Below, piece after piece: positions 1 through 64,000 of a stretch of 64,000 nt of DNA; position 1 is the first letter of the stretch, and every line of letters starts with the position of its first letter. Source of the stretch: an uncultured Gammaproteobacteria bacterium (GTDB lineage Bacteria > Pseudomonadota > Gammaproteobacteria > UBA9214). The notes under the pieces were generated by a model. It was given only the letters and a program-made list of their open reading frames with translations, ran no database searches and had not been told where the DNA came from. The stretch covers positions 1 through 64,000 of the forward strand of contig CAVVHS010000007.1 of assembly GCA_963748215.1 (NCBI GenBank). Direction: 5' to 3'. The position numbers were made by a program, and so were the translations under genes.

Positions 1-1047
1 AGTATCACGCTCAATCACCTGAAAGAGTACACGCGCCTGCGCTTCGGCCAGTTCAAGACGCCCGGCTCCGAGGACGGTCTGCAGGCCATTCACGTGCACA
101 ACTACAACAACTTCTCACTGGCAGCCGATCAGCTGCTGCTGGAACGCTTCCGTGACTGGGACGGCGTGGGCACCTGCAGTATCCCGGATCCCACCCTGCC
201 TCTGTCACCGACGGAGTCAGCTTGGTACCTGGCCTGCTCCGGGGGCAACGGTCTGAACGGATCGGTCGGGGCCTACCGTGATATCGGCCTGCAGTTGTTC
301 AATACCTTCAGCATCGCGGACGGGCCGGGCAGCTATCCCTGGGAGCTGAGCTATGCCTTCATGGTCGGCAACGGCAATGGCATCGCCCGCGGCGACAACG
401 ATGACAACCGCGAGTTCTACTACTACCTGTCCGCCGGGCAGGTGTTCGGCGGACAGGGCCCGCGCCGTCAGGACTGGAAGGTGTTTGCCTGGTACCAGGA
501 CGGCAAGCGCACCCTGTTCGAGACCTCCACCACTGCACTGGATCCCTTCAGCGGTAACGCTGTCCCGGTTCCCATCGAAAGGGAATTCGACCGCACCCGC
601 TGGGGCGTGGGCGGCACCTACCGCAAGGGCAAATACCGGGTGTATGGCGAGTACATCGTCGCCGACGGCATGATCCCCAACGGTACCGACGGCGGCGCCG
701 TGCCGGGTGCTGTCAATAATGCAGGCACACAGATTGCCACAGCCAACACCCTGACCGACAACAAGGCCAAGGGCTGGTACCTGGATGCCGGCTACCAGGT
801 GCTGCCGAACCTGGAACTCGACGTGCGCTACGACGAACTGGACCGCGGCACGGAAGGGGCGGCTGCCATCGAGCGTGACTTCACCCGCTGGACCCTTGGT
901 GCGCAGTACTTCTTCAACAAGAAGAGCCGCTTTACGCTGAACTACGAGTTCCGCGATATCGAGGCACCCGGCGGCAATGCCACGGCAAAATCCGTCGTCG
1001 ACAGTGTCGATGATGTGCTGACGGCGCAGGTGCTGGTTATTTTCTAG
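1..1047 (+). CDS. Outer-membrane porin, OprO/OprP-like (5' truncated by window edge)
   Basis: Frame is open from base 1 (SITLNHLKEYTRLRFGQFKTPGSEDGLQ...). RFGQFKTP is typical of the OprO/P-like porins; amphipathic beta-strands and a C-terminal Phe. Confidence 0.75.
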   Translation, partial: SITLNHLKEYTRLRFGQFKTPGSEDGLQAIHVHNYNNFSLAADQLLLERFRDWDGVGTCSIPDPTLPLSPTESAWYLACSGGNGLNGSVGAYRDIGLQLFNTFSIADGPGSYPWELSYAFMVGNGNGIARGDNDDNREFYYYLSAGQVFGGQGPRRQDWKVFAWYQDGKRTLFETSTTALDPFSGNAVPVPIEREFDRTRWGVGGTYRKGKYRVYGEYIVADGMIPNGTDGGAVPGAVNNAGTQIATANTLTDNKAKGWYLDAGYQVLPNLELDVRYDELDRGTEGAAAIERDFTRWTLGAQYFFNKKSRFTLNYEFRDIEAPGGNATAKSVVDSVDDVLTAQVLVIF

Positions 1048-1075
1048 TCACCAGTCAACGCTGTAACTACCGTTG

Positions 1076-1110
1076 AACCCGGACCCGCATCAGCGAGTCC
1101 GGGTTTTTTA
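1076..1110 (+). terminator. Rho-independent terminator
   Basis: aacccggac...gtccgggtt stem followed by a T-run, just after the porin stop. Confidence 0.75.
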
Positions 1111-1148
1111 CTGTCGGTCAGCGGCTGCTGTGTGTCACTCGGCGGGTA

Positions 1149-2099
1149 TTATTGATGGAAGTCACGATCCGCAAACGGATCGGCCCGAAGACGGATGTCG
1201 TGGTGGACCGGTGGCAGTGTGCGCAGGTAAGTGGCCAGTGCCTGCCGGTCCGCTTCGGTGAGCGACATGCTGCTGGTGGCCAGTACCTCCGACATCAGTG
1301 GTCCGGTGTAGCTGCCATCGGGACGCCGGCCGGTGGCCAGAAAGTCGCGGTGCTGCCCCGGGGTCCAGCGGCCGACGCCGGTGCCCTGGTCCATGGTGAT
1401 GTTGGGTACCGGGCGGTCTTCCGGCCCGCGCGGGGTGCCAGCCAGATGCCGGTCGCGCTGCAGGCCGCCGAACAGGCCGCGCGGGGTGTGGCATTCGCCG
1501 CAGTGACCGAGTGCGGTGGCCAGGTAGGCGCCGCGGTTCCACTCGGCCGACTGTGCCGGGTCGTCAGCCCAGGGCCCTGGCGAGAAATAGCTCGCTTTCC
1601 AGTCGCGCACCAGTCGCCGCGAGAACAGGTACCAGGGCAGTTCGTGCGGGCGGTTCACGCGCGCGCTGGCCGGCTGGCTCATCACGTAGGCATACAGTGC
1701 CTGCCTGTCGGCGGGACTGATGCGCGTAAACGAGGTATAGGGAAAGGCCGGGAAATAGTCCTTGCCGGCGGGGTTGACGCCCTCGCCGAGGGCGCGCTGA
1801 AAATCGCGCTCGCTCCACGTGCCGATGCCCTGTGCGGGATGCGGCGTGATATTGGGCGGGTAATAGACGCCGAACGGGGTGTCCAGCGGCCGGCCACCGG
1901 CCAGGGGCTGGTCTTCGGTGTGGCAGGAGGCGCAGCCGGCAACACCGAACAGGTAGCGACCGCGCTCGACCAGTGTGTCTTCAGCTGCCACCCGTAGCGA
2001 CAGCATGCATAGCAGGCCGGCCAGCAGGTATGGCAGCGACGCCAACCCGGCTCTGCGTGAACAGGTGCCGCGTGGCGTGTCGTGTGTCCGGTTTGGCAT
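1149..2099 (-). CDS. Diheme cytochrome c (gluconate/alcohol dehydrogenase cytochrome-subunit-like)
   Basis: Signal peptide; CASCH and CGECH; RGxYL, TPFG, PNITP and YPAFPY-like motifs of this family. Confidence 0.9.
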   Translation of the reverse strand: MPNRTHDTPRGTCSRRAGLASLPYLLAGLLCMLSLRVAAEDTLVERGRYLFGVAGCASCHTEDQPLAGGRPLDTPFGVYYPPNITPHPAQGIGTWSERDFQRALGEGVNPAGKDYFPAFPYTSFTRISPADRQALYAYVMSQPASARVNRPHELPWYLFSRRLVRDWKASYFSPGPWADDPAQSAEWNRGAYLATALGHCGECHTPRGLFGGLQRDRHLAGTPRGPEDRPVPNITMDQGTGVGRWTPGQHRDFLATGRRPDGSYTGPLMSEVLATSSMSLTEADRQALATYLRTLPPVHHDIRLRADPFADRDFHQ

Positions 2100-2339
2100 G
2101 TTTCACCCTCGTGTCCTGGAAGCTCACCCTGATTGTGCCATGTCCGTTACAACAGGTCAGGCCTGGAGGCGGCTTTTCTGCAGTAGTTCTGACAGAAACG
2201 TCAGGCAGGCGCGAACGGTGTGCAAGTCTGCGGCCCGGGGCTATAATGCATCGCTTGCGTGGCAAGCCCCGTTTCCCCTAGATCGCGGTCCGTACCCGCA
2301 AGTCCCCTGTATGCAGATAACACCTCCCGCGCAACCGTG

Positions 2340-3776
2340 ATGCAACAGACGAAACGCCACCTCGTACCGGCCCTGCTGGGCCTGCTGGTGATTGCCGCCC
2401 TTGCCCTGGGGGGCTACCTGCAGTCGCAGGCGCCCGACTTGCCGGCCATCCCCGAGCTGGCGGTCGGCGAATTCTCGCAACCGGTACAGAAACAGATTCT
2501 CGCCGCGCGGACCCGGCTGCTGGAGGCGCCGGAAGATGCGCAGCGCAATCTGGAGCTGGGCAGGATACTGCATGCCTACAAGCTGCTGCCGTCCGCCATT
2601 GTGTGTTACCGGCGTGCGCGGCTGTTGCAGCCGGAAGAATTCGCTACCGCCTACCTGCTGGGTATTGCCCAGGTCCAGGCGGGCGATGATGCCGGCGCGA
2701 CCGATAACCTGCGTGCCGCGCTGGCGCTGAATCCGGACGATGCACCGGCGCGCCTGCGGCTGGGCGAGGTATTGTTCAAGAGCAGCAAACCTGAGGAGGC
2801 GCGTGAGCTGTTCGAGGCATTGCTGGAGCAGCAACCGGATTCGGCCTGGGCGCATCACCGGCTGGCGCAGGTGCTGGCCGCGCTCGGCGACCCGGCGGGC
2901 GCGATCGACCGGAACCGTCGCGCCATTGAGTTGTACGAGAATTTCGGCGCGGCGCACTATGCACTGGCGCTGGCCTACCGCGACCGCGGCGAGAGCGAAC
3001 TGGCGCAGGCACATATGGCGCGCTATCGCGCGTACCCGAAGCAGAGCCCGGCACATGTGGATGCGCTGCTGGAAGCGCTGGATGCCCTCGATATCAGCGC
3101 CACGGCGCAGGTGCGCCGGGCGAAGCGCCTGGAGCGCGCAGGCCGAATGCAGGATGCGCTGCAGGCGCTGCAGCAGGCCGTCGCCGTCGAGCCGGACTCG
3201 GTCGAGGCGCACAGTCAGCTGGTCCGGCTGTATCACCGCTTCAACGATACCGGGCGGGCGGAGCAGCACTACCGGGCGGTGACGGCCATTGAGCCCAACG
3301 CCGTCATGGTAAACCTCGAGTACGGCACGCTGTTGGCCGAACAGGGCCGTATCGCGGACGCCGCCACGACCTTCGAAAAGGTACTGACGGCCGACCCGGA
3401 TCACAGCGCCGCGCACATGCTGCTGGCCCAGGCACGCGAGGAATTGCAGCAGCCGGCGGAGGCCGAGCGGCATTACCGCCTGGCACTCGACAGCGATCCG
3501 AACAATCACCGCGCCGCGTTGCTGCTGGGACGCCTGCTGATGCTGGGCGAGCGGCCGGCCGAGGCGGAAACTTTTCTGGAACTGGCGGCAGCGGCCGAGC
3601 CGCGCGAACGCGCGTTCTACCTGCAACGCATCGCACAGGTCCGGCACGAGGCCGGCCAGCGCGAGCGTGCGCTGGCCGTGCTGGAGCAGGCGCGCGTACA
3701 GGCCGCAGAACGGGGGCAGCAACGCCTGCTGAACGAGATCATGCAAACACAGACACAGTGGCAGGAGAGTCCATGA
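2340..3776 (+). CDS. Tetratricopeptide-repeat protein with N-terminal membrane anchor
   Basis: ATG at 2340 precedes a hydrophobic segment; many TPR-like helices ending in P-D/P-N turns; stop overlaps the next ATG (ATGA). Confidence 0.85.
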   Translation: MQQTKRHLVPALLGLLVIAALALGGYLQSQAPDLPAIPELAVGEFSQPVQKQILAARTRLLEAPEDAQRNLELGRILHAYKLLPSAIVCYRRARLLQPEEFATAYLLGIAQVQAGDDAGATDNLRAALALNPDDAPARLRLGEVLFKSSKPEEARELFEALLEQQPDSAWAHHRLAQVLAALGDPAGAIDRNRRAIELYENFGAAHYALALAYRDRGESELAQAHMARYRAYPKQSPAHVDALLEALDALDISATAQVRRAKRLERAGRMQDALQALQQAVAVEPDSVEAHSQLVRLYHRFNDTGRAEQHYRAVTAIEPNAVMVNLEYGTLLAEQGRIADAATTFEKVLTADPDHSAAHMLLAQAREELQQPAEAERHYRLALDSDPNNHRAALLLGRLLMLGERPAEAETFLELAAAAEPRERAFYLQRIAQVRHEAGQRERALAVLEQARVQAAERGQQRLLNEIMQTQTQWQESP

Positions 3777-5536
3777 GGCAGGGATACATCACATTCGGTT
3801 GCCGGTGTTTGCTGTTCGTCAGTGTATGGCTGGCCGGCTGCGAGGGTGACGAGGCGGGACGGTCTCAGACGCTGCCGCCTGCCGCCGTTATAGCGCCTTT
3901 CGAGGAGGTGGCTGCCGCCACGGGCCTGGTGTTCACCCATTTCAACGGCGCCAGCGGCGCCTATTACCAGCCCGAGGTGTTCGGTCCGGGCGTGGCCGTG
4001 CTGGACTACGATAACGACGGCGATCTGGATGTCTATCTGCCGCAGGCAGCCATGCCCGATCCCGATCAGCCGTTCGAGGAGGCGCTGTTCCCGCTGCCAC
4101 CCGGCCAGCCGCCCGGTGACCGCCTGTTCCGCAACGACCTGGTCCCGGGCGGGACACTGCGCTTCACCGATGTCACGTCGGCAGCCGGACTCGGCAACGA
4201 GGGCTATGCACAGGGCGTGGCGACCGGCGATTACGACAACGACGGCTACACCGATTTCTACGTCACCGGCTTTGGCCCCAACGTGCTTTATCATAACGAC
4301 GGCAACGGCCGTTTCACCGATGTTTCCGCCACGGCCGGTGTCGACGATCCGCGCTGGAGTAGCAGTGCCGCCTTTCTCGACTACGACCGCGACGGGGACC
4401 TCGACCTGTTCGTCGCCAATTACGTGCGCTTCACCGTGACGGGCAACAAGCAGTGCGCCGGTGCCGATGGCAAGCTCGACTACTGCGGGCCGCAGTCCTA
4501 CGAGAAGGTGCGCGACCGGCTGTTCCGCAATGACGGCGGCGGCCGTTTCACCGATGTCAGCGACGCCGCCGGGCTGGGCGCGGCATTCGGTCCCGGCCTG
4601 GGCGTGACCTGCGCGGATTTCAATGGCGATGGCTGGCTCGACATCTACGTCGCCAACGACGGCGACGACAACCAGCTCTGGATCAACCGTCACGACGGCC
4701 GCTTCGAAAACACCGCGCTTATGGCCGGCGTGGCCATCAACGCCTACGGCAAGGCGGAGGCCAGCATGGGCGTGACGGCCGGCGATTTCGACGGTGATGG
4801 CGACGAGGACCTGTTCATGACCCATCTCGACCGCGAGACCAATACGCTCTACGTCAACGACGGCTCCGGCAACTTCCTCGACGCCACCGATGCCCGCAAG
4901 CTCGGGCGCATCAGCCTGGCCTATACCGGCTTCGGCTCGGAGTGGTTCGACTATGATAACGACGGTGACCTCGACCTGTTCATCGCCAACGGTGCCGTCA
5001 AGATCGAGGAGTCGCTGCGTGGCCAGCCGTTTCCCTATCAGGAGCGCAACCAGCTGATCCGCAACGATGGCGCGGCCGGCTTCAGCGATATCACCGAACA
5101 GGCCGGGCCGGCGCTGGAGCTGCTGGACGTCAGCCGTGGCGCCGCCTTCGGCGATCTCGACAACGACGGTGCCGTCGATATTGTGGTGGCGAGCAACAAC
5201 GGTCCGGTCCGCCTGCTGCGCAACACGGCAGCTACGCATAACCACTGGCTGGGCGTCAAACTGCAGGGTACCCGTTCCAGTCGGGACGGTCTGGGTGCGC
5301 GCGTGGCATTGATGCGTGCGGGCCAGCCGCCGTTGTGGCGTCGTGCGCATACCGATGGCAGCTACCTCAGCGCCAATGATCCGCGCGTGCACTTTGGCCT
5401 GGGTACGGAGCCCGGCGTGCAGGCGGTGGGCGTGGTGTGGCCGGATGGTGCTCGCGAGATCTGGCGCGATGTCGCAAGCGATGCGTTTATCACACTGCAG
5501 GAGGGCAGCGGCGCGCGGTGGGAAGGGAAGCCCTGA
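3773..5536 (+). CDS. CRTAC1 family lipoprotein (FG-GAP repeats + ASPIC/UnbV domain)
   Basis: Lipobox LAGC; repeated DxDxDGDLDL(F/Y)V motifs; C-terminal GSYLSANDPRVHFGLG...VVWPDG. Confidence 0.9.
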   Translation: MRQGYITFGCRCLLFVSVWLAGCEGDEAGRSQTLPPAAVIAPFEEVAAATGLVFTHFNGASGAYYQPEVFGPGVAVLDYDNDGDLDVYLPQAAMPDPDQPFEEALFPLPPGQPPGDRLFRNDLVPGGTLRFTDVTSAAGLGNEGYAQGVATGDYDNDGYTDFYVTGFGPNVLYHNDGNGRFTDVSATAGVDDPRWSSSAAFLDYDRDGDLDLFVANYVRFTVTGNKQCAGADGKLDYCGPQSYEKVRDRLFRNDGGGRFTDVSDAAGLGAAFGPGLGVTCADFNGDGWLDIYVANDGDDNQLWINRHDGRFENTALMAGVAINAYGKAEASMGVTAGDFDGDGDEDLFMTHLDRETNTLYVNDGSGNFLDATDARKLGRISLAYTGFGSEWFDYDNDGDLDLFIANGAVKIEESLRGQPFPYQERNQLIRNDGAAGFSDITEQAGPALELLDVSRGAAFGDLDNDGAVDIVVASNNGPVRLLRNTAATHNHWLGVKLQGTRSSRDGLGARVALMRAGQPPLWRRAHTDGSYLSANDPRVHFGLGTEPGVQAVGVVWPDGAREIWRDVASDAFITLQEGSGARWEGKP

Positions 5537-5709
5537 TGTGCCTTTCAGCGCTACGTGTGCGTGACCTGTCGAATCTCTACTTTCGGGACAGCCGACCCTG
5601 GCGGGTTTGTGGGTATCGCGATCGCGGATATTCCTGAAGCACTCACGGCATTCAATCGCCCGGACAGGAAGACCGGGACACTCTGTGTGGCGATGCGTAT
5701 TATGGACTT

Positions 5710-5819
5710 GGATCTCCCCTGATTGAGTGGCTAACGCATCAATTCAGACGAGCATGGTTGTTGGCCGAATGAATTCAACCCTACAATGGTAGTCAACCCA
5801 CACTATTTGCGGAAGAGCC
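5710..5819. mobile_element. MITE family A, short copy with 8-bp target-site duplication
   Basis: Ends ggatctcccctgattgagtgg ... ggaagagcc; flanked on both sides by atggactt (5702-5709 and 5820-5827); homologous to copies at 38954, 40811 and 48666. Confidence 0.8.
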
Positions 5820-5911
5820 ATGGACTTTATGAAACAGGACAGTCCTGTCGATCCCGAGCTGCGGGGTTTATCGCAAGTATGGTCGCAAGTGCCTGCGACA
5901 GGAGCCGTTTG

Positions 5912-6706
5912 ATGGTGTGCAAGTTACCGAGTACCTGGATCGTCTGCAGTCGCCTTGCGCTACTGTTTATTTTCCTGCTGTCGGGGCCGGTGTTGTCGCA
6001 AGCGCAGTCACCCGGACGTGTTGAAGCAGGCATGTTCTCATTATCCAGGCCCGGTCAAAACCTGCCGAATGGCTGGCAACCGCTGACCTTCGGCCGGATC
6101 GAGCGGCATACCGATTATTCCCTGGTGGAAGATCTCGGCACCGTCGTCGTCAAAGCCGTCAGTGATCAGTCTGCTTCCGGATTGACCCGGGCAATATCAA
6201 TCGACCCGGCAGAATACCCGATCATCCGGTGGCGCTGGAAAGTGAAGAATATCCTGCAGAAGGGCGATGTAAGCAGCAAGGACGGGGACGACTATCCCGC
6301 CAGAATCTATATTACCTTCGCATTTGATCCTGACAGGGCCGGTTACCTGGAGCAGCTGCAACAGCAGGCCGCCCGGCTCATCCAGGGGCGGGATGTTCCG
6401 TACCGGGCTATCTCCTATGTCTGGGGGAGCAACAGCCCGGCCGGTACCATGATTGCGAATTCCTACACGGACCGGGTCATGATGTTTGTTGTCGAGGTTG
6501 GCGACGAGAAGTTACAGCAGTGGGTAACGGAGAAACGCAATGTCTATGAGGATTACAAAAAAGCCTTTGGTGAAGAGCCGACCATGATATCCGGTGTGGC
6601 CATCATGACGGATACGGACAACACGCGGGAATCTGCCGTTGCCTGGTATGGTGACATCGTTTTCAGTACTGACCAGGGCAGCGCTGACCAGGGAACCTCT
6701 GATTAA
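5912..6706 (+). CDS. DUF3047 domain exported protein
   Basis: W-x-W-K, DDYPARIY, ISYVW, RNVYEDYKKAFGEEP and AIMTDTDNT motifs. Start is uncertain; the longer called start at 5786 lies inside a MITE. Confidence 0.85.
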   Translation: MVCKLPSTWIVCSRLALLFIFLLSGPVLSQAQSPGRVEAGMFSLSRPGQNLPNGWQPLTFGRIERHTDYSLVEDLGTVVVKAVSDQSASGLTRAISIDPAEYPIIRWRWKVKNILQKGDVSSKDGDDYPARIYITFAFDPDRAGYLEQLQQQAARLIQGRDVPYRAISYVWGSNSPAGTMIANSYTDRVMMFVVEVGDEKLQQWVTEKRNVYEDYKKAFGEEPTMISGVAIMTDTDNTRESAVAWYGDIVFSTDQGSADQGTSD

Positions 6707-6801
6707 TTCACTCATCGTCATCCCGGCGCATGCCGGGATCCAGAGTTTTCAATGACCTGGATGCCGGCCTTCGCCGGCATGACGAATTAATCAGAGGTTC
6801 C
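6692..6801. mobile_element. MITE family B (IS5-like termini) enclosing a CGTC-type REP pair
   Basis: Inverted ends ggaacctctgattaattc / gaattaatcagaggttcc; flanks ccag/ctag; internal cgtcatcccggcgcatgccgggatccag...ctggatgccggccttcgccggcatgacg. Confidence 0.75.
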
Positions 6802-6869
6802 CTAGGTTGTCATCGCGGGAAATAAGGCATCAGCTGGTTATGAAATGATGCGCTTCGCAGCGCCCGGCA

Positions 6870-6995
6870 CATCCTGCCACCGATGCGTGCCAGGGGCGGG
6901 GTGGCACAAAGCCGTTGGTCGTTACCCGAGCGTATCCCGTCACTCCGTCTCCCTAGTTCCCCTGTACTCGTTAACGCCCGGGTCAGCTATGCAGA
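6870..6995. repeat. ~125-bp direct repeat, copy 1
   Basis: Near-identical to 8271-8395 with a 53-bp identical core. Confidence 0.9.
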
Positions 6996-7197
6996 TGCGG
7001 TGGCGCCACCCTATTACCGTTACTGCACGGCACAGTGTTCCTCACAATGACGATACATCCGGGTTTCCGAATATATTTCCAGCTGACTGGCCGGCTCGCC
7101 ATGCGGTGTGGCGGTAACTGCGCTGCCGGATAGCCCGGTTGCAGACGCCAGCGAGTTGCAACAGGCATCACTCCTGAACAGGGACGGCGGCGATGGA

Positions 7198-7431
7198 TCA
7201 GTTGATCCCGAACGAGGCCCGGTTGACAGGGCAGGTGCAGATGGAGAATGTCCGATACTTTTTCCTGTGTGCGCAGGACCGCTCGCTTCTGCACCTGAGC
7301 AGCTGCAGGTCCCGGTCCAGGAACGGCTCCGCATTGCAGACAGATTTGTCTGACAGGCAGGTGTACTCCAGATCGCACCGGGTGTTCGCGATGATGTCGG
7401 GATCAATATTTCTGCTTCTCGGTAAAGTCAT
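7198..7431 (-). CDS. Small cysteine-rich hypothetical protein (77 aa)
   Basis: MTLPRSRNIDPDIIANTRCDLEYTCLSDKSVC...CRSERSC...ICTCPVNR; 7 Cys in an ordered pattern; purine-rich sequence upstream of the ATG. Confidence 0.6.
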   Translation of the reverse strand: MTLPRSRNIDPDIIANTRCDLEYTCLSDKSVCNAEPFLDRDLQLLRCRSERSCAHRKKYRTFSICTCPVNRASFGIN

Positions 7432-7819
7432 GGTCTTCACCTTTTTCCGCTATGGCTGCCACCTGAACATACATGAACTGCAGGGCTGCTGCCATGACCG
7501 GCCTGCGTGACAATAATGATTCCGATTCGCAACGATGAACCTCGAAATATTCAGGTGCGACATCGATCTGACTGCTACCGCCATAACCCACGCTGACCGG
7601 CTCACCCGGCGCCGTAGCGAGTTGGTATCACTCAGCCGGGCGATGCCGGCGCGGATCACACAAAGAATTACCGGGAATATGGAATAATTCCGAATTCCAG
7701 CCCGTCATAGTTTCGTGAAGACAGTGCAAGCTGTGTCTCAGTGACCGGATGGTGGATACGCCGCAAGGTCAACTCCGCTTCTACTACACCATATAAAATT
7801 CTTTTCAGGGAGCAATCAG

Positions 7820-8236
7820 ATGAGTTTAAAGCGAATGGTTTCCACAATAGTCGGGTTGATACTCGCAGCGAGCACGGTTCTTGGAGTGGCTGCCCATGCA
7901 GCGGATAAAGCTGCAGATGCTCCCGTCTATGACGAGTCCTCCTATACGGAATATGTCGAGAATACGATGAAGAAGCTCGATCGGCTCTATCTGGAGTTTT
8001 GCGGCACATGCGGCGTTGATGCTGCAAAGGCTGTGAAAGCAAGACAGGAATTTCTCACTACTGTTCGTGACCTGATGCAGTATATGAATGGCAGGTTTGA
8101 CAGGTTGGATCCCAAGACAGGCGGGGCGCTGTCGGCCACGGAAACACTGGTAAGCATCCACGTACTGACCATGCTGGTCGATATCCTGACGGCCACCCAG
8201 CTCGAGCATCTGGCGGATCATCCCTATAACCAGTAA
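7820..8236 (+). CDS. Exported helical hypothetical protein with CxxC
   Basis: RBS agggag; signal peptide ending AHA; CGTC without a following His. Confidence 0.75.
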   Translation: MSLKRMVSTIVGLILAASTVLGVAAHAADKAADAPVYDESSYTEYVENTMKKLDRLYLEFCGTCGVDAAKAVKARQEFLTTVRDLMQYMNGRFDRLDPKTGGALSATETLVSIHVLTMLVDILTATQLEHLADHPYNQ

Positions 8237-8270
8237 TCAGCCCGTCGGATGCGATGAGTGAAACGAACCG

Positions 8271-8395
8271 CATCCCGCCACCGTTGTGTGCCAGGGGCGG
8301 GGTGGCACAAAGCCGTTGGTCGTTACCCGAGCGTATCCCGCCACTCCGTCCCCTTGCTTCCCTGTGCTCGTCGACGCCCGGGTCAGCTCTGCAGA
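8271..8395. repeat. ~125-bp direct repeat, copy 2
   Basis: Near-identical to 6870-6995. Confidence 0.9.
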
Positions 8396-8396
8396 G

Positions 8397-8455
8397 CTGG
8401 CCGGCGTGAGAGCGGGTGTTGTAGCGCACGTGCAATGCATCGCGCCGTCCACTCG
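8397..8455 (-). pseudogene. Duplicated 3'-end fragment of the 10182-13502 gene
   Basis: 48/59 ungapped identity (manual count) to 10185-10243; translates RDALHVRYNTRSHAGQ versus RDALHARYNTRYRAGQ. Confidence 0.8.
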
Positions 8456-8685
8456 ATATACCTTCAGAAGCGCGACGCTTCCAGGCGGCTGATATATTCA
8501 GGCACAGTATGGAAACGGAGTTTTTCAACGGCATCGACCCAAAGGCAACATTAAAACAAAATCAGCGTATAGCAAAACCATTAAAAACCGGATTTACTTA
8601 ACCATTGTCAAATAAAAAAAGCTGGATCAGTGGTTCAACGAGCTTTGCATCTGCGCAGCGGATATTCTCCGCGACTTCAATATAC

Positions 8686-9681
8686 TCAGCGTGTTGTTAT
8701 CCAGACGTCCGTTATCCCCAGCTTTGCCTTGGCAGTGCCGGCATAAGCCCTGGCCTCCTCCGCTGTTGAAAAGCCGGTGATCTGGACACGCCAGTATTGT
8801 TTGCCTTTTACGGTGGCTTGCTGCTGTTCTGTCTGGATATCTCTGGACCTGGCTTTTTCCGTCAAGCGGTCTGCATCGGTCTTGCTCGGCGATGAAGCAA
8901 GATTGATAACCCATTGTCCCTCTTTCTTCGGGCTGATTGCGGTACTTAATGGTTTGCTGGTGATCGATTGACTGCTCGCTACGGAATCACTGCCCGGGCT
9001 GGTTAATGCAGGCGCTTCGTGTGTCGCCCTGATGGACGTGCGCAGGGGGGCAGCAGGGCTGGTTGTGCCGGTAACGGCAATCACAGGCGCGTCCCGGAGC
9101 CTGCTTGCTCCCCCGGTGGAGGTTTGCCGGGGCGTTTTTGCAACGCTCACCTCCTCGACAGCTTGACCACTGGCAGGGGGCGGCAGCGCCTCAAGAACTT
9201 GCACTGCCTCGCCAATTGCCGGCACCTCAGGCGTGGTCGCGGACGCAATGTTCTGTTCCGCACCGACTATGGAATCGGTGATGCCCTGAGCCTGCATCAG
9301 TCTCGACTCCAGACGGGCTATCGAATCGGCCAGCATGTCTACGCGTTGAGTCAGGCCGGCGACGCGCGTTTCCAGCTGTTTGGTGGCCGGGCTCCCGGTT
9401 GCACTGGTTTGACGAGATTCAGGCAGATCAAGATTGTATGACCATTCCGTCGGCTTCCGGTCTGATCCGATCAGCCAGGTAATCATGACCGACGCGATCA
9501 CCAGGGCCATCCCCGATAAAAGCCATCTGGCCTTGTTCTTCAAGGCGAATAGCCGGTTGTTCTGCGATCCCAAGCTGCTCATTTTTCGATGTTCCACACC
9601 GTCCGTTGAGCTGGCATGGCCTTGCTGCAAGCGCTCCCGATGCTTGCGCGCCTCCTCCATTTTTTGTTTGATCCGTTCCAT
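8686..9681 (-). CDS. SPOR domain-containing membrane protein
   Basis: One TM segment, coiled coil, S/T/P-rich linker, C-terminal WVINLAS...YWRVQITGFSTAEEARAYA SPOR pattern. Confidence 0.8.
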   Translation of the reverse strand: MERIKQKMEEARKHRERLQQGHASSTDGVEHRKMSSLGSQNNRLFALKNKARWLLSGMALVIASVMITWLIGSDRKPTEWSYNLDLPESRQTSATGSPATKQLETRVAGLTQRVDMLADSIARLESRLMQAQGITDSIVGAEQNIASATTPEVPAIGEAVQVLEALPPPASGQAVEEVSVAKTPRQTSTGGASRLRDAPVIAVTGTTSPAAPLRTSIRATHEAPALTSPGSDSVASSQSITSKPLSTAISPKKEGQWVINLASSPSKTDADRLTEKARSRDIQTEQQQATVKGKQYWRVQITGFSTAEEARAYAGTAKAKLGITDVWITTR

Positions 9682-10181
9682 ATGCTGATACAGCCTAATA
9701 GATCTCTTAATAGATGCCTAGACGCAGTATGGGCCAGGTAAAGCAGCACCAGCTAGACATGATGGCGCGGCTGGTCACTGAGGTATGCCCCGTGGTGAGT
9801 ATTGACGTTCTGATGCGTGAGCCAATGCACCAGCGGCCGTGGATCTTAACAAATCTATTACGTTACTGTAAGGCAGGTGTCCTGCATTTATGTGCAAAGT
9901 GCCTGCCATCGTGTGCCCGTCCATCACCTCAAATCGGGTCAAGAAGGACAGACAAGCGCACCATGGACCGCGAGTATCTGCGGGTGACCCTGATCCAGCG
10001 CCCTGCAGTGCGCTAGCTGAACATCCTCCTTCACCCTTTGCCGCTGAATATCCTGTTTGTGGTAACAGGCAGCCATTAATTGTCCTGATCGTTAACCATT
10101 CCCGCGTTACTGTTAAACAGTACCATCCCCGGGTAATTGATCAATCGTTTATACAGATACCCCGGCACCACCCGGTTTCCG

Positions 10182-13100
10182 TTACTGCCCGGCGCGGTAG
10201 CGGGTGTTGTATCGCGCATGCAGTGCGTCGCGCGGTTCACTCGGCAGTCCGGAGGAGGGTAGTGGCTCCAGTGTGCTGCCATGCGCCGTGTACAGGTCCA
10301 TGTCCTTGGTCCAGCCATTGGCCTGGACCACGAAACGGCGGCTCCAGCCGTCCGGCAACGCCGGCAGCTCGGCCGCGAATTCCAGCTGTACTTCCTCGCC
10401 GGGGCCGATGATGGCGGTCGCATCGTCCTGCGTGGCGAGCAGTTCCGTGACCGGGCCGAACGCGGTGTAGTGACCGGCCTGATGGCGCGTGTCCCAGAGC
10501 GGGCTGCGCCGGGTGTAATCGTAGTGCGGCTGGCGCTGCGGGCCGGTACTGCGCTGTGCAAATCCGCTTTCCGCAAGTTGCGCTGCTGCAAGTTGCAGGT
10601 CCGTGCGGCGTGCCTGTGGCAGCGGTGCGGCCTGAACCACCGCCACGCGGTCCCAGTAGATCTCCTGGTTGGTGGTCAGGCGCAGGGCGTCGGTTCCGGC
10701 TGGCAGACCGGCAAGCGGTACCGACATGCGCCGCGGCATGCCGGCGGGGTAGCCGAATTCCGCCAGCACGGTATGCCACCGGCCATCGCCGCCGCGTGCC
10801 TCCAGTGTCGGTGCGCGGTAGTCGGCCTGTGCCTGCCAGGCGGCGAACATAGTCTGGGAGTAGGGGTACTCGACCCAGCCGTCGATCACCAGCACCGGTT
10901 GTGTGTCAGTGAGTGGTTCGGCGAATTCCAGCGTCAGCACCTGGTCGTTCGCCAGCCGGCCGATAAAACGCCGGTCCAGTGCGCCCACCGGTGCGGCCTG
11001 CAGGTCGGCGGCCGTGACGAGCGCGGTGACGTCGCTGCCGTCACGCGTCGTGGCGCGCACCGGCTGCCGTTCATCCCGGAAAAACACGGCTGCACCGGTA
11101 GCCTTCGGGCCGGCGATGGCCATCCGCTCGTCCAGCACCAGGTCCCAGCCCGGCGGCAGGTCCCAGGCGACCAGGCGCACGGCATCGAGATAGGCCGCTT
11201 CCTCCATGGGTTCGCCGATCTTCAGCACGTAACGGCCGTCGCGCGGCGCGGGCAGGCCGGCCGGCAGCAGGAAGTTTTCGTGCGGCCGCGGCGGCGCATA
11301 CATCCCGGGCGCGATGAAGTAGCCCAGCCCGCCGACGCCGAGCAGATCGCTGACGAAGGCATGGCGGGTGCCGTCCCAGGCAAACAGCACCGGGCAGCTG
11401 GACAGCTGGCGCTCGGTTTCCACGATGGGATGCAGCTGGCCGGTCGCCAGGTCCAGCTCGGACTGCAGCACGCCGTCCGACCAGGTAAGGGACACGAAGT
11501 CGAGTTGCGGTGCGCCGCCCAGGCCGGTCACCACCGGCTGCAGGCCCTGTCCGGGTGCGGAATGCCGCCGCCAGGTGTCGGTCAGGATCCAGCGGTCGCC
11601 GCTGCGCAGCGCCAGCCGGGTGCCGATGCCCGAGGCGTTGGAACGCATGGTCGCGCCGGTGTCGTCGCGCCCGCCGGGCGCCAGGCCGATGAAGGCATAG
11701 CGGCCGGCCCCCGGCTGCCACACCCGCAGTGCGTGGTCCGTGTCCAGTGCGGCCACGGCGGGCCCGTGTGCAATGTCGCTGACCACGCTGGTCCAGGCCA
11801 GCAAACCGGGTGAATCAGTCGCGTTGAACATCGGCGCCATGCCTGCGTCCTGCAACACATAGACACCCCAGCCCGTCCCGGTGGCCAGTAACAGGTCGCC
11901 ATGACCGTCGCCGTCAAAGTCGCGCAGTTCCAGTTGCGGTTGCGCGGCAGGCGGCACGCTACCGATGTCAGTCTGCCGCCAGTCGCCATCGGTGCCGATG
12001 TTCCAGCGCAGCACACGGCCTTCTGTCGTCAGCGCATAGAGCTCCGGCCAACCGTCGGCGTCGTTGTCGCCGCTGACCAGCGCGGCCATGGGTGTATTGA
12101 CGAACGCATCCAGGTCGTCCGCGGCACGGTAGTTCCAGCCCAGCTCGTTGATGTACACCGCATGCGGCGGGGCGACGTGCAGGGTGATGATGTCGGTGTC
12201 GCGGTCATTGTCGATATCCAGCAGCAGCACCTGGCGCGTATCGGGCCGGTCGCCGGCCAGGCCGCGTTCCACGGCCAGGGGACGGAACGTGCCGTCGAGG
12301 TTGTTGTTGAGCAGCTCGTCGGGTCCGTCGCTGTTGACCAGGAACAGGTCGAGATCGCCGTCGTGGTCGGCATCGAACAGCGCGCCGTCGACGGTGTCGA
12401 AATCGCCATTGCCGGTCTGTGTCGCGTCGGTAACGTCCTGCCAGCCGCCATCGGCCGAATGCCGCCACAACTGGTTGGGCCCGCGCCGGCACAGGTACAC
12501 GTCGGTGTGACCGTCGTTGTCGAAATCGCCCCACAGCGCCGTGTTCACGGCCGCCACGGCGGCGAGCGGGTGGTCGTCAGCCACGGCAAAGGTGCCGTCG
12601 GCGCGGCCCGTCAGCACTGCGTTGTGTGCACCGGTGCGCGCGGCGCTGCCGGCGATAAACAGGTCGGGCCGGCCGTCGCCGTCGATGTCGGCGACGGTCA
12701 GGTTCGAAGCCCCGCCGGCGGCTGCCAGCGGCAGTGCGGTCCCGGGTGTGGCGAACAGCGCGCCGGACGGGCGTTGCACGGGCGCCGCCGCTGTTTTGCC
12801 CGGTGCGGCGGCCTCGCACTTCGGACCCATGCGCGTGTACTTGAACTCGACCAGCTGTGCGCGCGGGTTGTCGGCCAGTTGGGTGTACAGGTCGAGGTAG
12901 CGACCGGCCGCGTCGCTCTTGCCCTGCTGGCGATACAGCTGCGCCAGGGCGTAGTAGGCGCTGCGCAGGTAGGGATCGGTGTCCAGTGCGCGCCGGTACC
13001 AATCCAGCGCGGCGCTGTTGTCACCGCGCTGTTGCAGCGACTGCGCCAGGAAGTAGGCCGCGTAGGGATCCTTCGGATCGGCTGCCAGCACGGTGTGCAG

Positions 13101-13502
13101 GTGCTCGGCGGCGCGTTCCAGTTCGCCGCGGCGGAACTCCAGCAGGCCGGCGCAGTAGCGTGCCTGCAGGTCAGCGGGTTGTTCGGCAAGCAGCGCGTCG
13201 AAATGGGCCAGTGCCTTCGTCTCGTCGCCGTCCAGCTGGCGGTTCATCTGCGCCACGGCGAGATTGAAGCGGAATGTGCCCTGGTGCGGATATCGCTCTG
13301 CAAGCTGCTCGAAGATCTGCAGGGCGGCGGCGTAGTCGTAACGCCCCATCAGGCCCATGCCGCGATTGTTGAGCGCGATGGCCGCGGCATCCGGAACCAC
13401 CGGCTGCGCGTCCTGTCCGGTGCGCTCGCAGCCACACAGTGTCAGCAACAGGCAGCAGGGCAGCAGCCAGGTTCTCAGTCGATGTCGGAAGGTCGGGTTC
13501 AT
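10182..13502 (-). CDS. Large TPR + FG-GAP (CRTAC1/ASPIC-UnbV-like) lipoprotein, 1106 aa
   Basis: Lipobox LCGC; N-terminal TPRs; DxDxDG repeats; NASGIGTRL...GLG...TWSDG UnbV-like segment; SSCPVLFAWDG C-terminal domain. Confidence 0.9.
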   Translation of the reverse strand: MNPTFRHRLRTWLLPCCLLLTLCGCERTGQDAQPVVPDAAAIALNNRGMGLMGRYDYAAALQIFEQLAERYPHQGTFRFNLAVAQMNRQLDGDETKALAHFDALLAEQPADLQARYCAGLLEFRRGELERAAEHLHTVLAADPKDPYAAYFLAQSLQQRGDNSAALDWYRRALDTDPYLRSAYYALAQLYRQQGKSDAAGRYLDLYTQLADNPRAQLVEFKYTRMGPKCEAAAPGKTAAAPVQRPSGALFATPGTALPLAAAGGASNLTVADIDGDGRPDLFIAGSAARTGAHNAVLTGRADGTFAVADDHPLAAVAAVNTALWGDFDNDGHTDVYLCRRGPNQLWRHSADGGWQDVTDATQTGNGDFDTVDGALFDADHDGDLDLFLVNSDGPDELLNNNLDGTFRPLAVERGLAGDRPDTRQVLLLDIDNDRDTDIITLHVAPPHAVYINELGWNYRAADDLDAFVNTPMAALVSGDNDADGWPELYALTTEGRVLRWNIGTDGDWRQTDIGSVPPAAQPQLELRDFDGDGHGDLLLATGTGWGVYVLQDAGMAPMFNATDSPGLLAWTSVVSDIAHGPAVAALDTDHALRVWQPGAGRYAFIGLAPGGRDDTGATMRSNASGIGTRLALRSGDRWILTDTWRRHSAPGQGLQPVVTGLGGAPQLDFVSLTWSDGVLQSELDLATGQLHPIVETERQLSSCPVLFAWDGTRHAFVSDLLGVGGLGYFIAPGMYAPPRPHENFLLPAGLPAPRDGRYVLKIGEPMEEAAYLDAVRLVAWDLPPGWDLVLDERMAIAGPKATGAAVFFRDERQPVRATTRDGSDVTALVTAADLQAAPVGALDRRFIGRLANDQVLTLEFAEPLTDTQPVLVIDGWVEYPYSQTMFAAWQAQADYRAPTLEARGGDGRWHTVLAEFGYPAGMPRRMSVPLAGLPAGTDALRLTTNQEIYWDRVAVVQAAPLPQARRTDLQLAAAQLAESGFAQRSTGPQRQPHYDYTRRSPLWDTRHQAGHYTAFGPVTELLATQDDATAIIGPGEEVQLEFAAELPALPDGWSRRFVVQANGWTKDMDLYTAHGSTLEPLPSSGLPSEPRDALHARYNTRYRAGQ

Positions 13503-13980
13503 CCTGCAGGAGTATGCAGGATACAGCAGGCCGGCGCATGCGGCAGTCGTGCGTTCACGTTTCGGGCTCCGGATGTCTGTTGCGCTGGTGCATGGGTCTT
13601 CCTGTGTTGAGCCGGGTGCGGCATCGCGCTTCGGGTCATTGTAGGAAGATAATACAGTGTCGCCAATGTTTCACTGCAGGGTATTGCGCTGCTGTCGCAT
13701 ATGGCGTCGGTCGCCGGGACGCGCATGCCTGAGGGGCGCCGCGTAGAGTGCGATCACCGCTCCCGCTCACCCGCTCACCCGACACGCGTCCACGAGCGGC
13801 AGCCACGTGACCATCAGCCGGAACCGATCCGGATACTGCGCGATCTGGAGCATTCGCTGCGTGCCGTCAACTCGATGCCGTGGCTGTGCAAGGCGCGCCG
13901 GCGCCGCCCTGCATGGCGATCTTTGTTCTACACTTGGGGTAGCGGGATTAACAGCGTGCGCGACAGCGCGGGAGGTGGTC

Positions 13981-14475
13981 GTGAAAGCGCGGCAACTGGG
14001 TGGCTGGCAGCGTCTGCCGAGTGGTTATGACGTCGAGTTCCGGCATGGAGTCCCGGTGCGGCTGTCGAATAACGGCAGGCGCGGGGTGTTGTCGGAGTCG
14101 GAAGTGTGCGCGGAGGTCGAGGCGCTGGGCGGCTTGGCGGTTGAGGCTGGCGAGTGGGTCGACGGTGAGAAACCGGGAGAGCGGGAAGCCCCGCTGTTTG
14201 TGGATGGCGATGCGTTTGCCGAGGTGCTCGGGCGACTGGCGCGTGCGTCGGCGGCGCTGTTCGTCGATCGCTTTCACAAGCCGGTCGATGACGTTGACGT
14301 CGACTGGGACCGTCTGGAATACCTGAAGGATTTCGGCGCGGCGCTGGGCCATTGCCGGCTGGTGGCGACCGATGTCGACCAGGATGCCTGCTTCGACGAC
14401 TACGCCGAGATCATGCACCGTACAGCGCGCCGGCTGGTGCGTGCCCGGACTCAACCACCCGTGGAGCCGGAGTGA
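13981..14475 (+). CDS. Hypothetical protein
   Basis: GTG start after ggaggt RBS; GC-rich codon usage; ends 4 nt before the next gene. Confidence 0.65.
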   Translation: MKARQLGGWQRLPSGYDVEFRHGVPVRLSNNGRRGVLSESEVCAEVEALGGLAVEAGEWVDGEKPGEREAPLFVDGDAFAEVLGRLARASAALFVDRFHKPVDDVDVDWDRLEYLKDFGAALGHCRLVATDVDQDACFDDYAEIMHRTARRLVRARTQPPVEPE

Positions 14476-14479
14476 CAGC

Positions 14480-15154
14480 ATGACGGAGCGGGAACAGACG
14501 CAGGCGGCGTTGTGCGGGCGCATCCTGGATACGGCGCTGACGCTGGCGGAGGAGCGTGGCTCGTGGGCGTCGCTGCGCCTGCACGAGGTGGCCGACGCGC
14601 TGGATATCCCGCTGGCCGAAATCCTTGCCTGCTATGCGCAGCAGGACGACCTGGCCGAGGCGTGGTTCGACCGCGCCGACCGCGCCGCCCTGCGGGTGCG
14701 CGAAGACAGCGACTTTGCTGACCTGCCGCCGGCCGCGCGGCTGGAACGTGTCATGCTGGCCTGGCTGGAAGCCCTGCAGCCGCATCGTCGCCTGACGCGC
14801 GGTATGCTGGCCTACAAGCTGGAGCCCGGTCACCTGCACCTGCAGTTGCCGGGTCTCGCGCGTGTCAGCCGTACCGTGCAGTGGTTCCGCGAGGCCGCGC
14901 AGCAGGACAGCACGGGCCTGCGGCGCATCGTCGAGGAGACCACGCTGACGCTGATCTATTTGCGTGCCTTCGCACGCTGGCTGTACGACGATTCGGCTGG
15001 CGCCCGCCACACGCATGACTGGCTGGCGCGTGCACTGCAACGCCACGCTGGCTGCCGGGCGCAGGCAGCAGTCCGCTCGTCTGCGGCGTCGGACCGCCGT
15101 GCAGACGTGCCTGGCACGAGGGAGGGTCAAGCAGGTTCGGGCACCGCCGGCTGA
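14480..15154 (+). CDS. TetR/AcrR family transcriptional regulator
   Basis: ILDTALTLAEERGSWASLRLHEVADALDIPL HTH; DLAEAWFDRAD. Confidence 0.8.
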   Translation: MTEREQTQAALCGRILDTALTLAEERGSWASLRLHEVADALDIPLAEILACYAQQDDLAEAWFDRADRAALRVREDSDFADLPPAARLERVMLAWLEALQPHRRLTRGMLAYKLEPGHLHLQLPGLARVSRTVQWFREAAQQDSTGLRRIVEETTLTLIYLRAFARWLYDDSAGARHTHDWLARALQRHAGCRAQAAVRSSAASDRRADVPGTREGQAGSGTAG

Positions 15155-15180
15155 CGGCACCTGTGCCATGCGCGCGGCGC

Positions 15181-15939
15181 TCAGTCGGCGCCGGGTTTGG
15201 GGCCGAACAGCGAACCGATGCTGTCCAGCGGCAGCGGAAACACGATGGTCGAACTTTTCTCGCCGGCGATCTCGGTCAGCGTCTGCAGATAGCGCAGCTG
15301 CAGCGATTGCGGCTGCTGGTTCAGTATGCGCGCCGCCTCGACCAGTTTTACCGCCGCCTGCATCTCGCCCTCGGCGTGGATGACCTTGGCGCGCCGTTCG
15401 CGCTCGGCCTCTGCCTGGCGGGCGATGGCGCGCACCATGCTCTCGTCGATGTCGACATGCTTGATCTCCACGTTGGCGACCTTGATGCCCCAGGCATCGG
15501 TCTGCCGGTCCAGGATGGTCTGGATATCGACGTTGAGCTTGTCGCGCTCGGCCAGCATGTCATCCAGCTCGTGCTGGCCAAGCACCGAGCGCAGCGTGGT
15601 CTGTGCCAGCTGGCTGGTGGCGGCAAGGTAATCCTCGACCTGGATGATGGCCTTCTGCGGATCGATCACGCGAAAGTAGAGCACGGCGTTGACCTTGACC
15701 GAGACGTTGTCGCGCGAGATCACGTCCTGGCTCGGCACGTCCATCACCACCGTGCGCAGGTCGACCTTGACCATCTGCTGGATGACCGGGATGACGATGA
15801 TCAGGCCGGGGCCCTTGACCTTCCAGAAGCGGCCCAGGGTGAAGATCACGCCACGTTCGTACTCGCGCAGGACGCGGAAGGTGTAGAGCAGCAGCGCGAC
15901 GATGACCACCACTGCACCAAAAATACCTGTAATACCCAT
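15181..15939 (-). CDS. Slipin/stomatin (SPFH, band 7) protein
   Basis: [47 protein letters not shown]. Confidence 0.95.
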
Positions 15940-15940
15940 A

Positions 15941-17317
15941 TCAATTCTCCTCGTTGATGTGCCGTACCTGCAGGACCAGACCCTCGATGGCGATCACCCG
16001 GAGCTTGTCGCCTCGGGTTACCGGTTGTGCAGACTCCACGCGCCAGGTCTCGCCATGCACGAGCATCCTGCCCTGGCCCTGGAAATCCTCCAGCGCCTCG
16101 CCGATGGAATGCAGCATTTCCTCCCGGCCGCTCACCACGGGCCGCCGGCGCGCCTTGATGGCGGCACCGACGATGAACAGGAAAAAGCCCGCACTGGCGA
16201 CGGCCAGTGTCAGGATCAGCGGCAGGGACACGGCATACCCCGTGCTCTCCTGGTCGAACAGGATGACGGAACCGGTGACGAAGGCGATCAGGCCGCCGAT
16301 GCCGAGTGCGCCGAAGCTGGGCACGAAGGCCTCGGCCAGCATGAAGATGATGCCCAGTGCCACCAGGGCGAGGCCCGCGTAATTGACCGGCAGGATCTGA
16401 AAGGCATACAGCGCCAGCAACAGGCTGATTGCCCCGGCGACACCCGGCAGGACATAGCCCGGGTTGGCGAATTCGAAGAACAGGCCGTAAATCCCGATCA
16501 GCATCAGGATGTAGGCGATGTTCGGGTCGGTGATGACGCTCAGCAGGCGGCTGCGCCAGTCCGGCTCGATGGGCAGCAGTGTCAGGCCCTGCGTGTCCAG
16601 CACCCGGTCGATGCCCGACACGTTCACCGTGCGACCGTGCAGCTGCTGCAACAGGTCGGGCACGCCGGTGGCCACGATGTCGATCACGTTCAGCTCGCGG
16701 GCTTCTTCCGCAGGCAGGCTGGCCGCCTCGCGCACTGCGCGCTCGGCCCAGTCGATATTGCGACCGCGCAGCTGTGCCAGGCTGCGGATATAGGCGACGG
16801 CGTCGTTCACCCGCTTGCTGGTCATGGCATCCTGCGGTTCACTGACGGGTTCTGATGCGTCCTGGTCCTGCGGCGGCTTTTTCTTCAGCAGGTCGTCGGC
16901 GTCCGGGATGCCGCCGATCTCGACCGGCGTCGCCGCGCCCAGGTTGGTACCGGGCGTCATGGCCGCGACATGACTGGCGTACAGGATATAGGTACCGGCA
17001 CTGGCGGCACGTGCGCCGCCGGGTGATACGTAGGTGACCACGGGCACCGCGGATACCAGGATGTCCTGGATCATGTCGCGCATGGCGGTGTCGAGTCCGC
17101 CCGGCGTATCCATGCGCAGGATGACGAGGCCGGCATCGCGTGCGCGCGCCGTTTCGAGGCCGCGCCCGACATAGTCGGCCGTGGCCGGGCCGATGGCGCC
17201 GTTGATCTCCAGCACGACGGCAACGCGCTCGATCGCCGCCGGATACCATGCCGGGGCAAGCGCCAGGACGAGCAGCAGCAGGGCGGGGATCGAGCGGCTG
17301 TGTTTCGAGAATCTCAT
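15941..17317 (-). CDS. nfeD: NfeD family membrane-bound serine protease
   Basis: [13 protein letters not shown] and GAATPV ClpP-like motifs; TM bundle; C-terminal OB fold; adjacent to stomatin. Confidence 0.92.
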
Positions 17318-17391
17318 GGTAAGCTGACAGTAGCACAATGCCGGATAAACAGCAGCGCGGCGAGTGTGGTTTGCCGCGGGCCTAACGTGGC

Positions 17392-17466
17392 GGGGTCAGA
17401 GTCGTTTGATTTAGTGGGGAGCGCAGCCGATTGCAGGGCGCTGCAAAGTCAAACGACTCTGATCCC
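17392..17466. repeat. Inverted repeat pair (REP-like)
   Basis: ggggtcagagtcgtttgattt ... aaagtcaaacgactctgatccc. Confidence 0.7.
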
Positions 17467-17490
17467 ATGGATCTGTTGCGGAGGACAGGC

Positions 17491-17751
17491 ATGAAAAAAC
17501 TCAAGCACGAATCGGAACTGGTCAAGGAGGCCGTGCGCGCCGGCATGAAATACGGCGAGGAACGCGGTGCGGTTGAATTCGAACCGACGGATTCGCTCAA
17601 CGAACGTATCGAATATATCTACCGTCTGCTGGTGCACGACAAGGTCATCGCGCCCATGCCGGAGGAGCAGGTGTCGCAGCAGGCGATGCGCCACCGCCTC
17701 GCCATGTGGATGGTGCGGCAACTGCCGAAGGATCATCCGCTGCTGAAATAG
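17491..17751 (+). CDS. DUF5062 family small protein
   Basis: MKKLKHESELVKEA...FEPTDS...IEYIYRLLVHDK...HRLAMW; RBS ggagga. Confidence 0.8.
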   Translation: MKKLKHESELVKEAVRAGMKYGEERGAVEFEPTDSLNERIEYIYRLLVHDKVIAPMPEEQVSQQAMRHRLAMWMVRQLPKDHPLLK

Positions 17752-17800
17752 CCGCCTGTTCCAGTCCTTGCATCATCAATGCAGCGTGATAAAAATTTCA

Positions 17801-18138
17801 ATGGCCACGGAATCCACGGAAGAACACGGAAATATAAAAGAATCCAGGGTGCGCCATGGCATGAGAAGTGAATCGTGAATTACAGATACGATGATTCATG
17901 GCCACGGAAACACACGGAATGACACGGAAGAAAAAACACGGCGCATGTTCTATATACCATGGCGGTTTAGCTGTTGCTGACAGGAATTATTCCGTGTGCT
18001 TCCGTGTGTTTCCGTGGCCATTGATACCCTTGTAACCAGGAAAGACAGGTCATGCCCTGTGTGCCATGCGGGCCGAACGATTGCAGACAGAAATCTTTCC
18101 GTGTTCTTCCGTGGATTCTGTGGATTCCGTGGCCATTA
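17801..18138. repeat. Cluster of GGCCACGGAA-(ACACGGAA)n repeats in inverted arrangement
   Basis: Two forward units (~17801, ~17897) and two reverse units (~17990, ~18096); further copies at ~29069, ~29229, ~40709, ~40771 and ~52195. Confidence 0.8.
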
Positions 18139-18173
18139 TCCTGCTCATGCACTTCAGCAAGGCGCCCGGGGCG

Positions 18174-19580
18174 TTATGCTGCATCACATGCCGGCCTGAC
18201 CACTGCCGGTTGCGGGTGCTTCTGCAGGTAACGCAGCAGCAGCCGGTAGGTGTCGAGGTCGAAGGCGGGCGGTGGTGCGGATGCCAGCAGCTCCTCAACC
18301 TGCTCCGTATCCCGTGCGGCGCCCAGGTAGCACCAATGGTCGATTACGTGGATTTCCTCGCGACGGCTTTGCGGGCAGCGTTCGCGGATGCCGATGGCGC
18401 CCGGCCAGGGCCAGCGTGCCAGGCGCAGCGCGGAAAGCGCTTCGAGCATGCGCAGATGATGGCGGATTTCATCCTCATCCCCGATGCACACGCCGCGGCA
18501 TTTTTTCAGCGGGTGGCCGAAGCAGGCGCCGCTGTCCGCTTCCAGTCCCAGCCGCTTCAGGCACAGCGCGTGGCTGGTGGCGAGTTCATGCAGGGTTTTT
18601 TTTGCCTGGCGCCGGCTGCGGAAGACGCCGTACACGCCGGACAGGGCCGCGGCATCGAGCTGGCCGCCACTAACAAGTGCCGGTATCGCACCGGGCGTGC
18701 CGGCGTCCCAGTGCAGTGCCACCGGTTCCTGCTGGCTCCGGAGACGCCGGTTGTGCAGTGGCTGGCGTTGCCTGACCAGCCGGGCCTCGAGCAGCAGTGC
18801 GCCCAGCTCACCGGCGGTGGGAATGGTTTCGATGCGCGCGACCTCCTGCGCGATGCGTGCATCCACGCGCGAGCGCCGGTCGGCGGAAAAATGCGCCATG
18901 ATGCGCGTGCGCAGGTGATTGCTCTTGCCGACATACAGCAGCACGTCGCGGGCATCATGGAACAGGTAGACGCCGGGCGTGTCAGGCAGTGCATCGATAT
19001 CATTTTCGCTCAATCCCGGTGGCAGGGCGCGGCGCCTGAGGATGGCCGCGACAGCGGCATCGATACGGTCTGCAGGAACCGTGCGCCGGACCTGTTCGAC
19101 GAAGGCCAGCATGGCCTGTGCATCGCCGAGTGCGCGGTGCCGTGCCGCGCAGTCGAGCCCGTGTCGCTGGATCAGGCTGTCCAGGTTGTGACGCCGTTCC
19201 TGCGGAAAAAGGCGTCGCGACAGCTTGACCGTGCACAGTACTGGTGCGCGAAAGGTCAGCCCGCAGCGCTCGAAGGCCGTACGCAGGAAACCGTAATCGA
19301 AGCGTGCATTGTGGGCGATGAACAGGCGGCCGCTCAACGCCTCCAGCAGGTCCCCGGCAATCGCAGCGAACACGGGGGCGCCCGCCACCAGATCGTTGCT
19401 GATGCCGGTCAGAGACTGGATGTATTCGGGTATGCTGCATTCCGGGTCGACCAGCGTGCTCCATTCATTGACAACCTGGCCGGCGCGCGTCTCGATCACC
19501 GCGATCTCGGTGATGCGGTCATGCACCGGGCTGGTGCCGGTGGTCTCGAGGTCGACGAATACGGCGGGTTGCTGCAGCAT
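18174..19580 (-). CDS. DEDD 3'-5' exonuclease (DnaQ-like) fused to GIY-YIG (UvrC/Cho-like) domain
   Basis: VDLETTG, AHNARFD and HRALGDA; then LPDTPGVYLF...LYVGKS...RIMAHF. Confidence 0.92.
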   Translation of the reverse strand: MLQQPAVFVDLETTGTSPVHDRITEIAVIETRAGQVVNEWSTLVDPECSIPEYIQSLTGISNDLVAGAPVFAAIAGDLLEALSGRLFIAHNARFDYGFLRTAFERCGLTFRAPVLCTVKLSRRLFPQERRHNLDSLIQRHGLDCAARHRALGDAQAMLAFVEQVRRTVPADRIDAAVAAILRRRALPPGLSENDIDALPDTPGVYLFHDARDVLLYVGKSNHLRTRIMAHFSADRRSRVDARIAQEVARIETIPTAGELGALLLEARLVRQRQPLHNRRLRSQQEPVALHWDAGTPGAIPALVSGGQLDAAALSGVYGVFRSRRQAKKTLHELATSHALCLKRLGLEADSGACFGHPLKKCRGVCIGDEDEIRHHLRMLEALSALRLARWPWPGAIGIRERCPQSRREEIHVIDHWCYLGAARDTEQVEELLASAPPPAFDLDTYRLLLRYLQKHPQPAVVRPACDAA

Positions 19581-19778
19581 GGCTTACTGTACAGTGAAAT
19601 GATCGCAGATATCAAAATGCAGGCGGGTACGTCATGCTGTTGCGCAACAGGGCCCGGATCCCTATATCAGTCATTGAGTGAATTTTTATGACTTGATCGC
19701 AGTAATGAGGTTCTGATCCACTGCTGTCCCACATAATCACCAGGAAAGTTTATTGAATGCGGCTATTCCAGTGATTAG

Positions 19779-19943
19779 GGAAGCTCTGATTAATCCGTCA
19801 TTCCGGGCGAAGCCCGGACTTGATCCGGGGAGAGACCCGGAATCCAGATGTTACAGTTCAGGCTGTTACTGGATTCCGGCCCCTGCCTTCGCAGGGGCAG
19901 TCTCTGCGCCGGAATGACGAGCATTGAATTAATACGAGCTTCC
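19779..19943. mobile_element. MITE family B copy
   Basis: ggaagctctgattaat ... attaatacgagcttcc; flanks ttag/ctag; internal cgtcattccg...cggaatgacg. Confidence 0.75.
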
Positions 19944-19994
19944 CTAGATTATTTTGAGCGGTACGTGGACATGAAATTCCGGAACAACAATGAT

Positions 19995-20082
19995 GTCATA
20001 CCCGCGAAGGCGGGTATCCAGTCAGTTACTGAATGGCAGGGGTACAAAAAATCCTGTATTCCTGCCTTCGCGGGAATGACGG
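19995..20082. repeat. CGTC-type REP pair
   Basis: gtcatacccgcgaaggcgggtatccag ... attcctgccttcgcgggaatgac. Confidence 0.7.
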
Positions 20083-20199
20083 TCAGGTGGGACAGCAGTG
20101 GATCTGCCCCCTTTTACTGTTGCCGGCACTGGGGGAAACTTCATGTGGCGGCGACGGTCCATGTGCAGGTTCCTGATTGACTGTGCGGAGTGCAACACG

Positions 20200-20868
20200 A
20201 TGCGAATCCTGATTGTCGAAGACGATGCGGCACTGGCCGGCAGCCTGCAGTCGCGGCTGCGCCAGGAGGGCTTCGCCGTGGATGTCGCCGACAACGGCAT
20301 CGACGGTGAACACATGGGCCGGGAGGAGGCCTACGATGCCGTGATCCTCGATCTCGGACTGCCCGGGCGCCCCGGCCTCGAGGTGCTTGCGCGCTGGCGT
20401 ACGGATTCGATCGTCACCCCGGTCATCATCCTCACCGCGCGTGATGCCTGGCACGAGAAGGTGGACGGCTTCAAGGCGGGTGCCGACGATTATCTGGCCA
20501 AGCCGTTTCATGTCGAGGAGCTGCTGGCGCGCCTGCAGGCCGTGGTGCGGCGCAGCGTGACGCAATCCACTGGCACCCTGGCGGCCTGCGGCCTGACGCT
20601 GGACGAGGAGCGCAAGTCCTGCAGCCGTGACGACGGGACCGAGATAGAGCTGACCGGAACCGAGTTCCGCCTGTTGCGCTACCTCATGCTGCACCAGGGC
20701 AAGGTGCTGTCCAAGACACGACTGGCCGAGCATATCTACGAGTTCGATGACGAGCGCGACAGCAACGTGATCGAGGTCTATGTCACGCGCCTGCGCGGCA
20801 AGATCGGTAAGGACCTGATCACGACCCGGCGCGGCCAGGGATATATTTTCGGGGATCCCTGTCCGTGA
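20200..20868 (+). CDS. OmpR/PhoP family response regulator
   Basis: MRILIVEDD, ILDLGLPG, GADDYLAKPF, winged helix ending TRRGQGY. Confidence 0.95.
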   Translation: MRILIVEDDAALAGSLQSRLRQEGFAVDVADNGIDGEHMGREEAYDAVILDLGLPGRPGLEVLARWRTDSIVTPVIILTARDAWHEKVDGFKAGADDYLAKPFHVEELLARLQAVVRRSVTQSTGTLAACGLTLDEERKSCSRDDGTEIELTGTEFRLLRYLMLHQGKVLSKTRLAEHIYEFDDERDSNVIEVYVTRLRGKIGKDLITTRRGQGYIFGDPCP

Positions 20869-22193
20869 CCTCGATCCAGAGCCGACTGATGCTGTGGCTG
20901 CTGGCCAGCGTGGTGCTGCTGTTCGGTCTGCACTGGCTGGTCACCAGCCGCTTCGCCGCCAATTTCACCGAGGACTATATCGCCACGCGGCTCGAACACG
21001 ATGCCGAGGGGCTGGTTTCCGGGATCAGCTTCGATGCGGCGGGCATCCCCGACCTGAACCCCGACTACGTCGCACCGATCTACCTGCGTTCCGGCTCGGG
21101 TCATTATTTCCAGGTGAAGTCGAACGGGTACAGCCTGAAATCGGGTTCGCTCGGCAGCACGGATTTCGGTTTCCCGATCGAGGACCAGCCGCAAAAGACC
21201 CTGCTACGCATCAAGGGGCCGGATAACCAGCCACTGCTGGTCTGGGTTGTGCACTATGAACGGGACGGGCACCCGTTCAGCCTGGTGATAGCGGAAGAGC
21301 TGACGGCCCTGAACACGCACATCAACCGCTTCCGCCTGCGCTTCGGCCTCGTGGCGCTGGTGCTGGTGGCGTTGTTGATCTATGTGCAACGCACTATCGT
21401 GCGTCACAGTCTGAAGCCGCTGGACGCCGTGCGCGACGCCACCCGGCAGCTCGAGACCGGCGTCATCGAGCGGCTGCCGGAGGATGTGCCGGCCGAGGTC
21501 AGGCCGCTGGTAAGCGAAGTGAACCGCCTCGTCGAATTGATGCGGCAGCGCCTGGTGCGCTCGCGAAATGCCATGGGCAACCTGGCGCATTCCCTGAAGA
21601 CCCCGCTGGCGGTGCTCCACCAGTACCTGGAGCAGAATGCCGGCCGGCTGGACGGCGAGAGCCTGAAGCAGACGCGCGCCTCGCTGTCCCTGATCCAGTC
21701 GATTATCGACCGCGAGCTGAAGCGTGCGCGCCTGGCCGGTCCGGCATCCGGTGGCCGGCTCTGTCACCTGAACCGGGAGCTGCCCGATATCGTCGGCCTG
21801 CTGCAGAAGGTCCATGCCGACAAGCAGCTGCAGTTCGAACTGCAGCTGGGCCGGGACCCGATACGCTTCGGCGACCGCGAGGATATGCTCGAACTGCTGG
21901 GCAACCTGCTGGAGAACGCCGCGAAGTGGGGTCGGCGCCGGGTCAGGGTCACGGCGAAATACGATGCCGGGCTGGTGTTGTCGGTCGCGGATGATGGACC
22001 GGGCATCGAGGAGTCCATGCAGCAGGCGCTGCTGCAACGCGGCGTGCGACTGGATGAGTCGACCAGTGGCCACGGGCTCGGTCTGTCGATCATCAAGGAC
22101 ATCGTCGACCAGTATGGCGGCACGCTGGAACTGGGCCGTTCCACGTCGCTCGGCGGTCTCGAGGTGAAGGTGTTTCTGCCTGTCACGGCCTGA
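20865..22193 (+). CDS. Sensor histidine kinase (PhoQ/CarS-like)
   Basis: Two TMs; LAHSLKTPL H-box; GNLLENAAKW, DDGPG, GHGLGL. Confidence 0.95.
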   Translation: MTSIQSRLMLWLLASVVLLFGLHWLVTSRFAANFTEDYIATRLEHDAEGLVSGISFDAAGIPDLNPDYVAPIYLRSGSGHYFQVKSNGYSLKSGSLGSTDFGFPIEDQPQKTLLRIKGPDNQPLLVWVVHYERDGHPFSLVIAEELTALNTHINRFRLRFGLVALVLVALLIYVQRTIVRHSLKPLDAVRDATRQLETGVIERLPEDVPAEVRPLVSEVNRLVELMRQRLVRSRNAMGNLAHSLKTPLAVLHQYLEQNAGRLDGESLKQTRASLSLIQSIIDRELKRARLAGPASGGRLCHLNRELPDIVGLLQKVHADKQLQFELQLGRDPIRFGDREDMLELLGNLLENAAKWGRRRVRVTAKYDAGLVLSVADDGPGIEESMQQALLQRGVRLDESTSGHGLGLSIIKDIVDQYGGTLELGRSTSLGGLEVKVFLPVTA

Positions 22194-22331
22194 GATGTTC
22201 CAGGCCAGCCGGGCCGGCGCCTGTCGCCGGCCTGCGACAAAAAGTCGCGGTTGATGCCCCGGATATTCAGCCTGGATTCAGCTTGCCCCCCTACAGTGAA
22301 CACCATGATCAAACACTCATGGAGGTCAATC

Positions 22332-22415
22332 ATGATATTCGATATGGCAACACTGGCGGGTATGGTTTCAAGCCTGGTTATGCTGGTTCTGCTGGCTTTC
22401 GTCAGCGCCCGGTAA
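22332..22415 (+). CDS. Putative 27-aa membrane peptide
   Basis: ggagg RBS then MIFDMATLAGMVSSLVMLVLLAFVSAR*; below the ORF-track cutoff. Confidence 0.55.
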   Translation: MIFDMATLAGMVSSLVMLVLLAFVSAR

Positions 22416-22498
22416 CCCGTGACAGGTAATCAGCGTGCCGACGGGTTGCTTGCACTGCTCGCAACCCGATGGCAACCGCAACCAGCAGGAGAGTGATG

Positions 22499-22960
22499 AT
22501 GAGACGTTCAATACTTGTATACATGACAGCTGCCGTGCTGAGTACGATCAGCACCGTTCTCGTGTTAGCCGCCGATCCGGAAATACCTGCGCGGGGCCCG
22601 ATGCCGTTCGACGGCATGGATGCCGATCACAACGGCTTCGTCAGCCAGGAGGAATACCGGCACGCCCACGAGGAGCGCCTGCAACAGCGCGGCGAGGAGC
22701 AGAGCCGCTACCAGTACCGCAACCTGGATGAGGCGCCGAAATACGCGGACATCGATTCCGACCATGATGGCCGGGTCAGCCGCGAGGAATTCCAGGCCCA
22801 CCAGCAACAGCGCAGTCAGGAGCGCCACGAGAAACGCGAGGAACGTCAGCACGAACGCACGGAGCGATACCAGGAGCGCATGGAGCATCCGGCTGGCGGC
22901 ATGATGAGTCCGGGTAGCGGCATGGGCCCGGGCGGTGGCATGGGTGGTGGAAAACACTGA
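22499..22960 (+). CDS. Exported EF-hand protein
   Basis: Signal peptide; DADHNGFVSQEE and DSDHDGRVSREE loops; Gly/Met-rich tail. Confidence 0.88.
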   Translation: MRRSILVYMTAAVLSTISTVLVLAADPEIPARGPMPFDGMDADHNGFVSQEEYRHAHEERLQQRGEEQSRYQYRNLDEAPKYADIDSDHDGRVSREEFQAHQQQRSQERHEKREERQHERTERYQERMEHPAGGMMSPGSGMGPGGGMGGGKH

Positions 22961-22984
22961 TACCCTGCGCCAGCGCACATGCGG

Positions 22985-23016
22985 AAAAAAGCCGGGTTCT
23001 TCCCGGCTTTTTTTTG
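22985..23016. terminator. Rho-independent terminator
   Basis: aaaaaagccggg-ttctt-cccggctttttttt. Confidence 0.85.
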
Positions 23017-23153
23017 AAGACTGCCGGTTGATAGGCGTCAATAAAAGGCAGGTAATGCTTTAACAAAATGCCACAACTTACTGTTGCATATATGTGTACC
23101 GCATAGTAGTTTAGTAAACGATTAAATACTGATATTCAAGCCGGGAGGCGATC

Positions 23154-23312
23154 ATGTCATTTGATGCATTGACTGTGGCGGGTATGTTTCTGCTGGCGAT
23201 GTTCCTAGTAGTATTGCTGTACCTCTGTAACCGGGAAGGCATGACCTGCAACGACCGTTCCCGGCATACGGACGAAGGTGAGAGGGCGCTCGCCAGGCGC
23301 AAGCGTTCCTGA
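23154..23312 (+). CDS. Putative 52-aa single-TM peptide leading the RND operon
   Basis: gggagg RBS then MSFDALTVAGMFLLAMFLVVLLYLCNREGMTCNDRSRHTDEGERALARRKRS*. Confidence 0.6.
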   Translation: MSFDALTVAGMFLLAMFLVVLLYLCNREGMTCNDRSRHTDEGERALARRKRS

Positions 23313-23351
23313 CGGCGCCACCGGCTCGCGTTCCATTCCAGGGAGTTCGAT

Positions 23352-24407
23352 ATGAGCAGAAGCATTCAGTGGACGATCAGGATGATAGCGCTGGCGTGGT
23401 GCTCTCCGCTGCTCGCCGGCGCGGCCGGACTCGAGACGGCGGGCGTCGAATACGTCACCGTCCCGGACGAAATCCGGCTGGATGGCCGGGTCGAGGCGGT
23501 CAACCAGGCCACGGTCGCAGCGCAGACCTCCGGGCGCGTCACCGAAATCAATTTCGACATCGATGACTTCGTGCCCAAGGGCGAGATCCTCGTACGCCTG
23601 CACGACACCGAGCTGCAGGCGCGCCTGACCAAAGCCAAAAGCGGTCTGCAGGAAGTGCAGGCCCGTTTCGACAAGGCCGCCGACGACCAGCGCCGCAAGC
23701 AGACCCTGTACAGGGAACAGGCCGTCAGCAAGTCCGTGCTCGACGCCGCGACCGCCGAGTTCAAGGCTGCACAGGCCTCACTGAATGCGGCGCGTGCGCA
23801 ACTGACCGAAGCCGGCGAACAGCTCGAGCATACGCTGATCCGCGCACCCTATAGCGGCATCGTGGTCGAACGCCACATCGAGCCCGGCGAGCTGGTCCAG
23901 CCCGGCACGCTGCTGATGACGGGGCTGTCGCTGGATTCGCTGCGCGTAACGACGCAGGTGCCGGAAAGCCTGATCGCGACCCTGCGCCGCTTCCAGGAAG
24001 CCAGCGTGATCCTGCCGGATTCGATCAACGGACGGGTCGCCGCGGAACAGCTCACCATCTCGCCGCGTGCCGATCCCGCAACGCACAGCTTCGAGGTGCG
24101 CCTGCAGCTGCCGGTACTGGACAAGCCACTCTACCCGGGCATGTCGGTCAAGGTGGCGGTGACCAGCAACGAGGCGGAACGGTTGCTGGCACCCGAGTCG
24201 GCGCTGGTCTATCGCAGCGAGGTGGCCGGTGTTTATGTGGTCGATGACCAGGGGATCCATTTCCGCCAGGTACGGCCGGGCCGCCGCTACGGCGTTGGAG
24301 GCCGTGAGATCCTGGCCGGACTGACGGCCGGCGAGCGGGTCGCGCTCGACCCGGTGCGCGCGGCGATCCTGCTGAAGGGTTCAGAGACTGTACCGACCCA
24401 TGAGTGA
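23352..24407 (+). CDS. RND efflux periplasmic adaptor (MFP)
   Basis: VAAQTSGRV, IRAPYSGIV lipoyl half-motifs, coiled-coil hairpin, YPGM. Confidence 0.93.
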   Translation: MSRSIQWTIRMIALAWCSPLLAGAAGLETAGVEYVTVPDEIRLDGRVEAVNQATVAAQTSGRVTEINFDIDDFVPKGEILVRLHDTELQARLTKAKSGLQEVQARFDKAADDQRRKQTLYREQAVSKSVLDAATAEFKAAQASLNAARAQLTEAGEQLEHTLIRAPYSGIVVERHIEPGELVQPGTLLMTGLSLDSLRVTTQVPESLIATLRRFQEASVILPDSINGRVAAEQLTISPRADPATHSFEVRLQLPVLDKPLYPGMSVKVAVTSNEAERLLAPESALVYRSEVAGVYVVDDQGIHFRQVRPGRRYGVGGREILAGLTAGERVALDPVRAAILLKGSETVPTHE

Positions 24408-27400
24408 CCGCCTGGGTCTCTCGGGCGGGCTGGCAAAGCGCTTCCTGCACAGCGAGATCACGCCACTGCTGGCGCTGGTCGGCCTGCTGCTGGGTGCTTT
24501 CGCGCTGGTGATCACACCGCGCGAGGAAGAGCCGCAGATCAACGTCACCTTCGCGAATGTCTTCATTCCCTATGCCGGCGCCAGCGCGCGCGAGGTCGAG
24601 CACCTGGTGACCACGTCCGCCGAGCAGGTGCTGTCCGAAATCGAGGGCGTCAAGCATATCTACTCCGTATCGCGGCGCGGCATGGCGGCGCTGACCGTGG
24701 AATTCCAGGTCGGCGAGCCGCGCACCGATGCCATCGTGCGACTCTACAATGCCATCTATTCCAACCAGGACTGGCTGCCGCCCGACGCCGGGATCGGTCA
24801 GCCCATCGTCAAGCCCAAGGGCATCGACGACGTGCCGATCGTCACCCTGACACTGTGGACGGATGACCCGAAACGCGGCGGCTATGAACTCGCGCAGGTG
24901 GCGCATGCCCTGGAGACCGAGCTGAAGCGCGTGGCAGGCACCCGTGACGTGTATACCATCGGCGGGGTGCCGCGCGTGGTGCGCGTGCAACTCGATCCGG
25001 CACGGCTGGCAGCATACGGCATCGCGCTGGACGACCTGCGTGCGGCGCTCGGCAGCGCCAACAGTTCCGCCGATGCCGGCGTTCTGGTCAGGGACAACCG
25101 CGAGATACCGGTGCAGGCCGGCACCTTCCTGGTGGAACCGGACGAGGTCGGCGACCTGGTGGTCGGTGTCAGCAACGGCAAGCCGGTGTACCTGCGCGAT
25201 GTGGCCGACATCCGCTTCGGGGCCGACACGCCTGACCAGTACGTCTGGCTCGGGACCGGTGCGGCAGCCGATCCGCAGGCGTATGCGTCGCAGGGTGAAT
25301 ACCCGGCGGTCACGCTGGCGGTCGCGAAACAGCCGGGGACCAATGCCGTGCGTATCGCGGAGCAGGTGATCGAGCGCTTCGCGGCGCTGCAGGGCACCTT
25401 TGTGCCGGACGGTGTGCATGCGACCGTGACCCGCAACTACGGCGCCACCGCCGACCAGAAGGCGAAGACGCTGATCAAGAAACTGGTGTTCGCCACGGCC
25501 TCGGTTGTCGCGCTGGTGCTGTTCGCGCTGGGCTGGCGCGAGGCGGTCGTGGTCGGCACGGCGGTGGTGGTGACGCTGGCGATCACGCTGTTCGCGTCCT
25601 GGGCATGGGGCTTCACCCTCAACCGCGTGTCGCTGTTCGCGCTGATCTTCTCCATCGGCATCCTGGTCGACGACGCCATCGTGATAGTGGAAAACATCCA
25701 CCGGCACATGCAGCTCGGCGGCAAGGACTTCATCGAGTCGATCCCGCTGGCGGTCGACGAGGTGGGCGGTCCGACCATCCTCGCCACGCTGACCGTGATC
25801 GCCGCGCTGTTGCCGATGGCCTTCGTCAGCGGGCTGATGGGGCCGTACATGAGCCCGATCCCGATCAACGCCAGCCTCGGCATGCTCATTTCGCTGCTGG
25901 TGGCGCTGATCATCACCCCGTGGCTGGCCGCGAAGCTGCTGCGCAACACGGCGCATCATGCGGAGACCGAAGGCGGGCGCCTGCAGCGCGTGCTGGAAAC
26001 CGCCATGCAGCCGTTCCTGCGCGGGCGGGCGGGGCGCCCGGCGCGCTGGCTGCTGGCGGGCGGCCTGGTGGTGCTGATCGTGGCCTCGATGAGCCTGGCC
26101 GCGGCCCGACTGGTGGTGCTGAAGATGCTGCCGTTCGACAACAAGTCGGAGCTGCAGGTCGTGGTCGACATGCCGGAAGGCACCGGCCTGGAGCAGACCA
26201 CGCGCCTGCTGGGTGACATGGGGCGCTACATCGCGACCGTGCCCGAGGTCACCGATTACCAGGTCTATGCCGGTACCGCCGGACCGATCAGCTTCAACGG
26301 GCTGGTGCGCCAGTACGACCTGCGGCGTGCCGCGAACCTGGGCGACATCCAGGTAAACCTGGTCGACAAGCATCACCGCGAGCGCAAGAGTCACGATATC
26401 GCGCGCGCCATCCGCGCGCCGTTGCAGGAACTGGCGCGACCCTATGACGCCAGCGTCAAGATCGTCGAGGTGCCGCCGGGGCCACCGGTGCAGGCGCCGC
26501 TGGTGGCGGAGATTTACGGCCTGGATCATGCCGGGCAGCTGGAGGTCGCACGCCAGGTGCGCGCGGTGTTCGAGTCAACGCCCGATATCGTGGACGTCGA
26601 TGACAGCGTCGAGGCGGATGCGCCGCAATGGATCGTGCAGGTCGACCGGGCCCGGGCCGCGCTGCACGGTATCAGCCAGCAGGCGATCACGGCGGCGCTG
26701 GCCACCGCTATCGGCGGCAGCGATGTCAGCTACCTGCACCGCGAGGATGCGAAGTACGCCATTCCCCTGCGCCTGCAGCTGCCGGCCAGCGAGCGTGCCG
26801 GGCCCGAGCCGGCGCTGACGCTGCGGCTGCGTGCGGCGGACGGTGCGCTGGTGCCCTTGTCCGAGCTGGTCAGCATCGAGCGCGCCACGCGCGAGCAGGC
26901 CATCTACCACAAGGACCTGCTGCCGGTCGTGTATGTCACCGGTGACATGGCGGGGCCGCTGGACAGTCCGCTGTACGGTATGCGACGTATCTCCAAGGAG
27001 CTTTCGGACAAGGGGGTTGCGGCCGCGCCCGAGCTCGGCCAGTTCCTGGTCAATCCGCCGGACAATCCCTACCGCTATTCGCTCAAGTGGGACGGTGAAT
27101 GGCAGACCACCTTCGAGACCTTCCGCGACATGGGCATCGCCTACACGGTCGGCCTGGTGCTGATCTACCTGCTGGTGGTCGTGCAGTTCCGCTCCTACCT
27201 GGTGCCGCTCATCATCATGATCCCGATCCCGCTGACGGTGATCGGCGTCATGCCCGGTCACGCCCTGCTGGGCGCGCAGTTCACCGCCACCTCCATGATC
27301 GGCATGATCGCGCTGGCCGGCATCATCGTGCGCAACTCGATCCTGCTGGTGGATTTCATCAACGATGAACTGCGGGCCGGCACACCGTTCGACCGGGCGG

Positions 27401-27636
27401 TGATCCGTGCCGGTGTGGCGCGCACCAAGCCCATCGTGCTGACCGCGCTGGCCGCCATCCTGGGCGGATTTTTCATCCTCGATGACCCGATCTTCAACGG
27501 CCTGGCGATTGCGCTCATCTTCGGTCTGCTGGTGTCGACGCTGCTCACGCTGGTGGTGATACCGGTCATGTACTATGCGTTCATGTACCGGCGTCTCGGG
27601 CAAACACCAGAGGGCGCGGCAGGGGCTTCGGCATGA
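24400..27636 (+). CDS. RND efflux transporter permease (AcrB/CzcA superfamily)
   Basis: 1078 aa; PREEEPQI, GILVDDAIVIVEN, GIIVRNSILLVDF, RTKPIVLT. Confidence 0.95.
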   Translation: MSDRLGLSGGLAKRFLHSEITPLLALVGLLLGAFALVITPREEEPQINVTFANVFIPYAGASAREVEHLVTTSAEQVLSEIEGVKHIYSVSRRGMAALTVEFQVGEPRTDAIVRLYNAIYSNQDWLPPDAGIGQPIVKPKGIDDVPIVTLTLWTDDPKRGGYELAQVAHALETELKRVAGTRDVYTIGGVPRVVRVQLDPARLAAYGIALDDLRAALGSANSSADAGVLVRDNREIPVQAGTFLVEPDEVGDLVVGVSNGKPVYLRDVADIRFGADTPDQYVWLGTGAAADPQAYASQGEYPAVTLAVAKQPGTNAVRIAEQVIERFAALQGTFVPDGVHATVTRNYGATADQKAKTLIKKLVFATASVVALVLFALGWREAVVVGTAVVVTLAITLFASWAWGFTLNRVSLFALIFSIGILVDDAIVIVENIHRHMQLGGKDFIESIPLAVDEVGGPTILATLTVIAALLPMAFVSGLMGPYMSPIPINASLGMLISLLVALIITPWLAAKLLRNTAHHAETEGGRLQRVLETAMQPFLRGRAGRPARWLLAGGLVVLIVASMSLAAARLVVLKMLPFDNKSELQVVVDMPEGTGLEQTTRLLGDMGRYIATVPEVTDYQVYAGTAGPISFNGLVRQYDLRRAANLGDIQVNLVDKHHRERKSHDIARAIRAPLQELARPYDASVKIVEVPPGPPVQAPLVAEIYGLDHAGQLEVARQVRAVFESTPDIVDVDDSVEADAPQWIVQVDRARAALHGISQQAITAALATAIGGSDVSYLHREDAKYAIPLRLQLPASERAGPEPALTLRLRAADGALVPLSELVSIERATREQAIYHKDLLPVVYVTGDMAGPLDSPLYGMRRISKELSDKGVAAAPELGQFLVNPPDNPYRYSLKWDGEWQTTFETFRDMGIAYTVGLVLIYLLVVVQFRSYLVPLIIMIPIPLTVIGVMPGHALLGAQFTATSMIGMIALAGIIVRNSILLVDFINDELRAGTPFDRAVIRAGVARTKPIVLTALAAILGGFFILDDPIFNGLAIALIFGLLVSTLLTLVVIPVMYYAFMYRRLGQTPEGAAGASA

Positions 27637-29012
27637 TGCCTGGTGTTGCGATGCCATTCCCTGCGCGCGCCCTGCTGGGCGCGGGCCTGCTGCTGCTTGC
27701 CGGCTGCGCGACAACACCGGCCCCGGATCTGGCCACCGTCACAACGCAACCGCCTGTGCAGTGGTCGTCGTCTGCCGGGTCCGGGCGAGTGCAGGGCGGC
27801 TGGCTGGCGGAATTCGACGATGCGGAACTGCTGCGCCTGGTCGACGAGGCCGTTGCTGAAAACCACGACCTGCGCATCGCCGCCGCACGGCTCGACGAGG
27901 CGCAGGCCGCGGCGCGCAAGGCATCTGCGGCGAAGGTACCGATGGTGGGCGTGGATGCCGGTGCCCAGCGTGCCGGTGATTTCGAATCGACTGCGCAGTC
28001 CGATGCCGGTGTGTCGCTGGCGATTGCCTGGGAGCTGGACGTGTGGGGGCGCATTCGTGCCGGGGCGGAGGCCGGTACCGCCCGTGCCGCGGCTGCGGTC
28101 GGGGACTATGCCTGGGCGCGCCTGTCGCTGGCCGCACAGACCGCGCGCGCCTGGCTGCAGGTGATCGAGGCACAGCGCCAGCAGGCGCTGGCGCAGACGT
28201 CGCTGGACAATCTCACCGAGATGCAGCGTATCGTCCGCGTGCGGCAGCGTGAAGGGCTGGCCTCCGGTCTCGACACGCACCTGATCCAGACCGACCTGGG
28301 TGTGGCCGGGTCACGGTTGCAGGAGACTGTCAACGCGCGGCTCGACGCGGTGCGCAGTCTCGAGTTGCTGCTGGGGCGTTATCCCGCGGCGGCGCTGGCC
28401 GTGCGCGACACGCTGCCGGCGCTGCCGGCGGTCGCGCCGGCCGGACTGCCGGCGGAGCTGCTGGAACGGCGTCCCGACCTGCGTGCGGCCGAGGCGCAGG
28501 TGGCTGCGGCGTTTTCCACGGCGCAGGAAGCGCGTGCCGCGCGCCTGCCACGCATCAGCCTGACCGGCGCGGCCGGCTCCGCCAGCAGTGCGCTGCAGGC
28601 GCTGCTCCTGCCGCTGGATTCGTTCTGGTATATCGGCCTCAATCTGTTCCAGCCGCTGATCGACGGCGGACGCCTGAAGGCCGACGTGGAAATCGCCGAT
28701 GCGCGCCAGCGTGTTGCCGTCGAACAATATGCCGGGAAGGTGCTGAATGCCTTCAACGAGGTCGAGCACAGCCTGAGCACCGAGGCCAGCCTGCGCGCGC
28801 GCAGCCGCAGCCTGCGCGACGCCGCCGGGCAGGCGGCCGCTGCGCATCGCCTGGCGAAACTGCGCTACCAGGAAGGCGAGTCCGACCTGCTCGATGTGCT
28901 GCAGCTGCACCAGCGCGTGCTGGAGATCGAGCAGTCGCTATACCGTGTCGAGCTGCTGGCACTCAGCGAACGCATCAACCTGCACCTCGCGCTGGGCGGT
29001 GATTTTCAGTAG
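27633..29012 (+). CDS. Outer-membrane efflux lipoprotein (NodT/OprM family)
   Basis: Lipobox LAGC; WELDVWGR, LPAELLERRPD, ALGG end. Confidence 0.93.
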   Translation: MMPGVAMPFPARALLGAGLLLLAGCATTPAPDLATVTTQPPVQWSSSAGSGRVQGGWLAEFDDAELLRLVDEAVAENHDLRIAAARLDEAQAAARKASAAKVPMVGVDAGAQRAGDFESTAQSDAGVSLAIAWELDVWGRIRAGAEAGTARAAAAVGDYAWARLSLAAQTARAWLQVIEAQRQQALAQTSLDNLTEMQRIVRVRQREGLASGLDTHLIQTDLGVAGSRLQETVNARLDAVRSLELLLGRYPAAALAVRDTLPALPAVAPAGLPAELLERRPDLRAAEAQVAAAFSTAQEARAARLPRISLTGAAGSASSALQALLLPLDSFWYIGLNLFQPLIDGGRLKADVEIADARQRVAVEQYAGKVLNAFNEVEHSLSTEASLRARSRSLRDAAGQAAAAHRLAKLRYQEGESDLLDVLQLHQRVLEIEQSLYRVELLALSERINLHLALGGDFQ

Positions 29013-29060
29013 GGCGCGTTTCACGCACCGTGGTTGGCGCGCGCAACGCACCCTTTCTGC

Positions 29061-29367
29061 GTTTGCATATGGCCACGGAATCACACGGAAAAACACGGAA
29101 TGAAAATGAACGATGTCCGTATGGTCCCGCGGCCAGTGAGATAAGGATCTGACAGGTCAAATGTAGGGTGCGTTTTACGCACCGGGGACGGTGCACGGAG
29201 TGCACCCTACTGCCGGTGTTTGCAAATAGCAACGGAATCACACGGAAAAACACGGAATGAAAATGAACGATGTCCGTATGGTCCCGCGGCCAGTGAGATA
29301 AGGATCTGACAGGTCAAATGTAGGGTGCGTTTTACGCACCGGCCACGGTGCACGGAGTGCACCCTAC
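29061..29367. repeat. Tandem duplication (157-bp period) of a CACGGAA repeat + GTAG-REP doublet
   Basis: 29061-29210 and 29218-29367 are near-identical; each ends gtagggtgcgttttacgcacc...ggtgcacggagtgcaccctac. Confidence 0.9.
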
Positions 29368-29381
29368 AACGTCTATCGGGG

Positions 29382-29472
29382 GTAGGAGCGCATCTCATGC
29401 GCGATGCGGTATTTTTGAAAAGATCGCGGATGGGATCCGCTCCTACAAGAGCATCTATTGGTTGTAGGAGCG
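29382..29472. repeat. GTAG-type REP doublet
   Basis: gtaggagcgcatctcatgcgcgat...atcgcggatgggatccgctcctac; second copy at 56852-56941. Confidence 0.85.
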
Positions 29473-29505
29473 CCAGAAAAAAGGGCTCAGATCCCTTTTA
29501 CATCC

Positions 29506-31209
29506 CTAGGGAACGGCGCTGTCGATCATCAGTTCCAGGCTTGCCGATGCGCCGGTGCTCACCGGTGATTTGCTGCCCTGCAAGTCGCCACTCTGCGGCA
29601 TGGCATTGCCCGACCGCGAAATTCGCGCGCCGATACTGACCGGATCAAACCCGGACAGCACCATGGCCGGTGACATGGCCAGCGAATCGTCCAGTGTCAC
29701 GGTGACCGGCAGATCCTTTACCTGTTTGCGCACGATGGCCAGCGGCATGCGCGGGCCGTTGACTGCGCGCGCGAAGATGAACACCGTGTCGTCCGGATCG
29801 GTGCGCTCGCGCAGCGCCGGGTCCAGCGACACCGTCACCTGCAGTGCGTTGCCGGTTGGCGCGGCAACCGGCGCTGCGGCGCCAGCGGCGGCCTGAGCGA
29901 CCTGTTTTGGCGGCGACGCGCTGCCGTTTGCGGCAGTGTCTGTTATGTCGCTATCGATCACGATATCCACGCTGGCTGTTGCAGCCGGACTGACCGGTGA
30001 TGTGCTGCCCTGCAGGTCGCCACGCTGCGGCATGGCATTTCCCGATTTCGAGATTCGAGCGCCGACGCTGACCGGATCAAATCCGGACAGCACCATGGCC
30101 GGTGACATGGCCAGCGAATCGTCCAGTGTCACGGTGACCGGCAGATCCTTTACCTGCTTGCGCACGATGGCCAGCGGCATGCGCGGGCCGTTGACTGCGC
30201 GCGCGAAGATGAACACCGTGTCGTCCGGATCGGTGCGCTCGCGCAGCGCCGGGTCCAGCGACACCGTTACCTGCAGGGGAGTGCCGCCGCTGGCGGCGGG
30301 GGACGTTGCAGTTTCGTTTGCCTGGGCGACCTGTACCGGTTGAGTGGCGCCGGCCGGCAGTCCGGCACGCTGGCGGACCCGTTCAATCTGGTCGGTGATG
30401 ATCTGCCAGTCCTCGCTTTGTGGCTGCATCTGGCTGGCGGCCTGTTCCCAGTAGCCGATGGCGCCGGCGGCGTCGCCGGACTGGTTCTTCCAGTGTCCCG
30501 CGAGCCAGAGCGCCTTGAGATTATCCGGTTCCAGCGCCAGTGCCCGGGTCAGCACCTTGCCGGCCTCGTCGGTGAAGCGGCCATCGTTGCTGGACGCCAG
30601 GGCATCGGCAAAGTCCGCCAGTACGGCCGCGTTGTCGCCACCGCCGAGGCGTATGATGTTGCGATAGGCGGGCAGCGCCTCGTTAAAGCGGTTCGTCACG
30701 CTGTAGCTTTTTGCCAGCATGAGCCAGCCCTTGAGATCATCCGGATTGCTGGCCATGCGTGTGGCGAGCTTGCTGACCATTTCCTCGACCGACATTTGCG
30801 GTGCCTGCGCCTGTTCCCGGCGGGCCGCCGGCGGGAGTTGCTGCAGCAGCGCGATGATCTGCTCGGAGCCGATTTCCTTGTAAAGCAGGGTGGCGCCCAC
30901 CGGCACGGCAATGGCGATAAGCAATGCCGCCCAGCTGCCGCTGCGCACGGGTTTGCCGGTGTCGCGCTCGCCGGCGAGGTCATAGAGCAGTTCCCGTTCC
31001 AGGTCCGCCCGTGCGGCATTGTACTGGGCCTGCTCGAGCCGGCCGGATTCCAGGTCCATGTCGAGTTCCGCCAGACGCGCGCGGGCAACTTCTGCATTGA
31101 GTGTGTCCCGGTCAACCGTCCGCATGGGGCGATTGCGCAACAGCGGTGTCACCACGAAAAGCAATGCCAGCAGCGACATCACGGCTGCAAGACTCCAGAA
31201 TACCGTCAT
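29506..31209 (-). CDS. ccmI: Cytochrome c biogenesis protein CcmI/CycH with duplicated C-terminal domain
   Basis: Starts MTVFWSL; two TMs, TPR region, two copies of LQVTVSLDP...VFIFARA...PRMPLA...ARIS.SG.A. Confidence 0.9.
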   Translation of the reverse strand: MTVFWSLAAVMSLLALLFVVTPLLRNRPMRTVDRDTLNAEVARARLAELDMDLESGRLEQAQYNAARADLERELLYDLAGERDTGKPVRSGSWAALLIAIAVPVGATLLYKEIGSEQIIALLQQLPPAARREQAQAPQMSVEEMVSKLATRMASNPDDLKGWLMLAKSYSVTNRFNEALPAYRNIIRLGGGDNAAVLADFADALASSNDGRFTDEAGKVLTRALALEPDNLKALWLAGHWKNQSGDAAGAIGYWEQAASQMQPQSEDWQIITDQIERVRQRAGLPAGATQPVQVAQANETATSPAASGGTPLQVTVSLDPALRERTDPDDTVFIFARAVNGPRMPLAIVRKQVKDLPVTVTLDDSLAMSPAMVLSGFDPVSVGARISKSGNAMPQRGDLQGSTSPVSPAATASVDIVIDSDITDTAANGSASPPKQVAQAAAGAAAPVAAPTGNALQVTVSLDPALRERTDPDDTVFIFARAVNGPRMPLAIVRKQVKDLPVTVTLDDSLAMSPAMVLSGFDPVSIGARISRSGNAMPQSGDLQGSKSPVSTGASASLELMIDSAVP

Positions 31210-31694
31210 GACCGCGGCTCCTCGCCCGACTCGTTGTTGTGCAGTGCCTGTTCGAGACGCTCGCGCTCCGCATTGCTGATATCCTGCTGCGGTGCCTGCT
31301 GCTGGCGCCGCAGTGAACGCAGCAGCAGCATTGCCGCGAACAGCAGCAGGACGAACGGTCCGAACCAGATCAGCCAGGTGGAAGGCTTGACCGGCGGGCT
31401 GTAGAGCACGAAATCGCCGTAGCGCGCGACCAGGAACTCGACAATCTGTTCGTCGCTCCTGCCTGCCTGCAGCATGTCGTAGACCTCGGCGCGCAGGTCG
31501 TGGGCGAGTTCCGCGTCGGAATCGGCCAGCGACTGGTTCTGGCATACCAGGCAGCGCAGTTCCGAGATCAGATCCTTGAAGTGCAGTTCCTGCTCGGTGC
31601 TGGCGAACTTGAACGACTCCAGCGTGGCCGTGGCCTGCAACGGGCCACTGCACAGCAGCAGGCCAAGCGCCAGTGCGGCGATGATTCTGTACAT
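31206..31694 (-). CDS. ccmH: Cytochrome c biogenesis protein CcmH (CcmL)
   Basis: LRCLVCQNQSLADS, RYGDFVLY. Confidence 0.95.
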   Translation of the reverse strand: MYRIIAALALGLLLCSGPLQATATLESFKFASTEQELHFKDLISELRCLVCQNQSLADSDAELAHDLRAEVYDMLQAGRSDEQIVEFLVARYGDFVLYSPPVKPSTWLIWFGPFVLLLFAAMLLLRSLRRQQQAPQQDISNAERERLEQALHNNESGEEPRS

Positions 31695-32233
31695 TATTCC
31701 GTGGCTTCCAGTTTGGCGATCAGGGGCAGTATTTCGGTGGTGAGCACCTGGCGGGTGAGTGGCCCGATGTGCTTGTGGCGGATAATACCCTGCTTGTCCA
31801 TGACAAAGGTTTCCGGTGCGCCGTAGACGCCCCAGTCCATGCCCGCGCGGCCATCGGCATCGAAGGCATTGGCAACGTAGGGGTTACCGAGCTGCATCAG
31901 CCAGCGCTGCGCATCCGCGCGGTTGTCCTTGTAGTTCAGGCCGTAGATGGCGACCTTGTTGGCACGCGCAAACTCCAGCAGTGTTCCGTGCTCCGCACGG
32001 CACGACGTACACCAGGTGGCCCAGATGTTCAGCACGCTGACCTTGCCCTTGAGATCGGTATCGCTGATGGTTGCGCCGGCATCGTCGAGACGCGGCAGCG
32101 TAAATGCCGGCATGGGCTTGCCGATCAGCGGCGAGGGTACGATCTTGGGATCGAGACTGAGGCCGCGATACAGCAGACCGGCGAGCAGCAGGAACAATGC
32201 CAGCGGGACCAGGTAGCGCAGATAGCGTGTCAT
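31694..32233 (-). CDS. ccmG: Thiol:disulfide interchange protein CcmG/DsbE
   Basis: SPLIGKP, WATWCTSC, GVYGAPETF. Confidence 0.95.
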   Translation of the reverse strand: MTRYLRYLVPLALFLLLAGLLYRGLSLDPKIVPSPLIGKPMPAFTLPRLDDAGATISDTDLKGKVSVLNIWATWCTSCRAEHGTLLEFARANKVAIYGLNYKDNRADAQRWLMQLGNPYVANAFDADGRAGMDWGVYGAPETFVMDKQGIIRHKHIGPLTRQVLTTEILPLIAKLEATE

Positions 32234-34237
32234 CAGTTGTGTGCTTCCTGTGTCTTGCGGGCTGCCCGGGCGGGCTGCACGGCCTGCTGCCTGAACGGGA
32301 GTCGGTAGCGCCGGTCGAGGGCGGCGAACAGGCCACCAATGGCGATCATCAGGCCGCCGAGCCAGATCCAGCGCACGTAGGGCTTGTAGTAGAGACGCAG
32401 GCTCCAGTCGCCACCACTACCCAGGCCTTCACCCAGCGATACGTAGATGTCGCGCATCAGGCCGGCGTTGATGCCGGCCTCGGTCATCGGCTTGGTCTGC
32501 ACTGTGTAGGTGCGTTTTTCGGGCGTGAGTGTTGTCACTTCCTTGCCTTCACGGGAGACCGCGATGCTGCCCTGGTCGGCCCGGTAGTTCGGGCCCTGCA
32601 CGGTACGCACGCCATCGAAGCGGAAGGTGTAGCCGGCCATGTCGATGGACTGGCCCGGCGACATACGGACATCCTGCTCGACATCGAACTGGGTGACGAA
32701 GGTGACACCGATAATGAACACGGCGACGCCTAGGTGGGCGAGAACCATGCCGAAATAACTGCCGTTGCCGCGCGCCATGGGATTTTTCAGCAAGGCCTGC
32801 AGGCTGGCGCGGCTGCGGTAGCGCTGGCGCAGGCTGAGCACCAGCGACGAGACCAGCCAGGTCGAGAGCATGACCGCCATGCCGGCCCAGGCCGAGAAAT
32901 CGTGCAGGATCGGCAGCGCCACCAGCAGGCCGGCGGCAACGCTGACCAGTATCGCCACGCGGAAGGTGCGCAGCAGCTCGGCAGGGGTCGTGGTGTTTCC
33001 AGCGCGTCAGCGGACCCAGTCCCATCAGGAAGATCATGAGCGGCGTGAAGATCGTGAACATGGTGGTGAACCAGGGAAAGCCGACCGAGATCTTGCCCCA
33101 GCCGAAGGCGTCGTAGATGAGCGGGGCGAGGGTGCCGAGCAGGATGAAGGCCGTGATCACCACCAGCAGCAGGTTGTTGCCCAGCAGCATGGTTTCCCGC
33201 GACAGCATCGAGAAGCGTCCACCGCTGGTGACGTCCGGCGCACGCCAGGCATACAGGGCGAGCGAACCGCCGATGACGATGCACAGGAACACCAGAATGA
33301 ACAGGCCGCGCGCCGGGTCGGCGGCGAATGAGTGCACCGAGGTCAGCACGCCGGAGCGGACCAGGAAGGTGCCCAGCAGACTCAGCGAAAAGGCCAGCAG
33401 TGACAGCAGTACGGTCCAGCGCTTGAAGGCGCCGCGTTTTTCGGTCACCGCCAGCGAGTGGATCAGCGCGGTGGCGGCCAGCCAGGGCATGAAGGAGGCG
33501 TTCTCGACCGGGTCCCAGAACCACCAGCCGCCCCAGCCGAGTTCGTAGTAGGCCCACCAGCTGCCGAGCGTGATACCGATGGTCAGGAACACCCAGGCGA
33601 CGGTGGTCCAGGGCCGCGACCAGCGCGCCCAGGTGGCGTCCAGCTTGCCGCCGATCAGTGCGGCGATGGCGAAACTGAAGGCGACCGACATGCCGACGTA
33701 GCCCATGTACAGCATGGGCGGATGGATGGCCAGGCCAAAGTCCTGCAGCAGCGGATTGAGATCGCCGCCCTCGAGCGGCACCGGGAACACACGCTCGAAC
33801 GGATTGGAGGTAAACAGCAGGAAGGACAGGAAGCCGATGCTGATCATGCCCATGACGGACAGCACGCGTGCCAGCACCTCGGCGGGCAGGTTGCGCGACA
33901 GCGAGGCAACCGCGACCGTCCAGCCGCAGAGTATCAATGCCCACAGCAGCAGCGAGCCCTCGTGCGCGCCCCACACGGCGGAGACCTTGTACACCGTCGG
34001 CAGCAGGCTGTTGCCGTGCTGTGCGACATAGGCAACCGAGAAATCGTTAACCAGGAAGGCGTTGACCAGGCAGGCGAAGGCGATGGCGGTGAACGTGAAC
34101 TGGCCCCAGGCGGCCGGTTTCGCCATGGCGACCCAGCGCGGCGTGTTGGTCAGGGTGCCGACCATGGGGAAGACGGCCAGTATCAGGGACAGGCACAGTG
34201 CCAGGATAAGTGCGAAATGGCCGAGTTCTGGGATCAT
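32233..34237 (-). CDS. ccmF: Heme lyase CcmF (apparent frameshift near 32990)
   Basis: [10 protein letters not shown] start, [14 protein letters not shown]; reading continues in another frame after WKH ([13 protein letters not shown]...LAHLGVAV...KPYVRWIW); span is 3n+1. Confidence 0.9.
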
Positions 34238-34705
34238 GGTGTCACCGTCCTCTGCGGCTGCAGCCTTACCGCCGCCTTCCTCGTGCGCGGTCTTCAGCGC
34301 ATCGGCGACCTCGGGCGGCATGTAGTTCTCGTCGTGCTTGGCCAGCACCTCGTCGGCGACGAACAGCCGTCCGCGCCGCAGGCGGCCGTGCGCCACGATG
34401 CCCTGGCCCTCGCGGAACAGGTCGGGCAGGATGCCGGTGTATTGCACGGTGATGGTTTCGGCGTTGTCGGTGATGTCGAAGTTGACGGTCAGTCCGTCGG
34501 ACTGGCGCTTCACGCTGCCGGTGGTGACCAGGCCGCCGACGCGGATCAGGTGATCGGCCGGCGCCTCGCCCGCGGCCACCTTGCTGGGCGTGTAGAAGAA
34601 CATCAGGTTTTCATTGAAGGCCTTGAGGGCGAAGCCGGCGGCGACGCCGACGCCGGCGACCATCAGGCCGATGAGCAACAGGCGTTGTTTGCGCTTGGGT
34701 GTCAT
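34234..34705 (-). CDS. ccmE: Heme chaperone CcmE (runs in-frame into ccmF as assembled)
   Basis: [26 protein letters not shown]; an out-of-frame TGA at 34234-34236 overlaps the ccmF ATG. Confidence 0.9.
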
Positions 34706-34872
34706 GTCTCTCTCCGCGCGCGCCTGGCGGCGCGTGCAATGTTGGTCAGCAGTTTCCTGCGCTGGCGCAGTGGCAGCACGATGTTGACCAGCAGGATCAG
34801 CAGCGCGATGCCGTAGGATGTCCAGACGTAGAAGGCATAGCCACCCATGTGCAGGAATTCATTCAGATTCAT
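34702..34872 (-). CDS. ccmD: Heme exporter protein CcmD
   Basis: [21 protein letters not shown]. Confidence 0.93.
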
Positions 34873-35609
34873 TTCGCCTCCACAAGTTCCCTGACCCAGC
34901 CGGTATTGCGTTCGCGCTCCAGTACCTCGCAGCGGGCGCGCATCAGCACCACGAAGGCGTAGTACAGCTTGAACGCCAGCGCCATCAGCAGCAGCGGGAT
35001 GAGCATACTGATATGGATCGAGGGTTTGTCGAACTTGGTCACAGTCGGGCCCTGGTGCAGGGTATTCCACCATTCCACCGAGTAGTGAATGATCGGAATG
35101 TTGACGACGCCGACCAGTGCCAGGATGGCCACGGCGCGCGCCGCGGTGCGCTTGTCCTCGATGGCGCCGTACAGGGCAATTACGCCCAGGTAGAGGAACA
35201 GCAGGATCAGTTCCGAGGTCAGGCGCGCGTCCCACACCCACCAGGTGCCCCACATCGGCTTGCCCCAGATGGAGCCGGTCACCAGGGCGAGGAAGGTGAA
35301 CCAGGCGCCGATCGGCGCGCTGCTGATGGCGATCACCTCGGCCAGCTTCATGCGCCAGATCAGGCCGATGGCGCCGGCGCCGGCCATGACGACATAGATG
35401 AACATCGACATCCAGGCCGCCGGGACATGGATGAACATGATGCGGTAGCTCTCGCCCTGCTGGTAGTCGGGCGGCGCCACGACCAGGCCGTAATACAGCC
35501 CGGCCAGGAACAGAAGCAGGGCGGCGCCGGCCAGCCACGGGATCCAGGCACCTGCGATGCGGTAGAAGTGTTTGGGCGAGGCCAGCTTGTGAAAGAAATT
35601 ATTAAACAT
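34869..35609 (-). CDS. ccmC: Heme exporter protein CcmC
   Basis: IHVPAAW, WGKPMWGTWWVWDARLTS, WWNTLHQ. Confidence 0.96.
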   Translation of the reverse strand: MFNNFFHKLASPKHFYRIAGAWIPWLAGAALLLFLAGLYYGLVVAPPDYQQGESYRIMFIHVPAAWMSMFIYVVMAGAGAIGLIWRMKLAEVIAISSAPIGAWFTFLALVTGSIWGKPMWGTWWVWDARLTSELILLFLYLGVIALYGAIEDKRTAARAVAILALVGVVNIPIIHYSVEWWNTLHQGPTVTKFDKPSIHISMLIPLLLMALAFKLYYAFVVLMRARCEVLERERNTGWVRELVEAK

Positions 35610-35610
35610 G

Positions 35611-36294
35611 TCAACTCAGGCTGATGCGTAACGCCGCCGCCGTGGCAAACGGCGACAGGCTCAGGGCCAGTACCAGCAACGCCGCAATCAGCGACAGGTG
35701 GGCGGTGACCGGGAGTCCGGTCGCCGCGGTATCGACGGCGCTGGAGGCGAAGATCAGTAACGGTACATACAAGGGTAGCACGAGTAGCGAGAGGATCATC
35801 CCTCCCTTGCGCAAGCCCACGGTCAGGGCCACGCCCACCGCGCCGATCAGGCTCAGTACCGGGGTGCCCAGCAGCAGGGTGATGAACAGGATCTTGATGC
35901 CCGCGGCCGGCAGTCCGAGAAACACTCCGAGCAGTGGGGAAATGAGCAGCAGCGGCAGCCCGGTGATCAGCCAGTGCGCCAGCACCTTGGCCAGCACCAG
36001 CAGCGACACCGGGTGTGAACTCAGCAGGTACTGTTCCAGCGTGCCGTCCTCGAAATCGGAACGGAACACGCCCTCCAGCGACAGCAGTGCCGCCAGCAGC
36101 GCCGCTACCCAGATCACGCCCGGGCCGACGGCCTGCAGCAGGTTGGGGTTGGCGCCGATGCCGAGCGGAAACAGGCTGGTAACCAGGATGAAGAACAGCA
36201 GCGGGTTGACCATCTCCGCGCGATGCCGCATGGCCAGGATGAGATCGCGCCGGATCAGCAGGGTAAAGGCACGTGTCAGCGAGTGGCGGTTCAT
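35611..36294 (-). CDS. ccmB: Heme exporter protein CcmB
   Basis: LFPLGIG, DFEDGTLEQ, KVLAHW, PLYVPLLIF. Confidence 0.95.
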   Translation of the reverse strand: MNRHSLTRAFTLLIRRDLILAMRHRAEMVNPLLFFILVTSLFPLGIGANPNLLQAVGPGVIWVAALLAALLSLEGVFRSDFEDGTLEQYLLSSHPVSLLVLAKVLAHWLITGLPLLLISPLLGVFLGLPAAGIKILFITLLLGTPVLSLIGAVGVALTVGLRKGGMILSLLVLPLYVPLLIFASSAVDTAATGLPVTAHLSLIAALLVLALSLSPFATAAALRISLS

Positions 36295-36929
36295 GCGGAC
36301 AGGTTGATGCGGTGCACCGTCGCGCGATGCAGGTTGACGGCGTGATGGGAGGTGACGGCCAGCATGCCGCCACGCTGCGTGTGCGCATCGAGCAGCTCCT
36401 CGATGACCTGGATGCCGTGCACGTCCAGCGAGGTGAACGGCTCGTCCAGTATCCACAGCGTGGCGTCGGTGACCAGCAGCCGTGCCAGCGCCAGGCGGCG
36501 TTGCTGGCCGGCGGACAGGTTGCGCGTCGGGACATCCTCGAAACCGGACAGGTCGACCCGCGCCAGCGCCGCCTCGAGGCTTGTTTCATTGGGCCGGCCC
36601 AGGGCACGCGCCATGGCGAGATTCTCCAGTGGTGTCAGGTCGAGCTTGATGCCGTCGCGGTGACCGACGTAGGCCGTGTGCTGGTAATAGTCTGCACCCA
36701 GTCGCTGGATGTCGGTGCCGCACCAGGCAATCATACCGGCATCCGGCAGGCGGATGCCGCACAGGATGCGCAGCAGCGAGGTCTTGCCGCTGCCGTTACG
36801 GCCCTCCAGCAGCAGCGCCTGGCCGGGTTCGAGCCGGAATTCCAGGTTCCGGAACAGGGTGCGGTCGTCGCGCACACACTCCAGTTCCCGGGCCTCGAGA
36901 ATAAACGGGTTACTGCCGGTATCGGTCAC
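36291..36929 (-). CDS. ccmA: Heme ABC exporter ATP-binding protein CcmA
   Basis: GRNGSGKTSLLR, LSAGQQRR, WILDEPF; GTG start. Confidence 0.95.
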   Translation of the reverse strand: MTDTGSNPFILEARELECVRDDRTLFRNLEFRLEPGQALLLEGRNGSGKTSLLRILCGIRLPDAGMIAWCGTDIQRLGADYYQHTAYVGHRDGIKLDLTPLENLAMARALGRPNETSLEAALARVDLSGFEDVPTRNLSAGQQRRLALARLLVTDATLWILDEPFTSLDVHGIQVIEELLDAHTQRGGMLAVTSHHAVNLHRATVHRINLSA

Positions 36930-37521
36930 GGGTCTTGTGTCTTGTCGGGATTTTTCAGACTGTTGGGGGCGAAATCATACTATTGCCGGTCAGCATTGCA
37001 CCACAACTTATCGCTGCCCTGTGGCACGCCGTTCACAATAATCGCCGCAATGTGGCGAATTGTGGCGCCGACAGCCGTGCGGGACGATGCTGCAGGGTTG
37101 ATGCTCCTGTTGCCGGGCTAAGCAGGTGCGTGTCCGGCACGGGGCCGTTATGCCCGTGCCGCTGGATCCTGCCCGCTTGTCTGCCATCCTGGCGCCGCTA
37201 CATTGCGCCGGATGCCCGTCCGCACGTTGCGGTGCGCCCACCGCCCCGGTTTTTCATGCCCGCCGGCATGCGTGCCTGAAACTGGCTGCTGTCAGGAGAG
37301 ATATCCGGATCAGGGGCGGGCGAATACTGCCACAAGCCACTGTTTATAATGTATAAGTTCTGTACAAACCCTTAACTGCGGGTTCTTACTTAGGTAACAT
37401 GACCTAGATCAATTTGCGACAGTTCTGTCAGTGCTAGATTGTGTCCAGCTGTCTAACCTGACAAAAATGACACTTGCAACAGCTACTGCGGGGGCAGGCT
37501 GTGCGGTGAGGAGAAATAATA

Positions 37522-38898
37522 ATGGACATACATACCAAGCCGTTACCGTTCGAGCTGCAATCGCTGGTCGAGACGCATGCCAAGCCGTTTGTTGTGGTTG
37601 ATTCCGGGTACCGGATACTCGCTGTGAACTCTGCGTATGAAAAGACCTTCGGCATTGCGGCCGCAGACGCTGTTGGCAAATTCTGCCACCAGGTCAGTCA
37701 CAGCAGCGCGGTACCCTGTAGCGAGATCGGTGAGGATTGTCCCCATGCCAGCCTGTACAACAATCGCACGCCGACGTCCTGCCTGCATAACCACTTCGAT
37801 ATCAATAATCGTGCGTGCCAGGTCCGGGTATCCGCCTTTCCCCTGCGCGGCAGCGACGGGGAACTCTACATGGGTGAGTTGGTCGAGGAGCTCAACCCGC
37901 CGGCCGATCGGCGCATGAATGGCAAGCGCATGGTCGGAAAAAGCCGCCCGTTCCTCGCCTGTATCGAACAACTGAAAGTGGCGGCGGCGACCGATGCGCC
38001 GGTGCTGGTGCAGGGCGAGACCGGGACCGGCAAGGAACTGGCGGCCAGACATATACATCTCCACTCCTCGCGCAGAGAACAGCCGTTTCTGACCGTGGAC
38101 TGCACCGTGCTTACGGACACATTGTTCGAGGCGGAGGTGTTCGGCCATGCGCGTGGTGCCTTCACCGGCAGTGTGGGCGAACGCATCGGGCTGTTCGAGC
38201 AGGCCAATGGCGGCACGCTGTTCCTGGACGAGGTCGGCGAGTTGCCGATGTCGCAACAGGCCAAGCTGCTGCGTGCGCTGGAATCCGGACAATTTCGACG
38301 CGTCGGCGGCAGGCACCAGCGTAAAAGTGATGTGCGCATCATCTGCGCGACCAACCGGCATTTGTGGGATGGCGTGAAGGCCAGCCAGTTTCGCGAGGAT
38401 CTGTATTACAGGATTGCATGCATGGCAATCCGTATGCCGCCGCTGCGGGAACGGCTGAACGATATTGATGTCCTCGTGGCAAGCCTGCTGGAGCGGATCA
38501 GCGAGATCATGAAGCGGCATTTCATAGTCGAACCCGAGGCGATTCAGGGGCTGAAGCAACACGATTATCCGGGCAACATACGTGAATTGCGCAATGTCCT
38601 GTTTGTCGCAGCGTCGCGCAGTACCAGGAATGTGATCACCACTGATACGGTAGCCGCGGTGCTCGAAGAACAGCGGCGGGATCGACAGCACGAGCTGCCC
38701 GATACCAGCGGCCCGTCTCGGGCTGCAGGGCATGCGCGGCCCGGCAAGAAAATGACGCCAACACTGAAGGATGTCGAGGCGCAGCATATCGCCGAGCTGT
38801 TGCAGAAGCACAATCACAGCCGCAAGCTGGTCGCCGTGGCGCTGGGTGTCAGCGAGCGCACCCTGTACCGGAAGCTGAAACGTTATGCGCTGAACTGA
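37522..38898 (+). CDS. Sigma-54-dependent Fis-family activator with PAS domain
   Basis: PAS with CHQVSH...C...CPH; GETGTGKE, GAFTGS, LFLDEVGE, FREDLYYR, PGNIREL, Fis HTH. Confidence 0.93.
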   Translation: MDIHTKPLPFELQSLVETHAKPFVVVDSGYRILAVNSAYEKTFGIAAADAVGKFCHQVSHSSAVPCSEIGEDCPHASLYNNRTPTSCLHNHFDINNRACQVRVSAFPLRGSDGELYMGELVEELNPPADRRMNGKRMVGKSRPFLACIEQLKVAAATDAPVLVQGETGTGKELAARHIHLHSSRREQPFLTVDCTVLTDTLFEAEVFGHARGAFTGSVGERIGLFEQANGGTLFLDEVGELPMSQQAKLLRALESGQFRRVGGRHQRKSDVRIICATNRHLWDGVKASQFREDLYYRIACMAIRMPPLRERLNDIDVLVASLLERISEIMKRHFIVEPEAIQGLKQHDYPGNIRELRNVLFVAASRSTRNVITTDTVAAVLEEQRRDRQHELPDTSGPSRAAGHARPGKKMTPTLKDVEAQHIAELLQKHNHSRKLVAVALGVSERTLYRKLKRYALN

Positions 38899-38953
38899 CA
38901 GCAATGACGGTGCCGGGCTGTCAGTATTGTCTAACAAGCCTGTTTCCTGTTGT

Positions 38954-39082
38954 GGCTCTTTCCCAAATCGAGTGAATAGATTACCGTTGTACGGCCGAAT
39001 TCATTCGGCCAACAACCTTGCCATCAGAAGGAATGCGTCTCGTCTAAATTGATGTGTTACCCACTCAATCAGGGGAAGATCC
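38954..39082. mobile_element. MITE family A, short copy in reverse orientation
   Basis: ggctctttcccaaatcgagtg ... ccactcaatcaggggaagatcc; no clean TSD. Confidence 0.8.
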
Positions 39083-39097
39083 CTTGTGCCGTATTCT

Positions 39098-39456
39098 GGA
39101 TGCATACCATCACGGCCGAGGCAAACCCGGTCTAATGACGTGTGCCTGAACTGCCACAGTGACGAATCCGACGACGTGTTCACCCCCAGGGATGAATGGC
39201 CCGGTCACACCATGAAAGGTGTCGTGTCACGCCAGACCATGGACAAGTTGCAGATTGCGCTGCCGGGCAAGGTGTTCAGGACCGGAACTCGCTCAGCACC
39301 AGGTGCCGCAGTTGCCATGGCCACGAGAGGAGCCATGTCCAGTGCAGCGGCCCGAATGGCCGGGAGAGGAAGGACTGCCTGATCGAGGGCCGCGTTGCCG
39401 GGAGTGTCCGGGTCAGTGTGTCGACGTAACTGATCGGCAGCATCTGCGGCTGATAA
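39098..39456 (+). pseudogene. Decayed C-terminal fragment of a paralog of the giant multiheme cytochrome
   Basis: Across frameshifts and stops: WMHTITAEANP, DVCLNCHSDESDD, VSRQTMD, CRSCH, LIEGRV, ICG*; colinear with WMHTYTDEADP, DVCRNCHGDESDE, VSRVAMD, CTTCH, LIQGRV, GCGW of 41692-46977. Confidence 0.85.
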
Positions 39457-39675
39457 GGTCTATGCCCAGCAGTGCAAGGGGTAGGGATTTACTCCGCTTT
39501 ACGCAGCGAGACGAATGCATCGCTGCGACGTCGACGTTCACTGCCAGTATCCTTCTCAACAAGCGTGGCGGTACTTCCGTGGGTGTTGCGGGTCCTGTCC
39601 CTTGCCTTTTTTCACCAGTGACTTCGCGATGCGACGTGGGTGCGCTTTACCCGGCGTGCTGACGACGGGCCTGTG

Positions 39676-40128
39676 TCAGTTGCCGTTGCCAATCGCCGCG
39701 CGCAGTTCTCCGATATTATCCTGCAGGCGCTGCATGGCGAGCTGGTTGCGCTGCTGTACCAGCTGCGGAACGATGGTGATCACCTTCTGTCCGGTCGGCG
39801 TGATGTAGAAGGCATTCATGACCTTCAGTTCATCCTCGCTGAAGGTCTGCATGTACATTCGCGCCAGGTCATCCCTGATCGCATCCCAGCCGATATATTT
39901 TTCCAGAAAGGCCATCAGGACATCCTGCTTGGACGCAAGTCCCGGGTCCTGACGAACCTGAAGCTGCGCGACGGACGCTACGCTTTCGCTGATCTTCTGT
40001 TCCATGTGCGTCAGCTGGAACAGGGTTTCGACCGCCTGGCGGTGGCTGTCGGGTTCAGCCGCCTGCAGGGCCGGGCATGTCAGGGCGGCGGCCAGCAGCA
40101 GGCCGAGGTAGAAAGGGTGTGGTTTCAT
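39676..40128 (-). CDS. DUF2059 domain exported protein
   Basis: Signal peptide; YMQTFSEDELKVMNAFYITPTGQK. Confidence 0.8.
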   Translation of the reverse strand: MKPHPFYLGLLLAAALTCPALQAAEPDSHRQAVETLFQLTHMEQKISESVASVAQLQVRQDPGLASKQDVLMAFLEKYIGWDAIRDDLARMYMQTFSEDELKVMNAFYITPTGQKVITIVPQLVQQRNQLAMQRLQDNIGELRAAIGNGN

Positions 40129-40652
40129 TGTGTCGTCTCCTGTTCCTGTAACAGTTGCCTGATGAGGGACAGCGTTTCCTCGCTGTCCCATTGGGGTGTG
40201 CTCTGTACCCAATAGCGAATGCGTCCGTTGCCATCGAGCAGAAAGCTGGTCGGCAGCACCGTCATGTCCCATGCCTCGAAAAGTTGTTTGCGTGTGTCCA
40301 GCAGTACGGGCAGATCGAAATCGACCAGCTTGACGAATTTCCACACTCGGAATTCTTGTTCGCCGACGTTGACCGCCAGGATTTCGAAGGGCTGGCTGGG
40401 AAAAGTCTCCTTGAGGCGTTCCAGCTCCGGCAATTCCTGTATGCAGGGCGGGCACCAGCTGGCCCAGAAATTCACCAGTACCACCTTGCCGTGGTAATCC
40501 TCCAGGGAATGCATCTGGTCTTGCAGGTCGGGCAGGCTAAACGCGGTGTCAGCATGAGTGTTCTCATGCGGGACGAGCGCGGGCCCGGCCAGCGCCTGTG
40601 TCAGTGCCATCCAGAACAGGGTTATCGCCAGTGGTATCGATGCAAGTTTCAT
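40125..40652 (-). CDS. TlpA/ResA family thiol-disulfide oxidoreductase
   Basis: GKVVLVNFWASWCPPCIQELP, LPTSFLLD. Confidence 0.92.
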   Translation of the reverse strand: MKLASIPLAITLFWMALTQALAGPALVPHENTHADTAFSLPDLQDQMHSLEDYHGKVVLVNFWASWCPPCIQELPELERLKETFPSQPFEILAVNVGEQEFRVWKFVKLVDFDLPVLLDTRKQLFEAWDMTVLPTSFLLDGNGRIRYWVQSTPQWDSEETLSLIRQLLQEQETTQ

Positions 40653-40810
40653 ACGCGTGTTTTTATTAAATATGCAGGGAAATTATACACCCATGCGCGA
40701 TGGATAAAGGCCACGAAAACACACGGAATAACGAATGCAGTGAGGCATGAGACGTGAGTCGTGAAAGATAATGGCCACGGAATCCACGGAAGGACACGGA
40801 AAAATAAAAT

Positions 40811-41190
40811 GGATCTTCCCCTGATTGAGTGGGTTAATTACTCAATTTAGACGTGACGCATTGCTTCTGATGGCAAGGTTATTGGCCGAATGAATTCGGC
40901 CAGCGTTGTTTCTGTAGGGTCGAATTCATTCGACCAGCGGTGTTTCATTCGAGCAGGTATGCTGCGGTGATATCCGTAAACAAAAGAATGACGACCGCGG
41001 GTAACCGAGGTGATGCATATAGACTTGATGGTGCAGGGAATGACGCTCACCTGCGCAATGCGTCACAGGACAGGGCGACCTCCTTGTCTACAATGACAGC
41101 AGGCTGTTGGTCGAATACCCGATAAAGCGCCGGGCACAAGTGAATTCGGCCGTACAACGGTAATCTAGCCACTCGATTTGGAGAAGAGCC
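40811..41190. mobile_element. MITE family A, long copy
   Basis: ggatcttcccctgattgagtgg ... ccactcgatttggagaagagcc; interior colinear with 48666-49055; contains gtagggtcgaattcattcgacc REP. Confidence 0.85.
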
Positions 41191-41297
41191 AGATAAAGAC
41201 ACCGGCCAGGGCGGCAGATGCGTGTTCAGCGGTGCATGATCAAGACCCGGCAAAACCCTTCCGCAAGGCCGGGAATGCCACACCTGGCAGACATTCG

Positions 41298-41314
41298 TGT
41301 CAGTCATGCTGACA
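41298..41314. promoter_or_regulatory. Putative upstream activator site
   Basis: Palindrome TGTCAG-N5-CTGACA ~85-100 bp upstream of the sigma-54 box. Confidence 0.5.
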
Positions 41315-41398
41315 GTAATGGCTGACCCGCAGACAGGCGATGCTGCCCGTATTCAGACTGCATTCGGCACATCAACACCTTAACAGAACACGGGGCAA

Positions 41399-41414
41399 TG
41401 GCATGAAAGTTGCT
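41399..41414 (+). promoter_or_regulatory. Sigma-54 (-24/-12) promoter
   Basis: TGGCAT-GAAAG-TTGCT matches TGGCAC-N5-TTGCW with exact spacing, upstream of the giant cytochrome gene. Confidence 0.8.
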
Positions 41415-41691
41415 GTCCTTTTAAGCAGAGACAGCGAAACGAACAAGCACAGTTCCTCGCGGGTTTGTTTCATATAAGCACAGACAGGTGAAGGCAGAGG
41501 CGCAGCCTTTGGGGGATTTGAGTTGATAACCCGGCCAGTTACCACAAGGCAGGGGACAACTTGAAAACAGAGACTGCCGCATTATCGTACTGCACCGAAA
41601 CAATATTTATTACCGTTGCAACAGCAGCACGGCTTGCCGGGCGCTGTTTGGCTTAGTCATCAGAAAAATATTTGTCAGGAGGGGCAGGATA

Positions 41692-44600
41692 ATGACAACA
41701 ATACTCAAGGACTCGCGGCAATCGCGGTGGTCTGTATTTTTCATTACGGCCATGCTGGTCGTGATCGCGGCACTTGCGGCAGCACCAACCGCGCACGCCT
41801 CCAGCGGCTATCTGAATACCTGGAGCGGGCTATACCCCGGCTCCGCCTCGGACAACAATGCCAGCTGTCAACTCTGTCACGGTAGCAGTACCCAGAATAT
41901 AAATCCTTATGGCTTTGCCCTGGCCCAGTGCAACGGTGCCACCGGCAACATCACCCAGCGCATACAGGCGGTAGAAGGTCAGGATTCTGACGGACAGGGT
42001 GACTCGAACCAGACCGAGATCAACGCCAACGCGCAACCTGGATGGACTACGGGCGCGATGCAGGTTTGGACCCGCAACGGTTGCGCCCCGGCTGGCACCA
42101 ACACCTACCCCGGTAGTGGCGATGTGGATCCGGCAGCTGCCAACCTGCCACCGATCGCCGATGCCAACGGCCCATACACAGGCACTACAGGCCAGCCGGT
42201 GACTTTCGACGGTACCGGCTCATCCGATTCGGACGGTACGATCGCCAGCTATGCCTGGACCTTCGGTGACGGCGGTAACGGTACCGGCGTGAGTCCGACA
42301 CACACCTATACCAGTGCGGGCACCTTCACCGTGACCCTGACGGTAACCGATAACGCGGGTGCGACCGACTCGGCTACCTCAACGGCGACGATTGCTGCTG
42401 CTCCGCAGGCTCCGGTTGCTGATGCCAATGGCCCCTACAACGGCACTGCCGGTCAGCCGGTGACCTTCGACGGATCCGGTTCCAGCGATGCTGACGGCAC
42501 CATTGTGTCCTTTGCCTGGACCTTCGGTGACGGTACTACCGGTACTGGCGTATCCCCGACCAATACCTATGCCGCCGCCGGCACCTTCAACGTGACCCTG
42601 ACGGTGACGGATAACGACGGACTGACTGACACGGCGACCTCAACAGCGACTATTGTTGCTGCCCCGGTTGATCCGATCGCAGATCCCAACGGTCCGTACA
42701 ACGGCACCGAGGGTGTTGCCCTGACGCTGAATGGCAGCGCCTCGTTTGATCCTGACGGCGGTAACATTACCGCTTACGACTGGAACTTCGGTGACGGTAA
42801 TACCGGCACGGGTGCTACACCAACGCATACCTACGCTGCTCCTGGTCTTTACACAGTAAGTCTGGTTGTTGTGGATGATGAAGGTGCGCAGAGTGCGCCG
42901 GCGACGACGACTGCCGACATTGCCCAGGCACAGGTTGATGTGTGTGACTTCAGTGTAATTCCGACCTCGCTGGCTTTTGGTGGCGTGAATGTCGGCAGCA
43001 GCTCGACGTTGTCAACAACGGTGACCAACAACGGTACCGCGGCCTGCGCCATCACCGCCAGCGTGACATCCGGGACAGGTGAGTTCACCCTGGCCTCAGG
43101 ATCGACGGTCACGGTCGCAGCCAATGGGGGAACGGCCAGTGTCTCCGTCGACTACACGCCGGTGAACACTGGTGCTGACAGCGGAACCCTCAACCTGTCG
43201 AGCAATGATCTCAACAATGTGCAGGCTGTTGGTGTTTCGCTGTCGGGTACCGGTGTCGACAATGTTCCTCCGCCCGTCGATTGTGAGGGTCTCAATATCA
43301 CCCGGGCAGATTACAGTAATCGTCGGAACCGGCTCAGCGTCGACGGTAACGGCGGCGAGAGAAATGGCGGTGATTTTGTGCTGACCAATGCCTACGATTC
43401 AACACAGATACTGGCGACGGGATCACGGGACAGGGACAGGAGCTTCAGATTCCGCGTCAGCAACCCCAATCCAGTGCCGTGTGTTGTACGGGTCGAACAG
43501 CCTGAGACAGGCTTGTGCGCGATTGCCGATGTGGCCAACGCGCCTGAAGACTGTGCCCCTAAGGCCCCCCCACCACCCCCCGGCGGAGGTGATGGAATCA
43601 CTGCCCGTGGTGACACCTATGCCACCCCGGTTGGTAACACCCTCACGGTGTCGGCCTCACGCGTCTCCGGCGTGCTCTACAATGACTTCGGTGGCGTGCC
43701 GCCGCTGACAGCACAGCTGGTCAGCGGACCTACCGCCGGTAACCTGGATGCTTTCGGTGCAGACGGTTCATTTACCTATACCCCGGGCAGTGCCATGGTC
43801 GATAATCAGATCGACCAGTTCACCTACGTCGCGGTGGATGCAAACGGTGATGAATCGGCTCCGGCCACGGTCGTACTGCAGACCCTGTCCAAGCAGACCG
43901 ACTTCAAGATCCTGATGAACTACGAGCTGGGCATGCACTGCACCGGTTTCGAGTTTGCCTACTGCTGCGTACTGCCGCCGTACAACTCGATCATCGCGCA
44001 GGTTGTGAAACCGGCGCAGAACGACCCGGCTAATTCTGGCAACAACTTCGTCGATGGTTTCCCTCGCATGCTCGAGGGCGATCCAAACGTCGGTCTGGAC
44101 GGTTTGAACCGTGAGACCGTGGTGCGCGACTGGGATTACACCACCAGCTCGTTCAAGAAGTACCAGCTGCGCTACTATCACGACGCTCAGCCACGCCAGG
44201 AAGGCAATACCGGCAAGCCCAACACCAGCACGCTGATCAGTGCGGCGGAAGGTAACTCGCTGCAGTACTTCAATACGGTGTTCGATTCCGCAGCACCTGA
44301 CGGTGGTAATGCGCTGGTGTACGGTGAGTACAACGGCTTGCAGAACGTAATACAGGGTGACGGCAGTTTTGGCGGCCCCACCGACAACTATGCCAACGGT
44401 TGGCTGAACCACTTTTACATCTACGGCAACCTCGAAGGCCATGGTAATACAGGCCTTGAAGCCGATAAGGTCCGCCTGGGTGTCGCCGGACAGGTGGAAT
44501 ATCCACCGAATTCAGGCGCTGCGCTGCAGCCGCTGGGGCCAACCGGTAATGGTGCCTTTGAAAACGTGCTGACCTTCTCGGCCGACACCGGCACCGTGGT

Positions 44601-46977
44601 CTTTACCCAGGCCAAGGTGCTCGAAGACCTGCCGATCATGCTGACTTCGCCGCGCATCTGGGAGGCCCTGGGCCTGCCGCTGACGCCGTTCGAGGACACC
44701 ATCGGCTTCTTCGCTGATCCGGGTGCAGTGGACGAAGACGCGGTCCGGCCCTATGTGGCCATGAAGGCTTCCTTGCACGAGTATCCGTCGGGCAATGCGG
44801 TAACGGGCAGCAACGGCCAGCCGGTGATCGGTTTCGGTACCGCACCGATCGATATACCGAACTGCGAGCGTTGCCACTCGGCACCCTCTGTCGATCCGGT
44901 CACGGGCAATCCGAATGTCAACAGCCCGAACTGGAACAGGCCAGATGCTTTCTACCCGCATACCAACGGCACGGTTCCGTTCGGCACAGGACTGGAGGAG
45001 ATCACCAACCTGGAGATCAGCTTCTGGCAGGCCTACTACGATATCATCCCGGGCGTGGATTCGACCTGGTACTCAAGGCTGAAGGGCGCGGCGATCAATA
45101 TGCTGACCCTGCATGACCTGGACGTAGGCACCAGCTTCACCGCGAATTACGCCGGTGTGGATTGCGTCGATGTGAACAACTGTTCGCACACCAACGGACT
45201 GGCGGACCTGACCAATACCAGCGACATCCCGCAGAACACCCGCCTGGGTGGAGAATCGGTCATCTGCCAGCGCTGCCATGCTGATAACGTGATTGCCAAC
45301 GTCAAATCGGCCACCTTCGATGTGGACGGGCAGTTCCCCATCAAACCGATTTCGGAAGCCATTCACAATCAGCACCGCAATCAAAGTGAAGACGGCGTAA
45401 TCGTGTTCAACGACAGCCTCGGTCGCGACGGCGGCTGCCAGGGCTGTCACCCGGCCCACCGTTCGGACGGCGTGATGGATGACTATCCCATCACTCTGGG
45501 CGGCAACAACGCCAATGCCAGTGACGACAACCGCCTCAACCTGGGTGGCTGCTTCGTCGGACGTGATGTTCACTCCAACCCGATGAAGGACATCGATGGC
45601 GTCGAAACGCCGAGCCATCTGAATGCTGTGGGTACCTGGCTGGTTGATAATGTTGCCTTCGATCAGGGCGACGCACGCGGTATCTGGTGCACCAACTGTC
45701 ATACCCAGCTGGGTCAGGAAATGTGGCGCACCGAGGACTGCAACGACCTGATTCGCGGTGACTGCCTGGTCAATCCGCGTGCCGGGGCGACACTGGCAGA
45801 TGTTGCGGCCGCAGTCGGACTCACCGAGCAGCAAGCGATCGATTACCTCGACCCCAAGGTCGATGGCTTTGATCGCACCTCGGACCAGACCCACGCAATC
45901 TGGGCTCCAGCCTCAGTCACGTCGGATGCCAATGTAGCGACCATCGAGGTCGATGGCGGCGGTAATCCAGTGGTCACCTTTGACGCCGATGGCGACCCCA
46001 GTGTCAACATACTGAGCTTCTGCACCACAGATGACTGCGTGGCCCGGATCAATGCCAATCCAAGTGACCAGAGTCAGTGGCGCTACCCGGCCAACCCGTT
46101 CATCGATCCGGTGAACAACTCGGGCTTTCCGGTACCGTTCAGTGCGGCCACCGACGGCCGGGATCACTGGCTGGCCGCCGGCGAACCCCACTGTGCGGAC
46201 TGCCACCAGGCGCCATATGTTGAGCAAAGCGGTAATATCACAGCCTACCCGCCGTTCAACTACCCGGCCAAGGCCAGCCTGATGCGCTACACCCGTGGCC
46301 ACCAGGACATCAGCTGCCAGGGCTGTCACGAGTCGATACACGGTCTCTACCCGGTGACCCCGACGATTGACACCACCAGCTATGCACAGGCAGCGGCACT
46401 CAATAACGACGGTTCTCATGGTCCGCTGAAGTGCGCAAGCTGCCACACCTACGTGGATGGCGATGGCATTCCGAACTGGGTGGACAATCTGCGCTACAAC
46501 GATCCGACCACGCCGGGCAATGACAACCTGCCGGTTGCCGGTAATTTCGACCGGGCGGTCAGCTGGATGCACACCTACACGGACGAGGCCGATCCGACAC
46601 AGGACGTGTGCCGGAACTGCCATGGCGACGAGAGTGATGAGATGTCGGAGAACGATCAGGAGTACCTGGAGCACGCTATGGTTAACCGCGTATCGCGTGT
46701 GGCCATGGACAACGCCGAGCGCGCCGTCAACAACGGACAGGTGTTTGGCGAGACGGCCGGTTCCCAGCGTGTCCAGCTGTGCACCACCTGTCACGAATCC
46801 GGAGATCGTGACGGCGACCGGCGTCGACATAGAGGTGGTGATCGCCATGGCGGTGGCGGCAACCAGCTGCCGAATGTCAGCTGCAATACGACCTGGAGGA
46901 ATCACCTGATCCAGGGGCGTGTCTCCGAGTTGGTATGGGAAGATATATCCGCTCCGTTGGGTGGCTGCGGCTGGTAA
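41692..46977 (+). CDS. Giant (1761 aa) decaheme cytochrome c with PKD and Ig-like domains
   Basis: Sec signal (AHA); 10 CxxCH; three PKD repeats (PIADANGPY...WTFGDG...VTLTVTD); further Ig/cadherin-like domains; YELGMHC...LPPYN domain. Confidence 0.92.
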   Translation: MTTILKDSRQSRWSVFFITAMLVVIAALAAAPTAHASSGYLNTWSGLYPGSASDNNASCQLCHGSSTQNINPYGFALAQCNGATGNITQRIQAVEGQDSDGQGDSNQTEINANAQPGWTTGAMQVWTRNGCAPAGTNTYPGSGDVDPAAANLPPIADANGPYTGTTGQPVTFDGTGSSDSDGTIASYAWTFGDGGNGTGVSPTHTYTSAGTFTVTLTVTDNAGATDSATSTATIAAAPQAPVADANGPYNGTAGQPVTFDGSGSSDADGTIVSFAWTFGDGTTGTGVSPTNTYAAAGTFNVTLTVTDNDGLTDTATSTATIVAAPVDPIADPNGPYNGTEGVALTLNGSASFDPDGGNITAYDWNFGDGNTGTGATPTHTYAAPGLYTVSLVVVDDEGAQSAPATTTADIAQAQVDVCDFSVIPTSLAFGGVNVGSSSTLSTTVTNNGTAACAITASVTSGTGEFTLASGSTVTVAANGGTASVSVDYTPVNTGADSGTLNLSSNDLNNVQAVGVSLSGTGVDNVPPPVDCEGLNITRADYSNRRNRLSVDGNGGERNGGDFVLTNAYDSTQILATGSRDRDRSFRFRVSNPNPVPCVVRVEQPETGLCAIADVANAPEDCAPKAPPPPPGGGDGITARGDTYATPVGNTLTVSASRVSGVLYNDFGGVPPLTAQLVSGPTAGNLDAFGADGSFTYTPGSAMVDNQIDQFTYVAVDANGDESAPATVVLQTLSKQTDFKILMNYELGMHCTGFEFAYCCVLPPYNSIIAQVVKPAQNDPANSGNNFVDGFPRMLEGDPNVGLDGLNRETVVRDWDYTTSSFKKYQLRYYHDAQPRQEGNTGKPNTSTLISAAEGNSLQYFNTVFDSAAPDGGNALVYGEYNGLQNVIQGDGSFGGPTDNYANGWLNHFYIYGNLEGHGNTGLEADKVRLGVAGQVEYPPNSGAALQPLGPTGNGAFENVLTFSADTGTVVFTQAKVLEDLPIMLTSPRIWEALGLPLTPFEDTIGFFADPGAVDEDAVRPYVAMKASLHEYPSGNAVTGSNGQPVIGFGTAPIDIPNCERCHSAPSVDPVTGNPNVNSPNWNRPDAFYPHTNGTVPFGTGLEEITNLEISFWQAYYDIIPGVDSTWYSRLKGAAINMLTLHDLDVGTSFTANYAGVDCVDVNNCSHTNGLADLTNTSDIPQNTRLGGESVICQRCHADNVIANVKSATFDVDGQFPIKPISEAIHNQHRNQSEDGVIVFNDSLGRDGGCQGCHPAHRSDGVMDDYPITLGGNNANASDDNRLNLGGCFVGRDVHSNPMKDIDGVETPSHLNAVGTWLVDNVAFDQGDARGIWCTNCHTQLGQEMWRTEDCNDLIRGDCLVNPRAGATLADVAAAVGLTEQQAIDYLDPKVDGFDRTSDQTHAIWAPASVTSDANVATIEVDGGGNPVVTFDADGDPSVNILSFCTTDDCVARINANPSDQSQWRYPANPFIDPVNNSGFPVPFSAATDGRDHWLAAGEPHCADCHQAPYVEQSGNITAYPPFNYPAKASLMRYTRGHQDISCQGCHESIHGLYPVTPTIDTTSYAQAAALNNDGSHGPLKCASCHTYVDGDGIPNWVDNLRYNDPTTPGNDNLPVAGNFDRAVSWMHTYTDEADPTQDVCRNCHGDESDEMSENDQEYLEHAMVNRVSRVAMDNAERAVNNGQVFGETAGSQRVQLCTTCHESGDRDGDRRRHRGGDRHGGGGNQLPNVSCNTTWRNHLIQGRVSELVWEDISAPLGGCGW

Positions 46978-46986
46978 CCACGTATG

Positions 46987-47056
46987 ACCGCCCGCTCTGG
47001 ATGGAGCGGGCGGTTTCCATCGATGGAGGGGATATCTCTGTATCCCCTCCATTTTT
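46987..47056 (+). terminator. Two consecutive hairpins, the second with a T-tail
   Basis: accgcccgctc...gagcgggcggt and atggaggggata...tatcccctccattttt. Confidence 0.75.
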
Positions 47057-47161
47057 AACGCTACATGAATCGCGGCGCCGAGCAGCTCATCGTCCTGTTG
47101 TTCCAGGCGGCGGGATAGCGTAGTTTTATCGGAAGACCTGTAAGTTCAGAGGATAATAAGC

Positions 47162-48643
47162 ATGAGATTCCTGTTTGCCTTCCTGATGATTTTCAATCTG
47201 CTGTTTGCGAATGTCTCAATGGCCGTGGCACGTGCCGGGGAATCGGCAAAGGCAGACACGGACAGTGACATCATTGCCCGGGTCGGTGATCAGGACATCA
47301 CCTTTAACCAGATCAATACCATGCTCAACAGTTCCGCTGTGATCGGAGTATCGGTGCCGGCGCTGGGCACGCCACAGCGCGACACCGCCAGGATTGTAGT
47401 GCTGGACAAGGTGGTCAGCGCGAACCTGCTCTACCTCGATGCCATTCGCCAGGGCCTGGACAAGGATCCGGCCTATCAACGGGATATGCAGAACTTTACC
47501 GAGGGCATGCTGGGTGGGCAGTATTACCGTCAAATCATGGCGGGTGATATCCTCGTGTCGGAGACGGAGATCCAGGAATTTTTCTCCAAGACCATGAAGT
47601 CGGGCACCGAAATGAGCGACGATTTGCATACCCAGATCGAAGCAGCCCTGCGCAAGCGCAAGCTGCACGAACGCGTCGCAGCGAAGCGCGCAGAACTGCG
47701 CCAGGGTATCGAGGTAGACATCTACCCGGACAACCTGGCTGCGGCCGGGGAGGAGGCGCCGGCGGATGATGTGCCGGTGGCGAAGTACGGCGATCAGGTT
47801 ATCAGCTGGGGTGATGTCAATGACACCCTGGTAGCAGCGGGCAGGGGAGCAACCGACCTGGATCCCACCGCGATGGAAGTCGATGCGCAGCTCGCGGCGC
47901 TGGAGATGGTGATCGACAAGCGCATCATTGCAGCCAAGGCTCGTGAAGCCGGGCTGGAGCAGGACGCCATCTACCAGTCACGCCTGAATGAATACCAGAA
48001 GACCCGGCTGGTGAATATGCACCGGGCAAACCTGGCTCGGGATATGGAACCATCCGATGAGCAGCTGAAGTCTTACTACGACGCGAATCGCAACACGATC
48101 ATGCAGGTGGAGATGCGCAAGACCCAGGAAGTTCTGCTCAAGACGCGCGAGGAAGCCGAAGCCCTGAAGGCCAGGATCGAGTCAGGGGAGCTGACCATGT
48201 ACCAGGCCGCCGCTGACTATTCCATTGCCCCTGGGGCCAAACAGCAACTGGGTGAGGTGGGCTGGGTGGCCGCAGGGCGTGCCCAGACGGCGCTGGACGA
48301 GGTGATCTTCAAACTGGGCCCCGGCGAGCTCGGTGGCCCGGTCGAGTCCACACAGGGCTGGCACCTGGTCAAGGTGCTTGATATCAGCGATGCGAAATTC
48401 GACATCTTCGAGGATCAGGAAACGCAGAAGCTCACCCGGCGCCGTTACATCCACGACCAGCTGGATGCCTATGTCATGGACCTGCGCAAGAACGACTTCA
48501 CGGTGGAAGTTTATGAAGACAATCTGGTCCGGCTGGCGCAGAAAGAGGCGGACATGATCGCCAGACTGACCGAGCAGGCGTCCAAGCCCGGTTCCAGGAC
48601 CGAGCAGCGCGTGAAGGAACTCAAGGATCTGATTGGCGAGTAA
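47162..48643 (+). CDS. Periplasmic parvulin/PpiC-type peptidyl-prolyl isomerase chaperone
   Basis: Signal peptide; two SurA-N-like segments; AADYSIAPGAKQQLGEVGW...GPVESTQGWHLVKV. Confidence 0.85.
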   Translation: MRFLFAFLMIFNLLFANVSMAVARAGESAKADTDSDIIARVGDQDITFNQINTMLNSSAVIGVSVPALGTPQRDTARIVVLDKVVSANLLYLDAIRQGLDKDPAYQRDMQNFTEGMLGGQYYRQIMAGDILVSETEIQEFFSKTMKSGTEMSDDLHTQIEAALRKRKLHERVAAKRAELRQGIEVDIYPDNLAAAGEEAPADDVPVAKYGDQVISWGDVNDTLVAAGRGATDLDPTAMEVDAQLAALEMVIDKRIIAAKAREAGLEQDAIYQSRLNEYQKTRLVNMHRANLARDMEPSDEQLKSYYDANRNTIMQVEMRKTQEVLLKTREEAEALKARIESGELTMYQAAADYSIAPGAKQQLGEVGWVAAGRAQTALDEVIFKLGPGELGGPVESTQGWHLVKVLDISDAKFDIFEDQETQKLTRRRYIHDQLDAYVMDLRKNDFTVEVYEDNLVRLAQKEADMIARLTEQASKPGSRTEQRVKELKDLIGE

Positions 48644-48665
48644 CGCGGAGCGCGAAACTTTTTCA

Positions 48666-49055
48666 GGATCTTCCCCGGATTGAGTGGGTAACACATCAAT
48701 TCAGACGAGACGCATTCCTTCTGATGGCAGGGTTGTTGGCCGAATGAATTCGGCCCTACTGTAGGGTCGAATTCATACGACCAGCGTTGTTTCTCAACCA
48801 GACCGTAGGGTCGAATTCATTCGACCAATGGTGTTTCATCCGAGCAGGCGTGCTGCGGTGATATCCGTAAACAAAAGAATGATGACCGCGGGTAACCGTG
48901 GTGATGCAATCGACTTGATGGTGCAGGGAGTGACGCTCACCTGCGCAATGCGTCACAGGACAGGGTGACCTCCTTGTTTCCTATGGCAACAGGCTGTTGG
49001 CCGAATGAATTCGGCCCTGCAACGGTAATCGACCCACTCGATTTGGGGAAGAGCC
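48666..49055. mobile_element. MITE family A, long copy with near-perfect 8-bp TSD
   Basis: ggatcttccccggattgagtgg ... ccactcgatttggggaagagcc; flanks ctttttca / ctttttaa. Confidence 0.85.
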
Positions 49056-49316
49056 CTTTTTAATCACTATCCATCCTGAAAGGTGGCCCGCAGCCTGTGT
49101 CGGGCAATTATCGCCCAGGATGTGGGCAGGGCGGTGTACGTACTGCATAACCTGCGCTGGCGCGATGACTCTTGTCCTGCGCAGGTGTGGTAGCACATTC
49201 CATCAAACATCCACTTTCATAGCCCCCCGTTGCTCCCGGGTTTGTACCTTGCCAATGGCTAGCCCATGCGGCCGATTCGGATATACACTCGATCGGGAGA
49301 CCGGAGTCCCCAGCTG

Positions 49317-49856
49317 ATGAAAATTCAGGCAACTGTACCTGTGTCGTTGTTCCTGCTCTGCCTGTGCTTGCCTGTGCAGGCCGGTGAACTGGAGCAGTAT
49401 CCCGACTTCGGGTCGACGCCCCCGCTGCTGCTGAGGGACCTCGGTGACAGGGAACATGCGCTGACCGATTACCGGGGCCAGGTGGTGCTGGTCAACTTCT
49501 GGGCCAGCTGGTGTTCGCCCTGCCTGGTCGAGATGCCGTCCATGCAGCGACTCCAGCGGTCCCTGGCCGGCAGGCCGTTCGCCATCCTGGCTGTCAATGT
49601 CAGGGAATCCCGGGAGAAGGCCTGGCGCGTCAGGAAGCGGCTGGGCGTGGACTTCACCACGCTGCTCGACAGCAACGGTGTCGTCACGGGTGACTGGGAT
49701 GTGCAGGTTTACCCCACCAGTTTCCTGGTCGATCCGGAGGGCCGGATTCGCTACATCGCCTATGGCATGGTGCGCTGGGATGACGACCCGGCGCAGCAGG
49801 TGATCGAGCAGCTCATGCCAGACCGGGAAGCTGTGCAGGCCGCGAGTGTCCGGTAG
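49317..49856 (+). CDS. TlpA/ResA family thiol-disulfide oxidoreductase
   Basis: GQVVLVNFWASWCSPCLVEMP, YPTSFLVD. Confidence 0.92.
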   Translation: MKIQATVPVSLFLLCLCLPVQAGELEQYPDFGSTPPLLLRDLGDREHALTDYRGQVVLVNFWASWCSPCLVEMPSMQRLQRSLAGRPFAILAVNVRESREKAWRVRKRLGVDFTTLLDSNGVVTGDWDVQVYPTSFLVDPEGRIRYIAYGMVRWDDDPAQQVIEQLMPDREAVQAASVR

Positions 49857-49984
49857 TGTGCTGACCCGTGTGTACTTATTTTCATGCCTGGCAGGATACG
49901 CCGGCGTACCGTGCAGCGTCCCTGCTGTCCGGGATCAGTGTGCTGCGGGGTGTCCACCTGGCGCAGATGTGTAACCTGTCGCAG

Positions 49985-50394
49985 GCCGGGGTCCTTTCTC
50001 GATCGCCAGGCCGCCTGTATCCAGGCGGAGAAGGTCCCCTCGATGTGATAGAGGCCCCCGATGCCGGCATCCAGCAGGATCGGTTCGGCCTGGCGGGTGC
50101 GCGAGCCCTTAATGCAGTAGATCGGCACGCCATGGTCGTGGTCGGGGTCATCGAGGTGCTGCTCCAGCTCGTCGAGCGGAATGTTGATGGCGCCGGGTAT
50201 ATTTTCGATCCTGAATTCGTACGCTTTACGCAGGTCGACCACGAGGGGCGCAGTTCCGGTCTCCGGCAGTGTCTGGACCCGCTGAGGGGTGGCCCGGCGA
50301 CATGAAATCCGCGGCCGGCCGGGCCAGGGGAAGCAGGACCAGCAGTCCTGCCGCGGCAAGTGATCGAAAACCGGAAAGCGACATTTTCCCTCAT
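49985..50394 (-). pseudogene. Frameshifted exported rhodanese-like sulfurtransferase
   Basis: VVDLRKAYEF..NIPGAINIP..IYCIKGSR..EGTFSAW; signal peptide and C-terminal GLAIEKG fall in other frames. Confidence 0.75.
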
Positions 50395-50427
50395 CCAGGA
50401 GGGGCAGCGGTCTGTACCCAGGTCTGT

Positions 50428-50940
50428 TTATTTTGTTTCCTGCGCGCCGTCTGCGCCTGTCAGTGCCAGGCAGGCCGGCAGGTGAAACTCCGCATCCAGC
50501 CGGTAGCGTTCGTCGAAGAACCCGTTGCAGTCACTGTCCATAATGACATAGTTTTCCGTCACGTCTGCATCGTCATCGCCCTTGGTGTCGAGACTCCAGG
50601 TCCAGAGTATGCCGTTTGTGGTCATGCTGAACAGGGTGTCGCCCTGGCTGTTGATGTAGCGCACCACATGCGTCTCGTTGATGCCGTCGCCATCGCCGTC
50701 GTCATCATATTCGTTGTGCAATGTGAAACCTTCCATTGCGGGTTTGGCGTAGATGCCCTTACCCATGGCGGGGGGCTCAGTGGCCGTGGCAGGCGGGCCG
50801 GGATTGCTTGCCACCTGCACCGCAGGCTCCTGCGATTGCTCGCTGCAGGCGCCGAGAAACAGCCCCGCCAGGACCAGAAAAACAACCCTGGCCGACAGGC
50901 GATCGGCAAGGCCGGTGACAGGGGACATGGAATCCTTCAT
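50428..50940 (-). CDS. Hypothetical lipoprotein with DxDxDG loops
   Basis: Lipobox LGAC; DDDGDGDG and DSDCNG motifs. Confidence 0.75.
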   Translation of the reverse strand: MKDSMSPVTGLADRLSARVVFLVLAGLFLGACSEQSQEPAVQVASNPGPPATATEPPAMGKGIYAKPAMEGFTLHNEYDDDGDGDGINETHVVRYINSQGDTLFSMTTNGILWTWSLDTKGDDDADVTENYVIMDSDCNGFFDERYRLDAEFHLPACLALTGADGAQETK

Positions 50941-51712
50941 GAAACCACCTTTTCAGATTGTCTTATCATTCGGGTCGGACCACGATAACTCACTACGAAT
51001 AAAATATAAATCACGCGAACCCGGTCAATCAGCGATGCTTGTACAACCGTTTTCAAGGTCAAAACGCCGCTACAAGAACAAGACAATATGTGAGTTCACG
51101 CGCGCCGACAAGGCAGCCTCGGCCGGTGTTGCTGATTCCCTGCCGGATGCTGCCGCCATCGCGCTGGCTGTTGCGGGCGTGCTGGACTTCACGGTCGGCA
51201 ATGGTGGATGGTGGTTCCCACATGGCATGAAAGTTTCATCAAACCTGCTTGCCGCCAGCCTGAAGGCCTTCCGGAGACATTTTGCGATTCACTAGCGGGA
51301 GTCCCGGTGCGCAAATACTGCAAGCCGTCTTCCTGCGGGGGCGCCCGGTTTTCAGGTCGGACTGGGTGAGGCCGGACCCGGCTGAACCGTCCGGTACGGG
51401 ATCGGCCAGCGCCGCCGCCAGGTCATCCAGAAGAGGTATACCGTCAGTGATATTGATGCCGGCTTTACGAGGATAACGATGAAAAATTCCAGGAAAATTA
51501 TCAACCTGCACGCGCTCTCACGGCGGATTCCCGCATTTTCGCCGGGTATGACGGCCGCCTCCAGCCGGGGCGTTTATAACAAAATCACCGCATACATGAT
51601 GATTTGCTTATATAATCATTGCGAATTTCGGGTTCGTCCTGGCACAGGCATGAGCATGCTCGAGCGGTGCTGACGCAGATTTTTCAACATCTCATAAAAC
51701 GGAGTAGCTACC

Positions 51713-52021
51713 ATGAAAAAGATAATCCAGATTGCCGTGATCGGCGCAACCCTGCTGGTCGCGAATTCCGCGGTACAGGCAGCCGACGCCGAAGGCATTT
51801 ACAACACCAAGTGCATGGCCTGTCATGCGACCGGTGCGGCCAATGCGCCGAAGCTCGGCGACAAGGAAGCCTGGGCGCCGCGTATCGCCATGGGTAACGA
51901 TGCCCTGCTGGCCAGTGCCATCAAGGGCAAGAACGCCATGCCGCCGAAGGGCACCTGCATGGAGTGTTCTGACGACGACCTCGCCGCCGTCATCGACTAC
52001 ATGATTTCGAAGAGCCAGTAA
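51713..52021 (+). CDS. Cytochrome c5/c-555 family
   Basis: Signal peptide; CMACHATGAANAPKLGD..W..R; MPPKGTCMEC. Confidence 0.95.
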   Translation: MKKIIQIAVIGATLLVANSAVQAADAEGIYNTKCMACHATGAANAPKLGDKEAWAPRIAMGNDALLASAIKGKNAMPPKGTCMECSDDDLAAVIDYMISKSQ

Positions 52022-52139
52022 CGCTCGTCCGTATTCCGGGTGGCCCGCCGCTGCTTGCCGGCGGACCGCCCGGTCCGGTTTCTTTACCGGAACATGGGGT
52101 TCCGGTCCCCGATCCCCCTTTTGTAGTTCGTTGGCATAT

Positions 52140-52354
52140 GTAGGGTGCACTTCGTGCACCGTTCATGGTGCGTAAAACGCACCCTACGTACTGTTTTTCC
52201 GTGTGGTTCCGTGGTCATTCTTCTTTTCACCACTCGGCTTTCCCGGTGCGTAGAACGCACCCTGCGTATTCGGGTTGTAGGGTGCACTTCGTGCACCGTT
52301 CATGGTGCGTAAAACGCACCCTACGTCCGGGTTCCGGTCCGTAAAACGCACCCT
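52140..52354. repeat. GTAG-REP cluster
   Basis: gtagggtgcacttcgtgcaccgttcatggtgcgtaaaacgcaccctac twice plus partial copies; same family as 29163-29367. Confidence 0.85.
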
Positions 52355-52363
52355 GCCTTCAAA

Positions 52364-53551
52364 CTAGATCATGATCCGGTCGTAGGTCCAGTACAGCCCG
52401 ACTGCCGCGATGGCCAGCGAACCGCTCACCACGACCACCTGCCGGTACCAGGCCCGATCCGCGAACCACAGGCCGACGGCCAGGAAGGCCAGCGTGATGA
52501 TGGCCAGCTGCCCGAGTTCGACACCGACATTGAAGCTGAGCAGCGCCGTGAAGAAGGCATGGTCGGGCATGCCGAAGTCCTTCAGCATGCTGGCGAAGCC
52601 CATGCCGTGCAGCAGGCCGAAGCCGAACACCAGTGCCAGCCTGCCCCTGTGCAGGGTGCGGGCGAAGATATTCTCGATACCGATCCAGGCGATCGATAGT
52701 GCAATCAGCGGTTCGACGATAAAGGCGGGCAGGCTGAAGATGCCGCTCATCGAGAGTCCCAGGGTGATGGTATGGGCCACGGTGAACATGGTGACCTGCA
52801 ACAGCAGCGGACGCAGCTTCACGCTGAGCAGGAAGATGCCGAGGATAAACAGGATGTGATCCAGTCCCCGCGGCAGGATGTGATCGAAACCCGCGGCCGT
52901 ATAGGTGGCGATCACGGACGTGACCGGTTGTTGGGTAAATACCTCGGTCAGCGAGAATGGTTCGCTGGGTTCGTCCTTGCGCAACCACTGCCAGTTAGAC
53001 CAGTGCCATTTTTCGTTGGCCTCGTCGACCTGGCGCACGCGCACCGCGTTGTCACCGAATGCTTGCGGGTAGTACCAGCGTACGCTCTGCACGCTGCGCG
53101 CGATGTCACCCTCCAGGTAAATCACACTGATGCGCGGTACCTTGGTGTAACCCGGCTCGGGGATTTCAACCCGCGTCACGGTGAGCGGGGCAGGCTGGTC
53201 GTCAAACAGCAGTTGCACTTCCTGCGTGAAACGCTGCCTGAACGGCTCGAAGGCGGCCTGCAGCTCATCGGCCTGCAACACCCTCAACGCATCGTAGGCC
53301 TCGGCGTTCGGCGCTTCCCGTGTATTTCGGTAGCGGCTGTTGATGCCGGTCAGCAGGGCCTCGACACTGGCCCTCACTTCCACACGGTAGGTGCCCCTGG
53401 CGTCGATGCTGATCTCGATCAGGGCCGGTTTGACGACGTCCGCCCGTGCCGTTGACAGGCCGGCGATGAGCAGACTGCACAGGGCCAGCAGGAACACGAC
53501 GGTCCGTGCGTGTTGGCGCGTTGCATGTCGGTCTGCGCGTGGTGGTTTCAT
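52364..53551 (-). CDS. HupE/UreJ family membrane protein
   Basis: GFDHIL..GLDHILF, FTVAHTITL, FGLLHGMGFA, FNVGVELGQ. Confidence 0.9.
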   Translation of the reverse strand: MKPPRADRHATRQHARTVVFLLALCSLLIAGLSTARADVVKPALIEISIDARGTYRVEVRASVEALLTGINSRYRNTREAPNAEAYDALRVLQADELQAAFEPFRQRFTQEVQLLFDDQPAPLTVTRVEIPEPGYTKVPRISVIYLEGDIARSVQSVRWYYPQAFGDNAVRVRQVDEANEKWHWSNWQWLRKDEPSEPFSLTEVFTQQPVTSVIATYTAAGFDHILPRGLDHILFILGIFLLSVKLRPLLLQVTMFTVAHTITLGLSMSGIFSLPAFIVEPLIALSIAWIGIENIFARTLHRGRLALVFGFGLLHGMGFASMLKDFGMPDHAFFTALLSFNVGVELGQLAIITLAFLAVGLWFADRAWYRQVVVVSGSLAIAAVGLYWTYDRIMI

Positions 53552-53798
53552 GTGCTCACCGGGAGGGCAGGGCGTGTTTGCCGTAACTTCAATATAAGCA
53601 TGCTGTAAAACACTGAAATGTCATGATTTGACTGTAATTGTCGCTGCCGCTGTTCTATTATCTATGCACAATGAAACGGGGATAACAAGCGGATACAGCC
53701 CTGGCCGGGTGGGGAAGCCGGTGCTGGTCCGTAACATCAGGATACACCCCGCCAGGGTAATGCGTGTATCTTCCAAACGAAAACAATCCAGGTGACCT

Positions 53799-55739
53799 AT
53801 GCCTCCATTTGACCGTCGAGAGTTTCTCAAGATTCTGGGTGTCGGTGCAGTCGCATCGACCGGACTGATTTCATGCAGCAAGTCTGACAGCGGGGCGTCG
53901 GCCCCGACATCGGCGCCTGCCGGTGCAGCCGACCCGCTGGAAGGGTTCTATGACCTGCCGATGCAGGGCAATGCCCGCATCCTGCATATCACCGACGTGC
54001 ACGGACAGCTGAAACCCGTGTACTTCCGCGAGCCGAACGTGAACCTCGGCATGGGCGACGCCTATGGCCGCCCGCCGCATATCGTCGGCAGGAAGTTTCT
54101 CGACTATATGGGCGTGGCTGCCGATACACCCGAGTCCTATGCCTATACCTACCTGGATTTCGACGCTGCCGCCCTCAAGTACGGCCGCACCGGTGGTTAT
54201 GCCCATATCAAGACGCTGCTCGACCGGCTTCGGGAACAGGCCGGTGGCAGGGAAAATACATTGACCCTGGATGGCGGCGACCTGTGGCAGGGTTCGGGCA
54301 CTTCGCTGTGGACCCGTGGCGTTGACATGGTCGAGGCCTCGAATATCCTGGGTCTGGATGTCATGGTCGGTCACTGGGAATTCACTTACCGCGAGGCCGA
54401 GGTGCTCAATAACGTGGCGCTGTTCAAGGGCGACTTCATCGGCCAGAACGTGCGCGTCAAGGAAGACTCGTTGTTCGGCGACGAGTACGGGAAGATGGTC
54501 GAGAAGTACGACGGGCGCGGCCTCTACGACGAGGACACCGGGCATGCATTCCGGCCCTATGTCATCAAGAACGTCGGCGGCGCGCGCATCTGCGTGGTCG
54601 GCCAGGCCTTCCCGCGCACTGCCAATGCCAACCCGCAGGAATTTTTCCCGGACTGGTCGTTCGGCCTGCGCGAGGACGACATGATCGAACTGGTCGAGGG
54701 TATCCGCGCAGACGAGAACCCGGATGCCATAGTGCTGCTGTCGCACAACGGCATGGATGTCGATGTCAAGATGGCGGAGCGCGTGCCCGGCCTGAACGCG
54801 GTGTTCGGTGGTCATACGCATGACGGTATTCCGAAGCCGGTCGAGGTCAAGAACGTCGAGGGTCACACCTGCCTGGTGACCAACGCCGGCTCCAATGGCA
54901 AGTTCGTCGGCGTGATGGACTTCGATATCCAGGACGGCGCCCTCAAGGGCATGCATTACAAGATGCTGCCGATCATCTCCGACATGCTGCCGGCCAACAA
55001 GGAGATGGAGGCGTACATCAACCAGATGCGCCAGACAAAATACGACGAGAAGATCGTCGAGAGCCGCTCCAGCAAGCTGTTCTTCAACAAGGGCCGGGTC
55101 GGCAGGACTTTTGAGGAGATCCTGGGCGAGAAGCTGGCCATCGCCGATCGTGTGCTGTACCGGCGTGGCAATTTCATGGGTACCTGGGATCAGGTGCTGT
55201 GCAACGCGCTGCGCCACGAATATGGTGCGGATGTCGCCATGTCCGCCGGGGTGCGCTGGGGCACCACGACCCTGAAAGGCGAGTGGATTACCATGGAAGA
55301 CGTCATGACCCAGTGTTCCATGACCTATGGTGAAACCTACGTGAATGAGATGACCGGCCACGACCTGCTGAACATCCTGGAGCAGGTGGCGGACAACCTG
55401 TTCGATCCCGATCCCTACCTGCAATCGGGTGGCGACATGGTGCGGGTCGGCGGTCTTGATTACACCATCGATCCTTCCAAGCCCCTGTACGAGCGCATTA
55501 CCGACGCCAGACTGGACAACGGTCACCTGATCGAGGCGGACACGGTCTACAAGGTGTCGGGCTGGGCCTCGGTCGGCAAGGCCCCGGACGGCCGCCTGAT
55601 GTGGGATGTGGTGCGTGACTACATCCTCGCGACCAGGGGGCCGGATGACGTGCTGGTACTGCCCAAGATCAATCACCCGAAGCTGGTCGGTGTTGGGGCC
55701 GATCCGGGTATCGCCGATTACCCGGGCGAGATGACCTGA
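53799..55739 (+). CDS. soxB: Thiosulfohydrolase SoxB
   Basis: Tat signal DRREFLK; PVYFREPNVNLG, DGGDLWQGS, GHWEFT, LSHNG, GGHTHD, LYRRGNF, QSGGDMVRVGG. Confidence 0.93.
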   Translation: MPPFDRREFLKILGVGAVASTGLISCSKSDSGASAPTSAPAGAADPLEGFYDLPMQGNARILHITDVHGQLKPVYFREPNVNLGMGDAYGRPPHIVGRKFLDYMGVAADTPESYAYTYLDFDAAALKYGRTGGYAHIKTLLDRLREQAGGRENTLTLDGGDLWQGSGTSLWTRGVDMVEASNILGLDVMVGHWEFTYREAEVLNNVALFKGDFIGQNVRVKEDSLFGDEYGKMVEKYDGRGLYDEDTGHAFRPYVIKNVGGARICVVGQAFPRTANANPQEFFPDWSFGLREDDMIELVEGIRADENPDAIVLLSHNGMDVDVKMAERVPGLNAVFGGHTHDGIPKPVEVKNVEGHTCLVTNAGSNGKFVGVMDFDIQDGALKGMHYKMLPIISDMLPANKEMEAYINQMRQTKYDEKIVESRSSKLFFNKGRVGRTFEEILGEKLAIADRVLYRRGNFMGTWDQVLCNALRHEYGADVAMSAGVRWGTTTLKGEWITMEDVMTQCSMTYGETYVNEMTGHDLLNILEQVADNLFDPDPYLQSGGDMVRVGGLDYTIDPSKPLYERITDARLDNGHLIEADTVYKVSGWASVGKAPDGRLMWDVVRDYILATRGPDDVLVLPKINHPKLVGVGADPGIADYPGEMT

Positions 55740-56106
55740 CAGGCCGCAGCTCCGCCAGTTAACATGCCCCGCTGGCGGGGCCTTTGTTCGTCTGACATGC
55801 AGAAATACACGGAACGGCTGACCAACGACCGGCGTCAGCCCGTGAAGCGGTCCTGCCGCACTAAACGTGCCGGATCAGCAAAGAGCCCCGGGTTGTATCG
55901 GGAACGGCGCCAAAAAATATGCCCGACCAAGAGTGGCCAGGCAAAGTCTTTACGGAGTCGAATACCTTGCTAATTCAATAGTGAAAGCATACTCCGTGGT
56001 CACTTACAGACGACTTACATATAGGCCAATCCCTGCCTGTGTTGATCCGTGCGGTCACAGCACAGGACAGGACTATTGGGGACATACAATAAATACAGTA
56101 ACTAAG

Positions 56107-56168
56107 AGAATCTCTGATTAATTCGTCATGCCGGCCTTCGCCGGCATGACGAATTAATCAGAGATTCC
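56107..56168. mobile_element. MITE family B, minimal palindromic copy
   Basis: gaatctctgattaattcgtcatgccggc-cttc-gccggcatgacgaattaatcagagattc. Confidence 0.75.
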
Positions 56169-56331
56169 TGAGAAAAATCTGCTTGCTTATGGTCAGGATT
56201 TCACGGCACGATGCTTCTTTATACAAGTATGGGTTAAACCAGTAGTCCGGCACAGCCGATACGCACAGTACACGACATGGCATGATCCCATGCCCTGCAG
56301 CACACCACCCGTTAACCTGACACTGGTAGCT

Positions 56332-56766
56332 ATGAAATTCGTTTTTCCCCTCTCGGTCCTGATGCTCCTGCATATCCTGTTTGTTTATATGAATGTCTAT
56401 TCCATTCCGCACCTGGACAGTGCCATGCACTTCATTGGCGGGATAGCCCTGGGAATATTCATATTTGGCGTGATGGGGCACGCAATCAGAAGAGGATGGT
56501 GTCGCGATCCTGGCAAGATCATCATGCTGGTGCTGATTGTTTCCCTGGTTACGACGGGCGCCGTGTGTTGGGAAATTTACGAGTGGCTGTCAGACGCATA
56601 CCTGGGCACGCATTTCCAGCTGACGCTGGATGATACGTTGAAGGACCTGGTCCTGGGGCTGGCGGGTGGAATTGTCTGCACCTCCATGATGCTCGCATCC
56701 GGAGCGTATGAAATGCTGTCGGTGCAAGGTGACGTGCAGCGCAAGGCGCTGAAGTCGGGAAGCTAG
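56332..56766 (+). CDS. Small integral membrane protein (VanZ/DUF2238-like)
   Basis: DSAMHFIGG, WEIYEW and DTLKDLVLGLAGG motifs; four TMs. Confidence 0.75.
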   Translation: MKFVFPLSVLMLLHILFVYMNVYSIPHLDSAMHFIGGIALGIFIFGVMGHAIRRGWCRDPGKIIMLVLIVSLVTTGAVCWEIYEWLSDAYLGTHFQLTLDDTLKDLVLGLAGGIVCTSMMLASGAYEMLSVQGDVQRKALKSGS

Positions 56767-56851
56767 CGACCCTGCGAAGCCGGGCTGCACGCCACAGCGG
56801 CGGCCGTTCCATTCGCAGACCGTGTCCGCATCTACAGGAGCAGCTATTTGC

Positions 56852-56941
56852 GTAGGAGCGCATCTCATGCGCGATGCGTTATTTAAAATGATCGCGGATG
56901 GGATCCGCTCCTACACAAGCATCGATTGGGTATAGGAGCGC
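56852..56941. repeat. GTAG-type REP doublet
   Basis: Near-identical to 29382-29472. Confidence 0.85.
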
Positions 56942-56968
56942 AGGCATGGCCCAGACCAGTTTCTCGAT

Positions 56969-57024
56969 CCGGGCTATGCCCGTATACCCGGGCTATGCCC
57001 GTATACCCGGGCTATGCCCGTATA
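56969..57024. repeat. 19-bp tandem repeat x3
   Basis: ccgggctatgcccgtatac repeated head-to-tail. Confidence 0.9.
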
Positions 57025-57077
57025 AATGGTCTCACCTTTTCCCTGTACATCGAGCGACCGGCGTCGTTTCAGGCAAG

Positions 57078-57106
57078 AAAAAGCCCGGCATGAGCCGGGC
57101 TTTTTT
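57078..57106. terminator. Bidirectional terminator after soxA
   Basis: aaaagcccggc-atga-gccgggctttttt. Confidence 0.85.
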
Positions 57107-57126
57107 GTGTCGCCAGAACGGGTCGC

Positions 57127-57963
57127 TTACTTGCGTGAGCCCGGACCGTTGATCTCCAGGCCGTTGCTCATGTAGGTATGGAAGAACTCCAGTGCGGTGT
57201 ACTCCGGACCCTGGGCCTTGTACGGCTTGGCACGAACCTGCTTGTTGCAGCCATCGTAACGGCGGTGCAGCGTACCCAGTTCACCCCACTTGGAGCGGTA
57301 GACGGGCCAGTGGGTGGCTTGACCGAGGGCAGGGCTCAGCAGGTCGGCGCGGATCTTGTTGCCCGCATTGTAGACATGACAGTCGGCGCAGGCCATGTTC
57401 ATCTGGCCACGCTTGGCATAGAACTGCTGCTTGCCTTCCTCGTAGATCGCCTGGGCACGTGGATCATTCGGTACTTCCACATTGATGATCTTGCCACGTG
57501 ACGTGTAGTGCATATAGGCAGAGAGATCGGCGATGGCACCCTTTTTCCAGCCCAGCGGCTTCTCGCCGTTGGCTTCACGGCAGGTATTGATTGCCGCTTC
57601 CAGGGTGATGACCTTGCCGGATGCCTTGTCGAAGAACGGGTAGCGATTGGCAATGCCTTCGCCGCCGTTATCGAAGCAGCTGGCGTAGGTCTTGCCGTTG
57701 GCAAACGGCGTGTTGAACAGCGTCTTGCCGTTCTCCAGGCTCAGTTCATAGGGCGGAAATTCCTCGATCTCTTCCCACTGGGCGCGGGAATCGGGGTCGA
57801 GGGCATACACGCCATTGATGTAGTCACTGAATGGTACTTTCGGGAAGCGCTTCTCGAAGAAGTTTCTGAATGTTTTCAGATCATCCTCGGGTGTGGCCTG
57901 TGCCGGTGCCGTGAAGGCAGCGAACAGGCCCAGTACCAGTGTTGCAGTCAGGAGCTTTTTCAT
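57127..57963 (-). CDS. soxA: Sulfur oxidation cytochrome SoxA (monoheme type)
   Basis: Single CADCH, degenerate first site YASCF, HWPVYR, RYDGCNKQVRA, GPGSRK end. Confidence 0.95.
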   Translation of the reverse strand: MKKLLTATLVLGLFAAFTAPAQATPEDDLKTFRNFFEKRFPKVPFSDYINGVYALDPDSRAQWEEIEEFPPYELSLENGKTLFNTPFANGKTYASCFDNGGEGIANRYPFFDKASGKVITLEAAINTCREANGEKPLGWKKGAIADLSAYMHYTSRGKIINVEVPNDPRAQAIYEEGKQQFYAKRGQMNMACADCHVYNAGNKIRADLLSPALGQATHWPVYRSKWGELGTLHRRYDGCNKQVRAKPYKAQGPEYTALEFFHTYMSNGLEINGPGSRK

Positions 57964-58014
57964 TGAATGTTTCCCCTACAGTTCAAAAGAAGTTGTCCGG
58001 TCGACGGGCTGTTG

Positions 58015-58326
58015 TTACTTGATCTCGGTCTCGTCGGAGTCCTTTTCGCCCTTGTTGTCGACCCAGCTGATTCCGACCTTGTCGCCGGCAGCGCCACCCT
58101 TGAAGCTGAAAGACAGATACGGGTTCTTGGAGATTGCGGCACCCCAGCTCGCGGTCATCACATTGTTGCCATTGTGTGTACAGACAACTTCCTGAATGAA
58201 GTGGGCCGGAATTTTTTCACCCGTCTTGGCGTCCTTGCGGGTGCCGGTTTCCATGGCGTGACTGATAAGTGCCTTGACTGTGGTAACGCCGCCGCTGGCA
58301 CTGGCTCTGATTTTGATGCTTGACAT
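58015..58326 (-). CDS. soxZ: Sulfur carrier subunit SoxZ
   Basis: HAMETGTRKD, PAHFI, ISKNPY, WVDNKG. Confidence 0.96.
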   Translation of the reverse strand: MSSIKIRASASGGVTTVKALISHAMETGTRKDAKTGEKIPAHFIQEVVCTHNGNNVMTASWGAAISKNPYLSFSFKGGAAGDKVGISWVDNKGEKDSDETEIK

Positions 58327-58378
58327 GATAGTTCCTCTTTAATCCGCTGATTCTGTAATGGTGAATGACCGTCTGTGC

Positions 58379-58852
58379 TTAACCGCCACAACCACCGATG
58401 GTGACCTTGACTTCCTTGCCCGTGCTGTAGAGTTTGCCGTCCGACTTGACGATAGCGATCACGCTGGAGGTCTTGCCCATCTTGATACGGGTCGATATGT
58501 CGGGAATGGCTGCCGCACCCAGGGCGAAGCTGGCCGTCAGGGGATTCTGGTTCTTTTCGGCAACGATGGTAATCGACTCGACATTACCCATGTCGGTGGA
58601 TACCGAGATCGGTACCACGGCGCCGTTTTCGGCGATGTCCGGGGCCTTGATCTTGATCTTGTCGCTGGCGGACAGATCGGAGCTGCCGAACAGGCCGGTC
58701 AGGGCGGCGTTGACATCTTTCGCCTCGAAGGCATCTTTTGCCCATGCGGCCAGTGAGGCGCGCGGGGTGATCAGGCCGGCACTGGCTGCTACGCCAAGTG
58801 CGCCGGTTGCCAGTGTGCCTCTAAGAAATATTCTGCGTTTCATGCTTGTCAC
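58379..58852 (-). CDS. soxY: Sulfur carrier subunit SoxY
   Basis: Tat RR; PDIAENGAVVP; C-terminal VKVTIGGCGG. Confidence 0.97.
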   Translation of the reverse strand: MTSMKRRIFLRGTLATGALGVAASAGLITPRASLAAWAKDAFEAKDVNAALTGLFGSSDLSASDKIKIKAPDIAENGAVVPISVSTDMGNVESITIVAEKNQNPLTASFALGAAAIPDISTRIKMGKTSSVIAIVKSDGKLYSTGKEVKVTIGGCGG

Positions 58853-58875
58853 GGGAGCTTCTCCTGAATTGTTAG

Positions 58876-59250
58876 CTAGAGTGTGTATACGTATTCGACG
58901 ATCTGGTCAATCTGCTCTTCGGTGAGCATTTTGAACCGGCCGAAGGGCGGCATGATCGAGTTCGGGTTGTTCACGGTCGAATCCCAGATCTGCGCGCGCA
59001 GTTTGGCCTTGTCCGGGAAACGCAGTTTCATACTGATCAGTGGCGGGCCGATGTTGCCGGGCAGTTCGCCGTCGTCCATTGCGTGGCATGCCAGGCAGTT
59101 ACCCAGCTTCCGATCGATGGCCACTGCCTTGCCCTTGGCGACAGTTGACTCGTCGGCGCTGGCGGTTGAGAACGGTGTTGCCAGCAGAGCTCCCGCGAGC
59201 ACAGCAACCGAGCATGCTGATAAGACTGTCTTTGTAGCGGTTTGCCGCAT
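58876..59250 (-). CDS. soxX: Sulfur oxidation cytochrome SoxX
   Basis: GNCLACH, GNIGPPL, NPNSIMPPFG. Confidence 0.95.
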   Translation of the reverse strand: MRQTATKTVLSACSVAVLAGALLATPFSTASADESTVAKGKAVAIDRKLGNCLACHAMDDGELPGNIGPPLISMKLRFPDKAKLRAQIWDSTVNNPNSIMPPFGRFKMLTEEQIDQIVEYVYTL

Positions 59251-59307
59251 TGTTTCATCTCCTGGATTCATGTGGTAGATCTTGAGGACTCGCTTGGCGC
59301 GCGTCGG

Positions 59308-59640
59308 TTACAGGCCGCGCGGGTGCGCCTTTTCGTAATTGTACTGGGCGGCGGCGTTGTCGGCTTCGTCCTTGGCCTTTTTGGCAAGCTTGATCGCCAG
59401 GCTATTTTCACCCTTGTCGGCTGCCGCCTGTGCCTCCGATGCGAACTTTTCCGTGTCACGCCAGAGCCAGTTGTTTGCCTTGGCTGCCTTGATAGCATCG
59501 TTCGCGGCGGTGATGGCTGCGGCGGCTTCAGGACTGGCCTTGGAAGAGCCTGCCTTCGTGGACTGGTCGGCACAGCCGCTGACCAGCCATAACGACAGGA
59601 CCGCAGTCGAGAATAGCCTGAGGGGGAAGCGTGTCTTCAT
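59308..59640 (-). CDS. soxK: SoxXA-binding protein SoxK-like lipoprotein
   Basis: Ala-rich helical protein with WRDT motif; lipobox VSGC; first gene of the sox operon. Confidence 0.75.
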   Translation of the reverse strand: MKTRFPLRLFSTAVLSLWLVSGCADQSTKAGSSKASPEAAAAITAANDAIKAAKANNWLWRDTEKFASEAQAAADKGENSLAIKLAKKAKDEADNAAAQYNYEKAHPRGL

Positions 59641-59770
59641 TGAATCACTCCAATTTGGTTAACGAGGGACAAACTTACAGATTTTATTTGGAAAATTTTT
59701 ATGGCAGTTAAGCTAGCACCCCCCATATGCGACGTCAAGCCATTGTTTCTTCTTGTATTAGCATTAAGTA

Positions 59771-61213
59771 CTATTCTAATCCCTCGGCTTTCTGCAGTTC
59801 CTTGAGACGTGCAATCCGTGCCTGTATCACGGCTGCCTGGTAATCAGTCAGACCGTCTGACTTCTCCGCAAGTTCCATCTGCTCGATGGCCTTGGTGGTG
59901 TAACCGTTCAGAAAATAGTATTGCCCCATGGCCGTATGGGTTTGTACCGGGCGGTTGGTCAGGCCTGCAGCCTGGGCCAGTAACTTGTAGACCTGCGGGT
60001 TATCCGAGCGGGTGCTGGCATCGGATAGCAGGTCATAGGTCTTGTCGGGCTGTGCGCTGGCAAGCAGTGAGCTGGCGTAGGGCAGTAGCACGGTCAGCTC
60101 GCCCGGATAGAGTTTAAGTGTGTCCTGGTAGATGGCCTGTGCCTTGTCGAAGCGTTGCAATTTGTTGAGCACGCCGCCCAGCGCCAGCCGGTAGGCGATG
60201 CGATCCGGGTCGGCCATGGAAAGTTGCTCGAGTACACTGACTGCGTCCTGCTGGCGGTCATTGGCCGACAGCAGCAGGGCGTATTCATAGCGTTCGGCCG
60301 CCGTGTCACCGCCGGACTTGCCGTGGTAGCGCTGGAAATCGGCCAGAACCTGGCTTGGATTCTGGTAGGTGTTCACACGCAGGCGGGCGCGCAGCAACTG
60401 GAATTCGAGGTCGTCCGGTACATTGATTTTGCCAAGCGAGGCGGCGCGTGTTTCGGCTTCGGCTATGCGATTGGTGGTGACCGGGTGGGTGCTGAGAAAC
60501 TCGGGTGGTTGCGTTCCGTACAGCTTGGAGTTTTTCTGCAGGCGCTCGAAGAAAAGGCCCATGCCCTTGGGGTCGAAGCTGGCATCGGCGAGGGTCTGAA
60601 TGCCCACCCGGTCGGCTTCCTGTTCATTGGCGCGGGTAAAATTGATCTGCTGCTGCAGGCTGGCCGCCGAGGCGGCGGTCAGGGCGGCAGCGCCGGCCTG
60701 ACCGTTCTGCGTGCCGATCAGGATGGCCGCCAGTATGGCGGCCGTGGTCGGCAGGCTGAGTTTGTCGGCGGCTTCGAAGGCGCGTGCCAGGTGACGCTGG
60801 GTGACGTGGGCGATTTCATGGGCGAGCACGGCCGCCAGTTCGCTTTCCGATTCCGCGGCCACGAACAGGCCCACGTTCACGCCGATATGGCCGCCCGGTC
60901 CGGCGAAGGCATTGATGCGTTCGTCATTGACCATGAAAAAGGTGAATGCGTGGCCCGGGTTTTCGCTGTGCATGCTCAGCCGGCGGCCAAGGTTTTGCAG
61001 GTAGCTGGTGGTTTCCACGTCGTCCAGGATCAGGTCCGACTGGCGCAATTCGCGCATGAAGGCGGCACCGAGCGCCTGGTCCTGCTGCGGGCTGTAGATT
61101 CGGCCCGCGGCTTCGCCCAGGCTGGGCAGGTCGTTGAAACCGGACTGCGCGAGGGCAAAGGGGCAGTACAGGGCCAGCAACAGGCTGGCCCGGCGTCGGG
61201 TTGAACGTCTCAT
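59771..61213 (-). CDS. bepA: M48 family metalloprotease BepA/YfgC
   Basis: INAFA.PGG, LAHEIAHVTQRH, EQEADR, EFLSTHP, C-terminal TPRs. Confidence 0.9.
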   Translation of the reverse strand: MRRSTRRRASLLLALYCPFALAQSGFNDLPSLGEAAGRIYSPQQDQALGAAFMRELRQSDLILDDVETTSYLQNLGRRLSMHSENPGHAFTFFMVNDERINAFAGPGGHIGVNVGLFVAAESESELAAVLAHEIAHVTQRHLARAFEAADKLSLPTTAAILAAILIGTQNGQAGAAALTAASAASLQQQINFTRANEQEADRVGIQTLADASFDPKGMGLFFERLQKNSKLYGTQPPEFLSTHPVTTNRIAEAETRAASLGKINVPDDLEFQLLRARLRVNTYQNPSQVLADFQRYHGKSGGDTAAERYEYALLLSANDRQQDAVSVLEQLSMADPDRIAYRLALGGVLNKLQRFDKAQAIYQDTLKLYPGELTVLLPYASSLLASAQPDKTYDLLSDASTRSDNPQVYKLLAQAAGLTNRPVQTHTAMGQYYFLNGYTTKAIEQMELAEKSDGLTDYQAAVIQARIARLKELQKAEGLE

Positions 61214-61422
61214 TTGACCTGGATTAACCTCATAACGACCCATTAAGACAGGAAAACCCCTCGCGGGTTCAGTCATTTTCCCGTCGTGGCCGGTAAATCT
61301 CCCCGTTGGGGGTCTTGCCTTACGGGGCCTGTTGGCATAAGTTATCGACCCTATTCTAATATCATAATCAACGATCCGCAGTGCCGGGTCTAGAAAAAGT
61401 GGTAACTAACAGGAGAGACGCA

Positions 61423-61653
61423 ATGGCGGACTTTGATGATGAGCTGGATGCAACCGGGCTGAACTGCCCGCTGCCGATTTTACGCGCCAAGAAGGCCCTG
61501 AATGGCATGGAGACTGGTAAGGTGCTACGCATCATTGCGACCGATCCGGGCTCCGTAAAGGACTTCGAGGCCTTTGCCAAGCAGACCGGTAACGAGCTGA
61601 TGTCCTCGACGGAAGAGGGCGGCAAGTTCATGTTCCTGATGCGCAAGGGCTGA
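61423..61653 (+). CDS. tusA: TusA/SirA family sulfurtransferase
   Basis: LDATGLNCPLPILRAKKAL, ATDPGSVKDF. Confidence 0.93.
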   Translation: MADFDDELDATGLNCPLPILRAKKALNGMETGKVLRIIATDPGSVKDFEAFAKQTGNELMSSTEEGGKFMFLMRKG

Positions 61654-61682
61654 TACCTGAAGCACGTTCAGAACACTGAATA

Positions 61683-61712
61683 AAAAAACCCCGGCCACTG
61701 GCCGGGGTTTTT
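61683..61712. terminator. Bidirectional terminator
   Basis: aaaaaccccggcca-c-tggccggggttttt between convergent genes. Confidence 0.85.
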
Positions 61713-61740
61713 GTTTATGCAATGCTCAAGCTTCAGGTCA

Positions 61741-63069
61741 TCAGAACTTCCAGTTCGCCTGGGCGCTGATGATGTCGACCGAGGCGTCGTACTCGCCGTT
61801 GACGCGGTGTATGCCTTCGACGAACGGCACGGCCGAACTGTAGGCATCAGTGCTTTTAATGTCCGTATCGTCGATAAACAGGTGTGCATAACCGACGTCA
61901 AAGCTCAGCTGCCTCGAATGCTTGTAGCCGGCGCCAAGTGCAAACCAGAGGCGATCCTCGTCAGGCAGCGCGGCCGGGCGAAACTCCGGGCTGGATACCG
62001 GGGTTTCGTCAAACGCCAGACCGCCGCGGAACGTCCATTTCTCGTCATGCTTGTAGCTGGTGCCGACCGATACGCGTGTGCTGTCTTCCCAGTGCAGCGG
62101 GATGGTGTTGGTATTGCCGGTGCCGAAGCGCGCGACCAGGGCATCGATTTTGCTCCACTGCGTCCACATGACATCGGCCATCACCGCCCATTGCGGGTTG
62201 AGCTCGTGCCAGGCACTGAGCAGCAGGCTGTTCGGCAACGAGGCATCGACCTTCGCACCGGTGCTGGGCTGTACAACACTGGTTGATGCGAGGTCGCCGT
62301 CAAGCTCGACATCGACCTTGGAGCGATAGGCCAGTCCAAGGCGGGTATGCTTGGAGGGCTCAAGCAGCACACCGAAGTTGAAACCGAAGCCCCAGTCATC
62401 CACGTCGATCTTGCCGATGCCGTCGGACGTGGCCGCGCCGCCGGTCAGATAGACGTCATCAATCGCGTTCTCCAGGATAAGGTTGGCATACATGGCGCTT
62501 ACGCCGAAGCCGATCGAGGCATGTTCGTTGACCCGAAATGACAGGGTCGGGTTCAGGTTGACCGTGGTGATTTCCGACTCGATGGCGGAATAACGTCCGA
62601 CCCAGCCAGAGCCATATTCTGTTTTCAGGCCAAAGGGCACATTGACGCTCAAACCGAGATTCCACCTGTTGTTGAGTTCCTGCACGTAGGTGAAGTGCGG
62701 CACGTAACCCGTGACGCCGCCGTCGGTGTCGTTGTCAGGTCCGGGTGCGACCGGTGTGCCCGGTACGCCGGGGTAGAGGGGGTTATAGGTTACACTGCCG
62801 CTGAAGTCAGATTCCGGTATGACGACATGCAGGCCGGCGGAGAGCTGCCTGCCTTCCAGTCGCGCCATGCTGGCCGGGTTGAAGAATACTGTCGAGGCAT
62901 CCTCTGAAATCGAGCCGGCACCGGCATAGGCAGTGCCCATGCTGCTCACGCTTTGTTCAATCAGTGCAAAACCAGCGGAAAAGACAGGGGTCATTGCCAG
63001 AGACAGCAGTCCGGCGATACTGATTGCGCAACTGCGACGGGCAACAGGGTGGTACGTGGCCATCTTCAT
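61741..63069 (-). CDS. OmpP1/FadL/TodX family outer-membrane transporter
   Basis: AGFALIEQS..MGTAYAG, DASTVFFNPA, PFGLKTEY, LPDEDR, terminal Phe. Confidence 0.92.
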   Translation of the reverse strand: MKMATYHPVARRSCAISIAGLLSLAMTPVFSAGFALIEQSVSSMGTAYAGAGSISEDASTVFFNPASMARLEGRQLSAGLHVVIPESDFSGSVTYNPLYPGVPGTPVAPGPDNDTDGGVTGYVPHFTYVQELNNRWNLGLSVNVPFGLKTEYGSGWVGRYSAIESEITTVNLNPTLSFRVNEHASIGFGVSAMYANLILENAIDDVYLTGGAATSDGIGKIDVDDWGFGFNFGVLLEPSKHTRLGLAYRSKVDVELDGDLASTSVVQPSTGAKVDASLPNSLLLSAWHELNPQWAVMADVMWTQWSKIDALVARFGTGNTNTIPLHWEDSTRVSVGTSYKHDEKWTFRGGLAFDETPVSSPEFRPAALPDEDRLWFALGAGYKHSRQLSFDVGYAHLFIDDTDIKSTDAYSSAVPFVEGIHRVNGEYDASVDIISAQANWKF

Positions 63070-63338
63070 CTCCTCTCCAGGTTGGGTAGCGTACGGGGAG
63101 AAGGTCTGCCTTTATATTCATCTACAAAATCCGGCGACTGCCTTGCCGAATATTTGCCATCCCCCCGAACAGTGTTGCATACACTACTGCACACGCTGTA
63201 ATTAAACAACACTTTCTGTTGACAACCTGATAACCCTTTGTCACAGTTGCCGCAGTCAGTTTGCGCGGCTGTTGCTTCGGAACAACAATAAGCCGATTGG
63301 CGCGGACAGGACACACTTTAAATGCGAGGAGCACACAT

Positions 63339-64000
63339 ATGAACAGAACCCCGGGGTTATTCCGTGCAGCGGCATTCATTATTGGGATGGGATGCGCATC
63401 GTCAGCGTTCGCCACAGCCGGCTATTTCATGCTGGGTTACGGTGCCAAGTCCATGGGCATGGCCGGAGCCGTGGTATCCAATCCGCAGGACTCCATTGCT
63501 GCAGCCAGTAATCCCGCCGGCATGGCGCTGGTCGGTCAGCGTGTCGATGCCGGCCTGCGCTTTTTCAGCCCGATTCGCGAGGCCCAGATCGACACCTCGG
63601 CCTATGGCGCCACCTTTGACGTGGATGACAAGAGCCGGCGCAACCTGTTCCTGATTCCCAACATCGGGTTTACCCGCATGGTCAATGACCGCCTGTGGTG
63701 GGGTTTCACGGTCTTTGGCAACGGGGGCCTGAATTCCACATATGACCGCAACATATTTGACGAGACCTTTGTCGTGTTCGGTGCCTACGCCGGAGGTGGC
63801 CCCGCTGGAGCTGCCGCGATACCGGAAGGGACCACGACACCTGCCGCGACGACGTTCCCCGGTGGGCCACCATCGGCATCCGATCAGGTTGGCACGCTGG
63901 GTGTGGACCTGGCCCAGTCGATCCAGGCATTGAGCGTCGCGTTCAAGGCCAATGATGCGCACACCATCGGCGCCTCGCTGCTGGTCGGGGTGCAGCGCTT
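63339..64000 (+). CDS. Second FadL-family outer-membrane transporter (3' truncated)
   Basis: RBS gaggag, ATG 63339; frame open to window end: ATAGYFMLGYGAKSMGMAGA..NPAGM..FGNGGLNSTY..LGVDL. Absent from the ORF track because it has no stop. Confidence 0.88.
   Translation, partial: MNRTPGLFRAAAFIIGMGCASSAFATAGYFMLGYGAKSMGMAGAVVSNPQDSIAAASNPAGMALVGQRVDAGLRFFSPIREAQIDTSAYGATFDVDDKSRRNLFLIPNIGFTRMVNDRLWWGFTVFGNGGLNSTYDRNIFDETFVVFGAYAGGGPAGAAAIPEGTTTPAATTFPGGPPSASDQVGTLGVDLAQSIQALSVAFKANDAHTIGASLLVGVQR

Follow-up and report, generated by a model that had tools for sequence, protein, structure and literature searches.

What does a 1761-aa exported protein with ten CxxCH heme-binding motifs, encoded amid putative folding and redox helpers, do for its gammaproteobacterial host? 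The gene lies in a stretch of 64,000 nt (the window), and the original prediction, made from the letters alone, had described its product as a giant stalked decaheme cytochrome. Open reading frame, Pfam annotation and motif positions bore out the exported protein with its ten motifs, PKD stalk and YELGMHC domain, which are arranged as follows:

41692–46977, forward strand: cytochrome open reading frame (1761 aa, 10 CxxCH)
41692–42141, forward strand: Sec-type signal peptide and optional N-terminal monoheme domain (CQLCH)
42142–43875, forward strand: variable acidic stalk with three PKD domains, an ASH/choice-of-anchor D domain, an unnamed domain and Big_9 (Pfam/NCBIfam)
43894–44859, forward strand: family-defining Ig-like beta-sandwich with insertions (AlphaFold model, conservation)
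44860–46581, forward strand: conserved seven-heme core (conservation)
46582–46977, forward strand: two-heme C-terminal extension of the nine-heme clade, with CGW at its end

The CxxCH motifs start at aa 59, 1058, 1192, 1249, 1333, 1501, 1542, 1581, 1640 and 1697, giving a 1+7+2 spacing. By eye, the signal peptide comprises aa 1–36, with a predicted cut between AHA and S at 36/37, and no lipobox was seen. The N-terminal domain matched NF041762 weakly, far under the NCBIfam cut-off. Within the stalk (pI ~4.0), Pfam recognized PKD in three stretches, an Ig domain of ASH/Cep192 type (aa 418–521) and, weakly, Big_9 (aa 639–728); the motif YELGMHC..YCCVLPPYN occupies aa 744–765.

Judged by its sequence, the protein belongs, as a stalked form, to a large cytochrome family that has no name. 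We counted 518 stretches matching this family in the GTDB genomes and none in the plasmid collection. Its constant unit combines the Ig-like domain (LGMHC...YCC) with seven CxxCH hemes and shows at least 40% sequence conservation across phyla and many invariant polar residues. The two C-terminal hemes mark one clade, and stalk and tenth heme are variable extras: among the best 120 hits, 111 ended in the C-terminal CGW and only 15 had the N-terminal tenth heme, so the giant stalked decaheme is not the defining form it had been taken for. Length ahead of the core motif varied from 118 to 745 aa among homologs, as did domain make-up, with stalks of PKD, Big, cadherin or dockerin type, and seven-heme members (~800 aa) do without a stalk and sit in two- or three-gene operons in cultured strains. 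In a FastTree phylogeny, P0187, P0139 and P0140 formed long branches. Cultured carriers include Thioalbus denitrificans, Endothiovibrio diazotrophicus and Methylomarinovum caldicuralii. Further members come from Methylomirabilis as well as from methanotrophs, Nitrospinae, KSB1, Calditrichota, Planctomycetes and Syntrophales, the latter six groups not being known as sulfur oxidizers. Two metatranscriptomes (X1 and X2) gave small word shares (0.07 and 0.05, respectively); their contigs over the heme core were mostly <95% identical, i.e. derive from relatives, and can indicate neither transcription nor its level.

More widely, we delimited an unnamed LGMHC..LPP[YF]N multiheme superfamily by its GMHC Ig-like domain, seven aligned heme positions and a distal Cys-x-Arg after heme 3. 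The 1761-aa cytochrome has all of these features and aligns heme for heme with distant relatives. Among the matches listed, family profile A2 hit NDLGMHC proteins at a whole-sequence E ≤1e-20; the profile-profile score is partly circular, as superfamily profile A3 includes eight family members. A T9SS sorting domain scored above cut-off in four of 54 distant relatives, which places proteins exported through the outer membrane within the wider superfamily.

In line with the claim that this is not a characterized cytochrome, searches of PDB sequences, folds and families returned no full-length characterized relative. Phmmer with the core and two family profiles found nothing in PDB sequences at E<0.01. 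AlphaFold models of 1027 and 584 residues were confident (pLDDT 86–87); Foldseek matched neither at E≤0.001, and the best VIA wide Z scores were 4.8 (generic Ig folds) and 4.0. Known multiheme folds were absent from both lists, which for models of >400 residues is no proof of a new fold; the absence there of the MccA/NrfA/HAO/OTR heme stack, with its long C-terminal helices, likewise does not exclude that fold. The superfamily profile matched many cytochromes at CxxCH level only, ESM Atlas matches were confined to unnamed or c7-labeled clusters, and the three C-terminal core hemes weakly resembled cytochrome c7. We found no paper describing the family; beyond the available text, supplementary tables of an atlas of unidentified cytochromes (PMC11492766) and of a paper with metaproteome tables (PMC6850669) may contain members.

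What, then, do the conserved residues suggest? In the Ig-like domain, M748-H749 are invariant and C750, C758 and C759 near-invariant; the seven-heme core contributes C1287, eight invariant non-motif His and several invariant Arg. Nine non-motif His and one Met thus face seven core hemes as invariant ligand candidates, and distant relatives still have eight His/Met candidates for seven hemes. The extra Cys, arranged as HC-x7-CC and C-x6-H, co-vary: 354 of 365 proteins retained all four and nine had lost the whole set, the nine falling in two separate lineages of the FastTree phylogeny. The C1287-equivalent was found in all 54 distant relatives, though outside the search pattern, and was followed two residues on by Arg in the distant-relative motifs tallied. 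Ligands outnumbering hemes together with co-varying Cys point to a catalytic site, and the proposed GMHC/heme 3/4 site, whose ligands exceed the needs of seven bis-His hemes, is the likely catalytic center. P0433 and P0434, however, kept C750/C758 and lost C759/C1287, which suggests two disulfides among the four Cys; the losses fit a pair of structural disulfides and a catalytic site equally well. Selenocysteine was not encoded at these positions, as no stop codon occurred at the four conserved Cys sites of the loci examined (100/100, 102/102 and 53/53 Cys).

The genes around the cytochrome offer a second line of evidence:

39676–40128, reverse strand: exported DUF2059 protein (Pfam)
40125–40652, reverse strand: TlpA/ResA-like thiol-disulfide oxidoreductase 1, WCPPC (Pfam/NCBIfam)
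47162–48643, forward strand: exported parvulin/SurA-type foldase (PPIase; Pfam)
49266–49856, forward strand: TlpA/ResA-like oxidoreductase 2, WCSPC (Pfam/NCBIfam)
49935–50384, reverse strand: exported single-domain rhodanese with two frameshifts (Pfam)
50428–50940, reverse strand: small exported protein with a DGDGDG..ETH motif and one Cys pair

Apart from the small protein, Pfam agreed with the predicted identity of these neighbors and of the PAS activator described below, and their linkage to the cytochrome, also predicted, recurred in other genomes. The PPIase gene follows 66 of 71 cytochrome gene copies, is present in 13 of 14 carrier but 0 of 11 non-carrier genomes of the genus and, in homolog P0475, is fused in frame to the cytochrome; on this pattern of linkage, the PPIase is a dedicated folding helper of the family. 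The remaining elements (TlpA, rhodanese, DUF2059, small protein, PAS activator and the sigma-54 site) each accompany 22–40% of family loci. TlpA-like genes were found at 29 of 74 loci, DUF2059 at 16, and exported rhodanese homologs with the active-site Cys at 18. The rhodanese in the window had been called decayed, and two frameshifts are indeed there; as ccmE/F, dsrA and mtrB of the same assembly also show frame breaks, they may be read errors. The small exported protein, without a Pfam or NCBIfam family, is co-inherited with the cytochrome (17/74 loci; 10/14 carrier vs. 0/11 non-carrier genomes of the genus).

Three elements concern regulation:

37522–38898, forward strand: PAS-AAA-HTH sigma-54 activator (Pfam)
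41298–41314, forward strand: TGTCA..TGACA inverted repeat, putative activator binding site
41399–41413, forward strand: sigma-54 –24/–12 promoter site, TGGCATGAAAGTTGC

By itself, the sigma-54 site in the window is not above chance (one found vs. 0.48 expected). Its significance derives from enrichment across homologous loci, where such sites occurred upstream of 29 of 73 homologs as compared to 3 of 73 on the reverse strand and 1.2% in shuffles, upholding the predicted sigma-54 control; sigma-70 promoters were not above chance. The inverted repeat lies ~85–100 nt upstream of the –24/–12 site, and TGTC-N5-11-GACA palindromes likewise precede many homologs. Activator homologs were present at 21 of 74 loci, and alignment of the PAS domain with 14 of them revealed conserved Cys/His, making it a putative redox, metal or sulfur sensor.

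A link to sulfur oxidation, suggested in the original prediction, holds at the genome level. The described position between ccm and sox genes is real in the window, where soxB/A/X were confirmed by NCBIfam, but local to close relatives: of 74 loci, one had a close soxB homolog and four had the full ccm set (ccmF occurred near family genes only within a full ccm operon, 3–4/74). Across 301 sampled gammaproteobacterial genomes, all 11 carriers were positive for dsrA and soxB (background 93/301 and 114/300, respectively); outside the cytochrome's own genus, this applied to nine of nine (Fisher p 2e-5, uncorrected for kinship). Among soxB-positive genomes, carriers made up 9 of 83 with dsrA and 0 of 29 without, a non-significant preference (p 0.11), so the link may reflect chemolithotrophic ecology. 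PEP-CTERM genes, hinted at by a few loci of the genus, were rejected as linked (3/74 loci vs. ~6 per Mb in genome G000).

We favor, at a probability of roughly 40%, a reading in which the cytochrome is an exported oxidoreductase for polysulfide or zero-valent sulfur, working like MccSep or TsdA without being homologous to them. It would make or break S–S bonds of polysulfide, protein persulfide, sulfur globules or particulate sulfur, in the direction of either oxidation or reduction, outside the cytoplasm of rDsr-type sulfur oxidizers. The ~114–128 residues per heme and the near-invariant sequence seen here are typical of an enzyme and not of an electron-carrying "wire"; the surplus His/Met, the co-varying Cys with the C1287-equivalent of all 54 distant relatives, the dsrA/soxB-positive carriers, the rhodanese neighbors and the MccSep precedent likewise argue for a sulfur enzyme. 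In MccSep of Geobacter sulfurreducens, according to the available text of PMC13510729, polysulfide is reduced at a His/Cys heme to which an Ig-like domain delivers a chalcogen nucleophile. Like the present family, MccSep/ExtKL, described there as periplasmic, combines multiple hemes with an Ig-like domain and Cys/Sec residues outside the heme motifs; it has five hemes, selenocysteine and a C-terminal Ig domain, whereas here there are seven core hemes, no Sec and an N-terminal Ig domain. Family profiles did not match MccSep/ExtKL, and 9wt9 was hit at motif level only (E 6e-4, amid many unrelated cytochromes); MccSep/ExtKL is a possible analogue in design of the proposed site. TsdA and SoxAX resemble the cytochrome in a possible Cys plus Arg beside a heme and in their presence in sulfur oxidizers, yet are Class I diheme folds, and profile hits to SoxA were at chance level (E 0.2–0.7).

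In the proposed mechanism, the first step, which we consider well supported, would have the PAS activator and sigma-54 co-express cytochrome and foldase; the apoprotein would be Sec-exported, folded with its PPIase and heme-loaded by housekeeping Ccm, with TlpA setting the non-heme cysteines. Conservation suggests that the GMHC loop then packs against the heme 3/4 region, where H749, C750/C758/C759, C1287, H1256 and nearby Arg may meet in a predicted site analogous to the Ig-domain Sec and His/Cys heme of MccSep. The remaining hemes would exchange electrons with periplasmic carriers, and the exported rhodanese would shuttle sulfane sulfur, while in this clade the adhesin-type stalk may tether the enzyme to envelope, matrix or particle and the two or three extra hemes may lengthen the wire. 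Against the sulfur-enzyme reading count the missing Sec, the nine proteins devoid of the four Cys and the paired partial losses, the occurrence in phyla beyond sulfur oxidizers, the p value of 0.11, the lack of any sulfur-oxidation gene as a conserved neighbor across the 74 loci, and a patchy presence in the genus (14/25 genomes) that contrasts with universal soxB (15/15 good genomes) and tracks MtrB. A bolder version, in which the protein is the founding member of a large superfamily of new-fold exported multiheme enzymes whose Ig-borne Met-His-Cys loop and redox Cys cluster activate zero-valent sulfur at a heme, the stalked nine/ten-heme clade being surface-tethered and attacking particulate sulfur or metal sulfides upstream of rDsr, appears rather unlikely.

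The main rival, doubtful in our estimate, makes the protein a cell-surface terminal of extracellular electron transfer akin in role to MtrC/OmcA or OmcZ, exported by type II secretion, held out on its adhesin stalk, trading electrons with Fe/Mn minerals, metal sulfides or humics and supplied by an MtrAB/MtoAB conduit encoded elsewhere. The variable stalk and the T9SS domains of distant relatives would suit this role, as would two GspD above cut-off in G000 and a C6 paralog ~12 kb from a gsp cluster, although GspE, found in nearly all genomes of the genus, does not discriminate carriers. MtrB/PioB accompanied 11 of 14 carriers vs. 1 of 11 non-carriers in the genus, but none of the nine carriers outside it, and an MtrB homolog was seen at one of 74 loci, whereas MtrC/OmcA come with their MtrAB porin-cytochrome conduit. 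The cytochrome resembles MtrC/OmcA/MtrF in being exported, in combining beta-domain and hemes and, in this copy, in its ten CxxCH; PF22113 gave a weak 35.6 bits from the CxxCH stretches, TIGR03507 (MtrC/OmcA) gave no hit, and the two-pentaheme layout is absent. OmcZ has a much higher heme density and matches the cytochrome in neither sequence nor fold. Its operon in G. sulfurreducens also encodes a PPIase, GSU2074, according to the available text of PMC5585712, the shared trait being a multiheme cytochrome, extracellular in the case of OmcZ, co-encoded with a PPIase. The stalkless seven-heme members, the low heme density and the surplus ligands, unlike those of wires, further weaken this rival.

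Distinctly unlikely is a periplasmic oxidoreductase whose substrate is some other small molecule than a sulfur compound (nitrogen oxide, hydroxylamine, peroxide/O2 or metalloid oxyanion), possibly with Cu or Zn in the Met/His/Cys cluster, as in MccA. MccA, whose structure is present in the PDB, has a Cu site, and MccB is the PPIase of the mcc cluster. The family resembles the MccA/SirA octaheme sulfite reductases of Wolinella and Shewanella in that seven CxxCH occur along with additional conserved Cys, in low heme density and in its PPIase and TlpA-like helpers, the TlpA-like SirH belonging to the sir cluster in the available part of PMC6976685; surplus ligands, sigma-54 control and presence in Nitrospinae, Methylomirabilis and methanotroph bins also speak for such an enzyme. 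The eighth motif of MccA/SirA (CX15CH or CX12NKGCH) was absent when all Cys/His were listed and their conservation checked, phmmer and two family profiles showed no homology in the PDB at E<0.01, and MccA/SirA clusters differ in their dedicated heme lyase and quinol-oxidizing partner, neither of which is a conserved neighbor here. N-cycle genes were not conserved neighbors at the 74 loci either, nosZ was rejected as a partner (3/25 genus genomes, not tracking carriers), and strict nesting within dsrA-positive genomes of the class sample argues against a non-sulfur substrate. Least probable is a non-catalytic periplasmic relay or capacitor with H749 or M748 as a plain heme ligand and two structural disulfides, which the dispensable Cys, the P0433/P0434 losses and the c7-like hemes would allow, but which leaves ligand candidates in excess of hemes even in the smallest relatives and whose conservation across phyla, invariant polar residues and dedicated foldase would be more than is usual for a relay.

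With an almost constant foldase partner and carriers that are only sulfur oxidizers among the sampled gammaproteobacteria, the cytochrome is, on sequence evidence, a good candidate for an extracytoplasmic redox enzyme that processes sulfur in a new way. Entire respiratory lifestyles are defined by multiheme cytochromes, and the present family is widespread, highly conserved and confidently modeled while lacking a PDB match in sequence or fold searches. It has long been asked how rDsr-type oxidizers mobilize sulfur from polysulfide, globules or external sources ahead of the cytoplasmic steps, and a surface-tethered sulfur enzyme would fill this gap upstream of the rDsr pathway. The ~800-aa members in cultured strains make a direct biochemical or genetic test practical, whichever rival is right.

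The window also bears traces of a second family gene and of a repeat, both missed in the original prediction:

38938–39085, no strand assigned: dispersed repeat (~400 nt), partial copy, inverted relative to the other two
39030–39490, forward strand: relic 3′ end of a second family gene with the last two CxxCH, frameshifted
40808–41206, no strand assigned: dispersed repeat, copy 2
48661–49060, no strand assigned: dispersed repeat, copy 3

In sequence, the relic comes closest to the intact gene at locus L057 (75% nucleotide identity over 409 nt), and the repeat has 15 genome hits of at least 200 nt.

The cytochrome gene (41692–46977, + strand) encodes a 1761-aa protein whose ten CxxCH motifs are arranged as 1+7+2. 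Within its N-terminal 730 residues Pfam recognises three PKD stretches, an Ig domain of the ASH type and, weakly, Big_9. No NCBIfam cytochrome family scored near its cut-off, PDB sequence searches with the family were empty, and literature searches found no published description. We conclude that this cytochrome family is real, conserved and undescribed, and that it has its own maturation module.

Searching with the cytochrome part from residue 735 (P0001; 8000 candidates scored) matched 856 proteins, the best 120 of which were at least 55% identical. In the GTDB genome collection, relatives were encoded in 518 stretches, and the 74 loci kept came mainly from uncultured Gammaproteobacteria, Thiogranum, Ca. 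Thiodiazotropha and Sulfuricaulis, with a few Desulfocapsa/Desulfobacterales, Methylomirabilis and Nitrospirota bins. A second search with a distant member returned 1365 stalk-free, seven-heme proteins of about 700–850 aa, from Nitrospinae, KSB1, Calditrichota, Planctomycetes, Gallionellaceae, Sedimenticola, Endothiovibrio and Methylomarinovum, among others; a regular expression found a lipobox-like signal in 27 of 108 seven-heme proteins. Nine-heme forms constitute a single clade (39 of 65 rows in a FastTree phylogeny, support 100), and the region N-terminal to the core motif varies among the 120 best matches from 118 to 745 aa, with differing PKD, Big, cadherin, ASH or dockerin domains. The conserved unit is therefore the Ig-like domain plus seven hemes; the N-terminal heme occurs in only 15 of the 120 best matches, and the window gene is the most decorated form of the family.

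A pattern for NDLGMHC, a motif related to that of the family, matched at least 122 metagenome stretches. Alignment was confined to 54 distinct closed reading frames (358–748 aa) with at least five hemes C-terminal to the motif; the family profile matches these proteins over their whole length, with one-to-one alignment of the seven heme positions, and named NCBIfam cytochrome families gave nothing beyond weak scores against them. A T9SS sorting domain scored above cut-off in 4 of the 54. Judging from such a C-terminal domain, the five-CxxCH superfamily members at loci L103, L112, L133 and L161 are apparently exported by type IX secretion.

Around the window gene, the predicted activator, PPIase, two TlpA-like proteins, DUF2059 protein and rhodanese were all located, together with a small family-less protein, as were the sigma-54 site and the position between the ccm operon and c5/HupE-UreJ/soxB/soxAX. 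As a conserved context the ccm/sox setting did not hold, Sox and ccm genes not being kept as neighbours across homologous loci. Linkage of the helper genes did recur in other genomes: the PPIase started within 700 nt of the gene end in 66 of the 71 copies with enough flank, and among the 74 loci, many of them short, TlpA was found in 29, the activator in 21, the rhodanese in 18, the small protein in 17 and DUF2059 in 16. Within the window's own genus, the PPIase was present in 13 of 14 genomes carrying the family gene vs. 0 of 11 non-carriers, and the small protein, unlinked cases included, in 10 of 14 vs. 0 of 11. In other families the PPIase lay 3′ of 8/10 seven-heme copies (E < 1e-4), and in protein P0475 it is fused to the cytochrome. 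A sigma-54 site preceded 29 of 73 family ORFs, compared with 3 of 73 when the opposite strand was searched and 1.2% for shuffled sequences; a TGTCA..TGACA palindrome often lies roughly 100 nt farther upstream of the family sites.

Nine loci have a seven-heme paralog downstream of the PPIase and in the same orientation. The genome G000 holds a second full copy (contig C6) and a third with a frameshift (C8), both with a PPIase after them, besides a relic in the window. Located 3′ of the C6 paralog is a lipoprotein of another kind, which bears nine hemes as well as PKD and choice-of-anchor D domains and is followed by a TlpA (G000:C6:703146-706070, − strand; L085:5147-8071); related eight/nine-heme proteins lie near a family gene in L012, L013, L017, L021 and L023. 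Upstream of the same paralog (G000:C6:718802-739768, L086) are a TIGR03790-like/JDVT-CTERM protein, a VPLPA-CTERM protein, a subtilase and a second type II secretion cluster. G000:C8:148884-156850 encodes, in this order, a 15-heme protein, two small membrane proteins (YeeE/YedE-like by eye), one more exported protein and a frameshifted MtrA/MtrB-type pair.

Relics, repeats and frame breaks (window coordinates unless a contig is named)
39030-39490, + strand: relic of a second family gene (last two hemes, frameshifted), lying between activator and DUF2059 and closest in sequence to the intact L057 gene
38938-39085, 40808-41206, 48661-49060: copies of a ~400-nt non-coding dispersed repeat
32233-34705, − strand: ccmE runs into ccmF, whose frame breaks close to its 3′ end
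G000:C6:353160-354375: split dsrA
G000:C8:154861-156847: split mtrB

The close relative L057 carries an intact family gene, after which come DUF2059, TlpA, c5, HupE and soxB. The relic represents only the 3′ end of such a gene (75% nt identity), with the same DUF2059 and TlpA after it; next, a segment flanked by the dispersed repeats holds the present cytochrome and PPIase, and the TlpA-rhodanese-small protein block is inverted relative to most homologous loci. The present gene order looks like a recent rearrangement, which the MITE-like repeats (internal GAATTCATTC palindromes; 15 matches of at least 200 nt in G000) may have driven. The frame breaks in ccmE/F, dsrA and mtrB are probably indel errors in the assembly, so broken copies in the window may be read errors as well.

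AlphaFold2 modelled both the core (1027 aa; pLDDT 86.2, pTM 0.89) and the heme region (584 aa; pLDDT 87.4, pTM 0.89) with confidence. Residues 735–1056 are modelled as a beta-sandwich containing large insertions, which matched generic Ig folds only (Z up to 4.8), and a fold search with the heme region gave no clear match. Heme distances and ligands were inferred from conservation. Across 154 aligned proteins, nine non-motif histidines (H749, 1141, 1225, 1228, 1256, 1294, 1537, 1550 and 1627) are at least 96% conserved and, together with M748, would serve seven hemes, although M748-H749 was used to pick these rows and its invariance is not independent. The two extra hemes of the nine-heme form bring exactly two additional histidines (1661, 1738). 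Distant relatives (n = 54) retain eight His/Met positions for seven hemes; that of H1294 is mostly Met (40/54), and the last is less certain (28/54, gaps in 19).

Four extra cysteines (750, 758, 759 and 1287) are all kept in 354 of 365 proteins, all lost in nine and partially lost in two; P0433 and P0434 retain only 750/758, and distant relatives 750 and 1287. This joint pattern suggests that the four probably lie near one another, linking the GMHC loop to the region past core heme 3. A catalytic or metal site would fit, and two disulfides would fit equally. Sub-lineages lacking two or all four (P0159, P0431-P0434, P0187) offer natural controls. No selenocysteine was found.

The family was present in 11 of 301 gammaproteobacterial genomes with a completeness of 90% or more; all 11 had dsrA (93/301 overall) and soxB (114/300 overall). 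The nine carriers outside the window's own genus, from eight families, all had both (p about 2e-5, kinship ignored); within the genus soxB is nearly universal. As carriers also exist outside Gammaproteobacteria, the family is not confined to sulfur oxidisers. The nine gammaproteobacterial carriers outside the genus, all with seven-heme forms, lacked MtrB; within the genus, which includes stalked forms, it was present in 11/14 carriers vs. 1/11 non-carriers. The seven- and nine-heme clades may therefore have different locations or partners.

We tentatively favour, at roughly 40%, an exported S-S bond oxidoreductase. This reading rests on analogy with MccSep, a polysulfide reductase whose Ig-like domain places Sec next to a His/Cys heme (PMC13510729). 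That the cytochrome acts instead as a surface electron-transfer terminal seems rather unlikely. A neighbouring PPIase leaves location undecided, as one is also described for the extracellular OmcZ (PMC5585712). An enzyme acting on a non-sulfur substrate appears improbable, and a plain relay marginally more so. The protein failed membership tests for each of MccA/SirA, MtrC/OmcA and MccSep.

At one locus only (L213:8755-18128), the PPIase, TlpA and a seven-heme family gene adjoin an apparent (by eye) SoeABC-type sulfite dehydrogenase operon. In the window, soxB (53799-55739, + strand) encodes a longer-type SoxB (about 646 aa) that carries an insertion compared with TIGR04486, a form common to most of the genus; a REP-like palindromic repeat (52139-52333, two 58-nt copies) separates cytochrome c5 from the HupE/UreJ gene, and at 1149-5536 and 10182-13502 a diheme cytochrome c adjoins TPR and FG-GAP/ASPIC-UnbV repeat proteins.
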